A stretch of DNA of 64,000 nt from Somniosus microcephalus (Eukaryota): the NCBI GenBank assembly GCA_052327205.1, contig CM126204.1, positions 59,024,001 through 59,088,000 of the forward strand. The letters run 5' to 3'. This document shows positions 1 to 64,000 of the stretch, in pieces. The translations under genes were made by a program, and so were the position numbers. Within the stretch, counting starts at the first letter, position 1. Every line of letters begins with the position of its first letter. The notes below the pieces were generated by a model, which saw nothing but the letters and a program-made list of their open reading frames with translations, did no database searches and was not told where the DNA came from.

Positions 1-560
1 AGTATTGTGTGCAGTTTTGGTCGCCTTATCTGAGGAAGGATGTTCTTTCCATGGAAGGAGTTCAGCGAAGATTCACCAGGCTGATACCTGGGATGGCAGG
101 AATGACGTATGAGGAGAGATTGGGTCGATTGGGCTTATACTCGCTGGAGTTTAGAAGAATGAGAGGGGATCTCATTGAAACTTATAAAATTCTGACAGGA
201 CTGGACAGACTAGATGCAGGAAGGATGTTCCCGATGGTCGGGGAGTCCAGAACCAGGGGTCACAGTCTAAGGATAAGGGGTAAGCCATTTAGGACAGAAA
301 TGAGGAGGGATTTCTTCACCCAGAGAGTGGTGAACCTGTGGAATTCTCTACCACAGAAGGCAGTAGAGGCCAATTCATTACATATATTCAAGAAGGAGTT
401 GGATATATTTCTTAAGGCTAAAGGGATCAAGGGGTATGGGGAGAAAGCAGGGACAGAGTACTGAATTTGGATGATCAGCCATGATCGCATTGAATGGCGG
501 AGCAGGCTCGAGGGGCCGAATGGCCTACCCCTGCTCCTATCTTCTATGTTTCTATGTTTC
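1..560 (+). mobile_element. CR1 LINE 3' end (RT C-terminus, 3' stem-loop, (TTCTATG)n tail)
   Basis: ORF 9-464 QFWSPYLRKD...VQRRFTRLIPG...RTRGHSLRI is typical CR1 ORF2 C-terminus; ends in cttctatgtttctatgttt. Confidence 0.92.
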
Positions 561-1365
561 ACCTGGAAGGGGTGTTTGGGGCCCTGGACAGTGGGAAGGG
601 GGGGAGGTATAAGGGCAGGTGTTACATCTCCTGCGCTTGCACAGGAAGGTGCCAGGCGAAGGGGAAGGGGTGCTGGGGGTGATAGAGGAGTGGACTAGGG
701 TGTCTCGGAGGGAGCGGTCCTCACGGAATGCTGAAAGTGGAGGGGAGGGGAAGTTGCGTTTGGTGGTGGGATCACTTTGGAGGTGGCGGAGGATGATCCG
801 TTGAATGTGGAGGCTGGTGGGGTGAAAGGTGAGGACAAGGGGAACCCTATCGTGGTTCCGGGAGGGAGGGGCAGGGGTAAGGGCAGAAGTGTGGGAGATA
901 GAACGGACACGGTCGAGAGCCGTGTCAACCACAGGAGAGGGGAATCCTCGGTTGAGGAAAAAGGAAGACATGTCGGAAGCACTGGTGTGGAAGGTGGCAT
1001 CGTCGGAGTAGATGCAGCGGAGACGGAGAAACTGGGAGAATGGAATAGAGTCCTTACAGGAGGCAAGGTGGGAGGAAGTGTAGTCCAGGTAGCTGTGGGA
1101 GTCAGTGGGCTTGTAGTGAATGTTGGTTAATAACCTATCCCCAGAGATGGAGACGGAGAAGTCGAGGAAGGGAAGGGAAGAGTCAGAGATGGACCATGTG
1201 AAGGTGAGGGAAGGGTGGAAATTGGAGGCAAAGTGAATGAAATTGTCTAGTTCAGGGCGAGAGCAGGAAACGGCACCGATACAGTCATCAATGTATCGGA
1301 AAAAGAGGTGAGGGAGGGGACCTGAGTAGGACTGGAACAAAGAGTGTTCCACATATCCCACAAAA
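561..1365 (-). mobile_element. Penelope-like element fragment (RT C-half and linker to GIY-YIG)
   Basis: ORF 552-1442 has FFRYIDD, LPFLDFSV, YKPTDSHSYL, IPFSQFLRLR, C..RRCNTC. Confidence 0.88.
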
Positions 1366-2317
1366 AAGCCTAAGCTTCCTTGTCCTAGTGCACTGACACA
1401 CCCTAAAATAGTGTTCCAATTTATTATAGACTGTGGCAGCACAGAATCAAGCCATTTGGCCCATTAAGTGTGCGCCCATGTTTTCCCCACATGAGCCATC
1501 TAATCTAATTCCACTCTTCTACTCGCATCCATTGCCTTTAATATTCCTCTTTTTTAAACAAATCTAATTGCCTTTTAAAGGAATTTATGGGCTCAGCTTC
1601 AAGGATTTGTGGCAGAGAATTCCACATTCTAACCGTGTAAAGAATCTTTTTTTTGAAATTTTCTCTTTAATTCATTTTGTGATTATCTTCAACTTGTGTC
1701 ACTGGTTCACCAACCAGGGAGACAATCTGTCACCATTTACCTTATTGTAACTCTTCATAATCTTGAAGACCTCTATCAGGTAACCCCTTAATCTTCTCAG
1801 CTCCAGTGAAAAATGCCTGAACTTCTCATGCTACTGAAAAAATGCTCCAGTTCATCGGCAACCTGAGGCCTCCTCCCGTCCGAAACAGGTAGGCAGCCTT
1901 ATTTAAATATTGTAAGTTATACGACCCCAACGCAATTTTCAAGTACCAATTAGCGGATTGTGTGCTGCATACACTCTGCCAAGTAGCGATAGTAGAACGG
2001 CTTAACCAGAATGAATACTTCTCCTGGCCCCAAAAAATCAATGCTGGGAGCACATATCCAGAAATTGTGCACGCACCCTATGATTTTCTGTTCTCCAATG
2101 GATGGAGAATCCTGATGGCCCCACCCAAATTCCCGACACATGCTCCTAGTATACAAAGCCCTGTATCAGGAGTGCAAATTTGTAAAATTTACCCTCCCTT
2201 CTCAGTTAATGGTCATGATAGAAGACTAGAAAGGACAAAATAACATTGGGTAATCAATATATTTGTGACCATTACTTGCATTTATATATTGATAAAACAA
2301 GGGTAGTGCTAATAGTT

Positions 2318-3310
2318 CGATAGCAAAATACTGCAGATGCTGGAAATCCGAAATAGCAACAGAAAATGCTGGAAAAACTCAGCAGGCCAGGCAACATCCG
2401 TGGAGAGAAAATAGAGTCAGCGTTTCGGGTGAACCCTTTGTCAAGACTAAAGAAGCACAAGAAATGAAATAGATTAAGAGGCCAGGCTGGGAGAGAACAA
2501 AAGAGAAGTGAAGAGACATTAAGAGGTATTGAAAACGAGACGAGATGGTGATAGGACTAGTGGAGACAAAAAATGGCTCTAGATTAGGTGTGAAATGCGC
2601 TGGCTGTAAAGTGCCTAATCGGAAGATGAGGTGCTGTTCCTCGAGTTTACGGTGAGCTTCCGTGGAACAATGCAAGAGGCTGAGGACAGTGAGGTCCAAG
2701 TGGGAATGGGGCAGTGAATTAAAATGACAGATGACCGGATGCTTGGGGTCACCCTTACGGACTGAATGGAGGTGTTCCGCCAAGAGGTCACCCAATCTGC
2801 GTTTGGTCTCCCCAATGTAGAGGAGACCACATCCACGGAGTTCCACAGAAGCTCACCGTAAACTCGAGGAACAGCACCTCATCTTCCGATTAGGCACTTT
2901 ACAGCCTTCCGGACTCAATATCGAGTTCAACAATTTCAGATCATAACCTCGGCCCCTATTACATTTTTACTTATATTTTTTATCCACACCTTTGTTTTGG
3001 TTTCCCCCCCCCTTTCTTTTTTTTTCTCTCTCCCACATGGCAGCTGTCTCCCATTCTGCCAGCGCATTTCACACCTAATCTAGAACCATCTTTTGTCTCC
3101 ACTAGTCCTATCACCATCTCGTCTCGTTTTGAATACCTCTTAATGTCGCTTCACTTCTCTTTTGTTCTCTCCCAGCCTGGCCTCTTAATCGATTTCATTT
3201 CCTGTGCTTCTTTAGTCTTGACAAAGGGCTCACCTGAAACGTTGACTTTATTTTCTCTCCACGGATATTGCCTGGCCCGCTGAGTTTTTCTAGCATTTTC
3301 TGTTGTTATT
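2318..3310. mobile_element. Penelope-like element 3' ends in inverted (palindromic) arrangement
   Basis: Left arm (minus) encodes GIY-YIG LYIGETKRRL..EH; it is largely the reverse complement of the right arm 2841-3310; 14-bp TSD tagtgctaatagtt at 2304-2317 and 3311-3324. Confidence 0.85.
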
Positions 3311-3339
3311 TAGTGCTAATAGTTGTCTCTTGCATATCC

Positions 3340-3978
3340 TCTCCATCACCAAGACCACTTACTTCCACCCTCATCTCTGCCCATGCCTCAGCTCATCTGC
3401 AGCTGAAGCCCTCATCCATGCCTTTGTTACCTTCAGACTCGACTATTGCACTGCTCTCTTGGCTGGCCTTCCACCTTGCACCATTCTTAAACTTGGAACT
3501 CATCCAAAACTCTGTTGCCCGTATCCCAACTTGGGCCAAGTCCTGTTCACCCATCACCGCATGTGCTTGCTGACCTACATTGGCTCTCGGTCGAGCAACG
3601 CCTCGATTTTAAAATCCTCATCCCCGTTTTCAAATTCCTCCATGGCATCATCCCTATCGCTGTATCCTCCTCCAGCTCTACAACCCTCCGAGATCTCTGC
3701 GCTCCTCCAATTCTGGCCTCTTGCGCATCCCGATTTTCTTTGCTGTCCCATTGGTAGCCGTACCTTCAGCTGCCTAGAACTTAAGCTCTCGCTAAACCTC
3801 TCTACCTCTCCTCCTTTAAGACGCTCCTGAAAACCTACCTCTTTGACCAAGCTTTTGGTCACCTGTCCTAATATCTCCTTATGTGGTTCAGTGTCTAATT
3901 CAGCGCTCCTGTGAAGCGCCTTGGGGCGTTTTACTATGTTAGAGGCGCTATATAAATGCAAGTTGTTGTTGTTGTTTT
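3340..3978 (+). mobile_element. L2-clade LINE 3' fragment
   Basis: ALIHAFVTFRLDYC..LLAGLP and LADLHWL.V.QR.DFKIL across frames; tail gaggcgctatataaatgcaag(ttg)n. Confidence 0.85.
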
Positions 3979-4859
3979 GTTTAACAACTTCCACTGTGGC
4001 CTAAACATCTTTAACATGGTTAGCTCATAATGTTACAAAATTCCCTGTAATGGCACAGATAGCCCCACTGTAATCTTAGCAACGTATCAACCTAATCTGT
4101 AAAAGAGGCTGAGGTAATGTAATGCTTTTCCACAAGATTACATTGTTCATTCTCTTGAAAATGGGGAATGATGTTCAAATATCCCCTTTCCAACTGCCTT
4201 GTTGCCAATTTGAGGCCAATTTTCTTTCAGGGTGTGATTTTTTTTCCCTTTAGATTTTTAAAATCGTTTGTGTTCTTGTATGGGGACGGGTGGTGGGTGG
4301 GGGAGTGGGGGGAGGAGAAAGTTGAGACTTCATTATTTCATTTTTGTTTCTCATTGTATCATTCCTTTGCTCACAAATGCATCAAATTAGACCTTTTAAC
4401 GTACTCATTGAAAGCGCAGGCCTGGCTCTGTTTTACCCATGGTGATGTTAAAATAGGAGTGGCGCTCAAGCAAATAAAGATGGAACTGGATCGGAAATTG
4501 GAAGCTCTGCAGACAATAAGCTGACAGACAGGAGAGGCAGTGGAAGACAGTGAGGTTGGAGGCGAGGTGGAAACAAAGGTTGGTAAAGGCGTAAGTAATG
4601 TCAGCTTCATGTGTTTTCTCATTTTGTAATGCCCTTGCGCTCACCTGCGATTTCTTCAAGATCAAATGTGCCCAGCTAAACAAGCTCTTCCCTGTTTCAC
4701 ATCACAAGGGGCTGTGCTGGAGGAAGGGGCCGGCCACTCTGACAACCATCTCCCAGGGCCGTAATCGCTGAAGCTTCTAGATCCACAGTTCCTGCTGCTT
4801 CATCACCAACTGCTTCATGGCACCTTACCTGCACAGACACCAGCTCAGAGATGCCCGCT

Positions 4860-5207
4860 TTGGGTTGCCAACTCTGGTTGGACTTGTTCCTAGAGGTTTC
4901 ATCACATGACCTCCTGCCTCCAGTCGCCCCCCACATTCTCGCCATTGGTCGCCCGACATGTCCATCCTCCTGGTGCACTGGCTTCCTAAGCCAATCGCAA
5001 AATGAATAGACTCTTCATTCCCCTATTGGATGATTTTTGACTGTCAGTCAAACAACCTTTTTTCCCCATGTCCAATATTTTTATAATGAAAACACAAAAG
5101 TTTATTTAGTTATATTTTTTATTGCCCCTACGCTTTTTCTCCCAGGTTGCTCGCGGCAGTTTCCCGGCGATTAGTCTTTCGTTCCTGGAGACTCCAGGGC
5201 AACCCTA
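4860..5207. mobile_element. hAT (Tip100-like) non-autonomous DNA transposon
   Basis: Termini ttgggttgcca...ggcaacccta; flanking 8-mers tgcccgct/cacccacc are compatible with a CpG-decayed 8-bp TSD. Confidence 0.55.
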
Positions 5208-5929
5208 CACCCACCCAGGAGGCCGTCGTTCGTGAGTCAGAAGGGTTTTCACTGGGTGAAGTACTTAGCACTGTATTTAGAATGAGGACCTGGGTGTGAA
5301 AGAGAGGAAGTGCGCCATTCTCCTACTGGAAGTGAGCTGCAGGTCTTCAGTCAGCAGTTGGCTTATCTCCACAGTCAGGAGGCAGGAACCATTTTCAGGT
5401 GCAGGCCAGAGATGGGCAGCCGGCAGTTGTAAATCCACCTCTCAGGCTTTCAGTAAAAATTGAAAAGGTGCAGATTAGTCAGTTGATCCGACGAGTTATG
5501 AATCAATCCACACTTGCACTCTTCTCTGCACAAGCTGTGCCAGTCCTAATGTTTTTTTTTCTGTTGTAAACTTCCAATCTTAGTTGGTGGCTTTAGAAAT
5601 GAGTCACATTTCTTCATTTTTCAAAGGAACCTCATTACCCACAGATGAAAAGCGACAGTGAATGTAGCTCAGGACAGCTGAGGCGGAGGTATCGAGAGAC
5701 TTTCACACGAGTATTGATCTTTAAACTCTTGAACAGAAGATAAAGAAACGCTTAAATGGATGTTATTTCCTTGAATTGTTTTAGGGGAAAATCAGGGCCA
5801 TTATCTTTAACTCCAGTGAAAGGAATCAATGTGATTGTATCAGTGAGTGAATTCGCACCCAACTCATTTAAAGAGTTCTGATCTCATTCTCACCCCATGA
5901 TTGAGTTGGTAAATGAACTATTTGATATT

Positions 5930-6290
5930 GAACTGAGTCAAACAGACCTAAAAAGTCCCAGGTTTATATTCCCACCCCCACCCTAGTTAGCTTATCTTAT
6001 CTTATCTCAGCTGCAGCACCAATAAGGGTGCAATAATTGTTCTTGGCACTTTTGGGCCAGTGAGCAGAAAAATCAACCAGCGTTCCCATTCCTGATTGCT
6101 ATCCAGTGATCTCTGCTGAAAGGTGTCTGCTGGGTTACGACAGGATCGAGCTCAACTGTGATTCCCCCACAGTGGAATAGCCAATCAATAGCCACTGTCT
6201 AGGCTCATAGATTTAAAACGGCCACTGGGCTGAGGTACTGGTGGCAAATGGGTATATGTCGAACTTTACAACAGCAGGACTTGGCCTGGT
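5930..6290 (+). mobile_element. Ancient SINE-like interspersed repeat
   Basis: Diverged inverted counterpart at about 57300-57660 (shared ccagggttcc..tcctg..ctatcc and cactgtctaggctca motifs). Confidence 0.45.
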
Positions 6291-6805
6291 CAGGAAAGAG
6301 TGGGGGGGACGGAATTTGGGCAGGGAAAGGGAGTAAGAAATAACTTTAATTTCCTTTCCTGTTTTGATGGAGTTTGTTTTTCCCTTTTATTTTTGCAATT
6401 TTGTTATTGTGATCATTTGTGTAGGCTGCGGGTGACTTATTCCTCGGGCTGCAGTGTTGACGACACACTTTAATAGTTCAGTGTAAATACCGTTGCATAT
6501 CAGTACCAGCTGTGGCCTGGCTGGCAGTGGAGGTCTGCAATGTTAGACACCTCTGGCACACAATTTGATCCCCATACAAACAAAAACAAAAGAAAACCCC
6601 CCTCACATAAAGTTGAAATACTGCTGTGAATAATAATTAATACCAGGGAGTGATTTCAAAGCTGCTATCCTGATCTCAGGATTCAGATAACAGTTACAAA
6701 TCAGTGAACTTTGCCCTTGTGCCTGTGACATCATCTGCACTCATCATTTAGATTATAGTCTGGTAAGTGCTCTGGGTTTATCTGCCATTCCATTTTATAC
6801 AGTAT

Positions 6806-6807
<2 letters not shown>

Positions 6808-6839
<32 letters not shown>
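6808..6839. repeat. (CA)n microsatellite
   Basis: Direct read. Confidence 0.95.
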
Positions 6840-6843
<4 letters not shown>

Positions 6844-6879
6844 TGTGTGTATAGAATTCTGCTTTGATTATTTACTAAA

Positions 6880-7400
6880 TAACAACTTGCAGTAATGTCA
6901 AAAAAAATCCCAAAGTATCTTTCAGAAGTGTGAGGAATTTTAAGAAAGGTGACTAAAAGCTTAGTCAGAGAGCTCGGTTTTAAGTCTTAAACGAGGACAG
7001 GGAGGTGGAGGAGTCTGGAAATGGAATTCCGGAATGTGGGGCCTAGGCAGCTGCAGGCACGGCTGCAATGGTGGGGTGAAGGAACTGGGGATGCACAAAA
7101 GGCCAGAGTCAGAGGAACAGAGAGTTCAGGAGGCTGGGGTTGTTGGGCTGTGAGGAGGTCACAGGCGTAGGGCGGGGTGAGGCAATGGAGGGATTTAAAC
7201 ACAAGGATGAGAATTTAAAATTTTAGGCATCGGGGGCGGGGGTGGGGGGGGACTGGGAGTCAGAGTAAATCAGCAAGTATGGGGTTAATGGGCAAGAAGG
7301 ACTTGGAGAGGGATAGGATCTGGGAATTTTGGATGAGCTGAAGTTTACGGAGGGTAGAGGATGGAAGGCTGGGCTGGAGAGCATTGGATAATTGCGTCTG
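6880..7400 (-). mobile_element. Decayed L2 LINE 3' fragment
   Basis: Reverse-complement similarity to the L2 at 3340-3978; ORF 6987-7202 FKSLHCLTPPY.CDLL. Confidence 0.7.
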
Positions 7401-8964
7401 CAATGTGCTATATGTTCACAGTCTTAAGTGTTAAAATAGAGAACCCCAAACAGCAACACTTTGCACTCTGCAACTAAATATATGACAACAGAAACTGCCA
7501 CTTTATGGAACAGTATTCCATTGCACAGCATTGACATGCTGAGTTACACGCCTTAGAACAGTTCCATTTCTTTCTTGTCTTTTGACTAACAACAAAGGGG
7601 CAGAATGTGACAATGGAGAAATGGAACATTCTCTTTTCTGTATTTTGTTATAATCACGAGAATCTTTTGCTTGTGCACAAGATGACTTAAGGGACTGTTA
7701 GACATTCTTGCATGTCAGCATACCCACAAGTCTAACCTCAAAAGTGTCTGCAGTTAATAACGGTTTCTAAACTACACAAGCCTGCCTTCCATATGTTTCA
7801 CAATCCTAAGTTTGCAGGCCAAACAGTGATATTCCATGGACTTGTGGCAGGGCTACAGATCTATTTTGGTTTCCTACTCGGATGATTTGTCAAAAGTAAA
7901 AGGTTTCAGCCTTTCTTAACCGCAATTTCCTGGACTGGATGAGGTGTAACGGTTATTACAGATTCAAGAAGGAAACCGTTGCCACCTAAAGAGAGAGGCA
8001 TTTTCTAAAAACTGCGCTGGCAACAACAAATATAACGTGTACAATATATCATAATATATATTGCATAATATAGTGTAATATATCATAATATTGTGTGCTG
8101 TATGGCATATATTACAATAAATCGCAATAATACAAAAACACTGCACAGCATATTGTTATGTATAATGTACTGCATATTAGAACTTAAAGGGGTCAACGAG
8201 TTGCATCTTTGCACAAATGGTCTGACCTCTCTGGATAAAGTGAGGTAAGATCACTTGGAAAATTTACTTGCACCATGGGTGATCTCTCTTGACATGCTTG
8301 GCAGCGCGAATATCCATTCCAAATAAGCTCTGTGAAGCTGGAGCACTGCTCTATGTCACTTCAGTCACATTATTGGGCAGCAGCCTTGAACAGAACGCGG
8401 GGCCTAATGAATCGAGAGCAGAATTGTGTGCTGGCTTCTTGAAGACTTTCTTTTAAAATCGGGCACACCTGCCATTTGGTCCGCCTCTGCCCGGGCCCCT
8501 GGCACCAATAACCCTTTGCTTGGTGACCCCCTCTTTGATCCCCCTCCCATCACTGGGAAAGTGCACTAGGGTGCACTCAATGCCTCATGTACATTGTGGG
8601 CCTCAGGCTATCAGACCCGTGTTGGAATGTATACTACATAGTGCATAGCGTTTATAATGGATAGCATGCTAAAATAGATAGGCCTAGAAATTCTGGGAGC
8701 TCTTCTCATTTCCGTAGTAATGGGGATTGATGGGGAGAGTCATAGGCATGGATATTAACCCCCCCACGACGAGTGGAAGAGAGTTGGGGGGGTGGGTGTT
8801 TAAAAGTGAAATACGGGGAACACATCTCCAACCCATTGCGCACGCACTCGCTGCCATTTTTACATTGGCGGATATCGGGATGCTTATTAACATATTACAG
8901 GGCTTCATGGCCGGCGCGGACATGATGGGCCGAAGGGCCTCTTTCTGTGTTGTATAACTCTGTG

Positions 8965-9599
8965 GGGGGAAAATTCTGTTGTTTGCGCCTTCCGTTAGCG
9001 CCTTAAGAGGGCGCTAATGGGGCGCAAAGCAGCTCGCGAAATTAACTAGACATTTTGCGGTGGCACTAAATACTACCGCCACAATCTCCTGCGCCGGCAG
9101 ATCGTGACGTCAGTTGAGTGCGCAACACCCCGGTAGTGCCCCGGACCGGTTATTGAGCGGCGCCCCCTGCCTAAGAGAGACTGCCTGCCGCTAGCAACAA
9201 CAGGTTGAGGGGAGCGTTTTGCAGTCAGAAAGGGACTGGGGGAGTGCTATTTAAAGGCTGCCTTTTTTTGTTGGTGACATTTTTGCACCACGCATTCTGA
9301 GAGAGAGAGACTTCTGGAGAGATTCAACACTGTATGAAGGAGTTTTGGGTACTGAGCAGCACTTTGCAGGTTCATTTTGATTTGACCTTCCTTGCTTCGC
9401 CAGCGCTCTGAGGTAGCGCCTCGCTCCTCGGCCTTTGTGCCTTAAGACAGGTGTGAAGCACCTGCTTTAGCGTTCCAATCACCTCCAGGGGCGATAAAAG
9501 CCAAGTTTGCTGTCGGAGGTGATAATTAGCGCCAGGTGCTAAGCTTTGCGCACGGCCGATAATGGCGCCCCAAACGGGGCGATACTGAATTTTCCCCCC
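8965..9599. mobile_element. PIF/Harbinger MITE inserted in a CR1 tail repeat
   Basis: TIRs gggggaaaattc...gaattttccccc; many subterminal agcgcc/ggcgct motifs; flanks gtg/atg inside (actctatg)n. Confidence 0.75.
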
Positions 9600-9710
9600 A
9601 TGACTCTATATTTAAATTGGGCAATTGGGAGCCCGATTTAAAGTTAGTTGCTGCTGCATGGGTTTCCCAGGGGTCGGGGAACTTGGCAGTGAAACGGAGG
9701 CGGGAGCTGC

Positions 9711-12700
9711 TGATGCGCTATCAATTACTCATAAAAGACGGAGAGTTAGGAGAGTAACTAAAGGCTTTTATTAGCAAAGAACAGAGCATGTCCCTCGTGG
9801 TTGACTGGGTTCCAAGAAGGCAGGGGGCTGCAGGTCAATCACCTTTATACCTGGGCCTGTGGGTGGAGCCAGGGGCGGAGCCAGCAGAGACATGCTGAGG
9901 CATGCATAGGTACAACAGTGTGCAACAACAACAACAACAATAACAGTGGTTTACCACATTCACCCCTTGTTTAAAATTGAGTCCGGCGGGGTGAAGTGTA
10001 CTAAAGGTTCGTGTAAGTAAGTCTATCAGGTGGCCTTGTATGCCGTCCTGATCGTCGTGGTAGCGGCGGTGATGGTGCAGCATCCAACGTTGAATCAGGC
10101 GTCTCATTGAGTGGTTGGGTGGTCAATGACGGGTCCTGGGGCTGCGGCATGCCGTCTAGCGGGGTTGGGTTGAGGGTAGTGGTGGATGGCAATGGTAGTG
10201 TTTCAGGGACACCCGAAGGTGCGAGATCTCGTGTGGAGGCTGTGTCCTCCCGCCCGTCCGGGTACGCTACGTAAGCGTACTGGGGGTAGGCGTGGGTAGT
10301 GGTGGGTGGCGAAGGAGGTGTTTCAGGGGCACCCGAAGGTGCGAGGTCTCGTATGGAGACTGTGTCCTCCCGCCCGTCCGGGTACACCACGTAAGCATAC
10401 TGAGGGTTGGCATGGAGGAGGCTCACCCTCTCGACCAGGGGGTCCGTCTTATGGGACCTCACGTGCTTCCGCAGTAGGACGGGTCCTGGAGAAGTCAGCC
10501 ATGTCGGTAACGAGATCCCCGATGTGGACTTCCTGGGGAAGGAGAACATTCTCTCATGAGGGGTGGCATTGGTGGCTGTACAGAGCAGTGACCGAATGGA
10601 ATGGAGCGCCGCAGGGAGGACCTCCTGCCAGTGAGAGGTCGGAAGGCCCTTAGATTTCAAGTTTAAAAGGACTGCTTTCCAGACCGTCGCATTCTCCCTT
10701 TCCACCTGGCCATTCCCCCGGGGGTTGTAGCTGGTGGTCCTGCTTGTAGCAATACTTCTCGCGAGCAGGTACTGACGAAGTTCGTCGCTCATAAAGGATG
10801 AGCCCCTGTCGCTATGAATATAGCTAGGGAAACCGAACAAGGCGAAGAGGTCATTCAGACATTTAATGACCGTGGTGCTGGTCATGTCTGAGCAAGGGAT
10901 GGCAAACGGGAAACGGGAGTACTCATCAATTATGTTGCGGAAGTACACATTGCGGTCAGAGGAGGGGAGGGGCCCTTTAAAATCGACGCTCAGCCGTTCA
11001 AAGGGGCGCGTGGCTTTGATCAGGCTTGCTCTGTCTGGCCTATAAAAATGCGGTTTGCACTCGGCACAGATTTGGCAGTTCCTGGTCATGGTCCTGACCT
11101 CCTCGATGGAGTAGGGCAGGTTACGGGATTTGATGAAGTGAAAAAACCTGGTGACCCCCGGGTGGCAGAGGTCATTGTGGAGGGTCTTCAGTCTATCAAC
11201 CTGCGCGTTGGCGCATGTACCACGTGATAGGGCATCTGGGGGCTCATTGAGTTTCCCGGGCCGGTACAAGATATCGTAATTGTAGGTGGAGAGTTCGATT
11301 CTCCACCTCAAGATCTTGTCATTCTTGATTTTGCCCCTCTGCTTATTATTAAACATAAAAGCTACTGAACGCTGGTCAGTGAGCAGGGTAAATCGTTTTC
11401 CGGCCAGGTAATGCCTCCAATGTCGCACAGCTTCCACAATGGCCTGGGCCTCCTTTTCGACAGAGGAGTGTCGAATCTCGGGGCCCTGGAGGGTCCTTGA
11501 GAAAAAGGCCACGGGTCTCCCCGCCTGGTTAAGGGTTGCAGCTAGGGCAAAGTCGGATGCGTCGCTCTCCACTTGGAAAGTGATGGACTCATCCACTGCG
11601 TGCATCGTGGCCCTCGCAATATCTCTTTTTATGAGAGTGAAGGCTGCACAGGCCTCTGCTGCCAGGGGGAAGGAGGTGGACTTGATGAGGGGTCTGGCTT
11701 TGTCCGCATAGTTGGGCACCCACTGAGCATAGTACGAGAAAAACCCTAGGCATCTCTTCAGTGCTTTTTGGCAGTGGGGGAGGGGGAGCTCCATAAGGGG
11801 GCGCATCCTGTCGGTGTCGGGGCCGATGACTCCGTTCTCCACTACACAGCCAAGAATGGCAAGGCGCTTGGTACGAAACATACATTTGTCCTTGTTGTAT
11901 GTTAGGTTCAGCCGCTGGGCCTTATGGAGGAATTTCTCTAGATTAACATCATGGTCCTGCTGGTCGTGGCCGCAGATGGTGACGTTGTCTAGATAGGGGA
12001 AAGTGGCCTGGAGCGCGTTCTGGTCAACCATCCGGTCCATCTCCCGTTGGAAGACTGAAACCCCGTTGGTGACGCCGAAGGGAACCCTGAGGAAGTGGTA
12101 GAGACGACCGTCAGCTTCAAAAGCTGTGTACTGGCGATCCTCAGCCCTGATGGGGAGCTGGTGGTATGCCGACTTCAGATCAATCGTCGAGAACACCCGG
12201 TATTGTGCTATCTGATTGACCATGTCAGATATGCGGGGGAGTGGGTATGCATCTAGCTGGGTGTAGCGATTGATCGTCTGGCTGTAGTCAATAACTAGGC
12301 GCTGTTTTTCGCCAGTCTTCACTACCACCACTTGTGCTCGCCATGGGCTGGTGCTACTTTCAATAATCCCTTCTTTCAGGAGTCTCGCTACCTCGGATTT
12401 AATGAAGCTCCTATCCCCGGCACTGTAACGCCTGCTTTTGGTAGCGATGGGCTTACAGTCGCCGGTGAGGTTAGCGGACAAGGAGGGGGGGGGAGCTTTA
12501 AGGGTGGAGAGGCTGCAAATGGTGCGCGGCGGGCGATTTAAAAGCTGCTGGCTGCAGACTGTGAGTGGGGGGAGGGGTCTGTCGTACGCTAATGTGATAC
12601 TCTTAAGGTGGCACTGAAAATCCAACCCCAGTAGAACGGCAGCGCAAAGATGGGGCAGGACCAGGAGTTTAAAATTTTTGTATTCTGTGCCCCTTACTGA

Positions 12701-14192
12701 AAGTGTCACTACACAGTAGCCACCGACGTCCGCTGACTGGGCTTTGGAAGCCAAAGAGATCCGATGGCGCGTCGGCAGGACCGGCAGAGAGTAACTGCGC
12801 ACCGTGTCGGGGTGGATAAAGCTCTCTGTGCTCCCGTTGTCAAAAAGGCAGGTAGTGGCGCGGCCGTTTACCGTAATGTCCATCATGGACCTGGACAGTT
12901 GATGAGGGAGAGATTGGTCCAGCGTCACGGAGGCCAGCGTATGGTCGAGCGAGTCGATGTGGTCGTCAGATGAGGCGGTGGTTGAGTCCGGGTCCCCCGT
13001 GGTTGAAGTTGGGGACGTCCAAGATGGCGGACAAAATGGCGGCGCCCATGATCCCGATCCCCACGCGGCTGGGGGAGCCCAAGATGGTGGACAAGATGGC
13101 TGCCCCCACGGTTCACACGCGACGCTGCTGGCGTTAGCGGTTTTACCTTTGCAGGCGCTGACATAGTGTCCTTTCTTCCCGCAGCCGGAGCAGGTAGCGT
13201 TTCTCGCCGGGCAGCGTGCTCTGGGGTGTTTTGCCTGGCCACAAAAATAACATTTCTGTGCCTTGGACATCGCAGCAGCAGTTGAAGGTGGCGGTCCCAT
13301 GACCCAAGGTTGTGGCGTCCACGTTGCGGAGCGGTTAGGGGAGAAGGCGTCCATATTCCTGTGGGCCGCATCGAGCGAGAGGGACACTGCCTTTCTCAGG
13401 TCCATTTCTCCCTTTTCCAACAGTCTCTGCCGGGAGTAGTCGGACCTTAGACCCGCAACGAAAGCATCTCGGATCAGTCCCTCCGTGTGTGCTGCGGCTG
13501 ATACTTCTTTGCAATCGCAGCCTCGGCCGAGTATCCGTAGTGCCCGTAGGAAGGCCTCCACCGATTCCCCGGGCTGCTGTCTGTGGGATCTTAAGAGGTG
13601 CCTGGCATAGACCGTATTTACCGGGCGTGCGTATTGCCCTTTTAGCAGATCGATAGCCGCCGCGTAGGTCGTCGCGTCCTGGATTATTGTATAAACTTGG
13701 TGGCTCACCTTTGAGGCCAGGATTTCCAACTTGTTTTCGTCCAGGGTCACAGTTGAGGCTTGCAGGTAGGCCTCGAAGCAACGCAGCCAATGCGCAAATT
13801 TGGTAGCCGAACCCGCTTCTTGGGGGTCTAGATCCAGGCATGTTGGTCTGAGGGCTCGCAGCAGCTCCTGCTGCTCAGCGTTTGGTGCAGCAGCCTGCTG
13901 CTCAGCGTTTGTTGTCGACATTTTGTTTTTGCTAATAAAATTGATGCGCTATCAATTACTCATAAAAGACGGAGAGTTAGGAGAGTAACTAAAGGCTTTT
14001 ATTAGCAAAGAACAGAGCATGTCTCTCGTGGTTGACTGGGTTCCAAGAAGGCAGGGGGCTGCAGAGCGGTCACCTTTATACCTGGGCCTGTGGGTGGAGC
14101 CAGGGGCGGAGCCAGCAGAGACATGCTGAGGCATGTATAGGTACAACAGTGTGCAACAACAACAACAACAACAATAACAGTGGTTTACCACA
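9711..14192 (-). mobile_element. Gypsy/Ty3 LTR retrotransposon A, full length
   Basis: LTRs 13942-14192 (5') and 9711-9958 (3'), TG...CA on minus strand; TSD gctgc at 9706-9710 and 14193-14197; PPT 9959-9968; single gag-pol ORF. Confidence 0.97.
10001..13921 (-). CDS. Gag-Pol polyprotein, 1306 aa (2x CCHC, protease, RT, RNase H, integrase)
   Basis: CYFCGQAKH..C, CSGCGKKGH...C, LFDNGS, SPWRAQVVVV, YLDN, ESDASD, HHCC, VDFKG/HSDRG/QVER. Confidence 0.93.
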   Translation of the reverse strand: MSTTNAEQQAAAPNAEQQELLRALRPTCLDLDPQEAGSATKFAHWLRCFEAYLQASTVTLDENKLEILASKVSHQVYTIIQDATTYAAAIDLLKGQYARPVNTVYARHLLRSHRQQPGESVEAFLRALRILGRGCDCKEVSAAAHTEGLIRDAFVAGLRSDYSRQRLLEKGEMDLRKAVSLSLDAAHRNMDAFSPNRSATWTPQPWVMGPPPSTAAAMSKAQKCYFCGQAKHPRARCPARNATCSGCGKKGHYVSACKGKTANASSVACEPWGQPSCPPSWAPPAAWGSGSWAPPFCPPSWTSPTSTTGDPDSTTASSDDHIDSLDHTLASVTLDQSLPHQLSRSMMDITVNGRATTCLFDNGSTESFIHPDTVRSYSLPVLPTRHRISLASKAQSADVGGYCVVTLSVRGTEYKNFKLLVLPHLCAAVLLGLDFQCHLKSITLAYDRPLPPLTVCSQQLLNRPPRTICSLSTLKAPPPSLSANLTGDCKPIATKSRRYSAGDRSFIKSEVARLLKEGIIESSTSPWRAQVVVVKTGEKQRLVIDYSQTINRYTQLDAYPLPRISDMVNQIAQYRVFSTIDLKSAYHQLPIRAEDRQYTAFEADGRLYHFLRVPFGVTNGVSVFQREMDRMVDQNALQATFPYLDNVTICGHDQQDHDVNLEKFLHKAQRLNLTYNKDKCMFRTKRLAILGCVVENGVIGPDTDRMRPLMELPLPHCQKALKRCLGFFSYYAQWVPNYADKARPLIKSTSFPLAAEACAAFTLIKRDIARATMHAVDESITFQVESDASDFALAATLNQAGRPVAFFSRTLQGPEIRHSSVEKEAQAIVEAVRHWRHYLAGKRFTLLTDQRSVAFMFNNKQRGKIKNDKILRWRIELSTYNYDILYRPGKLNEPPDALSRGTCANAQVDRLKTLHNDLCHPGVTRFFHFIKSRNLPYSIEEVRTMTRNCQICAECKPHFYRPDRASLIKATRPFERLSVDFKGPLPSSDRNVYFRNIIDEYSRFPFAIPCSDMTSTTVIKCLNDLFALFGFPSYIHSDRGSSFMSDELRQYLLARSIATSRTTSYNPRGNGQVERENATVWKAVLLNLKSKGLPTSHWQEVLPAALHSIRSLLCTATNATPHERMFSFPRKSTSGISLPTWLTSPGPVLLRKHVRSHKTDPLVERVSLLHANPQYAYVVYPDGREDTVSIRDLAPSGAPETPPSPPTTTHAYPQYAYVAYPDGREDTASTRDLAPSGVPETLPLPSTTTLNPTPLDGMPQPQDPSLTTQPLNETPDSTLDAAPSPPLPRRSGRHTRPPDRLTYTNL

Positions 14193-15859
14193 GCTGCTGC
14201 CTCCCCCAGTGTAAGTGGTTGTTTCAGCGCTTCCTGTGAGCCAGGAGGAACAGGAGTGCTCCTCCGAGGCCCCTCAAGGAAGCTTTCAGCCTCCCCAGCC
14301 CCGATTGCCAGACTCCCCACCCCAGGCTTGATCGTCAGCCTTCCGCCACCCCCCCCAACCTGCAGCCCCGATTGCCAGCCTCCCCCCCCCCCACCAAGAC
14401 CCGATCTCAAGACACCCACCCAACCCTCCCGATTGGAGGCCTCTAATACCTTCCCAATTGCCGACCTCTCCCCCCTTCCCGATTGCCGACCTCCTCTCCT
14501 TCCCATTCCGGGGACCATCCCCAAGGGCCCCCGGCTGCAGTCACCTGCCACGAGTGTTCCGTCCCGCTCGCCGGACAGGCTGTTCATTTGGCTGGCTGCT
14601 AGACGGGAGGCAGAGCTACAGGATGGTAACGAGGCCCTGCCGTTAAGATCGGCAGGACCTCTGCCTCTCCGGCCTTGCCAGGTTCATCGGCCATTTTTAG
14701 CCTCACCCGCACTCTCCCCATAAATATCGGGTCCATAGTGCTGCATATTACGTATGGGGGCTGATAATACCCTTTCTGTATGAGAGCTCTTTATTATTGG
14801 GCTCAGAAGCCTAAGGCCTACTGGAGGTGAAATTGCTCAATGCCATTAGAGACAATTGGGCTGATTGCAAATTGGCAGCCCGTTTTACACCAGGCCCAAT
14901 TTTCTTTTCCATTGTAAAACGGGCAACTGATCGCTATTTATCGATTTTGCATTACTGGCATTGATCAGATGGACCCCCACTCAGTGCCCAATGTGATAAG
15001 TGCTTGGAGTCTGTACAAGGCTTATTGAGGTCCACATATCATGTAAATTAAGAGGCGTCCCTATAAAGCCGCTGGGGAGCCTTAGCAGTGTTGTAAGATG
15101 CTGACCTCCCATTCCCAGTGGGTGTTTCAGGGGTCACCCACTTTAAAAATGCTAAAATTTACACTTGAGTGGCTTTTCCTTTAATAGAGGCTGCCCTTTA
15201 CTTTTCCCTCCAATGGCCAATTCTTCGAAGGGAACTTTTGCGCCGCTCAGCTTTGAAATTAAACACAAATGGCAACACTTCAAAAGTACCCAGCAACCCT
15301 CCAGCCCCCACCACATGTGCAACTCCTAACGTGTGCTAAGTGTCACAAAAATATTTATATGACATTACCTCACATTATTGTGCAAGTTCAGCTGAGTAGG
15401 GCGGAGACGCATACAAGTGGGAGCACATTACTTGCTCCATTGTATGCTGCATATAATACATAGTTATACATAACTTATTGTTTATTATTATAATATATAT
15501 AAGCCTGAAATGCAAGGTTTTCTTGGGTGAGTTGGGATTTCAGACGTATATAGGTTTACTCCTGAGCCACTTTGCCCATATTGCACTGGTTTGAATCTGG
15601 CAAGCTTCATCGGGACATCTGTTTGGGATGGGCAATGTGCCGATTCTATTTAAATGAGGCCCAGGTGTCAAAGTGGCCACGGCTTCTTTGCTCCCGGCCA
15701 GAGTGTTCCGCCGGTTGGTTGCGCGAAATTTAAAATCTATGCCCCTTTGGGTATTCCTACTGTGTTCCATGATTTGGATGAGGCTGACAAGTTCAGATGC
15801 AATAACCCCTTTGATGTTATGTCTGTACCTGTCACTGCACCAGGGTCCACATACAAGCC

Positions 15860-16670
15860 CTGACACTCCTTACCTAGGTGTGTCAGAGGAGACCTGTTTT
15901 TGTTGTCCTTGCTTCACAAGAGAGGCTGTCACTGAGCTATGCTATCTGCTCCCAGCTGACCTGCAGATAACGTCTTGAACAGGGATGCACTTCCTAAAGC
16001 TGCAAAGGTTACAACAGCATTGAGCTTTTACACGACGGAATCCTTCCAAACCACTACAGGAATACCTACCAAATCAGTCAGTGTGCAGGCCATAAATGTA
16101 TGTAACAGATACCACGTTTATTGAGAGCAACATATTCATCATTTACCTTTGGAATAGAGGCACAAAGCTGGATAGAGCTCAAATCCTTCACTGGGTGGCA
16201 TGATTCCCAAGAGTTCAAAATAGAAATACCCATGTGGGCAACAGAACTCCATGTTAACCCCATTGCCAATTTAAACAGAGAGACTTCCATTTTATTAATA
16301 TTTAGATGATGTCTGACCATAGAAACATAGGATGAATCATTGTCCATTACCCAAGAAGCAGCCATGACGTCTTTATTATGTGAAAGTGCATGGGGCCTAC
16401 ATTATTTCAAAGTTCACATAGATTGGGTTGCTGGGAGACCAGGTCTCTCTTCTGCAGACTTGGTTGATGACCTCACTGAGATAATAACCAACGGCTGCTG
16501 CGTATTGCATCACTTTGTAAGCCGAAGAGAAGTCACGATGCAGCAGGATGAAGAGGAGGGAACCCAGTGCAGCAGTACTACAGGAGAAAGTGGATGAGGA
16601 GAAAATGGAGGAAGCAGAGTTGCAGCAAGGAGGATTGGTGTGGCAAGCACTCACTGCTTCCATTAATTTC
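15860..16670 (+). pseudogene. Decayed Harbinger (HARBI1-like) transposase
   Basis: FTREAVTELCYLL.ADLQ; ALSFYTTESFQ; IITNGCCVLHHF plus acidic tail, in shifting frames. Confidence 0.7.
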
Positions 16671-17008
16671 TAGATCCAGGTTCTGCATTAGTATTGCCAA
16701 CCAATGAAAACTACTGGGACCTCCTGAGGTCGTGAAAGGCGCTATGTAATTGCAAGTTCTTTCTTTCTTTACACACAGTATCCCCAGAAACAGCATGCTG
16801 TAGACTTACATCTATTGTAAATTAACTGCCATTTTACACTATCCAACTATCAGTTGGAACCATTCCATGCAGCTTGCAATTCACTTTCACTGGAAGGTGG
16901 CCTTCCTCTCCTTCTTTGTTGCATTAGTACCCCAATGCCTTGTCAATTCTCCCCATATGTTCCTCAGCTCCATTGCAGCTTCTACCAAACATTCTTCTCT
17001 AAAGGCAG

Positions 17009-20000
17009 TGTGGTGTATGTAACCTGTACCACCTTAAGAGACTACCTTAAGAGATGGACTACTTTCTCTTGGCTACTGTATATTGTAGTACCGGTGGTGA
17101 CCACACCGGTATATAAACTCTGTGTAGTAATTTGCTAAGCAGTTCAGCCCTGACCTTCGATTAGTAAAGACCTGTTTAAGTTATTCTTGTTGTCTGTGTC
17201 CAGTGATTTAGAATAAGCATATCTGGGACACTCAGACTCAACAGTGGCGACGGGTCCGATCTTACCCTGCGGCAGTTTTGCATCCAAGGCAGCTTCATCC
17301 TCAGAACGGGCGTCGAGAAGAGGCATCCGCCCTCATCAGCCTGCTGAGCACCGCATCGCACGGGAGGCATCGAGAACCCGGGTTGAAATTACTGACCACG
17401 AAGTCCTCCATCAGCGACAGGCAGTGATCATCCTTCTACCACGGTGGTGGGTAAGCCGATCTAGCGACACGGGCAGAAAGTCGGCCGCGTTGTCAGTGGA
17501 GAAGGGGAGGGAAACCGGAGGAAAAAGGGCGGAGAACTCGACCGCAGCCAATGTAAAGGGCCGGGCTGCAATCGGGGCCGAGAGGCGCAGCGACAAGGGC
17601 AGTGTTAATGCCACGAGAACCGCGGAGAACTCGACCGCAGCCGGTGTAAAGGGCCGGGCTGCAATCGGGGCTGAGAGGCGCAGCAACAAGGGAAGCGTTA
17701 ATGCCCACGAGAACCGCAGGGGAACAAAAGCAGCGTCGGGGAAATTAAGAACCGCTGGGAGGCGAGAACGGCAACAGCGCGGTAATCACCATTGTAGCCA
17801 GCGGGGGAAGAAGACCAGCGCGGGATGCCGCCATTGTAGTCGGCGGGGGAAGAAGACAAGCGCGGGAAAAGCCGCCAAGCGCGGGAAGCCGCCATTTTAG
17901 TAGGCGGGGGAAGAAGACAAGCGTGGGAAGCCGCCATTTTGGGAAAATAAAATATTTAAAGAAACTCTCAAGGATGCCTAAACACGGTAACATCACTGCT
18001 TTTGATAGCGATGTCGAAGATTGGGCCACGTATGTAGAGTGCATTGGAGTTTATTGTACAGCAAATGAGGTACCAGATGATAAGAAAGCAATAACCTTAT
18101 TAAACTCAATGGGTGCGAAGACGTACGGGTTATTGAGGCACCTTGTAACACCAGATAAACCGGCGGATCAGACTTTCGCGAATATTGTTACTATCCTGCA
18201 AGAACATTTAAACCCCACGCTGCTGCTGATAGCAGAACGATTTAAATTTTACAGAAGAACGCAGCTGAAAGAGGAAAGCAACGCTGAATTCTTAATTGAA
18301 CTGCGCAAGCTATCAAAGTACTGTCAGTTTGGTACAGGACTAGCAGACGCTCTGAGAGATAAATTCATGTGTGGATTACTAAAAGAAGGAACTTAAAAGC
18401 GACTGCTAGAGGAAAAGGACCTTACGCTTGATAAAGCTGTCACCATTGCAGCATCGCACGAGGCCACAGCAAGAGGCACCGCGGAAATGCAGCTAAGGTC
18501 ATCGGAACTCAGCACCAATCGAATGGCATTGGGTGCAGTAAAGTGTTATCGTTGCGGAAGGACAACGCATGATCAGAACCAGTGCTGGTTCAAAAATCAG
18601 GAATGCAGAAAATGTGGCAGGCTAGGTCACATAGCTAAAGTATGCCGGTCAGGAAAGAAGACCAGCAACAAAAAGTCACCGCAGGAAAAGTGCAAAAAGG
18701 TACACAAGGTGACAGAGAACAGTTCGGATGAACAGAAGACGGATTCAGACTCCAGCAGTAAGGAACTGGGTTGTCTAAGAATACATAATGTGGGTAACAC
18801 AGCAGACCACCAAACTATCTGGGTCACACTTCAGATAGCAGGAGTCCAAGTGAAGATGGAATTGGACACTGGATCAGCATTGACGGTCATGAATAAGCAA
18901 GATTACAAAAGGTTATTTCCACACATTCCCCTAAGGGATACGGAGATTGTATTGAAAACATACATGGGGCAAAGAGTATACCCCATCGGAAAGATAAAGG
19001 TAAAGGTGGTCCACAAGGGTAAAGAAAGCCGAGGAATGGACTTATATGTGTTACCTGAGGGAGGTCCACCACTACTGGGACGGGAGTGGATCAGGAGAAT
19101 AAATATGGACTGGCATTCCTTAAAAGCACTAACTGTAGATTCCGGTAAAAAGGACGATGTCAAACCTAAATGACTGTTCAGAATATTGGACGATGCTAAA
19201 GAGGTGTTCCAGCAGGGACTGGGAACACTGAAAGGAATTACGGCAAACATCAAGGTTGAAGAACATGCAAACCCGAAATTTTTCAAAGCTAGACCGGTAC
19301 CTTATGCGATACGACCTGCTGTGGAAGCTGAGCTGGAGGGACTAGAACGTTCCGGAGTACTGTCAAAGGTGGACTGGAGTGAATGGGCTACACCCATTGT
19401 TCCCGTCATGAAGCGTTCATCGAGTAACAAGCCGGGGGAACTGGGGAAGGTTCGCATCTGTGGCGATTTCAAGATCACTGTTAATCCGGTGCTTCACATG
19501 GTGCAATATCCGCTTCCACGGATTGAGGATATCTTCGCTTCGTTGTCTGGCGGGAAACACTTCACCAAGATAGACCTGGCGCAGGCGTACTTACAGATGG
19601 AAGTTGATGAAGCGTCACGCCAGTATCTCACGATCAACACGCATAAGGGCTTATATCGGTATAATAGACTGGTTTTTGGAGTGGCATCGGCTCCAGCGAT
19701 TTGGCAAAGGGCCATGGAGCAGGTATTACATTACATGGACAACATTCTGATTACAGGAGATGATGATGAGGAACACCTTACAAATTTGGAACAGGTGCTC
19801 ACCAGATTGAAAGAGGGGCTTCACAAGTCACCTGACAAGATCGAAGCTGTTGTGAAGGCTCCCGCTCCAGAGAATGTATCCCAGTTGAGGTCGTTCCTAG
19901 GGTTGATTAACTATTACCATAAGTTTCTGCCAAATTTATCCACGGTGCTACACCCGCTGAACACTCTTTTGCAGAAGGGAGTGCCATGGAAGTGGAGCGA

Positions 20001-22143
20001 GGACTGTAAGCGGGCCTTTCACAAAAGCAAGGCATTGATCACCTCTAAGGAAGTGTTGGCTCACTTTAACCCAACGCTGCCTATTCGTTTAGCTTGTGAT
20101 GCTTCTCCATATGGTATTGGGGCAGTGCTCTCACATAAGTTGCCAAATGGCTTGGAAAGACCAGTTGTGTTCGCATCCAGATCATTGACCTCCGCTGAGC
20201 GCAACTATGTTCAGATAGATAGGGAGGCTCTCAGCCTTGTGTGGGGAGTAAAAAAATTTAATCATTACCTGCAAGGGCAAAGGTTTATGCTGCTGACAGA
20301 CCACCAGCCGTTGGTTTCCATTTTTAACCCTAAGAAGGGTGTTTCGGTGATGACAGCACAGAGGCTCCAGAGATGGTCCCTTTTCCTAGGGGCACATCAA
20401 TATCAGATCGAATTCAAAGGTACAAAGCAACATGGTAATGCTGATGGGCTGTCACGCCTGCCACTACCTACAGCGGAAGAGGCACCGACAGTTGACCCTG
20501 TTGAGTTATTTCACTCGACCATCATCGAATGTTTACCAGTCACCAATGCAAGTATTGAGAGAGAAACCAGGAACGACCCGACACTGTCTCGGGTCTACGA
20601 ATTGACAGTGAAGGGATGGCCAGCTCATGGTGAACCACTGTTACCGGCATTCTCAGCCAGATGAGAACAGCTGTCCGTCTGTCAAGGAACATTGATGTAT
20701 CGAACAAGGGTGATTATTCCTCCTAAATTAAGGGAGAGAGTTCTAAAGGAACTGCATGAAGGTCATCTGGGGGGAGTCAAGATGAAAAGCCTTGCTAGGG
20801 CTTATGTGTGGTGGCCAGGTATCGACCAACAAATAGAGGATCTGACTAAAAGCTGCTCAGGGTGCCAAAAAGTTCAAAATGCACCTCCAATTGCACCGCT
20901 GCATCCATGGGAATGGCCTTCAACCCCATGGCAACGTGTACATATTGACTTCGCAGGTCCATTCATGGACTCCATGTTTTTAATTGCGGTAGATGCACAT
21001 TCTAAATGGCCAGAAGTGATTAAGATGGTGACCACTACCTCGGAAAAGACGATCGCAGTTCTAAGAACGATATTCGCAAGAAATGGATTGCCAGAACAAA
21101 TATGTTCAGACAACAGACCGCAGTTCGTGTCAGAAGAATTCCAGAAGTTCATGAAGAAGAATGGGGTGAAACATTATACCTCTGCCCCATATCATCCGGC
21201 TACAAATGGGTTGGCCGAGAGATTTGTACAAACGTTCAAAAAGGCGATAAAGGCCATGAGCGAAGACCAGATTCCACTACAACACAAGGTGGACAATTTC
21301 CTAATGGCATATCGAAACGCCACTCATGCAGTGACAAATCAAAGCCCTGCCATGATGTTCTATAACAGGAGGTTGCGGTCCAGGTTGGACTTGTTAAAAC
21401 CAAATGTGCGGAGGGAAGTCGAAAACAAACAGTTCCAGCATATAAATAACAAGACCACTCGGAGTTTCGAAATAGGACAACCAGTGTTAGCCCGGGACTA
21501 TAAGAATGAGAAATGGCAATCTGGAACAATTCGTGCCAGACAAGGACCCCTGATGTACACGGTGGATATTGGTGAAAACGTAATACGACGTCATGCTGAC
21601 CAACTTGTAGAATCAAGAACAAGGGTCGAACCCATGACTACGACAGAGACACCAGTGGAAGAAGTTAGTGAAACTGAAGCATCTACCTCAGACGCCAATG
21701 TACCTGATGATGTCCAATCCATAAGAGATCAACTAGATGAGTCACCCCAGCAACGAGAATCAGAGACCCCTGAAAGGCGTTATCCAACTCGGATCAGGAG
21801 GCCTCCTCAGAGACTGAATCTTTGAACAGTTTTGCATGAAGTTGTATATATGTTATCCATGTTATGTTTAAATTGGGATGTACACTGTTAAGCTAAAAAG
21901 GGAGGAATTGTGGTGTATGTAACCTGTACCACCTTAAGAGACTACCTTAAGAGATGGACTACTTTCTCTTGGCTACTGTATATTGTAGTACCGGTGGTGA
22001 CCACACCGGTATATAAACTCTGTGTAGTAATTTGCTAAGCAGTTCAGCCCTGACCTTCGATTAGTAAAGACCTGTTTAAGTTATTCTTGTTGTCTGTGTC
22101 CAGTGATTTAGAATAAGCATATCTGGGACACTCAGACTCAACA
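17009..22143 (+). mobile_element. Gypsy LTR retrotransposon B1 (Mag-like), defective
   Basis: 235-bp LTRs 17009-17243 and 21909-22143; TSD ggcag; PBS tggcgacg at 17245; PPT aaaaagggagga. Confidence 0.97.
17974..21825 (+). pseudogene. gag-pol of B1 with three in-frame stops and two RT deletions
   Basis: ORF pieces 17923-18396, 18487-19173, 19186-20664 and 20692-21825 share one frame; ELDTGS, RICGDFK, ACDAS, HIDFAGP. Confidence 0.93.
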
Positions 22144-24658
22144 GGCAGAAAGAGCTGCTGTGTGGAAAATATCAGGTGGCTAATCGGGCCTTCTGCGACA
22201 TACAGAATGCCAAAGGAACTCTATGACTCATGCAGTGCAGAACTTCAAGCAGACAGGAAGAATACTCCTTCAGACCATCTTACCTGACACACTGCAGATC
22301 TTATCACTCACATGGAACCAAATGCTGTTAAACATATCACTGATGTTCCATCAGAACTCTGTTTTCATCGCAACATTCATTTTACAGCATATTTGATCTT
22401 AAAATAAAATGACTTATGAACTGAATCTTTAAAGTTTACACAAAAAATATATTTGGTGGATTGTTAATTTTGGTGCTACCAAATGTTCTTTAATCTCAAA
22501 TTGAAAAGTGACAATTCTATGCTTTGGTCCCAGTCCATCCCTTGTATCATTACTTACAGTTAATTGTAAAGTGACCGACAGTCTCTATCCTATACTCTTG
22601 AACTAGATATGAATTCAGACCTCCAGCGATTAAAAAGTACTGACTTAAAGTACCGTGTAGAGCCTCTAATCTTAAATCAAATAACCCAAGGCAAGCTTGG
22701 CCACACCACAATCTGGCTTCAATCAACTATAGACAGCAACTGCTGTGCAAGAATCTGACATGCATTTAGCGGCAGCAAACAGAGCAGGAAGGCTTCCTTC
22801 GCCCTTGCTGGGGCAGAAGGTACTATATACAGGCACCAATAACCACAGGCTCACTTTTGGTTTATGCTATCTACCACTGTGACGTCAATCAGATCAAATC
22901 GTGCAATCTCACTGATAAAGAAGGAAGAGCGCCAAGCTGTAATAGCCTGGTGATTGAAACCTGGTGATACCACCTTCCTCTGATTAAATGTGCAAAAACC
23001 AGAGGCTGATAAAAACTGTAATAGCAAATCTACGTTCTTTTTAAAATTTGAAAATGACTATTGTTGGAAGATAATTTCTCACAGTACTTGTTTATTTTCA
23101 GGTCACCTGTTGCTACAGGTTGTACTCTGGCTCTAGGAAACAGGTAGGTTTCAGGCCCAAGCCTCATCTATATGCTGCCAGTCTACTTACCGCCTGGAAT
23201 GGGTGGGAAGAGAGTGCAGAGCAGCAGCCAACAGACAAAGATGGGACTAACAAGGGTCACCCACCGTCTTCCAGGTAAGTGGCCCCATCAGGAAAATTTC
23301 TCACCTACCTGGAGGGCCTCTTTATCTTTCCCACTTGCTTCAGCCTGGCAGGAAAGCCACGGTGGCTTCCATGCTCAGGCCCCGGTTAAAATGCCACAGG
23401 AGTCCTATTGGCATCATAGATCTCCGATTAGCATTAATGCATGAGTCTCCCGCCCAAGTCCAGCGGGCTCCTCATCCGCCGCCAAAGCCTGTGGTATTAA
23501 AATTGGAGATTGACGGGAATAGAGGGGGAAATGGAGCCAGTCCATTTTAACTGCTGGCCCACTCCATTCCTGCCCAGCGGGGTGAGTTGAAATTCCCCCC
23601 GTGTGACTATTTGGCCCCCTCATTATAATGCAATGGCCTACATGAACAGAAGGATTTCAACTCCATCAATGTACAGTTGGTGTTTTAGACCAGCACCCTA
23701 TCACTCAGGTCAATGCCTGCTTCCAGTCAGTTTCCGCCAGGCTTTTGTTACAGGCCAATTATTTGTGTGAGGCTTTTTTAAAGGTGAAGAGAAACTAGAA
23801 GCGTGGTTCCAGGGAGACCAAAGATATCTGTTGTGTATGTACCTTTAAGGGAATAACTGGTCTCAGACTGCAGTACCGGCAGTGACCACCCCTGTATAAA
23901 AGGCGCTAGCAAGCCTCTGTAGATTCAGTTTCCCGATTGACTCCATTCAGTAAAGACTTGTTTAAATCAACTCCTGCTGCCCGTGTCTCAATTGTACATG
24001 GACATAATATTGGCGACGAGCAGATACGAACTTACCTACAGTCTGCACCACCTCCTGGGATCCATTCCTGAAGCGAAGTGAGCAGAGGTCGAGGCCAGAA
24101 GGAAGAAAGAAGCAGTAGAAATGGGCGTCGACCATGGGCATCCGCCCCTGAGTCAGCGGAGTTGAAGATTGCTGGAGAAGCTGTCGAGAGTGGGGCCTGG
24201 TTCCTGTTGACGGTGCTTCAGCTAATCGGGCTGGTGGCAGGTAGTACACTGATCCTTCCTGGGCTGCGGCGGTCGCGAACTCGAGTGGGTGAATTGCAAC
24301 GGGGCCGAGCAGCGTTGTCGGGAAGAGGAGAGAGAGAGAGGGTGGAGCACACAGGGCGCGGCCGGTGCTACGAAGCCGGGCAGCGTACGGACCCGAGAAG
24401 AGGGAGGCAAGAGTCCCACAGGGTTGTTCCACGACGGGAAAATAATAAAAAAAGAAATATTAAACGCGCAGGAAAACATGAGGAGCTGCAGGTTGCAACG
24501 GAAACCGCAGAAAGCAGTGCTAGCAACAGCGGGGAAGAAGGCAAAGTGCGGGAGGCGCCATCTTAATCAGCGGGGAAGAAGGCAAAGCGCGGGAGGCGCC
24601 ATTTTGTTCAATCGGGAAAGAAGGCAAAGCGCGGGAGGCGCTATTTTAGATTTTCAAG

Positions 24659-27600
24659 ATGCCGAAGACTGGCTGTATCACTGCCTTTGATAATACAACA
24701 GAGGACTGGACCTCATATGTGGAAAGAGTCGAGGTATATTGCGAGGCAAATGAAATAGCCGATGAGAAAAAGGCATCGGTATTGCTAAACTTAATGGGCG
24801 CTAGAACGTACGGCCTATTGCGGGACCTGATTACTCCAGCCAAACCGAAGGCAAAGAGTTTTAACGAAATTGTTGCTGTCCTACAGGAACACCTAAACCC
24901 TGCACCGCTGCTGATAGCAGAAAGATTTAAATTCCACAGGAGAACTCAGCATAAAGATGAGAGCAATGCTGAGTACCTTACGGAACTACGCAAGCTATCA
25001 AAGCACTGCCAGTTCGGAGCAGGACTGGCAGATACCCTACGGGACAAATTTGTCTGTGGACTCCTGAGTGAAGGAACACAGAAGAAGTTACTCTCAGAGA
25101 AAGAGCTGATGCTAGATAAGGCTTTCAGCGTGGCAGTATCGTACGAAGCAGCAACCAGGGGAGCTGCAGAAATACAACAAAAGCCACAGGAATACGGCAC
25201 CCACGAAATGACACGGGGATTTGCAAAATGTTATCGCTGCGGCAGAACTAACCATGACCAGAAGGACTGCTGGTCCAAGGACAAAATATGCAGGCAATGC
25301 GGAAAGATGGGACACATTGCATGAGTTTTCAGGTCTGGGAAGAAGACCAGCGACAACAAAAAGGCTACTAAGGAACCGTACAAGAAAGTACAAAGGATGA
25401 TGGACAGTAGTTCCGAAGACCAGATGAGCGATAGTGAATCCGGGAACAAGAGACTAAGCTGTCTCAAACTTCACAATGTAATTGTAAAAGAGGATCACCG
25501 AACCATTTGGGTCACCCTCACGATAGCAGGGTCCCAAGTTAAAATGGAATTGGATACAGGATCAGCGCTAACCGTCATGAATCGATGAGACTACGAGCGG
25601 CTATTCTCACACATACCCTTGAGAGAGACATCCATCGTCTTGACGACATATACGGGGCAAAAAGTATACCCCAGAGGAAAAATAAGGGTGCCTGTCGAAT
25701 ACAACAGCAAGAAAATATGGAAATTGTATCTCTACATACTGCAAAATGGTGGACCACTGTTATTGGGACGTGAATGGATCAGGAAGATAAGCTTAGATTG
25801 GCACTCCATTCATGCAATGACGGTGGATGGTAAAAAAGATGAAGACGTCACTCCTGGACGATTGTCAACAATCTTAGCTAACGCCAAAGAGGTATTTCAA
25901 CAAGAACTGGGCGCTCTTAAAGGCGTAACCGCCTCGATAAAAATAGAAGAGAATGCAATTCCCAAGTTTTTCAAAGCAAGACCGGTACCATATGCAATCC
26001 GCCCAGCCGTCGAGGCAGAGCTAGAGAATCTGGAGAAGGCAGGCGTGTTGTCTAAGGTCGACTGGAGCGAGTGGGCGACACCCATCGTTCCTGTCATGAA
26101 GAAAACGTTAAGCAATAAGTCTGAGGAGCCAAGGAAGGTTCGCATCTGTGGGGACTTCAAGGTGACGGTGAACCCAGTCCTTCACACAGTACAATATCCT
26201 CTTCCAAGGATAGAAGACATCTTCGCCTCACTATCTGGAGGGAAGCGTTTTACAAAAATTGACCTAGCACAAGCATATTTGCAGATGGAGGTTGAAGAAT
26301 CCTTTAGGAAGTATCTCACGATAAACACTCACAAAGGTCTTTACCAGTATCATCGATTGGTATTCGGAGTAGCATCGGCTCCGGCGATATGGCAAGGAGC
26401 GATGGAACAAGTCCTGCAAGGGATTCCGGGGACTCAGTGTTACTTGGACGACATCCTTGTGACAGGTGAAGATGACAGTGAACACCTTAACAACCTAGAA
26501 CAGGTGCTCACTAGACTACGGGAACACGGGCTACGAGCCAACCGCCCCAAGTGCGAGTTTTTTAAGAAACAGATATCGTATTGTGGCCACGTGATTGATG
26601 AAGAGGGGTTACATAAGTCCCCTGACAAAATTGAAGCGGTTGTTAAGGCCCCAGCGCCTGAAAATGTGTCGCAACTGAGGTCATTCCTCGGATTGGTGAA
26701 TTACTACCATAAGTTTTTACCGAATTTGTCCACAATTCTGCACCCACTGAACGCCCTACTACGAACGGGAGTAGCATGGAAATGGAGCAATGACTGTAAG
26801 CAGGCCTTTCAGAAGAGTAAGGACTTAATCACTTCAAGAGAAGTATTGGCTCACTACAACACAGCACTGCCGATCAGACTGGCGTGTGATGCATCTCCCT
26901 ACGGCATTGGGGCGGTACTGTCACGTAAATTCCTTGATGGTTTAGAGAGGCCGATAGCTTTTGCGTCACGCTCGTTAACTTCTGCCGAGCGTAACTATGC
27001 CCAGATTGACAGAGAGGCCCTCAGCCTAGTGTGGGGGGTGAAGAAGTTCAATCACGACCTGCACGGTCAAAAATTTACTCTACTAACTGATCATCAACCT
27101 CTTGTCTCTATTTTCAACCCTCAGAAGGGCGTACCGATAATGACAGCGCAACGGCTGCAGAGGTGGTCCCTTTTCCTAGGGGCACACCAATATGACATCG
27201 AGTACAAAGGAACTAAACAGCATGGGAATGCTGATAGATTGTCGCGCCTACCGTTGCCGACAGTGGAAGAAGACCTTGCAGTGGATCCAATGGAGATATT
27301 CCACTCGACCATAGTCGAATGTCTCCCTGTGACGAATGCAAACATAGAAAAGGAAACACGAAATGACCCGACACTCTCCTGGGTCTATGATTTAATGGGG
27401 AAGGGATGGCCAGCACATGGTGAACCACTGCTGCCAGCATTCTCGCTGAGAAGAGAAGAACTGTCAGTGTGCAGAGGAACCTTGATGTGCGGATCCAGAG
27501 TAGTAATTCCACCCAAATTGCAGGACAGAGTGCTCAATGAGCTTCATGAGGGTCATCTGGGAGGGGTAAAAATGAAGAACTTAGCCAGAGCGTTTGTGTG

Positions 27601-29758
27601 GTGGCCGGGAATCGATAGAGAAATCGAAGAGATGACCAAGAGCTGTACAGGATGCCAGAAGTTCCAAAACGCCCCACCACAAGCTCCTCTACATCCATGG
27701 GAGTCGCCCTCACCTCCATGGCAAAGGGTGCACATTGATTTTGCTGGTCCCTTCATGGACTCGATGTTTTCAATTGCGGTGGATGCACATTCAAAGTGGC
27801 CAGAGGTAATAAAAATGTCCTCAACCACCACAGAAAAAACTATCACAGTTTTACGAACCATATTCGCCAGGAATGGGCTGCCTGAACAGATTTGCTCTGA
27901 CAATGGACCACAGTTTGTGTCTGAAGAGTTCCGGAGGTTAACATAAGAACATAAGAACATAAGAACTAGGAGCAGGAGTAGGCCAATCGGCCCCTCGAGC
28001 CTGCTCCGCCATTCAATAAGATCATGGCTGATCTGATCCTAACCGCCAATCCACTATCACAGAACCATCTCCTGAATCTAACAGAATTAGACACACGAAA
28101 TAGGAGCAGGATCAGGCTACACGGCCCCTGGGCCCGATCCGCTACCCACAGGGGCATGACCGATCCGAACCTAGACTCATGTTCAAATTCCTGCCCGCTC
28201 CCCGTAACCCTTAATTCCCTTTACTTCTAGGAAACTGTCTATTTCTGTTTTAAATTTATGTAATGATGTAGCTTCTACAGCTTTTTGGGGCAGCATATTC
28301 CATGGACCTACCACCCTCTGAGTGAAGTAGTTCCTCCTCATCTCAGTTTTGAAAGAGCAGCCCCTTATTCTAAGACTATGCCCCCTAGTTCTAGTTTCAC
28401 CCATCATCGGGAACATCTTCCCCGCATCCACCCGATCCGACCCCTTCACAATCTTATATGTTTCAATAAGATCGCCTCTCATTCTTCTGAACTCCAATGA
28501 GTAGAGTCCCAATCTACTCAACCTCTCCTCATATGTCCATCCCCTCATCCCCGGGATTAACCGAGTGAACCTTCTTTGTACTGACTCGAGAGCAAGTATG
28601 TCCTTTCTTAAGTATGGACACCAAAACTGTACGCAGTATTCCAGGTGCGGCCTCACCAATACCTTGTACAACTGAAGCAATACCTCCCTATTTTTATATT
28701 CTATCCCCCTAGCAATGAAAGCCAACATTCCATTGGCCTTCTTAATCACTTGCTGCACCTGCATACTAACCTTTTGAGTTTCGTGCACCAGGACCCCCAG
28801 ATCCCTTTGTACTTCAGTACTTTCCAGTTTCTTGCCATTAAGATAATAACTTGCTCTACGATTTTTCCTGCCAAAGTGCATAACCTCACACTTTCCAGTA
28901 TTGTATTCCATCTGCCAAATCTCTGCCCACTTACTTAGCCTGTCGATGTCCCCTTGCAGGTTTTTTATGTCCTCCTCACTCACTACTTTCCCTCCCATCT
29001 TAGTATCATCTGCAAACTTTGATATGTTACACTCGGTCCCCTCCTCCAAATCGTTAATATAGATTGTAAAGAGTTGGGGACCCAGCACTGACCCCTGCGG
29101 AACACCACTAGTTACTGATTGCCAGTCTGAGAATGAACCATTTATCCCAACTCTCTGCCTTCTGTTAGATAGCCAATCCTCTATCCATGCCAGAATATTA
29201 CCCCCAATCCCGTGATTTTTTATCTTAAGCAATAATCTTTTGAGTGGCACCTTATCAAATGCCTTTTGGAAGTCTAAATACACTACGTCCACTGGTTCCC
29301 CTTTATCCACCCTATACGTGGATTTGGTTAAGCCAAATGTCCGAAGAGATGTGGAGAACAGGCAGTTTCAGAATATGAATGAAAGGCCGACCAGGAGTTT
29401 TAAGATAGGTCAACCAGTTTTGGCCCGGGACTACCGCACTGAGGAATGGCAGCCAGGAACGATTTGTACATGGCAAGGACCTCTCATGTATACCGTGGAC
29501 GTTGGAGAGAGCATTGTAAGACGCCATGCTGACCAGATTCTAGAGTCACTGGAAAACGTCAACTCCACACCACGATCTGATACACCTGGCAATGAAATCG
29601 ACGTACCAATTGCAGCTACCGCAGAATCGGTGATATTGGAAGCAGATGAACCAAACAACGACATGGATCCAGACTCAACCTTGCCAGAAGAACCTGATAT
29701 TCCAAAGAGGCGTTATCCAGACAGAATCAGGAAGCCTCCTCAAAGACTGAACTTATAA
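24659..29758 (+). pseudogene. gag-pol of B2 (stops at 25322 and 25586, CR1 insertion in integrase)
   Basis: ORF pieces 24659-25324, 25397-25588, 25619-27946, 29240-29758; YLDD, HIDFAGP, ends PPQRLNL. Confidence 0.92.
27941..29318 (-). mobile_element. 5'-truncated CR1 LINE
   Basis: ORF 28183-29310 YLDFQKAFD, GVPQGSVLGP, FADD; (acataaga)n tail at left end. Confidence 0.95.
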
Positions 29759-31459
29759 TTGCTTAACCTCAACCAATGTATCGAGCAACCGTAATTGTGA
29801 TTGTAATTAGTTATCATTTAGTTGTTAAATTAATGTTATGTACTGTTTATCTAAAAGGGGAGGAATTGTTGTGTATGTACCTTTAAGGGAATAACTGGTC
29901 TCAGACTGCAGTACCAGCAGTGACCACCCCTGTATAAAAGGCGCTAGCAAGCCTCTGTAGTTTCAGTTACCCGATTGACTCCATTCAGTAAAGACTTGTT
30001 TAAATCAACTCCTGCTGTCCGTGTCTCAATTATACACGGACATAATAATATCTTCTTCATCCTTGGCTAATGACACACTTGTGCAGCCATTCACAGAAGC
30101 TGAAAAGGAAATCAATGAAGCCCATGCAACCACCAGCATGATTACTGAATGTACATTTGGGATCTTGAAGCATCGCCTCATGTGCCTGGACATACTGGAG
30201 TACATGACAGTACAGCCTACACAAGAGCTCCAGGACCACCAGTGTCTGTTGCATGCTCCATAACTTTGCTGTACAAAGAGGCCTAACCACTGAGGAGGAG
30301 GAGGTCACTCCAGAAACAATTCCAGACCAGGAGGCAGACAGTGAGCATTAGGATGTAACTTCTGAAATACCAGCACAGCCAGGGAGACTGATGCACCAGA
30401 CACTCAAACAAGATACATTTAACTGAGTGCCTGAGCTGGCCCTTTAAGGACCTCTCCTGTTCAAATGTACGAAATAAATTAACCAAAACTCTTCAGTGAT
30501 ACTGTCCTCTGCATTTCCACAACTAACGTCAATGCTCATCTTTTTCTGTGCTGCTATCTTATTGTGCACAATCAAAGACAATCTGTAAGTCATCAGACAC
30601 AACCTCTTCAACTAATTATCTCCAGCTTGCAGGCTGTGCATATGTGTGCTGGTGCTTGGCAAATGTGATGAGAATGATGCAGGGTGCTGTGCGGTGCTGG
30701 TTTACTTATGGACCTTAGCTGCGCATCAGTCTGTTGTTCCAGGTTGACAAAAACAGGAGAGGAACACTGTGCCAAAATGCTGCTGCAAAGAAGCATCTTC
30801 AAATAGTCATTGCCCTGCAATATAGAAGACAGAATGTTGGAGGGGAGTCACAAGGCAGAATGTTGGAGGGGAGTCATAATGCAAGATGGGGGGGGAGGGT
30901 AGTCACAAGGCAGGATGGTGTGTGATGTTGTTGAAATTAAGAATATGCCTGGTTATCAATATGAGATTTGAGCTTCGGGAAGACAATTAGTGTCACTGAC
31001 TTCTATTCTCTTGATGCTCCAGCCAAGTGATGTCCAGGGTGGCCTCCTCAAATGGAGTCAAGGGCATATAATGCCTGGGACTTCCTTCAAGATCTGGCTT
31101 GCTCCCTATTATGTGGCACCTTATCCTGCAAGCAACCTTGAGCTGTTGCTAGTTTAGGTCATGCAGACAATAATACACAGCTATCCATTCTCTAGGTCAC
31201 CTTGCCTAAGTGAACCAATAAATAGGCATCATACAGCTAGGTTGGCACATAAGACTTTCATGTGTGAAATTTAAAATTTTTGGGTGTCCACAGTCTGATT
31301 TGTACAGTTGCTGTTTGGCACAGTAAGCATCTGGTGGCCTGCTTCTTTTTGGTGGCACCTCACAAGATAAATGTCTATTAATGGTTCTGATGATTCGGCA
31401 CAAAATGCTGTACGCTTTGTTGAGTGCTGATGTAGGGCAGGTGTTCCGCATTCTAAACT

Positions 31460-31690
31460 GTACTTGAGATTTACCTTAGCTGCTTCCTTGAGGTCAGCCA
31501 TCTGTTTCCTCATATCTGTATAGCTCCACTTTGTTCTGCAGACTGTGTTCACTCTGCTATTTGGTACAAGCCTGCTGGGCTAAATGCTCCTGGGGAGGGT
31601 GGCCTTCAGTCCCCAACAGACCTGCCCTCCTGTTTCTTACTATTTGAATCAGGTTTCCAGTATCTGTTCTTTATGACAACTCTTGCAAAC
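31460..31690 (-). pseudogene. Harbinger Myb/SANT-like ORF remnant
   Basis: LETLIQIVRNRRAGLLG...QIA..VNTVCRTKWS...MRKQMADLKEAAK resembles Myb/SANT-like domains; convergent with the transposase remnant upstream. Confidence 0.6.
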
Positions 31691-32009
31691 TTTTGATGCC
31701 TGGATTTTACAGAAGTGTCACTGGGTAAACACCAGACCAACTCTTCCTGTACAAGTGCCGAGTTGAAATGCCTGCCTGAATGCATCTAATAGCTGCTCAG
31801 CCTTGTTATTACTTCTGGCACTCCATTGGTCAGCCCATTGTGCTGGTGTTGTAACATGGGATGAAACCAGTGATATTGGGGTTATTAAATAGGCAGAAAT
31901 TTTCCTAGAAACTTTTAAGTAACTTACAGTGAACCTCTGAATAGAGCCAACACCAGTTTTTAGGCCATACTCGCTCCATCTGTTACGCTACAGAGCTGAC
32001 ATAGCTATC

Positions 32010-32600
32010 ATTTGGGTAACCGCTTTGCAGAACACCTCCGTTCAGTCCGCAAGCGTGACCCCGAGCTTCCAGTCGCCTGTCATTTTAATTCTCCGCCCGG
32101 CTCCCACTCTGTCCTCAGCCTCCTACCCTGTTCCAGTGAAGCTCAACGTAAGCTTGAGGAACAGCACCTCACCTTTCGATTAGGCATTTTACAGCCTTCT
32201 GCACTCAACATTGAGTTCAACAATTTCAGATCATAACCTCTGCCCCCATTTTTTCAGATGGCAGCTGATGCTGATGATTCTGATATTCCCATTTACACCT
32301 CCTCTAGACCCATCTTTTGTTTCTTTACTTGTCCCATTACCATCTCCTTTCACCTTGCACCATCATCCATTTTGTCATTTAATCTCTCCTGCCCTCTGCC
32401 CTATCACAGACCTTCCCTTTTGTTCTTTCCTCCCCTCCCCCTTTTCCTTGTCTGTCCTTGCTTAAAACCTATTACTGTACATCTCTAACCTTTTCCAGTT
32501 CTGATGAAAGGTCATCAATCTGAAATGTTAAACTCTGTTTCTCTCTCCACAGATGCTGCCTGACCTGCTGAGTATTTCCAGCATTTTCTGTTTTTATTTT
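32010..32600 (+). mobile_element. Penelope-like element 3' fragment with degenerate hammerhead motif
   Basis: RFAEHLRSV..PVACHFN..RKLEEQHL.FRLG; ctgatga-aaggtc..atct-gaaa near 32501-32525. Confidence 0.82.
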
Positions 32601-33110
32601 AGCTATCATTTTGGTCTTAAATCTAGAATTTATGAGCCAATTATTGGTCACCTTCTCCTGACATGGTACTTCATACATTGTAACAGTCTTTAATTTGTAT
32701 CTTGACTTAATCACATTGAATTATTTGCAATTAATTCCTAAAATGAATTATTAGCAAGGATGTAATACAGCGTATGTAAAATAAAATACATCAGGAGCAA
32801 AGCCTATAATAGGCCACCAGTTCAACAGGCTGAATCTGACACAGCCTCAACTGGAACAAAAATCAGACAACTGTCGTGCTTCTTGCAAATAAAAGGTACC
32901 CTTCCCCCAAACACAAGACAGAAGGCCAGTTTTACAGCTACAATCTTCCATGTATGCCATTTTTGGAAATGGTACTGAAAGTTTTGAGTGTTTGCTGATG
33001 ACGATTTGTCCATCATTGTCGATGACGACAGCCTATGATTCGCTTCCAATTTACTACATATGTAAGAAGTCACACAACACCAGGTTATAGTCCAACAGTT
33101 TTATTTGAAA

Positions 33111-33147
33111 TCACAAGCTTTCGGAGCGCTGCTCCTTCATCAGGTGA
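33111..33147 (-). ncRNA. Minimal type I hammerhead ribozyme
   Basis: Minus strand tcac-CTGATGA-a-GGAGC-agc-GCTCC-GAAA-GC-TT-gtga: intact core, stems I/II, palindromic AGCT stem III. Confidence 0.8.
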
Positions 33148-34915
33148 AGTGGAGAGATGCATAAAGACACAGCTTATATAGTCAGAGAATAATGCCAGAT
33201 GATTACAGGTAATCTTTCCAACTGCCATTTATCACACCTCGGCAGAGAGATAATCACAGCAATCAAAGGTGTGAATGGTGTCCAAACAGGTTAGTCAGGA
33301 AAACATTACATCAAAGAACAATGAGGTGGGGTCACAAGGGGTCAAATGTTGCAGATGCTGGGGTCTGTATGAAAAACAAAAAACAGACAAAAAAACATTT
33401 TTTTTTGCTGGAAATCACAGCAGGTCCGGCCACATCTGTGTAGAGAGAACAAGCCAACGACGACTCGAGTCTGGATGACCCTACGTCAGGTGGGGTTACA
33501 TGTAGCGTGACATGAACCCAAGATCCCGGCTGAGGCCGTCCTCATGAGTGCGGAACTTGGCTATCAGTTTCTGCTCTACGATTTTGCGTTGTCGTGTATC
33601 TCGAAGGCCGCCTTGGAGAATGCTTACCCGAAGATCGGAGGCTGAATGGCCTTGACTGCTGAAGTGTTCCCCAACTGGGAGGGAACACTCCTGCCTGGCG
33701 ATTGTTGCGCGGTGTCCGTTCATCCGTTGTCGCAGTGTCTGCATGGTCTCGCCGATGTACCATGCTCCGGGGCATCCTTTCCTGCAACGTATGAGGTAGA
33801 CAACGTTGGCCGAGCCACATGAGTATGTACTATGTACCTGGTGGGTGGTGTCCTCACGTGTGATGATGGTATCTGTGTTGATGATCTGGCATGTCTTGCA
33901 GAGGTTGCCGTGGCAGGGTTGTGTGGTGTCGTGGTCGCTGTTCTCCAGAAAGCTGGGTAATTTGCTGCGAACGATGGTCTGTTTGAGGTTAGGCGGCTGT
34001 TTGAAGGCGAGTAGTGGAGGCATGGGGATAGCCTTAGCGAGGTGTTCGTCGTCATCGATGACATGTTGAAGGCTGCGAAGAACATGGCGTAGTTTCTCCG
34101 CTCCGGGGAAGTACTGGGCGACGAAGGGTACTCTGTTGGTTGTGACCCGTGTTTGTCTTCTGAGGAGGTCTATGTGATTTTTTGCTGTGGCCTGTCGGAA
34201 CTGTCGATCGACGAGTCGAGCGTCATATCCCGTTCTTACGAGGGCATCTTTCAGCGTCGGTAGGTGTCCATCACGTTCCTCCTCGTCTGAGCAGATCCTG
34301 TGTATTCGCAGGGCTTGTCCATAGGGGACGGCTTCTTTAACGTGGTTAGGGTGGAAGCTGGAGAAGTGGAGCATCCTGAGGTTGTCCGTGGGCTTGCGGT
34401 AGAGTGAAGTGCTGAGGTGTCCGTCTTTGATGGAGATTCGTGTGTCCAAGAATGAAACCGATTCTGAGGAGTAGTCCATGGTGAGTTTGATGGTGGGATG
34501 GAACTTGTTGATGTTATCGTGTAGTCTTTTCAGTGATTCTTCGCCGTGGGTCCATAGGAAGAAAATGTCATCGATGTATCTGGTGTATAGCATTGGTTGG
34601 AGGTCCTGTGCAGTGAAGAAGTCTTGCTCGAACTTGTGCATGAAGATGTTGGCGTACTGGGGTGCGAATTTGGTCCCCATGGCTGTTCCGTGTGTTTGGC
34701 TAAAGAACTGGTTGTCGAAGGTGAAGACATTGTGGTCAAGGATGAAGCGGATGAGTTGTAGGATGGCGTCAGGAGATTGGCTGTTGTTGGTGTTGAGCAC
34801 TGAGGCTGTCGCAGCGATGCCGTCCTCGTGGGGGATACTGGTATAGAGTGCCGAGACGTCCATCGTGGCGAGGAGTGTTCCTGGTTCAACTGGTCTGTGT
34901 GCTGAGTTTCTCTGC

Positions 34916-36317
34916 TGAGGCTCACTGAGGCCAGTGAGCCTAACATCTGTGGTAGGGAAATTATTGGAAAAAATTCTGAGGGACAAAATTAGTCTCCACT
35001 TGGAGAGGCAAGGATTAATCGGGGATAGTCAGCATGGCTTTGTCAAGGGTAAATCATGTCTGACCAATCTGATTGAATTTTTCGAGGGGGTGACTAGGTG
35101 TGTGGATGAGGGAAATGCTGTGGATGTGGTTTACATGGACTTCAGTAAAGCTTTTGACAAAGTCCCGCATAGGAGACTGGTCAAGAAGGTAAGAGCCCAT
35201 GGGATCCAGGGTGCCTTGGAGCATTGGATCCTAAACTGGCTGAGTGGCAGGAGGCAGAGGGTGATGGTCGAAGGTTGTTTCTGTGACTGGAAGCCTGTGT
35301 CCAGTGGGGTACCTCAGGGATCGGTGCTGGGTCCCTTGCTGTTTGTGATATACATAAATGATTTGGATGAGAATGTAAAAGGTATGATCAGTAAGTTCGC
35401 AGATGACACGAAAATTGGTGGGGTGGTAAATTGCGAGGAGGAAAGCCTCAGGCTACAGGACGATATAAACGGGTTGGTCAGATGGGCGAAAAAGTGGCAA
35501 ATGGAATTTAACCCTGAAAAGTGCGAGGTGATGCATTTTGGACGGACAAATAAGGCAAGGGAATACACAATGAGTGGTAGGACCCTAGGAAGTACAGAGG
35601 GTCAGAGGGACCTTGGTGTACATAGATCCCTAAAGGCAGCGGAACAGGTAGATAAGGTGGTTAAAAAGGCATATGGGATACTTGCCTTCATTAGCCGAGG
35701 CATAGAATATAAGAGCAGGGAGGTTATGATGGAGCTGTACAAAACGCTGGTGAGGCCACAGCTGGAGTACTGTGTGCAGTTCTGGTCGCCTCACTATAGG
35801 AAGGATGTGATTGCTTTGGAGAGGGTGCAGAGAAGATTCACCAGGATGTTACCTGGGATGGAGCGCCTCAGCTATGAAGAAAGGCTAAACAGGCTGGGGT
35901 TGTTTTCCTTGGAGCAAAGAAGGCTGAGGGGGGACCTGATTGAGGTGTACAAAATGATGAGGGGCATAGATAGGGTAGATAAAGAGGAACTTTTCCCCTT
36001 AGTGGGGGGGTCAATAACAAGGGGGCATAGATTCAGGGTAAGGGGCAGGAGATTTAGAGGGGACTTGAGGAGGAACTTTTTCACCCAGAGGGTGGTTGGA
36101 ATCTGGAACTCACTGCCTGAAAGGGTGGTAGAGGCAGGAACCCTCACAACATTCAAGAAGCATTTGGATGAGCACTTGAAATGCCATTGCATACAAGGCT
36201 ATGGACCAAATGCTGGAAAATGGGATTAGACTGGACAGGGATTGATGGACGGCGCAGACACGATGGGCTGAAGGGCCTCTTTCTGTGCTGTAAAACTCTA
36301 TGACTCTATGACTCTAA
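34916..36317 (+). mobile_element. 5'-truncated CR1 LINE inside the Penelope-like element
   Basis: ORF 34934-36229 SQHGF, YMDFSKAFD, GVPQG, FADD; (actctatg)n tail. Confidence 0.95.
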
Positions 36318-36707
36318 GTCTGTAGTGTCACGACAGAAGCTGGGGGTTCCCTGTACCATGGGTTTCAGGATACCCTCGACATATCCAGAGAGGTTCTCAC
36401 ACAGGATTCATCAGCCGCACTCAAATGACAGTCCAGAATGTCACCCGAGCACAACGCAACGCCATCCACGCTCTCAAGACCAACCGCAACATCGTCATCA
36501 AACCAGCAGACAAAGGAGGAGTCATCGTCATACAGAACAGAACGGACTATTCCAAAGAAGCATACTGACAACTGGACAACCAGGAACACTACAGAGTTAC
36601 CCGCAGATCCGACCAAAGAACACACCCGCCAACTCAACAGACTGATCAAGACCTTCGATCCAGACCTTTAAAGCATCCTACGCACTCTCATCCCACGTAC
36701 TCCCCGC

Positions 36708-38309
36708 GTGGGAGACTTCTACTGCCTCCCAAAGATACACAAAGCCAACACACCCGGACGTCCTATTGTATCAGGCAATGGAGCCCTGTGTGAGAACCTC
36801 TCTGGATACGTCGAGGGCATCCTGAAACCCATCGTACAGGGAACCCCCAGCTTCTGTCGCGACACTACAGACTTCTTACAGAAACTCAGCACCCACGGAC
36901 CATTTGAACCAGGAACACTCCTCGCCACGATGGACATCTCGGCACTCTACACCAGTATCCCCCACGATGACAGCATTGCTGCGACAGCCTCAGTGCTCAA
37001 CACCAACAACAGCCAATCTCCAGACGCCATCCTACAACTCATCCACTTCATCCTTGACCACAATGTCTTCACCTTCGACAACCAGTTCTTTACCCAAACA
37101 CACGGATCAGCCATGGGGACCAAATTCGCACCCCAATACGCCAACATCTTCATGCACAAGTTCGAGCCAGACTTCTTCGCTGCACAGGACCTCCAACCAA
37201 CGCTATACACCAGATACATCGATGACATTTTCTTCCTATGGACCCACGGCGAAGAATCACTGAAAAGATTACACGATAACTTCAACAAGTTCCATCCCAC
37301 CATCAAACTCACCATGGACTACTCCTCAGAATCGGTTTCATTCTTGGACACACGAATCTCCATCAAAGACGGACACCTCAGCACTTCACTCTACCGCAAG
37401 CCCACAGACAACCTCAGGATGCTCCACTTCCCCAGCTTCCACCCTAACCATGTTAAAGAAGCCATCCCCTATGGACAAGCCCTGCGAATACACAGGATCT
37501 GCTCAGACGAGGAGGAACGTGATGGACACCTACAGACGCTGAAAGACGCCCTCGTAAGAACGGGATATGATGCTCAACTCGTTGATCGACAGTTCCGACG
37601 GGCCACAGCAAAAAATCGCATCGACCTCCTCAGAAGACAAACACGGGACACAACCAACAGAGTACCCTTCGTCATCCAGTACTTCCCCGGAGCGGAGAAA
37701 CTACGCCATGTTCTTCGCAGCCTTCAACATGTCATCGATGATGATGAACACCTCGCTAAGGCTATCCCCACGCCTCCACTACTCACCTTCAAACAGCCGC
37801 CTAACCTCAAACAGACCATCGTTCGCAGCAAATTATCCAGCTTTCAGGAGAACAACGATCACGACACCACACAACCCTGCCACGGCAACCTTTGCAAGAC
37901 ATGCCAGATCATCAACACAAATACCATCATCACACGTGAGGACACCACCCACCAGATACATGGTACATACTCATGTGACTCGGCCAACGTTGTCTACCTC
38001 ATACGTTGCAGGAAAGGATGCCCCGGAGCATGGTACATCGGCGAGACCATGCAGACACTGCGACAACGGATGAACGGACACCGCGCAACAATTGCCAGGC
38101 AGGAGTGTTACCTCCCAGTCGGGGAACACTTCAGCAGTCAAGGACATTCAGCCTCCGATCTTCGGGTAAGCATTCTCCAAGGCGGCCTTCGAGACACACG
38201 ACAATGCAAAATCGTAGAGCAGAAACTGATAGCCAAGTTCCGCGCACTCATGAGGACGGCCTCAACCGGGATCTTGGGTTCATGTCACGCTACATGTAAC
38301 CCCACCTGA
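36708..38309 (+). CDS. Penelope-like RT + GIY-YIG endonuclease (5'-truncated, terminal frameshift)
   Basis: FYCLPKIHK..PGRPIVS, DISALYT, GSAMG, RYIDD, SFLD, CKTC, YIGET. Confidence 0.85.
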   Translation: MGDFYCLPKIHKANTPGRPIVSGNGALCENLSGYVEGILKPIVQGTPSFCRDTTDFLQKLSTHGPFEPGTLLATMDISALYTSIPHDDSIAATASVLNTNNSQSPDAILQLIHFILDHNVFTFDNQFFTQTHGSAMGTKFAPQYANIFMHKFEPDFFAAQDLQPTLYTRYIDDIFFLWTHGEESLKRLHDNFNKFHPTIKLTMDYSSESVSFLDTRISIKDGHLSTSLYRKPTDNLRMLHFPSFHPNHVKEAIPYGQALRIHRICSDEEERDGHLQTLKDALVRTGYDAQLVDRQFRRATAKNRIDLLRRQTRDTTNRVPFVIQYFPGAEKLRHVLRSLQHVIDDDEHLAKAIPTPPLLTFKQPPNLKQTIVRSKLSSFQENNDHDTTQPCHGNLCKTCQIINTNTIITREDTTHQIHGTYSCDSANVVYLIRCRKGCPGAWYIGETMQTLRQRMNGHRATIARQECYLPVGEHFSSQGHSASDLRVSILQGGLRDTRQCKIVEQKLIAKFRALMRTASTGILGSCHATCNPT

Positions 38310-38647
38310 CGTAGGGTCATCCAGACTCGAGTCGTCGTGGGCTTGTTCTCTCTACACAGATGTGGCCGGACCTGCTGTGATTTCCAGCAAAAAAAAATGT
38401 TTTTTTGTCTGTTTTTTGTTTTTCATACAGACCCCAGCATCTGCAACATTTGACCCCTTGTGACCCCACCTCATTGTTCTTTGATGTAATGTTTTCCTGA
38501 CTGACCTGTTTGGACACCATTCACACCTTTGATTGCTGTGATTATCTCTCTGCCGAGGTGTGATAAATGGCAGTTAGAAAGATTACCTGTAATCATCTGG
38601 CATTATTCTTTGACTATATAAGCTGTGTCTTTATGCATCTCTCCACT

Positions 38648-38684
38648 TCACCTGACGAAGGAGCAGCGCTCCGAAAGCTTGTGA
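38648..38684 (+). ncRNA. Minimal type I hammerhead ribozyme
   Basis: tcac-CTGACGA-a-GGAGC-agc-GCTCC-GAAA-GC-TT-gtga. Confidence 0.8.
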
Positions 38685-39828
38685 TTTCAAATAAAACTGT
38701 TGGACTATAACTGGTGTTGTGTGACTTCTTACATTAGCTCACCACAGAATAGCTTCTTGGGCAGTCTATTATCAGGCATTCAGACTAAGTGATCAGCCCA
38801 CCTTAGCTGCACCATTACTAATCATTGCCTCTATGCCTGGCATACTTGCTCTTCTGAGGACCTCCTGAGAATCTTATACCACCATTGAATTTTCATGATC
38901 TTCCTGAGGCAGCCTAGTTGGAAGTGATTGAGATTCTGATGTGGCAACTGTAAGTGGTCAAGCTATCACACACTAAGGATGTTATAAACTATTGCCTTGT
39001 AGACCTTAAGCTTTGTTGCCAGTTTGATGTCCCTTTCATCCCACAACCTCACACAGAGCCTTCCAAAAGCATTACTGGCTTTAATCAATCATGTGGTTCA
39101 CCTCTCCATCTAGGAGCGCATCACGTAACATGGTGCTTCCTAGGTTGGGGAACATATCCACTGTAGACAGCGTGTGCCCTTCAATGGCGATATTAGGTGG
39201 CACATAAGGTTTTCCAGGTTTTTTCAGACTGATAGTGAGGCCAGATTTCTTACAAATGTAAGAAGTCACACAACACCAGGTTATAGTCCAACAGTTTTAT
39301 TTGAAATCACAGGGGGAGAAATTTGGTTGTTAGCGCCACCGATTAACGCCTAAAGAGGCTGAGAAGTGGGCCGCCAATTTCCGGGCGGGCGCAGGGCGCC
39401 TAGTGCCTCGCCCCATATTTAGCATGCATTTAGCGCCGGCGCTAAATCTTAGCGCCCGCTCATGGGCGCAGGCTGATTATGATGTCATTTGAGTGTGCAA
39501 CACCTTTTGGGCGCCCCGGACCAGAAATTCAGTGGCGCCCCCCTCCGTAGCGCCTGGCGCTAATAGTGACAGCTTACCTGGACCTTACCAAGTCGCTCTC
39601 GGGCTGGAGGAGTGTTATTTAAAGGGAACTCGTGTGGGTTAAAAGCGGCAGCCATTTTTGGAGCACAACTTCCTCGAGAGCTACTAAGAGTTGCTGAGCT
39701 GCACACTGAGAGTCATTTGACCACTGAGCCAGCGCAGGCAGACGATCTTCAGCCTTCTGGCCATTACCTTGCTGTTGGTGAGCCTTGACAATGGGGAACC
39801 TTCCTATGGGCACTTATTATGGGGGCTG

Positions 39829-42800
39829 TGTTGTGTATGTACCTTTAAGGGAATAACTGGTCTTAGACTGCAGTACCGGCAGTGACCACCCCTGTATGAA
39901 AGGCCCTAGCAGGCTTCTGTAGTTTCAGTTTCAAGCTGCCTCTTGTTCAGTAAAGTACCTGTTAAACTGTTCTCCCGAAGTCCATATATTATTGAGGCGC
40001 GGACTTTACAGTGGCGACGAGTAAGTTCGAACTCACCTGCAGTGTGGCATCATCTCACGGGGATCTCGCCTGAAAGGAAGGTCCTGGAAGGTCGTAGTCT
40101 GAGCAACGGGCGTCGACCGAGGGCAACCGCCCAAAGAATCCATCGGTGTTTGGAGAATTGCGGGAGAGACTGTGGTTCCAGCGAATCGTGCTGGTAGCAG
40201 GTAGCGCGCTGACCCTTCGGGACTGCGGCGGGCTCAAGCTTGATTGAGCGGCTCTACAAATCAGGCCGCGCAGTGTCGCCGGGAAAAGAAAACAAGAGAG
40301 AGAGGGTGGAGCGCACAGGGCGCGGTCGGTGCTTGAGAACAGGACAGCGGAGAGAAACTAAACGGGGGGGAAGGAAAGCGAGACGCGCCGAAGCTGCGGT
40401 TCGCCGCCATTACCCTGGAGAACGCTAGGAGCAGCGTGGCAGTAAGGGGAAGAAGCAAAAGTGCGGGAGGCACCATTTTATCCCATTGGGGAAGAAGCAA
40501 AAGTGCGGGAGGCGCCATTTTATTCCATTGGGGAAGAAGCAAAAGCGCGGGAGGCGCCATTTTAAATCGCCCAAGATGCCGAAAAGTGGCAGTATCACTG
40601 CTTTCGACAACGAGGTAGAAGACTGGACCACGTATGTGGAAAGAATTGAAGTGTACTGCAAGGCAAATGAGGTGGCTGATGGAAAGAGGGCGTCGGTATT
40701 ATTAAATCTGATGGGTACGAGTACGTACGGCCTATTGCGGAATTTAATTACCCCAGCTAAACCAATGGAGAAAAGTTTTGAGGAGATTGTTCATATCTTA
40801 CAGGAACACCTAAGCCCTACACCACTGCTGATAGCAGAAAGATTCAAGTTCCATAAAAGAAACCAGCACAAAGATGAGAGCAATGCTGACTATCTTACGG
40901 AACTACGCAAGTTATCGAAGCACTGCCAGTTCGGAGCAGGACTGGCAGACACCTTACGGGATAAGTTTGTCTGCGGGCTCCAGAGTGAAGGAACCCAGAA
41001 ACGACTACTTTCAAAAAAGGACCTGACGCTAGAACAGGCTTTCAGCCTGGCAGCATCCTACGAAGCAGCAGCACGGGGAGCTGCGGAAATACAACAGAAA
41101 CCACAAGAATACAACGCTAACGAAATGGCGTATGGAGCCGAAAAGTGCTATCGCTGCGGCAGAACAACCCATGAGCAGAAGGACTGCTGGTTTAAAGACA
41201 AAATATGCAGGCAATGCGGGAAAATGGGACATATAGCAAGAGTCTGCAGGTCGGGAAAGAAGACCAACATGACAAGAACTACTAAGGAAAAGTACAGGAA
41301 AGTAATGAAACTGACAGATAGTAGTTCAGAAGATTAGGAGAGTGATAAGGACTCCGGGAGCAGGCGACTAAGTTGTTTAAAGTTACACAACGTGATCGCA
41401 AAGAAGATCACCGAACCATTTGGGTCACCCTCATGATAGCAGGGTCCCCAGTGAAGATGGAATTGGACACAGGATCAGCCCTAACTGTCATGAATCGACG
41501 AGACTATGAGCGGCTATTTTCACACATACCCTTAAAGGACACGTCCATTGTATTGAAGACATACACGGGGCAAAAGGTCTACCCCAGAGGAAAAAGAAGG
41601 GTGCCAGTTGAATATAACGGAAAGGAAACACAGAAACTATACATGTATATACTACGAGATGGAGGACCACCATTATTGAGACGTGAATGGATCCGAAGAC
41701 TACAATTGGATTGGCATTCCATTCTGGCACTAACTGTGACTGACAAAAAAGATGATGACGTCGCACCTGGACGTCTGTCACAAATTCTATCTGACGCGGA
41801 AGAGGTGTTCCAACAAGGACTTGGGACTCTAAAAGGAGTAAAGGCAACCATAAAGATTGAGGATAACGCAACCCCAAAAATTTTCAAGGCCAGACCGGTG
41901 CCATATGTGATACGCCCAGCTGTGGAAGCTGAACTGGAGAGTCTGGAGCGTTTGGGGGTGCTGTCTAAGGTGGACTGGAGCGAGTGGGCCACACCCATCG
42001 TTCCTGTAATGAAGAAAGCATTGAGCAGCACGCCTGGGGAGCCAAGGAAGGTTCGCATCTGTGGGGACTTCAAGGTGACTGTGAACCCAGTCCTGCACAC
42101 AGTACAGTATCCGCTTCTGCGGATAGAAGATATTTTCACCTCGCTATCTGGAGGGAAACGTTTTACAAAGATTGACTTGGCTCAAGCGTATCTACAAATG
42201 GAGGTGGAAGAAGCATCTAGGAAATACCTCACGATAAACACTCACAAAGGCCTTTACCAGTACAATTGACTGGTATTTGGGGTAGCATCGGCCCCGGCTA
42301 TGAGGCAGAGGGCAATGGAACAAGTCCTGCAAGGGATCCCGGGGACCCAGTGTTATTTGGATGACATCCTGGTTACGGGCGAAAATGACAATGAACAACT
42401 TGCCAACCTGGAACAGGTGCTCATGAGATTGCAGGAATATGGGCTACGAGCCAACCGTCCCAAATGCAAGTTCTTCAGGAGACAAATCTCGTATTGTGGC
42501 CACATGATTGATGAGGAAGGGTTGCATAAGTCGCTGGACAAGATTGAGGCTGTAGTCAAGACTCCAGCACCAGAAAATGTGTCGCAACTGAGGTCATTCC
42601 TCGGGTTGGTGAACTACTACCATAAGTTCTTGCCGAATTTATCTACAATTCTGCACCCACTGAACGCCCTCCTTCAATCTGGTGTAACATGGAAATGGAG
42701 TGATGAGTGTAAGCGTGCCTTTCAGGAATGTAAATGCCAAATCACTTCAAAAGAAGTATTGGCCCACTACAACCCAACACTACCGATTCGGTTGGCATAT

Positions 42801-44817
42801 GATGCGTCACCTTACGGCATTGGAGCGGTGCTGTCACACAAATTCCGTGACAGTTCAGAGAGGCCAATAGCCTTTGCATCGCGCTCGCTAACCTCAGCCG
42901 AGCGTAACTACACCCAGGTTGACAGGGAGGCCCTCAGCCTGGTGTGGGGGGTGAAGAAGTTCAATCACTATCTGCACGGGCAGAAATTCACCCTACTGAC
43001 TGATCATCAACCCCTGGTCTCAATTTTTAACCCAAAGAAGGGCGTTCCGGTGATGACGGCGCAACGGCTGCAAAGATGGTCACTTTTTCTAGGGGCACAT
43101 CAGTATGACATAGAGTACAAAGGTACGAAACAACATGGAAACGCTGATGGGCTGTCGCGCCTACCGTTACCTACGGCGGAAGAAGCACCGCTGTGTGGAC
43201 CCTGTGGAGATATTCCATGCGACCATAGTCGAATGTTTGCCTGTTACAAACGCAAGTATTGAGAAGGAAACCCGAAATGACCCGACACTCGCTCGGGTCT
43301 ATGATTTGACGGTGAAGGGATGGCCAGCATATGGCGACTCACTGTTGCCAGCATTCTCGCCAAGGAGGGAACAGCTGTCAGTGTGCCGGGGAACCTTGAT
43401 GTGTGGATCCCGAGTGGTAATTCCACCCAAGTTGAGAGATAGAGTACTCAATGAGCTTCACGAGGGTCATCTGGGAGGGGTAAAACTGAAGAGCCTAGCC
43501 AGGGCGTTTGTGTGGTGGCCGGGAATCGATAAAGAAATCGAGGATATGACCAAGAGATGCACAGGATGCCAGAAGGTCTAAAATGCTCCACCACAGGCCC
43601 CGCTACATCCATGGGAGTGGCCCTCATCTCCATGGCAACGGGTACACATTGATTTCGCTGGTCCATTTATGGACTCAATTTGCTTTGGACGCCCATTCGA
43701 AATGGCCAGAGGTCATTAAAATGTCCTCCACCACCACGGAGAAAACTATTGCAGTCCTAAGAACCATTTTCACCAGGAATGGGTTGCCAGAACAGATCTG
43801 TTCCGACAATGGCCCACAGTTTGCGTCTGAGGATTTCCGGAGGTTCCTGAAGAATAATGGGGTGAAACATTACACATCTGCCCCATATCATCCAGCCACA
43901 AATGGATTGGCTGAGAGGTTTGTTCAGACCTTTAAAAAGGCCATAAAGGCAATGTATAATGACGATATACCACTGCAATACAAGGTGGATAACTTCCTGT
44001 TTGCTTACCGGAATGCAACACATGCAATAACCAACCAAACTCCAGCCGTACTGTTTTTTAACCGGAGACTAAGGTGTCGCTTGGATTTGCTCAAACCAAA
44101 CATAAGACAAGATGTTGAGGATAAGCAGTTCCAGCACATAAATGAGAAGCCAACCAGGAGCTTCAAGATAGGGCAACCAGTCTTGGCCCGCGACTACCGA
44201 ACAGAAAAATGGCAGCCAGGCACAATATGCACACAGCTGGGACCACTAATGTACACAGTGGATGTTGGAGAGAGCATCATGAGACGCTATGCTGACCAGA
44301 TTCTAGAGTCACAGGAACAAGCCAAACCTGTACCACAAGCATGTGCACCTGGTAATGAGCCCGAAGTACAGATTGCGTCTACCTCAGAAGCAGGGGTATT
44401 GGAAGCTGACGAACCAACCAATGACAATGAGCCAGAATGACTCCAGCGCCAGAACAGGATACTCGAGAAAGGCACTATCCAGTCCAGATCAGGAAGCCTC
44501 CTCAAAGACTGAACTTATAAATGACTATTTCAGTTGATATATATATTACTGAGAAAATTGTAATTCTAATTGTAATTAGTTATTATTTAGTTGTTAAATG
44601 AATGTTATGTACTGTTTATCTAAAATGGGAGGAATTGTTGTGTATGTACCTTTAAGGGAATAACTGGTCTTAGACTGCAGTACCGGCAGTGACCACCCCT
44701 GTATAAAAGGCCCTAGCAGGCTTCTGTAGTTTCAGTTTCAAGCTGCCTCTTGTTCAGTAAAGTACCTGTTAAACTGTTCTCCCGAAGTCCGTGTATTATT
44801 GAGGCGCGGACTTTACA
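39829..44817 (+). mobile_element. Gypsy LTR retrotransposon B3 (Mag-like), defective
   Basis: 182-bp LTRs 39829-40010 and 44636-44817 (about 3 differences); TSD ggctg; PBS tggcgacgag at 40012. Confidence 0.96.
40576..44520 (+). pseudogene. gag-pol of B3 with stops and frameshifts
   Basis: ORF pieces 40486-41337, 41373-42269, 42300-43262, 43135-43581, 43583-44440, homologous to B2. Confidence 0.92.
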
Positions 44818-46859
44818 GGCTGCATTGGAGGGGAACGTCCTGCTGCTGAACCATCTGGAAAGGGCACTGAGACGCTGGGAGAGGGGGGCGGGCATGGCCA
44901 GACGGAGGAGGGCCAGCAGACGTCGCCACAGCAGACCTTACGCTGGCAGGGTTTTCCGACAGCAGTTTTCCTGCATGAACATGCCGGAGGAGCAGTGTGT
45001 CAGAAGGCTGCGATTTAGAAAGGAGGTGGTGACTGAGCTGTGCCAGCTGCTTCAGCCAGATCTGCAGCCTCAGATAAGGTGCAGGACATCTGTCGGTGGC
45101 TGAGAAGATGCCTGCTGGCCTGAACTTCTACGTGAGCGGCTCTTCTCAGGCTGCGCGTCAGAGGCTGATCAGAAGTAGCTTTTAGGCCCCTCTCACAGAA
45201 TGCTTGCTGCCATTCCAAGACCAGGAATGGAACCGGTCTGATACCCCCAAGCCTGTGAAGGGCAAGATGCATGTAAATAGCAGGCATGGCCATTGTAAAT
45301 GAAGAAAGTGTTTCATTACACAAAACGTCGTTCCTTCAAACATGAGAAAGCTATGGCAACAGAAAGCAAAACGAATACACTGACACATAACTGACTCTCA
45401 CACCCGGGAGACTATCCAAAGCATAAATCACATTCCGACCATCTTCCTTGGCCTTGATTCCACTGCGCCAACCAAAGCATCCAATGCCCCATCAGTGAGG
45501 CATTCTGCCCTCTGCCTCACCCTTTCCATGTCTTGCTAGGCTGGTGCGCCACAGGTAGGCTCCCACCGCTTTGAAGGCCTACAAGGCAGTGAGTGTGTCT
45601 GGTGATGCCAATTGACCTGCCCCTTTAAGAGCTGGCCGGCGCCAGTGTGTCTCAGGGAAAGTGATTATTGACAGCACCCTCGCTGTGCCCCGCCGCCGCG
45701 AAATTGGGTTGCGCCGCCGGGTTAGCGCCTTAAGAGTAGCGTGCAGCGCCTGATTTAGCGCCGCAATCACCTTTAGGGGCGCTGAAACCCAATATCGCAC
45801 TGGTGGCACTAAATTGCGCCTGGCGCTAAACTTTGCGCATTGCCAGGACTAGCGCCCCAAACGCGGCTATACCGAATTTCTCAGCCACAAGCTTTCGGAG
45901 CACTGCTCCTTCATCAGGTGAAGTGAAGAGTTGCATATAAGCACAGCATATATAGTCAGAGAGTACACCTGGCAGTACTCTCTGACTATATATGCTGTGC
46001 TTATATGCAACTCTTCACTTCACCTGACGAAGGAGCAGCACTCCAAAAGCTTGTGATTTCAAATAAAGCTGTTGGACTATAACCTGGTGTTGTGTGACTT
46101 CTTACATTTGTCCACCCCAGTCCAACACCGGCATCTCCACATCAAATTTCTTACAAGCAGCTGAGAAATGGTCCATGATGACTTGGAGGTCAGCAGCAGA
46201 CAAGAGCTCTTGAACAAGTTCTTCAGAGGTCTTAGTTGTGGACTGCAGGTGGTAGAGATTGTATAATTGGCCCTCTGTCCTGAAGCGAAAGCTTGCTAGA
46301 TTGGTGTCAATGGCTGAGAGTGAAGTGACGGCAGAGTACAGGATAGGTGATTTCTCACTGTCTGTGTTTCCTGGTATTTGGTAGTTATGCATATGCCATT
46401 GTATCAATATTTGGGTGCAAAATATATTGAAAGGTTCTAGGTACCACAAATTGGCAGATTAACATCTGAAATATTGATATTGGTGAAATTTCCTGATGGA
46501 GGAGGCCGTCACTATAAGGTGACAGTGGAGATTGTGGATCATTGATATATTGTGAGATATGATGTTGAATATCTCATGAAAATTGTTCTGAAAAGCATTA
46601 TATCTGGGAAACACCAGTCAGATCAGCCCAGAGTGCAAAAGGCTCGGCAAGGAACTGGGTAGTCTGGCTAACACTCGGGCAAGGCACCCAGAATTGCATA
46701 AGATGGAGACGTGTACAGATAATCATGAATGGAACCCATATGCTGCCTACATAAAAGGAAAAAGAATCTGCCTATCATCCATTGTGTCTGTTTAATTTAT
46801 GTTATAAGATGGTGTGTCCACAGGAACAGTGTTTTTAACAGTGATTTATTTGTACTACT

Positions 46860-47457
46860 TGCAATTTAGTATACTGTATTCGCTGCTCACGATGCAGTCT
46901 CCTCTACATTGGGGAGATCAAACGCAGATTGAGCGACAGCTTTGCGGAACACCTCCGTTCAGTCCGTAAGGGTGACTCCGAGCTTCCGGTCACCTGTCAC
47001 TTTAATTCTCCACTTTACTCCCACTCTGATCTCTCTATCCTCGGCCTCTTACACTGTTCCAATGAAGCTCAACGTAAGCTCGAGGAACAGCACCTCATCT
47101 TTCGATTAGGCACTTTACAGCCTTCTGGACTCAGCATTGAGTTCAACAATTTCAGGCTATAACCCCTGCCCCCATTTTTCAGGCTGTATGATTCTGCCAT
47201 CCCCATTTGCAACATTTAATCTTTCCTGCCTCCAACCCTAGCACAGACTGTTCCTTCAAATCCTCCCCCCACTCCCCGCCTCTGCACCTGCTTAATATCT
47301 GTTACATCTCCAGCCTTTTCCAGTTCTGAAGAAGGGTCCCAGACCTGAAACGTTAACTCTTGTTTCTCTCTCCACGGATGCTGCCTGGCCTGCTGAGTGT
47401 TTCCAGCATTTTCTGTTGTTATTTCAGATTTCCAGCATCCGCAGTATTTTGCTATTG
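46860..47457 (+). mobile_element. Penelope-like element 3' fragment
   Basis: LYIGEIKRRLSDSFAEHLRSV...RKLEEQHLIFRLG plus the terminal module shared with 2318-3310. Confidence 0.85.
47322..47358 (+). ncRNA. Minimal type I hammerhead ribozyme
   Basis: agtt-CTGAAGA-a-GGGTC-cca-GACCT-GAAA-CG-TT-aact. Confidence 0.7.
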
Positions 47458-47622
47458 TATAGTATGTTATAATTAGTGTGATGCCATTTTTTCTAGACAT
47501 TACATTTAATCTGCATCAAGGGGGAATTGTCTGACCAGGTTTTAAACTGTTACTGTCATAAGTTACACGTTTTGTAAGATAAATTAAAATGCAATTTAAA
47601 AAAAATACAACTCCATCAATAC

Positions 47623-47977
47623 GGTGGCAGCACGGTGGCATAGCGGTTAGCACTGTTGCCTCACAGCGCCAGGGACCCGGGTTCGAATCCGGCCTCGGGC
47701 GACTGTCTGTGTGGAGTTTGCACATTCTCCCCGTGTTTGCGTGGGTTTCCTCCGGGTGCTCCGGTTTCCTCCCACAGTCCAAAGATGTGCAGGTTAGGTT
47801 GATTGGCTATGATAAATTGACCCTTAGTGTTAGGGGGATTAAATATGTGGGGTTACGGGGATAGGGTGGGATATGTGTTGGTGTAGGGGTTACGGGGATT
47901 GGGTGGGATATGTGTCGGTGCAGGCTCGATGGGCCGAAATGGCCTCTATCTGTTCTGTGATTTCTGTGATTTCTGTG
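47623..47977 (+). mobile_element. tRNA-derived V-SINE (HE1-like) with CR1-type tail
   Basis: A box tggcatagcgg, B box ggttcgaatcc, V-domain ctgtgtggagtttgcacattctccccgtg..gcgtgggtttcctccggg; TSD aatac. Confidence 0.92.
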
Positions 47978-49864
47978 AATACTAAATGCTGAACTAACGT
48001 TAAATATGTGGAAACATTAAAGAAAACTCTGAAAATATTGAATACAAATCAAAATGATTCATTCACAATCCACTTTCCGCATCCCCAATGCTACTTAATG
48101 TTAAAACTATTTTTCTTTACGCAAGAAAAATTGATGTTCCATTATGACCAACCTGCTTCGAAAGTATTTCCATCTTTCAACAAGTAATTCATACAATTTA
48201 TCTTTTTGACATCACCGCCGACTGCCAACACCAAAACAACAGGAGTGTCTCAAATCCAGCCTAGGCGTTGGGCCCATTTTCCTTCACAGCCCGTCCAATA
48301 TCTGACAGGCCAGGGGTCATACAAAACTGACAACATGACAACTATCACAGCATACAAATCCTAGTTCATTCAAGGGTGATCTGTGGCATACAATGTGGTT
48401 TCATAAGTTTGTCACTTTTGTAAACACTTAACCAGACGTTAAACCTCTTTTTTAAACCATAAAATCAATTGCCATTTGTATAACCAAGCTACTACACCAT
48501 TGGTAGTTGTAGTGTATGTACCCGTCTACCTTTAAGGGAACTATTGAATGTAACCGTTCACCTTTAAGGGAACTACTTTAGGTGTGGCACTATTTGTTTG
48601 GCTTCTGTATACTGTAATACCGATAGTGACCACACCAGTATATAAGTGTTGTAGCAGGATTTCTGGGGCAGATTCGCCCTGACCTCTGAATAGTAAAGAC
48701 CTGTTTGTTTGTACTTCAAAAGTCTGTGTATTTATTTACTGCACAACCCACAGACTTTACAGTGGCGACGAGTCCGATCGTACCCTGCGGCAAGATTACC
48801 AAAGCAAGAAGAGCGTCGAAGAGAGGCAACCGCCCTCGTCGTGCTGCTGGAAGAAAACACGAGGCTGCAGCAGGAGTAGGGTGTAAGACTTTAGCAACAA
48901 AAGCTTCCATTAGCAACAGGCACTGACTACCCTTCTACCACGGTGCGGAGTGAGCCGATCAGCAGGGAACAAGGCGGCCGAAGAGACTGTGAGTAGGGGA
49001 AGGTGTAGAGAACATCCGGAGGATAAGGGCAGAGCACTCGACCTCGGTCGAGGGGGAGCTGTGCCGGCCAAAAGTCGGGTCCAACGGCATCGGGTGACAG
49101 CCGGACCGCGATCGGCGGGAAAAATCCGAGCAGCGACCGCAGCCACAAAGCGCTGAGCCTGCGAGTAGGCGCGGGAAGAGAAACCCAGCCGCAGCCGGGG
49201 AGGGAGACACCGGTCTGCGAGAGGGCTGGGGAGGCGAACGGGAACCGTGCGGGTGAGAGCCGGGTGCGGAGAGAGAGACTGCGAGGAGCCAGTCCAGCGG
49301 CTGAGCTGTTCTCCACCAACGGGGTACTCAGAACCGGCAAAACCGAACGTGCGGGAGTGGGTGAGAGACACAGCCGAAAACGGGGTGAGAGACTGCTCGA
49401 GAGCCAGTCCAGCGGCTGAGCTGTTCTCCACCAACGGGGTACCCAGGGCCGGTAGCACCGAACGTGCGGGTGAGAGAGCGACAGAGCCGGGTACGGAGAG
49501 AGAGACTGCGCGAGAGCCAGTCCAGCGGCTGAACTGTCCTCCGTTAACGGGGTGTACCCAGCGCCGGTAGAGCCGTGTGGGCGGGAGGAAAAGACATAGC
49601 CGAGTAAGGGGAGCTGTGCGGAAGCCAGCCAGCGGCTGAACCTGTCCGCTGTGGGGGAAGCGTACCCCTTCCACCGGGAAGAAACGCGGGAAGCCGCCAT
49701 TAGACGGAGAAGACGCCAGAAGCGGGAAACCGCCATTGAAGTGGGCGGGGCGAGAAAGGAAGAGCGGGAAACCGCCATTTTCGCGGGAAAACCGCCATCT
49801 TAGAAACAAACAAATAAATAAGAATACTTAAAGAAATACTGGTGCTGCTCCCAAGGGAAGAAAA

Positions 49865-52800
49865 ATGCCTAAGCGAGGGAATATTAACGACTTTAATTCT
49901 GAAATAGAAGACTGGGCCACGTACGTGGAACGCATCGAGATCTATTGTGAAGCCAACAAAATAGAGGAAGACGACAAGGCGATAACATTGTTAAACTCGA
50001 TGGGCGCAAAGACATACGGGCTCTTGAAGGATTTACTAGCACCAGCTAAACCGGCGGATCAGTCTTTCGAAGAGATTGTGGTTTTCCTGAAGGACCACTT
50101 GAACCCCACACCGTTGATGTTGGCTGAACGATTCAAATTCTATGCAAGAACGCAACGGAAAGACGAAAACAACGCAGAATACTTGGTCGAACTGCATAGG
50201 CTAGCGAAATACTGCCAGTTCGGAGGGAATCTGACAGAGGCACTGCGAGACAAGTTCGTAGGCGGATTGTCCAAGGAAGGGACGCAAAAGCGCCTACTAG
50301 AAGAGAACGACCTTACACTTGACAGGGCTGTCCTTATAGCCGCATCACACGAAGCCGCAGCGAAAGGAACGGCGGAAATGCAACTAAAGGCGGCGGCGCT
50401 CGGGGTGGACCAAATTACCTCGAGTACAACAAAATGCTATCGTTGTGGGAAGACAACACACAACCAGAATCAATGCTGGTTTAAGAACCAAGAATGTAGG
50501 AAATGTGGCAAACTGGATCACATCGCTAAGGTATGCCGGTCAGGGAAGAAGACCAACAACCAAAGGAAGCCATCACAAGAAAAGGACAACAAGGTATACA
50601 AGGGGGCTGAGAAGAGTTCAGACGAACAGAATCCAGACTCAGATCCAAACGGCCAGGAGCTGGGTAGTCTGAGTATCCACCATGTGAGTAAGGAAGCTGA
50701 CCTACAAACTATCTGGGTCATGCTAAAAATAGCTGGAGTCCAAGTGAAAATGGAGTTGGACACTGGATCAGCTGTATCAGTCATAAATCGAGGGGATTAC
50801 CACCGGCTATTCTCACACATACCCTTAAGAGATACCGGGCTGAAAATTCAGTAGGGTTAGCGCCCCATTTGAGGCGCTAGAGGGCCTTGCGCCGGAGTTA
50901 TGGCCGGTTTGTAAATTCAGTGGGGCCCTGCCATCGGCGTTAGACCGGTTGCGCTGCGCCGGCACCGATGACGTCATCGGTGTGCGCAGCGTCCCGGTTG
51001 CCGTGGTGACGGGCCCCAACGCCGAAATTGAGTTGCGGCCGCCTCGCCCGTGGCAGCCGCAACTAACGATGTTTCAGCAGAGTCCTACGCGAGTTAGCGC
51101 CGGCGCATTAAGGTCGCGCGGCGGCCGGCCGCTTTCCCACCGGCCGCCTGCCCGCACCTCCCTCCCCGGACTCCTCCACCCCCCCGCCGCGGAACAGATG
51201 CGTCTGGCCTGCGAGCCCGGCACTTCTCCGAGGTGCCGGGCTCATTTTTTTCAAGATTTCAACGGCCAGCGGGCGGGTGCAGGCAGCTCCTCCTTAACTG
51301 AAGGAGGAGGCCTGCACTTCCCCAGCCTGCCGCACCGCATCGGGTGCCGCAGCGCCGGAATTGCGCCGCAATGCGGCAGTCAGCGCCCATTTCGAGGCGC
51401 TGACACCCTCCTGTAGCGCCGGCAGCCGTTTGGGCGCGGCGCTACTGAATTTTTGGTGCGCGCAGGGGGACTTAGCGCCGGCGCTAAATTTCCGGCGCTA
51501 AAGCCCTGGCGCGGCGCCAACTGAATTTCTAGGCCACCAAGTTCGTATTGCAGACATACACGGGGCATAAAGTATACCCCATGGGAAAAATAAGAGTCAA
51601 GGTGAGAGATAGGGGTAAAGAACACCCAAGAATGAACTTGTATGTACTACATGAGGGAGGACCACCACTTCTAGGATGGGAGTGGATCAAGAAAATAGAC
51701 ATGGAATGGCACTACCAACAAGCAATGACGAGTGAGGACTCGGTGCAGACAAGCAGCTCAGACTCTGAGCCAGAAGACGATAAGTCCAGCCCACGTATGA
51801 AAAACAAGGTTAACATGAACTCACTGACTAAGGTTGGAAAAACGATGGCGTGCATAAAGACAGAGAATTCTGAGTCTGTTCAAGTCACAGACATATGCAT
51901 TACGGAGGAACACCGAGCTCGAACTCAACGTTATTTCAAAGTACGACAACAATTCGAACAATTAAGTTACCGTCTCGTACAGGAGATGAAAACAATGAAA
52001 AAGTTCTATGACACCGAATGGGAGAGTCTGGAAAGACAACAGAACCTGCTGGCTCAAGCAGAGAGCGACCATAGAGCCATCGTGACCAATTACCGATCAC
52101 ACCTCCCTTATGATGTTCAGGAGTTAGAATATTTGCATGATCTAGAGATACAGCATAAAGGCAAACCACGCTACACTGAGGATTTTGTTCTGCAATTAGA
52201 GACGGAGCTAGTGCAGGCAAGGTTAAGAGAAGCTGAATCGCAGTGTGCACTTAAAGAGATGCAGAAAAAAATCTTGGACATGGAAAAGAGAAACGCTTCT
52301 TTACCTGATGTGAATAATGTGGCCATGTTGCAAGAGGAGCTTATCACTCAGTTAAATGAAAATAAAGGGAAAATGACTGAGATAGACTGCAAGAATAAAG
52401 AAGATTTGATGGCAGTGAGACTTCAAGAGGCAGATAGCATAGCAGCCTTGGCTGAACTCCAACAGGAAATTGCGAAAGAAGCAAATGAAGAGGAATCTTC
52501 AGGAAGCCGGGATTTTATTCCAGTTCTTCTCTACGACTCCTTACAAGCAGAGTGTGAGAAGTGGAAAGAACAGTATGAACAGGCCCAGGCTACAATTCTG
52601 GAGGGGATTAACTCGGCAACCTCCGAAAAGCTAGTTTCAGTAGAAGCATATGAACAACTAAAGGTTGAACATGAGCAAGAAGTCCAAAGGCTGCAGGAAA
52701 TTCTTGATGAGCTCAAGGCCAAGACAGACTCATCGGTAGAAGTTCCATCCATAGGTGAGAATTTAGCGGTGAAAGACATGGCAGAACATGAAAGACAAGA

Positions 52801-53737
52801 TGTCCAAGAACTCATAAAAATATTGGAGGAAACCCAAGACAAATATGAGGCGGCAATGACCGAGGTTCAACAACTTGAAGAACAGATTCAACTGGGAATC
52901 CTTTCAGTGGAAGAACAGGACACTGTAAGAACGGTCCCTAAACATGAACTAGAGAGCATCAGGGCGCAACTTTTCCGAGCGCTGAAAGCCAAAGTTCAAG
53001 AGGAACGTAAGGTGGAAGTATTGGAGAAAGAGGTGGAGGAAATGGAGAAGACTCTGATCCACCGTGTTCCCAGGGAAGAGTTAACGGTCAGCCAACTCCT
53101 TCATATGCTGAAGGACAAGACTCTGCAAGGGGAACAATCTGAACACGAGCTTCAATCTTCAGGGGGAACGAGTTCGGAGCTCTCAAAGGTCACGGAGATA
53201 GCTGAGGTGGCAACACAAATTTTACAAGGATGCCAAAAGTACGTTGAATCACGTCAAGGTGAACAGAAGAATGTGGAAACCGTTACTTCAGTAGAAGGAT
53301 TAAATAGCCTGATACCGCAATCCCCGGTGGAAGGGAAGGTATTGAACTCACAAATGAGGTCAGTAGTGAAGGAATGGCAGACAACCCAGGAAGAGTGGGA
53401 TGAATATGAATGCATGAAGAAGTCTTTTCAAGAAAGATGTCTAGGGAAGGAACCACCGTCAGCTAACGTCCAGACGGGTGAGGAGGAAGAAGAAGGCTCT
53501 CTCGCTGGCCTAACTCAGGACGAACCCGAATATTACCATGACCTGTTGAGTGACACTGAATATTGCGAGGATGTGGCCTGCCCAGCTTGTGATGAAAACT
53601 CCCAAAGTGCTGAAATCCGGAGGAAGCACTTAAGGTCTAAGGAACATAGAGAGTTGGTGGCGCTACAGCTGGCAGCCGAGAAAGGAGCTCCGAGAGTTTC
53701 AAAAAGGCAGAAAAGAAAAAGAAGAAGCAGAAGATAA
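49865..53737 (+). CDS. Gag-protease-coiled-coil mosaic fusion (1056 aa after removing the MITE)
   Basis: ORFs 49865-50854 and 51548-53737 are in one frame; excising 50837-51538 gives HIPLRDTKFVLQTYTG, colinear with B1 HIPLRDTEIVLKTYMG. Confidence 0.85.
50837..51535. mobile_element. PIF/Harbinger MITE, 699 bp, inserted in the protease of D
   Basis: TIRs gggctgaaaattcagt...actgaatttctaggcc; TSD acc at 50834-50836 and 51536-51538; dense agcgcc motifs. Confidence 0.9.
51947..52042 (+). other. STK10: Captured STK10/SLK-like coiled-coil fragment
   Basis: QQFEQLSYRLVQEMKTMKKFYDTEWESLERQQ resembles recalled STK10 [31 protein letters not shown]. Confidence 0.65.
52169..52474 (+). other. EVI5: Captured EVI5-like coiled-coil fragment (internally deleted)
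   Basis: EDFVLQLETELVQARLREAESQCALKEMQ...LQEEL and TQL...EIDCKNKEDLMAVRLQEADSIAALAEL resemble two separate recalled EVI5 segments. Confidence 0.85.
52478..53080 (+). other. ANKRD24: Captured ANKRD24-like (RAI14/UACA family) coiled-coil fragment
   Basis: IPVLLYDSLQAE resembles recalled ANKRD24 IPLALYDSLRAE; a family C-terminal motif HRAIVTNYRSHL.Y.VQ also occurs at 52037-52120. Confidence 0.6.
53480..53665 (+). other. DNAJC21: Captured DNAJC21-like C2H2 zinc-finger fragment
   Basis: CPACDENSQSAEIRRKHLRSKEHRELVAL resembles recalled DNAJC21 [29 protein letters not shown]. Confidence 0.65.
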
Positions 53738-54208
53738 TAACTGTCTAAAATATTAGCACTTCTACCATCTCAGGCGGAACACTACGAAAGGAGCTAAATT
53801 AGTTGAAAAACTGGAAAATGTCAAGACAGCCAGTTGGTTGTAAAAGTCCGCACTGCTGGTTCAACAGGACGAAAGTTCAAGCTGCTACGTCAAGAAAAAG
53901 GCTATGGAGGAGTCACGCTAGCCAGGTGAACCGGCTACCCCAAAGAAATGTTGTTCGGAACGAGTCAAGATCAGAGACTGAATCTATGAACTGTTTCCGC
54001 AGAGACGGAACCTGTGAACTGTTTCCACCGAGATTATATTTGTAAATTGTTTTATATGACATTGACTCCACCGAGATTATAGCTGTAATTTGTTTTATAG
54101 GAAGTTGAAGATATGTATGTTTAACGGGGACTCTGTAAGTAATAAGCTAAAAAGGGAGGATTGTAGTGTATGTACCCGTCTACCTTTAAGGGAACTATTG
54201 AATGTAAC

Positions 54209-54294
54209 GATAGCAAAATACTGCAGATGTTGGAAATCCGAAATAACAACATGTTGCCTGACTTGCTGAGTTTTTCCAGCATTTTCTGTTGTTA
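54209..54294. mobile_element. 86-bp inverted Penelope-terminus insertion in the 3' LTR of D
   Basis: 13-bp TSD tattgaatgtaac at 54196-54208 and 54295-54307; sequence matches both termini of 2318-3310; absent from the 5' LTR. Confidence 0.88.
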
Positions 54295-54824
54295 TATTGA
54301 ATGTAACCGTTTACCTTTAAGGGAACTACTTTAGGTGTGGCACTATTTGTTTGGCTTCTGTATACTGTAATACCGATAGTGACCACACCAGCATATAAAT
54401 GTTGTAGCAGGATTTCTGGGGCAGATTCGCCCTGACCTCTGAATAGTAAAGACCTGTTTGTTTGTACTTCAAAAGTCTGTGTATTTATTTACTGCACAAC
54501 CCACAGACTTTACAGTAGTGTCATGCAATTACTTTTTCCTTGAAATAGAAAAGAATTGATGTAACATTTAAAACAACTTGTGGATCCGACTGATTGTGAC
54601 AAATTTGTGAATTTGTTCCTCATTTTATGTCATTGGATCTACGTAATGTTTGGAAAATGTGTTGCACCAGTAATGGCATCCTTTTTTCTCTTTATGCTTC
54701 CAGAGAAAGGCTCCAGTTAAACAAAAATTCTGTACCTGCAAGTGAATCCTTTTCTGTGGAAAAAGTCTGAAATATAAAAAGTTGATCCCACATCTTTCTG
54801 CATGACATGCACTGATGTTTGTCA

Positions 54825-56147
54825 GTAGGGAGGTTATGTAAAACCTGTATCAAACCTTGGTTAGACCACACTTCGTGTACAGTTCTGGTCGCCATATTAT
54901 AAAAAGGATATAGAGGCACTGGAGAGGGTGCAAAGAAGGATGATACAACAAGCGAGAGTCTAACCACCTCCCCTTGAGATTCAATGGTATTACCATCACC
55001 GAATCCCCCACTATCAACATCCTGGGGGTCACCATTGACCAGAAACTTAACTGGACCAGCCACATAAATACTGTGGCAACAAGAGCAAGTCGGAGGCTAG
55101 GTATTCTGCGGCAAGTGTCTCACCTCTTGACTCCCCAAAGCCTTTCCACCATCTACAAGGCACAAGTCAGGAGTGTGATGGAATACTCTCTACTTGCCTG
55201 GATGAGTGCAGCTCCAACAACATTCAAGAAGCTCGACACCATCCAGGACAAAGCAGCCCGCTTGATTGGCACCCCATCCACCACCTTAAACATTCACTCC
55301 CTCCACCACCGGCATACCGTGGCTACAGTGTGTACCATCTACAAGATGCACTGCAGCAACTCGCCAAGGCTTCTTCGGCAGCACATCCCAAACCCGCAGC
55401 CGCTTCCACCTAGAAGGACAAGGGCAGCAGGTGCATGGGAACACCACCACCTCCAAGTTCCCCTCCAAGTCACACACCATCCTGACTTAGAAGTATACCG
55501 CCGATCCTTCATCGTCGCTGGGTCAATATCCTGGAACTCCCTCTTTAACAGCACTGTGAGAGTACCTTCACCACACGGACTGCAGTGGTTCAAGAAGGTG
55601 GCTCACCACCACCTTCTCGAGGGCAATTACAGATGGGCAATAAATGCTGGCTTTGCCAACGACGCCCACATTCCATAAAACAAATTTTTAAAAATACCAG
55701 AAATGCAAGGGTACACTATCAGGAAAGGATGAATAGGCTGGGTCTCTTTTCTCTTGCAAAAAGAAGCCTGAGGAGTGACCTAATAGAGGTCTTTAAAATT
55801 ATGACAAATTTTGATAGAGTGGATACAGAGAGAATATTTCCACTTGTGAGGCCATCAATATAAGACAGTCACCAAGAAATCCAATAGGGAATTCAGAAGA
55901 AACTTCTTTACCCAAAGAGTGGTGAGAATGTGGAACTCGCTACCACAGGGAATGCATGAAGCAAAAAGTATAGATGCATTTAAGGGGAGGCTAGACAAGC
56001 ATATGAGGGAGAAGGGAATAGAGGGTTATGCTGATAGGTTTAGATGAGGAAAGACAGGAGAAGGCTTGTGTGGAACATAAATGCTGGTTTGGACTGGTTG
56101 GGCCGAATGGCCTCTTTCTGTGCCGTATATCCTATGTAATCCTATGT
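54825..56147 (+). mobile_element. CR1 3' fragment interrupted by another LINE
   Basis: LVRPH..VQFWSP..KKDIEALERVQRR | YQERMNRLGLFSL; (cctatgtaat)n tail. Confidence 0.85.
54942..55690 (+). mobile_element. CR1/L2-group LINE 3' fragment (different family)
   Basis: ILGVTIDQKLNW..HI...YKAQVRSVMEY...WNSL, an RT C-terminal region. Confidence 0.8.
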
Positions 56148-57299
56148 TAAATGCAAGTAGGTCGACCATTATTTTAATCTACTGACCTGTTGGAAAATAT
56201 TGTACCACATATGTAAGTATACAAACTATGTGATCAATCGATGTTACTCCACAATCTCTCATTTACAAAATTTAGTCAGATGTATCAACCAGAGCTATTT
56301 CACTTCCACTTTACTACTTTTTCAGTCTCCATCCTCCACTGGATTCAACAGCTGCAATAAATTTATTTTTGACATGGAACTAGTTTATTTCAATGTTTAT
56401 ATTCCCAAAAATTCACAGAACAAGAAACTGGGACAAATTTGGAGACACATTTTCCAACTGTGCTGTTTAGGAGCTTGTACTTGTCTGAAATTTCTAACTT
56501 CAATCCCTGCTTAGGGAATTTTCAATATGGCTACCAAGGAAAATACTGCTTTATCAGAATTCACACAACAGCGAGTACGTGGAAGGGAAGTGGTGGCCGA
56601 AATCCAACCTCAGTGGTAATGACATTATGGAATATTGTCCGGTTTGATACGCAGGGAACTGTTAATTGCTGAAACCACAGGGACACAGTGGAAAATGGCT
56701 GTCAGCATCAAATGTGTGAAGCGTACAATGATGCCAAATTAAAGAAAGAGGAAATTGCCATTCCTGCAGAGATTAGCCGACAAGCACTGAGAGCAATCAA
56801 AGTGCAGAAAAGCTGCCTTAATCCCAGCTTGTTTCAGTCAATGCCTCAGAGGGGTTAAACTGTATCCATGGAGACCTGGTAAAGTTTGTCTCAGTGTTGT
56901 GGGTAACCATGCTGCAGGGAGCACAACCCTGTGGAGGAAAAACAATGGGAAGGGTCGTGGAGAATTCACTGAGGTTTAGGAAGGGAGCATGGAGAGGAGA
57001 TTTGAAGAGAAATATATTGTATGTACATGTTGCACCGTTAAAGGAGAAAAACACCGCATGCTTCCTTATTGCTTGTATGTGGCCACGAGTTTACATTTCT
57101 ACTTGAAAGATGTGCTGGCGCTAAGCTCTTTAGAAGAATTGTAATGGATTTACTCCCAGATTTTCTGGTGCACTGCGTTTATGTATTTGGGAAGTACCTA
57201 ACTGTATAAGTCTTAAACAACTACTCTGAATCACATTGTCATTTGACTCATTTGTAAATATTTACGTCCCTCCAGTTTTCTCTGCTACTCAGCTGGAAG

Positions 57300-57660
57300 T
57301 TCTGACTTTTGTTGGTTTACAGTATTACAGGTGTCGGGCACCCTCTGGTACCTCACCAAAGTGGTCCTTCTTCAGGTGTGAGCCTAGACAGTGAGTGTGA
57401 ACAGACTATTCAACTGTGGAGGGCACGAGAGCCAAGCCCAAACCTGTTCTCACCTCATATCCACACACGCACACTTTCCAGCAGGGCTCATTGGATAGTG
57501 AACAGGACCAGGAACCCTGGCTACTTTTTCCTCTTCCTAGCCCAGGGAGCCAAGCAGTATCTCTATTGTTGCACCTGCTGAGATCGGTACAGAACAGAGG
57601 GCAAACCTGGAATCCTCTTGTTCTCTATGGCTCAATTCACACTCGGCAGCTAATTTTATC
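57300..57660 (-). mobile_element. Ancient SINE-like repeat
   Basis: Inverted diverged counterpart of 5930-6290. Confidence 0.45.
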
Positions 57661-58196
57661 TACAAAACCATTGGGAAAATTGCACTTTTAAGTATTATTG
57701 ATGCAATGCAATTGAGTAATGGTGAAAATATATTGACATTAACTACTGAGTTCCTCACACAACTGTGTACAGCTGGGTAGTTTAGTCGAATCCTCTTAAA
57801 GGAATCACTGCAGTGTCTTTCAATTTGATTCCTTTGACTGGGTAGTTCTATTAAAGGACAGTTTTTGGAAGCTTTTCTTTTTGTTTGTGCATTGGGGGAA
57901 GAAATAAGGTGCTGGAACGGGAGGCAGTTATGGCAGTAGGGAACCAAAATATGGTGAGAATATCAGAAACAAGGCTAAATGCCAGAGGAGGGAAAGAAAT
58001 ATAGTTTACAGAAGTACAGAGTACTGTATTCAGAAAAGAGTCAGGGATATCTGAGGGGCAAATAAAGTTGATTCTGTGGGAGGGAAAAGCTTCAAAACTC
58101 TGGTTGGACATCTGTAATGGGAAAAAACCCACGCTAACATTAGGGGATATGTTACAGACCATTAGGTCAGCACAAGAAAGAGGAGAATTTGCTTTA

Positions 58197-58980
58197 TCTA
58201 TATATATAAAACAGTATGTCTCTCTGTCTGTCTGTCTGTCTGTCTCTCTGTCTGTCTGTCTGTCCGCTATACAGTCAAAAATTATAGAGCATACCTACAC
58301 ATATGTTATATCAAAAGAAAGCTCATCATTAGGGGACTCTTGTAGGTGTATTTACTTATTGGTCGGACAAAAATTATGCCGACAGTATCCAAAAAACTTT
58401 CAAAATTCCGCTCATTATCCGCTCATTTGCATCGAGTGGGGGCGGGTTCATTGTGTGTGCAGGCGGGCCATCCTACAGTTGAGTGATGTGATGATTGACC
58501 AATCCTACAGTTCAGCGACCTGACGGTTGACCAATCGGTGCGTGTGTGGGCGGGCCTTATCATTCTGAAATGAGGTGAGTGGCCGCCATCTTGATTCCAA
58601 ACTCTTCGCTACTTTTCCCCACTTTCTGCGTGTTTCTTTTCAAATCTACATTTCCAGCAAAAAAAAAGTTGCTTTTAAAACACAAATTGTTTTTTAAAAA
58701 AGTTAATTAATTTGTAAATCTTTTCTCTAACCTCTATAATTTTCCTACCTTTCACTGTTTTTCCAGGCCTCAAAGCCTGGGCCTCTGTTGCCCAGCCACG
58801 CCCGAGCTAGGCACCTCCCGTCGCGATCAACAAAAGGCCCGCGATCGCCGCCATCTTTGTGAAGGCTGGAGGGGGCGGGCCTGAGCCGAGCGTCGCCATC
58901 TTAGTAAAGGCGGGCGGGGCAGGAGTCAGCACGCACGCCAACTTCCGCCCGGAGCGCGACTTGAGTCCGGCAGGGCCTCA
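58197..58980 (+). mobile_element. Putative non-autonomous Helitron-like element, 5' part
   Basis: Starts A|TCtatatatataaa followed by (GTCT)n, as in several non-autonomous Helitrons; no CTRR 3' end found. Confidence 0.4.
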
Positions 58981-59603
58981 CGAAACAGGATTAATAAAAA
59001 ATGTCGTAGTAAAGGATCCCCTTGGAATGAGTGACCATAATATGGTTGAATTCCAAATTCAGTTTGAGGGTGAGAGAGTTGGATCTCAAACCAGCGTACT
59101 GAGCTTAAATAAAGGAGACTATGAAGGTATGAGAGCAGAATTGACTAAAGTGGACTGGGAAAACAGATTAAAGTGTAAGACGGTACAAGAGCAGTGGTCC
59201 ACATTCAAGGAGATATTTCACATCTTTCAAGGTAAATATATTCCACTGAGGAAAAAGGGGAGTAAAAGAAAAGACAGCCATCCGTGGCTTAGTAAAGTAA
59301 TAAAGGATAGTATCCGACTGAAAACAAGGGCATATAAAGTAGCCAAATCTAGTGGGAGGATAGAAGATTGGGAAGCATTTAAAAGCCAGCAAACAATAAC
59401 TAAAAGATTAATTAAGAAAGGGAAGATAGATTATGAAAGTAAACTAGCAAAAAATATAAAAACAGATAGCAAGAGTTTCTACAGCTATATAAAAAGAAAA
59501 AGGGTGGCTAAAGTGAACGTTGGTCCCTTAGAGGATGGGACCGGGAAACTAGTGGTGGGGAACATGGAGATGGCAAAGACGCTGAACAAATATTTTGTAT
59601 CAG
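58981..59603 (+). mobile_element. CR1 ORF2 internal fragment (APE-RT linker) cut by Gypsy E
   Basis: PLGMSDHNMVEF...PWL...KTDSKSFYSYIKRKR...LNKYFVSV. Confidence 0.9.
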
Positions 59604-62600
59604 TGTGGTGATTATTCCTTGTTTAGTAAAAGTATTGTGATTGGTTGTTTGTTAACTGCCTTGGGATATATGTTGTAATCTCATTGGTAGTTGATGTCAC
59701 ATGATGTGTGGTGGCCACCTTAAATTCAGTTCTTTTCCAGCTTTGGTTGGGACTAGATGTGCTGCAGATTTTAAAGTTAATAAAGCCTAGTTTTGGAAGG
59801 CAAACCTATTCTTTATTTCAATTTATTAACTTTATGTTAGAATGGAGCGATATCTTCAACCAGAACGATTCAAGGCTGACCCCAATTCTGCTGGAGTGGA
59901 TGATAAATGGAAACATTGGTATTGTACATTTAAAAACTTTTTGGGCGTGTTGGATCAAGAGCCTCTAAATAAGCTGAATATGCTGATCAACTACATTGCT
60001 CCGGATGTATATAAATATATTTTGGACTGTAAAACTTATGAAGTGGCTATTTCTACATTGGAAAAGATTTTAGTTAAACCAAAGAATGAGGTATTTGCAC
60101 GTCACCTTCTATCTGCCCATAGGCAGCAGGTGGGAGAATCATTGGATACTTATTTACAAGCACTTCGGTGCCTTAGTGTTAACTGTAATTATAAGGCCGT
60201 GACGGCTGAAGAATATAAGGAAGAATCGGTACGGGATGCTTTTATTAATGGATTACTGTCTAGATCAATTTGTCAGCGGTTGTTAGAAAATAAGACTTTG
60301 GATCTTAAAAGTGCTTTTGAGCAAGCTTCTACATTGGATGTGGCTCAGAGAAGTTCAGATTCTTATGCTCTTTTTAATCGGCCTGCGACTATGGTTTCGG
60401 CAGTTTCGGATGAAAAGGAATTATGTGGACTTAATGGGAGTGGTTTACTAGATTCTGAAACAGTTTCTACTTCGGCGGCTGTTGCCTCTAGGATTCAGAA
60501 GTGTTATTTTTGTGGGAATATCCGGCACCCTCGTCTGAAGTGTCCTGCTCGGGAGGCTGTGTGTAGTAAATGCGGCAAGAGAGGTCATTATGCACGCGTG
60601 TGCAAATCATCAGGTTCAATTACCTCCTCCTCTCCTGGTGTGGGAGGGCCCTCCTCTACCACCTCCTCCTCTGTGACTATTCAGCCTTTAGATAGGGCGT
60701 TTATTGCATCAATTTCTGCTGCATTTGCTCATGGCCTAAACAAAGCTATAGTTACGGCTCAAGTTAATGGGTTGGAAGTGAAGGCCCTTATAGATATGGG
60801 CAGTACTGAGAGTTTTATAAGTCTTCAGTTTGCGAAGGAGAAGTATTTGAAAATTTCACCTGTTACGTATCAGGTGTGTATGGCTCAGACGACCCTTACT
60901 TCACAAATAGCTGGTTGTTGCTTTGTGAAAATGATTCTTCTAGGTAATACGTATACTGATATACGCCTATCTGTTTTGCCTAATCTCTGTGCGGCTATTT
61001 TGATTGGTCATGATGTGCTTCAGTTACACGAGTCTCTTAGTCTTTCATTTGGAGGGACTAAGCCACCTTTATCTATTTGTGGATTAACCTCTTTATCCAT
61101 TTCTCCATTATCACTTTTTTTCAATTTGATGCCGGATTGTAAGCCAATTGCTACCAAGTCAAGAAGATATAGTAGTCAGGATAGAGAATTTATTAATTCT
61201 GAAGTTCAACGTCTCTTATTGGAAGGAATCATTGAACCTAGTTGTTCGCCTTGGCGAGCACAGGTAGTTGTCACGACTAACGAGAGACACAAGAAACGAA
61301 TGGTGATAGACTATTCCCAAACTATTAATAGGTATACTCAATTAGATGCGTACCCTTTGCCTAAGATTGATGAGCTTATCAATAAAGTATCTCCGTATAA
61401 GGTTTTTAGCACTATTGACCTAAAGAGTGCTTATCATCAGATTCCTATTGTTAAGAAGGATCAACCATATACGGCCTTTGAGGCTGGTGGAAGGCTGTAT
61501 CAGTTTTGCCGAATACCATTTGGTGTTACTAATGGTGTTGCTTGTTTTCAATGGGCAATGGATGCTTTTATAAGTGATAACTCCCTCTCTGACACCTTTT
61601 CATACTTAGATGACATCACAGTGTGTGGCAAATCAAGGGTGGAGCATGATTCTAATTTAAAAAGATTCCTTCAAGCTGCGGAAAAAGTTGGTTTAACTTT
61701 TAATAAAGAGAAATGTATCTTTTTGACTACTGAGGTAAATCTATTGGGGTATATTATCTCGGGAAACAAGATTAAACCAGATCCAGAACGTCTGCGACCA
61801 TTGATTGATTTACCTTGTCCTACTAATTCTAAGGCTTTGCAACGAGTTGTTGGACTGTTTTCTTATTATTCTAATTGGATTGCAAATTTTTCACGGAAGA
61901 TCCGGCCTCTTATTCAGGTTACGACATATCCTCTATCATGGGAGGCCAGGACATGTTTTGAGAATTTTAAAAAGGATATTTTAGGAGCAGTTGTGCATTC
62001 TATTGATGAGCAGGTTCCTTTTGTGATCGAGACGGATGCTTCTGATTTTGCAATTGGGGCTACTCTGAACCAAAATGGAAGACCTGTGGCCTTTTTCTCA
62101 CGTACTTTGAACAATAGTGAAAAAAGACATTCTTCAATAGAGAAAGAGGCATACGCAATAGTAGAAGCATTGCGTAAATGGAGACATTATTTATCGGGGC
62201 GACATTTCACGTTAGTAACTGATCAAAAATCTGTGCCCTTTATGTTTGATGTTAAACATTTTGGAAAGATCAAAAATGATAAAATAATGAGATGGAGGAT
62301 TGAGTTGGCATGTTACCATTTTGACATAGTTTATCGTCCAGGGAAGGATAATGTTGCTGCTGATGCACTGTCGAGGGCTTATTGTTCTGTGATTCACGGA
62401 GATACGCTTATTAATCTTCACAATGCCTTATGTCATCCTGGGGTTACGAGGATGATACACTTTGTACGCAGTAAGAATTTGCCCTTTTCAGTTGAAGACG
62501 TCAAGCGGATGACTTCATCATGTTCTATCTGCGCTCGGTGTAAACCGAATTTCTTTAAGCCTCAACGAGCTCATCTTATAAAGGCTACTTCTCCTTTTGA

Positions 62601-64000
62601 ACGTTTGAGCGTCGATTTTAAGGGGCCTCTTCCTTCAACTAATCAAAACTGATATATTTTTACTGTTGTGGATGAGTTTTCAGGGTTCCCTTTTGCTTTT
62701 CCTTGTGCAGATGTATCAGCTGCTACAGTTATCAAATGTCTGACTCAACTTTTTGTCATCTTTGGGATGCCTGCGTATATCCATTCGGATCAGGGAAGTT
62801 CTTTTATGTCTTCCCAGTTGAAGGAATACCTTCAGAGTCGGGGAATTTCTACTAGTAGAACTACCCCGTATAATCCCCAGGGTAATGGACAGTGCGAACG
62901 ATACAATGGGGTGATCTGGAAGGCAGTTATGTTGGCTTTGACATCCCGGAACCTTAAGAATACACAGTGGGAAATGGTACTGCCTGATGCCCTGCATTCC
63001 ATTAGATCATTGCTTTCAACGGCTACTAATGTGACCCCCCATGAAAGGCTCTTTAACTATCCACGGAGATCTACTACGGGATATTCAGTACCTTCATGGC
63101 TTACTATGCAGGGACCTGTGCTGCTTCGACGCCATGTTAGATTGTCAAAATATGATCCTTTAGTGGAGGAGGTGGAGCTGTTGGAGGCAAATTCCCAATA
63201 TGTTCATATTCGATTCCAAGATGGGAAAGGAAGTACTGTTTCAATTAAAGACTTGGCTCCTTGTGGTGGCCAGCCCTCTTCTGAGGATATTAACAATAGT
63301 CATGATTTAGATAATGTGGATGCTGTTACAGATACTACGAATGTCTCCAATCCGATTGCAGATAATTATACTTCTATTAGTCAGCCCTTGATGGATGTTT
63401 ATGACCGTCCCAGTTTACCTTCTGATGGGATTTCTAATCCGGAAACCGTTGAAAATCGGGATATGGATAGCCTTCTTGCTGAAGATACTTCTGTGCCTTC
63501 TGGTGTGGGAGGGCAAGGAATTTCACCAAGGTTAAGAAGGTCGACACGAACAAGATATCCGGTCGACCGATTGAAAATGGACTTTTAAATTGATAGTAAT
63601 GTTTTAAAATTGTTGTAATATTATATTATATTGTTTTAGTTGAGAGATACTTAATACTTATGTGCAATGTTATTATTTGTTGTTGTTCACTTAGTATTGT
63701 GTCATGTAAACAGTTTTACTCTTGTTGTGCATAGTTTTAGTTGTAAATAATTAATTATAAATTGTAAAGGTTATTTAGGTTGGAGTATATTTTAAAAGGA
63801 GGGGTGAATGTGGTGATTATTCCTTGTTTAGTAAAAGTATTGTGATTGGTTGTTTGTTAACTGCCTTGGGATATATGTTGTAATCTCATTGGTAGTTGAT
63901 GTCACATGATGTGTGGTGGCCACCTTAAATTCAGTTCTTTTCCAGCTTTGGTTGGGACTGGATGTGGAAAGATGTGCTGCAGATTTTAAAGTTAATAAAG
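59604..64000 (+). mobile_element. Gypsy LTR retrotransposon E (same clade as A); 3' LTR runs off the window
   Basis: 5' LTR 59604 to about 59820; 3' LTR from 63809; PPT aaaaggaggggtgaa 63794-63808. Confidence 0.95.
59842..63588 (+). pseudogene. gag-pol of E with a single in-frame stop (62650-62652)
   Basis: ORFs 59842-62652 and 62668-63588 share a frame; SPWRAQVVV, YLDD, ETDASD, VDFKG/HSDQG/QCER. Confidence 0.93.

Follow-up and report, generated by a model that had tools for sequence, protein, structure and literature searches.

Serial in-frame capture of spliced host exons, most likely including circular RNAs, by a non-autonomous Gypsy family in a shark genome

The LTR element at 48508-54514 of the window (the whole 64,000-nucleotide stretch of Somniosus microcephalus DNA analyzed here) belongs to a large non-autonomous Gypsy family in a 6.45-Gb genome, in which gag and protease are kept and the reverse transcriptase (RT)-RNaseH-integrase region is replaced by spliced host exons. 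At least eight donors have been accreted across the family, and for three captures the templates were most likely circular RNAs. We consider it very probable that this lineage was built by serial in-frame capture and founded on a circular kinase RNA; what supports it directly are the exons located in donor genes, junctions scrambled exactly at splice sites, the one-turn geometry and the microhomologies, together with amplification of the family and purifying selection on gag-protease.

The window element is a non-autonomous Ty3/Gypsy element: it lacks RT and integrase, yet has transposed. Its features are as follows.

48508-54514, plus strand: LTR element, defined by an LTR pair, target duplication, primer-binding site (PBS) and polypurine tract (PPT)
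48503-48507 (left) and 54515-54519 (right), no strand: target-site duplication GTAGT, a 5-mer identical on both sides
48508-48761, plus strand: 5′ LTR, 254 nt, TG...CA, from LTR alignment
48763-48772, plus strand: PBS TGGCGACGAG, directly 3′ of the 5′ LTR
48773-49864, plus strand: leader, GC-rich and containing imperfect tandem repeats; its long frames have no Pfam match
49865-50836, plus strand: gag with two CCHC knuckles, and the N-half of an aspartic protease, from frames and Pfam
50837-51535, no strand: 699-nt non-autonomous TIR element (MITE) with imperfect TIRs and a 3-nt duplication, ACC
51536-51729, plus strand: protease C-half and last pol-derived codons, from comparison with sister elements
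51730-52051, plus strand: STK10/SLK-type kinase, the eroded putative founding capture, made up of pieces from three host exons at 79-85% identity
52055-52137, plus strand: ankycorbin-like gene, the full 66-nt penultimate coding exon plus the first 17 nt of a large upstream exon
52138-52473, plus strand: EVI5, probably one turn of a five-exon circle, later shortened in frame
52474-53081, plus strand: large coiled-coil exon of the ankycorbin-like gene, continued; over 631 nt its DNA is 90.6% identical to host
53075-53490, plus strand: colinear optineurin exons, 78-92% identical to host; right end approximate
53500-53733, plus strand: finger piece of C2H2 (jaz) type, captured from a spliced host gene of which two exons were located; left boundary approximate
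53735-54145, plus strand: stop codons, then a 3′ untranslated remnant of the kinase-circle end and integrase tail
54146-54161, plus strand: PPT, preceding the 3′ LTR
54162-54514, plus strand: 3′ LTR with a 99-nt SINE-like insertion (54196-54294)

The target duplication, PBS and PPT described in the original prediction were borne out, with GTAGT on both sides, the PBS after the 5′ LTR and the PPT before the 3′ LTR. The LTRs, called intact, do form a TG...CA pair with three mismatches across the aligned part, but the 3′ copy carries the SINE-like insertion. We take the PBS to be a tRNA-Ser match; no tRNA gene was found in the 64-kb window. Gag, with its two predicted CCHC knuckles, begins at ATG 49865, and the protease DTG lies at 50759, but in this copy the MITE, which we take to be Harbinger-like, splits the protease and introduces a stop at 50852. 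The proposed in-frame fusion of Gag-protease to the cassette therefore fails for the window copy itself, yet the gag-protease-cargo frame is open in 23 of 29 other fetched copies and broken in six. RNA reads and contigs pass over 50837-51535, skipping the MITE; a relative is present elsewhere in locus L019. Downstream, a stop-free frame of 734 codons (51533-53734) starts with about 65 codons of protease C-half, 57% identical to sister B2, and its remaining ~670 codons gave no Pfam match to RT, RNaseH or integrase, whereas the sisters B1 and B2 have all three (in the order protease, RT, RNaseH, integrase). The claim of some 670 stop-free, non-retroelement codons where sisters carry RT was thus accurate.

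All 26 cargo-bearing rows of the gag tree form one clade (100/98) beside B1, and the ankycorbin/EVI5 rows are nested within it on a long branch (100/100). The 5′ LTR is 75% identical to that of the pol-bearing B1 over an alignment of 167 nt, and together the gag tree and LTR similarity indicate descent from a B1-like element. The B1 RT family is young, with 99-100% identity in 40 of 40 scored matches and 3432 candidates. The two CCHC knuckles and single gag-pol frame are features that we take to be marks of the Mag clade; we found no literature support for that use.

Other LTR-flanked copies of the cassette, whose existence the original prediction left to be checked, are many: they lie on many contigs with differing target duplications, which are exact, differing 5-bp repeats in 16 of 18 parsed copies. 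Copy numbers, in the thousands of candidates, are first-look candidate counts rather than a census, and the loci are the best-scoring matches of protein and Pfam searches, which favours open frames. Sense transcription of the family is evident in one RNA run, X23, where 21,307 of 16,654,260 reads match it and depth over gag and cargo is 200-805 on the sense-indicating mate versus 9-62; depth over the MITE is low and without strand preference. A second run (X24) shows weak strand bias. The species of these runs may differ from that of the window, 2,531 of the 21,307 reads being at least 99% alike. The long open frame and abundant family transcripts in one run would suit a domesticated host gene built from the element, but we find this scarcely credible for the window locus, given its broken protease and 3′ LTR, the thousands of candidates with differing target duplications, and constraint that is seen between subfamilies and not inside single insertions.

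The host origin of the cargo is far beyond chance. Protein search gave E values of 1e-74 to ankycorbin and 1e-41 to EVI5, and the blocks match host exons of the same genome at 79-98% DNA identity. Donor exons were located there for the STK10/SLK-type kinase, the ankycorbin-like gene, EVI5, optineurin and the finger gene, and exon-exon junctions without introns in six donors show that host sequence entered as spliced RNA. In sister subfamilies the cargo includes titin/obscurin-like Ig domains or a myosin-tail coil. Full-cargo protein searches, one covering only proteins of 403-1285 aa, returned host ankycorbin and EVI5 relatives, with no full-length element protein among the matches; PDB searches with the window cargo gave no useful match, and two ESM Atlas searches, with all scores below 0.9, yielded no more than leads. 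Cargo residues 60-165 and 590-734 had no match in word-seeded protein searches, and the blocks there were named only via better-preserved sister subfamilies.

Four of the five gene guesses made from the translation held: STK10/SLK, the ankycorbin family, EVI5 and the finger, whose donor we take to be DNAJC21-like. The late "ANKRD24-like coil" at 53075-53436 is instead optineurin by host exon match; this piece is 96-98% identical to host in sister subfamilies, and in the window its frame is shifted locally, then restored, near 53230-53265. EVI5, thought to be present as two pieces, is a single capture shortened by in-frame deletion, longer EVI5 forms being found elsewhere. The kinase remnant at 51730-52051 gives a weak PKK match; a paralogous kinase at C8:2.2 Mb, tried as donor, does not match the cargo. 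Near the finger exons (C1:4.79 Mb) there is no DnaJ match, the nearest being at C1:2.67 Mb on the downstream side, and no exon upstream of the finger exon was found within 10 kb. PF21884, tried as a route to this donor, picked out a different gene, presumably DNAJC2-like.

The cassette has several donors, and in three the exon order is scrambled. For these three of the six tested donors, a downstream splice donor is joined exactly to an upstream acceptor, as in back-splicing, while the other three (optineurin, jaz finger and Ig) are in linear order; the Ig cargo was considered as a fourth circle and rejected as colinear with the host. The kinase case is clearest at locus L057, where the donor end of the last exon (GT next in the host) is joined to an exon start 6.5 kb upstream (AG before), and where the captured piece, in seven segments of 98-100% identity, begins and finishes at a single host site, its two ends overlapping by 14 nt. 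Its entry side resembles the RT start of B1 and its exit side the integrase tail of B1. In the window, the ankycorbin-like back-splice junction lies at 52120/52121 and that of EVI5 at 52153/52154, the latter capture having entered and left at TTGC. The circle lengths (kinase, 1245 nt; ankycorbin-like, 1743 nt; EVI5, 678 nt) are all multiples of three and stop-free, and the kinase and EVI5 captures are each exactly one turn, with entry and exit at the same microhomology. In all three cases the captured pieces stay within the exons bounded by acceptor and donor, with no outside host sequence. All 29 PKK-element loci, and 12 of the 30 jaz loci, contain the kinase junction word; the ankycorbin and EVI5 words occur at 29/29 and 9/9 in their groups, and element RNA reads carry the same junctions. 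At the switch points of the capture junctions read, 4-14 nt are shared. Intermediate forms exist: one without EVI5 (joint 52137-52474/6, in both RNA and DNA), others with a longer EVI5 or with kinase and finger only.

Because exact back-splice junctions occur in three donors and one-turn geometry in two, the templates of these three captures were most likely circular RNAs; circles were not the sole templates, given the three linear donors. The prediction of repeated template-switch capture of mRNAs accordingly stands as regards spliced RNA and switching at short shared sequence, but not as regards linear templates, since at least three captures show scrambled order at splice sites. If all cargo came from linear mRNAs, the scrambled junctions would be RT switches between two copies of one mRNA. 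Three donors are indeed colinear, short-sequence template switching is evident at most capture junctions, and the exon ends at the ankycorbin upstream exon share CAG, a slight microhomology at which RT could have switched between linear templates. We nevertheless regard this as highly improbable: each of three independent junctions coincides precisely with a GT donor and an AG acceptor, and two captures begin and finish at one host position, an outcome not expected of two linear switches. Exact donor-to-upstream-acceptor junctions would also arise in linear RNAs whose exons had been scrambled through trans-splicing or through tandem duplication of exons in the host genes, and a study of circRNA pseudogenes cautions that non-colinear junctions may have other sources (PMC4897178). 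This too seems improbable, if somewhat less so. Local tandem duplication is disfavoured because about 65 kb of host locus shows the large ankycorbin exon only once; in the host stretches fetched, the kinase and EVI5 exons are likewise single, and one-turn geometry follows from a circle, not from a linear dimer.

With circular templates as the preferred reading, the lineage can be envisaged as making its own Gag and protease, with RT and integrase presumably supplied in trans by B1-like relatives. In the founding event, RT copying a B1-like RNA would have jumped, at the start of the RT region, to a co-packaged circular STK10/SLK-type kinase RNA, gone round it once (1245 nt, back-splice junction included) and switched back at the integrase tail, with one short host motif serving for both entry and exit. 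Copying may end after one turn as RNase H has by then cut the template. Later captures would have gone inside the cargo, by branch: the jaz-finger piece, optineurin, and Ig domains or the myosin-tail coil. The window branch would have gained part of an ankycorbin-like circle and then a full EVI5 turn inside it, followed by in-frame deletions. Circles are supposed here to be co-packaged in particles, and the open frame would be kept by cis selection on each replicating RNA.

Gag and protease are under strong purifying selection (dN/dS between subfamilies 0.07-0.23 for gag, and 0.11-0.26 in 10 of 10 pairs for protease). For the cargo, 14 of 15 subfamily pairs have dN/dS of 0.39-0.66, where neutral simulations average 0.57-0.75; the ankycorbin exon compared with the host gives 0.12-0.44. 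Selection on the cargo seems to concern its open frame more than the residues it encodes. Between the window cargo and the true host exons there are 116 differing sites and no stop; about 5% of random substitutions create stops, so that about six would be expected if all 116 were element-side, though part of them may be host-side. In seven representatives, every indel that sets the ankycorbin or EVI5 piece apart from the host has a length divisible by three. In the window branch, the frame stops short of the kinase/integrase tail.

The original prediction held that in-frame junctions imply selection on the fusion protein. The junctions are in frame, but selection on residues is weakened by the overlap of dN/dS with neutrality and by the shifted optineurin stretch. 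Single insertions also decay, six of the 29 copies being broken. Microhomologies of at least 8 nt among these RNAs keep phase in about 55% of cases, which lowers the amount of selection that in-frame junctions require below what a one-in-three chance would suggest. An open frame owed only to young, phase-biased captures, with no selection, would fit this 55% figure, the 96-100% identity to host of kinase, optineurin and Ig pieces in several subfamilies, and the ascertainment of loci. It is improbable in our view, as the window-branch kinase piece is 15-21% diverged from host without a stop, the ankycorbin and EVI5 indels all keep phase, and one frameshift is compensated, whereas single insertions gather stops and frameshifts (6/29).

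As to why the frame stays open, we give an even chance to the cargo being a tolerated in-frame spacer, through which translation runs to near the 3′ LTR and nonsense-mediated decay is escaped. It is rather unlikely to be a generic dimerising coil that replaces RT/integrase in protease activation or particle assembly, more unlikely still that some other reason applies, and least likely that the cargo is a specific decoy. More broadly, the cargo protein might have a specific job (precursor dimerising, Rab/autophagy steering or acting as a dominant-negative decoy) for which coiled-coil scaffold donors were selected. Coiled-coil or scaffold proteins make up nearly all of the donors, cargo dN/dS stays under 0.67 in those 14 of 15 pairs and is low for the ankycorbin exon, the protease is conserved, and cargo modules have been swapped between gag backbones (cargo dS is below gag dS in distant pairs). 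We hold this possible but doubtful, as cargo dN/dS overlaps the simulated neutral range, modules are freely lost and swapped (Ig domains among the replacements), part of the optineurin piece runs in a shifted frame, and the microhomologies shared among purine-rich RNAs that code for coils would bias capture without selection. Equally tentative is the idea of a germline exon-shuffling engine, in which particles would routinely package circRNAs, copy one turn and switch into the gag-protease frame, stop-free phase-preserving circles surviving and coils functionally replacing RT/integrase.

LTR gene capture and circRNA pseudogenes are each already known; in the openly searchable literature, we found no report of serial in-frame circRNA capture by an amplifying coding LTR element, or of this shark family. 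The route by which circRNAs are copied back into genomes was left open in the account of circRNA pseudogenes (PMC4897178). Entry, back-splice junction and exit, kept three times in one lineage with genomic intermediates, point to template switching inside LTR particles, which is testable. The family may serve as a fossil record of germline circRNAs in a cartilaginous fish, and as a case of serial in-frame exon shuffling by a vertebrate transposon at a scale of thousands of copies. It also calls for caution with shark data, where copies of this kind will pass for circRNA reads and for paralogues of host genes.

TR-GAG and other plant gag-only non-autonomous LTR elements resemble the shark family in having their own gag and borrowing RT and integrase, although to our knowledge host-exon cargo is not part of their definition. 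Transducing retroviruses with gag-onc fusions likewise have a defective, helper-dependent genome with host exons in frame with gag; the shark family differs in its germline amplification, serial capture and circular templates, with no env seen and no sign of one retained host activity. LTR-mediated retrocopies, reported in fly, mosquito, zebrafish and chicken, and in mouse and human (PMC5131818), are similar in having host RNA in place of internal ORFs, microsimilarity at switches, both LTRs, several parental genes, repeated retroposition and sense transcription. They differ in their few copies, the older of which mostly lose frame (14/21), whereas the shark family combines purifying selection on gag-protease with thousands of candidate copies and at least eight donors; the word "circular" is absent from the main text of that paper, and three circular templates are proposed here. 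The circRNA-derived pseudogenes, such as those of mouse circRFWD2 (PMC4897178), share with the shark family a non-colinear exon junction as signature, the lack of a poly(A) tail, nearby LTR sequences and tens of copies (33 high-confidence). Those copies are described as pseudogenes whose mechanism "remains mysterious"; in the shark captures, entry and exit are resolved on both circle and element, and three circles in series, two of exactly one turn, are kept in coding frame with gag, which is open in 23 of 29 sisters rather than decayed and non-coding. Maize Bs1, as reviewed in PMC13317346, is also an LTR element with pieces of three host genes in a chimeric expressed ORF; it is a plant element for which that account mentions no circular templates, whereas the shark family is a vertebrate Gypsy lineage with a retained protease and interchangeable, radiating cargos.

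The element at 48508–54514 is a non-autonomous Gypsy, possibly of the Mag clade, and has the following features.

Features of the element in the window (plus strand)
48508–54514: element with PBS and PPT, flanked on both sides by the target duplication GTAGT
49865: start of gag, with two CCHC knuckles
50759: protease DTG
50837–51535: 699-nt TIR element (MITE) with a 3-nt duplication, splitting the protease; stop at 50852
Inside the 3′ LTR: 99-nt SINE-like insertion

The frame at 51533–53734 runs for 734 codons without a stop and, past its first ~65 protease codons, has no match to RT, RNaseH or integrase, all of which are present in Gypsy order in B1 and B2, pol-bearing relatives in the same window. 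The original prediction of an LTR element with a two-knuckle gag, a protease and a stop-free frame in place of pol therefore holds, except that the LTRs are not intact, given the SINE-like insertion, and that the TIR element and stop 50852 break the fusion to Gag-protease in the window copy; the original prediction took no account of either insertion. The MITE is GC-rich, with imperfect TIRs and the duplication ACC; a relative elsewhere in the genome (L019:3781–4472) has the duplication TGA, and MITE depth is very high in DNA contigs.

The genome containing the window is 6.45 Gb, and its top host-protein matches are sharks and rays. Searching it with the cargo DNA gave 4788 first-look candidates, of which 40 were scored and yielded 41 rows; the entire query is spanned in 38, the window itself and 37 others at 93–95%. 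Gag and cargo form a single unbroken frame of 1060–1073 codons in 23 of the 29 best non-self loci (broken in 6), and the protease insertion is absent from all 29. Both LTRs are present in 19 of 20 copies fetched whole, with at most 41 differences in 4807 columns, a figure that a surplus base at each locus makes slightly too high. Exact 5-bp target duplications, each different, flank 16 of 18 parsed copies. Most of the copies examined are not pseudogenes. Pfam PKK (16,568 candidates) and the jaz finger (21,271) were also used as queries, with 150 candidates scored for each; for either query, 29 of the 30 loci fetched contained sister elements. Candidate counts should not be read as copy numbers, and fetched loci are the top-scoring rows. 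At one locus (L101:535–2610), LINE-type RT sequence lies in frame within gag, giving a 692-codon gag–LINE frame.

The sister elements share gag, protease and LTR similarity and differ in cargo.

Cargo of the sister subfamilies
Only a long kinase piece
Kinase plus titin/obscurin-like Ig domains (L050, L051, L052, L053 and others): in-frame I-set domains, three whole and two partial, colinear with host exons of a titin/obscurin-like gene at C5:24.716–24.728 Mb
Kinase plus myosin-tail coil (L131–L134, L138, L143): Myosin_tail_1, ~215 residues, which we take to be CGNL1
Kinase plus optineurin (L141, L145–L149, L151, L155, L156, L159): a longer capture of six exons, missing from the window's branch, presumably including an LC3-interacting-like motif
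Kinase plus finger
Kinase plus an extra, putatively KMT2A-like piece (L033, L036, L048; ~780–1260 in L048): in frame and directly following the protease; it has a CxxC...HxxxC motif and presumably a Taspase1-type cleavage motif

Donor exons were located on host contigs of the same genome.

Donor exons
C13:62.86 Mb: ankycorbin-like
C3:347.97–348.01 Mb: EVI5
C8:167.19 Mb: STK10/SLK-type kinase
C17:85.88 Mb: optineurin
C1:4.79 Mb: finger gene (unique pattern match)
C5:24.72 Mb: Ig gene

For all six donors, exons are joined without introns in the element, which means that spliced RNA served as template. The finger exons lie 2.1 Mb from the nearest two-exon DnaJ domain (C1:2.67 Mb), in the wrong order for a single gene; the two may belong to distinct genes, one may be a duplicate, or the assembly may be at fault. 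Intron-less kinase C-terminal exons at C3:354.66 Mb, without a match to the element, are an ordinary processed retrocopy. Family members lie within the ankycorbin-like donor gene and shortly past its end (L086:1678–3666, L087, L088), one of them antisense in an intron that separates two exons of the ankycorbin circle; given the family's copy number, this is probably chance.

Three of the captures contain back-splice junctions, in which a downstream exon donor is joined to an upstream exon acceptor. At 52120/52121, the 66-nt penultimate coding exon of the ankycorbin-like gene runs directly into base 1 of a large exon that lies ~11.5 kb upstream; in the host, GT follows the 66-nt exon, and a pyrimidine tract and AG precede the large one. 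The EVI5 cargo opens with 16 nt from the end of a downstream exon, switches at 52153/52154 to the acceptor of an exon ~45 kb upstream, and continues through the intervening exons to end at the same TTGC at which it started, matching the TTGC in the ankycorbin exon where it is inserted. Sister subfamilies retain 48 additional EVI5 codons, so the two EVI5 pieces originally proposed are one capture. In L057, the kinase cargo begins inside a 675-nt exon, continues through three further exons, the last donor being joined to an upstream acceptor, and returns to its own start with a 14-nt overlap, at 98–100% identity. This 14-nt motif is similar to B1 sequence at two places, the RT start and the integrase tail, and the frame runs on into the integrase tail, implying that one turn of a kinase circle took the place of RT-RNaseH-integrase. 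One exon of this circle ends in the host gene at a GC donor of a GC–AG intron (L112). The circles we infer (kinase 1245, ankycorbin-like 1743 and EVI5 678 nt) are all stop-free multiples of three. The kinase junction word was found in 29/29 PKK-element loci and also in 12 of 30 jaz loci, and the ankycorbin-like and EVI5 words in 29/29 and 9/9 loci of their groups. Of the three junctions, the window retains those of the ankycorbin-like and EVI5 circles, and its branch has lost that of the kinase. The optineurin, finger and Ig pieces are colinear with the host, which is compatible with linear and with circular templates alike.

A midpoint-rooted gag/protease tree (528 nt, 28 rows; B3 too short to include, B2 a long branch) grouped the 26 rows with cargo, without exception, in a single clade (100/98) adjoining B1, their closest relative. 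Kinase-only forms branch without resolution near the base of this clade, and the 12 ankycorbin/EVI5 rows sit on a long nested branch (100/100), whose gag branch length of 0.18, versus kinase-only subfamilies within ~0.02 of their base, suggests that the window's lineage underwent many more replication rounds. Module nesting and surviving intermediates, in agreement with the tree, place the kinase circle first, followed by a deletion, then the finger and optineurin, next the ankycorbin circle, then the EVI5 circle and lastly deletions. The B1 RT family is young (3432 candidates; the 40 scored are at 99–100%). B1 (17003–22144), B2 (~23800–28100) and B3 (~39800–44800) each have gag and pol in one frame, interrupted by stops. 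Two unrelated Gypsy elements lie at 10001–13948 (minus strand) and 59830–63588 (plus); in one of them the gag-pol frame is unbroken over 1315 codons, and the other has a single internal stop.

Among six subfamily representatives, dN/dS was 0.07–0.21 for gag-protease and 0.39–0.66 for cargo in 14 of 15 pairs (0.51 and 0.93, respectively, in a very close pair each), and 0.11–0.26 for protease alone in all 10 pairs. Because simulated neutral means were 0.57–0.75 with wide ranges, selection at the level of cargo residues is either weak or unproven. Selection on the open frame is better supported: the 116 cargo differences from the true host exons include no stop, where ~5% of random changes create one; in seven representatives, the ankycorbin and EVI5 pieces have indels in multiples of three; and the optineurin piece shifts frame and then restores it. 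Single insertions accumulate stops and frameshifts, with non-3n indels in 4 of 28. Against frame selection, composition by itself puts long microhomologies in phase in ~55% of cases, and the locus sample is biased toward open frames. The suggestion that in-frame junctions reflect selection on the fusion protein is thus better supported for the frame than for the cargo residues.

Between 33 and 68% of the cargo's sampled words are present in ten runs under three organism labels. At 90% likeness to 49832–54150, RNA run X23 aligned 21,307 of 16,654,260 reads, with a strong one-strand signal over gag and cargo and a low one over the MITE, and X24 aligned 16,540 of 14,396,404 with weak strand bias; the source may be a related species, the reads stem from many copies, and host mRNA can raise depth over the best-preserved cargo. 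Contigs of runs X1 and X4 covered 30/30 bins.

The family combines spliced donors, exact back-splice junctions, one-turn geometry, microhomology and amplification with a conserved gag-protease and a young RT-bearing relative. Circles would have been co-packaged in particles, with RT and integrase supplied in trans, and RT would exit after a single turn because RNase H had already cut the template behind it. Selection for the open frame may act in cis; the likeliest role of the cargo is that of a spacer protecting from nonsense-mediated decay, with dimerisation or decoy activity less probable. Our search of openly accessible articles found neither this shark family nor serial in-frame circRNA capture reported. 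The element works like LTR-mediated retrocopies (PMC5131818) and like Bs1 as reviewed in PMC13317346, and it bears the signature of circRNA-derived pseudogenes, the mechanism behind which PMC4897178 terms mysterious.

Follow-up and report, generated by a model that had tools for sequence, protein, structure and literature searches.

A conserved pairing between the LTR and the primer-binding position in a clade of animal Gypsy retrotransposons and its putative role in self-priming

How does an LTR retrotransposon prime reverse transcription when the position of its primer-binding site (PBS) holds the complement of a segment of its own LTR and no tRNA signature? This question is raised by element E, which lies in the 64,000-nucleotide stretch of DNA analysed here (the window), a repeat-rich region with at least six LTR elements. 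E belongs to Ty3/Gypsy: paired LTRs, a polypurine tract and the order gag-PR-RT-RNase H-IN are all present, and the best match among solved structures is Ty3 Gag-Pol (E-value 2.4e-110).

The paired arms of elements E and A

The features of element E are as follows.

59599..59603, + strand: candidate 5-bp TSD ATCAG, left copy; the right copy would lie beyond the window
59604..59820, + strand: 5' LTR, 217 nt, TG start; right end ...TTTCA, inferred
59772..59784, + strand: arm 1, putative self-primer within the LTR, TAAAGTTAATAAA
59822..59834, + strand: arm 2, sequence at the PBS position, TTTATTAACTTTA, 1 nt past the inferred LTR end
59842..62652, + strand: ORF with gag (two CCHC knuckles), protease, RT, RNase H and integrase zinc finger
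62653..63588, + strand: remaining integrase in the same frame past the stop, without chromodomain
63794..63808, + strand: polypurine tract ending GGGGTGAA, adjoining the 3' LTR; similar in A, L001, L002 and L008
63809..64000, + strand: 3' LTR, cut short where the window ends, at the counterpart of 59785

The two LTRs are identical at 182 of 182 aligned bases and differ besides by one 10-nt indel, so the insertion of E is young. This sole difference, a 10-nt segment at 63957-63966 that is absent at 59751-59752 of the 5' copy, is flanked by short GATGTG repeats and sits about 20 nt upstream of arm 1. The right end of the 5' LTR was inferred from the CA-N-TTT junction, which is the same in element A and in a relative described below, L008, both of which have LTR ends fixed by 5-bp TSDs. 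The gag-pol frame of the window copy contains an in-frame stop at 62650-62652, and a second copy of arm 1 is found in the 3' LTR (63987-63999). The final base of arm 2 is also the first base of an out-of-frame upstream ATG (59834-59971), placed 8 nt before that of gag. E is inserted in an open frame at 58811-59603 that has no Pfam match; we take the end of this frame to resemble the ORF2 of a CR1/L2-type LINE, and the right flank of E should resume the interrupted LINE.

A preliminary description of this locus had reported that 59822-59834 is the perfect reverse complement of 59772-59784 and that it follows the terminal TTTCA after one nucleotide, with an ATG 21 nt behind the LTR end. Indeed, the two segments are exact reverse complements (13/13 Watson-Crick pairs) with mismatches directly on both flanks; TTTCA ends at 59820, one spacer base precedes arm 2, and the ATG stands at 59842. 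The final six bases of arm 1 are the sole AATAAA of the E LTR (59779-59784), and GCCT comes next. Arm 2 has no TGG tRNA signature, and its 1-nt spacing equals that of the TGG-type PBS of the window elements B, C, D and F.

Could such a match arise by chance in AT-rich DNA, or be an ordinary hairpin within the LTR? The arms are indeed AT-rich, the LTR end of E is inferred, and the fold of the whole E leader is unremarkable, being no better than that of shuffles (z -0.69, against -4.34 in A); the E duplex is AU-rich, at -9.7 kcal/mol. When the 30 nt past the LTR were compared with dinucleotide-shuffled LTRs, however, a match of at least 13 nt appeared only once in 5000 shuffles for E and never in 5000 for A. 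Among 2120 sliding positions in the window, four reached 13, namely E, A and two long hairpins (at ~2850 and ~45990). Long near-perfect hairpins of short repeat elements lie at 45886-46055 (81-nt arms, 8 nt apart) and 2602-2906 (67-nt arms). The window also contains a large inverted duplication of a LINE-like RT at 33084-38711, with arms of 1350 nt (96%) and 469 nt (99%) and an inner 90-nt inverted pair, possibly a fold-back rearrangement.

Element A lies on the opposite strand of the window and has the following features.

9711..9958, - strand: 3' LTR, bordered by a 5-bp TSD and not by arm 2
10001..13921, - strand: gag-pol, one uninterrupted ORF of 1306 aa
13928..13940, - strand: arm 2, 1 nt past the LTR end; missing after the 3' LTR
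13942..14192, - strand: 5' LTR, 251 nt, with TATAAA 71 nt upstream of arm 1
13997..14009, - strand: arm 1, ending AATAAAA, then GCCT

The polyproteins of A and E share 49% amino acid identity, so the two elements are diverged members of one clade, and their arms are copies that have drifted apart and did not originate independently. The closest named homologs of A come from the sharks and rays Hypanus, Mobula, Scyliorhinus and Narcine (76-82% over 251 aa), which makes a cartilaginous fish the likely host. Further copies of the E or A LTR were not found within the window. The earlier characterization of the E arms as an independent covarying copy was therefore right in part: the pairing is conserved and covaries at the PBS position in 5/5 assessable clade members, but a separate origin in A and E is ruled out by the 49% polyprotein identity, the single RT clade and the LTR cores. 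These cores, TAATA(A)AAGCCT and TCAAT(T)TTATTA, lie around the arms and are common to both LTRs, which otherwise give no overall alignment (best blastn E-value 2.2), so that the reported lack of visible alignment needs this qualification. Similarly, the spacer and the 13-bp length match between A and E as described, but the register does not: arm 1 of A runs one A past the hexamer (AATAAAA) and is thus one base off that of E, and the distance from the end of arm 1 to the LTR end is 36 nt in E versus 55 nt in A. Between LTR end and gag ATG there are 21 nt in E and 20 in A. With the hexamers aligned, both strands differ between A and E at 4/6 of the pairs beyond the hexamer.

Relatives with the stem and tRNA-type controls

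Homologs of the gag protein formed 395 clusters at E-values up to 1e-30 (50% library), with corals, anemones, Hydra and crustaceans among the named hosts. A scan of prokaryotic genome contigs for relatives yielded 14 loci (L001-L014), which we infer to be animal DNA mis-binned into genome assemblies. The contigs are filed as bacterial, yet the LTR elements in them are of eukaryotic type and in some cases have tandem repeats and TSDs, which indicates contamination by host DNA. Three of the 14 (L001, L002 and L008) contain the gag start with upstream DNA; L003-L006, L009, L010 and L012 are without the 5' junction and were not scored, L007, L011 and L014 served as controls, and the PBS of L013 was not scored. 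The features of the three informative loci are:

L001, 372-385/437-450: 14-bp stem; LTR start at 237
L002, 3275-3287/3338-3350: 13-bp stem
L008, 4923-4936/4976-4989: 14-bp stem
L008, 4780-4974 and 8689-8883: LTRs, both bounded by the TSD ATGAT, with arm 2 after the 5' LTR only

L001 and L002 are collapsed circular contigs whose LTR ends were inferred from CA. The stem was present in 3/3 of these relatives, and thus in all five assessable elements (E, A, L001, L002 and L008), with lengths of 13, 13, 14, 13 and 14 bp and sharp ends. All 67 pairs of the five stems are Watson-Crick pairs and none of the internal ones is G-U, a purity that mainly reflects the long perfect run, since the stems were found by a perfect-match search. 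Arm 2 begins 1 nt after CA in 5/5, and 20-28 nt separate the LTR from the ATG. The 3' end of arm 1 reads AATAAA, AATAAAA or ATTAAA, with GCCT next in 4/5. Beyond the hexamer, two or three types of Watson-Crick pair occur in every one of the six columns, with 30/30 cells paired; in this region arm 1 pairs at 6/6 positions with its own arm 2 and at 1-5 of 6 (mean 2.3) with the arm 2 of other elements. The hexamer variant of L001 covaries as well (ATTAAA:TTTAAT). In predicted folding of the five elements, the mean pair probability of the stem was 0.94-0.98.

The 3' LTRs of A and L008 end at the TSD without arm 2, and arm 2 therefore lies outside the LTR; a 90% identical 3' LTR in L006 is followed by unrelated DNA, again without arm 2. 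The possibility raised in the preliminary description, that the 3' LTR extends over the second arm, is contradicted at the level of the clade by these three junctions. For the clade, a chance match or a hairpin internal to the LTR conflicts with the recurrence of the stem and with the TSD-bounded 3' LTRs, and we give this explanation hardly any weight. At the level of sequence, the stem of E is a real, conserved, clade-wide feature.

The RTs of the five elements are 57-63% identical to that of E and are spread over the clade in an RT tree (42 rows, FastTree, midpoint root) that has weak deep support and in which the A/E clade stands apart from B/C/D and from L007/L011/L013/L014; F, L005, L006, L009, L010 and L012 gave no RT hit and are outside the tree. 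The stem is probably ancestral to most of the clade, which is large and has hosts as diverse as cnidarians, crustaceans, sharks and rays. The RT motif Y(L/V/I)DN is found instead of YxDD in 132/180 motif hits in homologs; A has YLDN and E has YLDD.

We also scanned the window and the 14 loci on both strands for CA-N followed by a sequence with an upstream complement of at least 11 nt. The 26,231 CA sites gave 16 hits. Five are the known elements, one mirrors the L002 stem, and the other ten are unrelated and have no hexamer complement, so no further stem-bearing clade member was found in this material. Two clade 3' LTRs carry ATTAAAA at the arm-1 position (L003:5852-5861 and L004:7172-7185) and are missing their 5' junctions; their arm 2 is predicted to start with TTTTAAT. 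Weaker support for the stem in the clade came from predicted N-terminal extensions of homologous proteins. Of 15 such extensions, two were too short and were dropped; among the 13 tested, two were codon-compatible with a hexamer-anchored stem (P0156, 15 bp, 0/1000 shuffles; P0091, 13 bp, 2/1000), one was marginal (11 bp, 9/1000), and a stem of at least 12 bp was absent in 11/13. P0156 passed only after the search window had been widened from 45 to 60 nt, which raised its stem from 7 to 15 bp.

The related Gypsy elements of the window served as comparison for a conventional PBS.

17010-22143, 23829-30047, 39829-44817 and 48542-54516, + strand: elements B, C, D and F, PBS TGGCGACG

In these four elements, TGGCGACG, presumably a PBS of the tRNA-Ser type, lies 1 nt past the LTR and has no LTR complement of 6 nt or more. 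L007, L011 and L014 have TGGTGGCAGC and an LTR complement of at most 5-7 nt, the boundaries of L007 being imprecise. Thus, the stem was present in 0/7 of the TGG-type controls (B, C, D, F, L007, L011 and L014), and no complement exceeded 7 nt. Arm 2 occupies the exact position of the PBS in the tRNA-type elements. B, C and D carry AGTAAA in place of AATAAA, the leaders of B, C, D and F contain tandem GC-rich repeats of 41-42 nt, and L007, L011 and L014 have the integrase upstream of the RT (Gmr1-like order).

An occupant of the PBS position without a tRNA signature might bind another host small RNA, either a non-tRNA or a tRNA fragment, the match to the LTR being incidental; non-canonical primers such as half-tRNAs are known, according to the available text of PMC6317226 and PMC10886601. 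Arm 2, however, varies between elements, even between A and E, which share a genome, and follows the LTR of its own element (6/6 versus a mean of 2.3/6), and the window gave no Rfam match at the gathering threshold. We regard a host small RNA as a very improbable partner.

Probable self-priming and competing roles for the helix

The position of the stem, its orientation (the 3' end of arm 1 faces the LTR end, as a primer requires), the missing tRNA signature (TGG at the PBS position in 0/5 stem-bearing elements) and the element-specific complementarity most likely point to self-priming. In Tf1, the first 11 nt of the transcript anneal to the PBS, and RNase H cleaves the RNA after base 11, as stated in the accessible parts of PMC7175516 and PMC4600332. 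By analogy, the elements of this clade probably prime on their own RNA in a Tf1-like manner, without a tRNA primer-binding site. The operational criterion of Neumann et al., as given in the available text of PMC6317226, is an LTR complement of at least 10 nt that starts 0-5 nt after the LTR; all five elements have 13-14 nt starting after a 1-nt spacer.

The proposed cycle would run as follows. In the 5' leader of the transcript, arm 1 is predicted to pair with arm 2, and the RNA would be cut directly after the hexamer, probably through the RNase H of the element, as inferred from Tf1; E has an RNase H domain, and primer-releasing cleavage by it is proposed by analogy. The cut would leave a 3'-OH on AAUAAA(A), which the RT could extend into U5, and the strong-stop DNA would be transferred via a short R stretch beginning at GCCT. 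During plus-strand synthesis the primer would be recopied into the PBS, and the arms would stay exactly complementary while drifting; PBS DNA does occur at the 3' end of Tf1 cDNA, according to the available text of PMC11042837. Fixed length, sharp ends and the absence of internal G-U pairs are what one would expect of a primer recopied into the PBS at every cycle. If arm 1 is copied in this way, concerted change of the two arms would be mechanical and in part not selected. The differences between A and E on both strands had been put down to compensatory change; the differences themselves hold, and that term may overstate selection.

Where transcription starts bears on this proposal. TATA-like words lie upstream of arm 1 in A (TATAAA, 71 nt) and E (TTAAAT, 52-62 nt), suggesting a start before arm 1 in these two elements; the region upstream of arm 1 gave no such word in L001, L002 and L008. 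If transcription began some 30 nt past the TATA, as is typical of vertebrates, the RNA would carry a 5' extension of 20-40 nt, unlike in Tf1. With the hexamer in U3 and a start after it, arm 2 might still be a self-PBS, its primer then being the arm 1 of the 3' LTR on the same RNA or on a dimer partner. Arm 1 is indeed present in both LTRs, and some retroviruses have the hexamer in U3, as the accessible part of PMC12789967 states. A cut after the hexamer, however, would deprive that RNA of the 3' R on which strand transfer depends, the TATA-like words 52-71 nt upstream of arm 1 favour an earlier start, and we found no precedent; we therefore think priming from the 3' copy improbable.

The main rival to self-priming is a helix whose sole role is to occlude the 5' poly(A) signal, in line with a proposal made for the polyA hairpin of HIV-1, with priming achieved otherwise. 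Within arm 1 only the hexamer is invariant, and all its bases are paired in 5/5 elements, including the ATTAAA variant; judging from where the TATA lies in A, transcription may begin upstream of arm 1. In retroviruses whose R contains the signal, the 5' copy has to be silenced, which HIV-1 achieves by a stem-loop, according to the available text of PMC12789967. Occlusion alone, however, needs neither an arm 2 at 1 nt from the LTR, nor a fixed 13-14 bp, nor the absence of G-U pairs, and the helix sits at the PBS position, where a TGG-type PBS is found in 0/5. Since occlusion is moreover compatible with self-priming as a second role, we consider occlusion without priming unlikely, though less so than the other alternatives. 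Under the self-priming proposal, the 5' poly(A) signal would at the same time be masked by the helix and the 3' signal would stay accessible, because arm 2 exists only at the 5' end.

Beyond the stem, the leaders showed little common structure. The pretzel, a leader of three duplexes that is required in Tf1 according to the accessible part of bioRxiv 10.1101/2022.12.06.519325, was unsupported in 5/5 elements: for the duplex between the LTR loop and the post-PBS region, 58-184 of 200 shuffles did as well. Outward extension of the stem was no better than in shuffles (23-88 of 200), and an inner U5 stem stood out in A (1/200) and L002 (2/200), not in E (46/200).

More tentatively, and with rather less confidence than in self-priming itself, we propose that this non-chromoviral Gypsy clade represents a separate origin of self-priming, in which the poly(A) signal itself would be the primer: a single helix of 13-14 bp would silence the 5' site and, once cut at the end of AAUAAA, prime reverse transcription, a coupling that may not have been described before.

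Relation to known elements

In the literature available to us, in which subscription papers and repeat-library reports are thinly covered, we found no description of the pairing in the E clade or of a self-primer ending in the hexamer; nor is the pairing described in the accessible parts of PMC12440569, PMC10886601, PMC6934838, PMC3587641 and PMC5006619. Prior notice of it may exist, for example in the original description of Cigr-1. Demonstrated so far in Tf1, self-priming has been inferred for the chromoviral relatives of Tf1 and for a single Copia lineage of plants. If the proposal is true, this would be a second animal Gypsy lineage with it, and tRNA-free priming would have arisen, or been kept, more widely than recognised. 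It would account for the missing recognisable PBS in the E clade, would presumably place the clade beyond the reach of tRNA-fragment silencing aimed at the PBS, and would let one helix solve two problems of the LTR, namely priming and suppression of the 5' poly(A) signal. The tie between the primer 3' end and the poly(A) hexamer predicts an exact cut site. For annotation, CA-N-TTT(A/T)AT together with a 13-14-nt LTR complement marks the 5' LTR boundary of the clade.

The closest parallel in working is the Tf1/sushi group (Tf1, Tf2, Tj1, Tosmo, sushi-ichi and the plant Tcn1), whose members, as far as the available reports go, likewise lack a tRNA PBS and carry a complement of the LTR behind it in primer orientation. 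The complement reported in those sources is 11 nt long in Tf1, against 13-14 nt in the E clade, and the available Tf1/sushi literature makes no mention of a primer ending in the poly(A) hexamer, as the putative primer of the E clade does. The Tf1 primer consists of the first nucleotides of the transcript, whereas arm 1 as the RNA 5' end is only putative in the E clade. Unlike Tf1/sushi, the E clade has no chromodomain, has a two-knuckle Gag and gives no support for a pretzel. Chromodomains had no Pfam match at E-values up to 0.1 in the C-termini of E and A or in four full homologs, and none was among the precomputed domains of the listed homologs. We therefore did not file the clade with Tf1/sushi, and its Tf1-like working is proposed by analogy. 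It is by its domains and leader, and not by RT placement, that the clade is set apart from the Tf1/sushi group.

Self-priming has likewise been predicted from an LTR-PBS complement for the TAR lineage of plant Ty1/copia elements, and for the plant Tcn1, by Neumann et al. (PMC6317226, available text). TAR belongs to the Copia superfamily and to plants, whereas the E clade is Gypsy, with the integrase after RT-RNase H, and occurs in animals. As far as the accessible account of TAR goes, self-priming can thus occur outside Tf1/sushi.

In its build, the E clade combines a single ORF of about 1200 aa, a two-knuckle Gag and the absence of a chromodomain. Two CCHC knuckles in Gag are a trait of the Mag lineage, and they are found in E, in A and in 112/125 homologs over 1100 aa. 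Cigr-1, which has a Gag of the Mag type, LTRs of ~245 bp and only one ORF, ~1200 codons long, resembles the clade in this build. The Cigr-1 clade (Ciona, molluscs) is listed under the Mag lineage in the accessible part of the Thomas-Bulle 2018 supplement (PMC6238403).

Identity with the CsRN1 clade was considered as well. Its LTRs start with the motif TGTGGYG (PMC3601003, available text), which the E LTR start TGTGGTG fits and the starts of the other four elements do not, and a CsRN1-like element has a tRNA-Trp PBS. We rejected this assignment, as a tRNA PBS is found in 0/5 of the stem-bearing elements and the start motif in E only.

The polyA hairpin of HIV-1 lies within R-U5. Like the putative helix of the E clade, it holds AAUAAA base-paired in the 5' leader, as described in the available text of PMC12789967. 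The HIV-1 hairpin, however, is separate from the tRNA PBS, whereas in the E clade the partner strand of the hexamer is the PBS position itself, outside the LTR.
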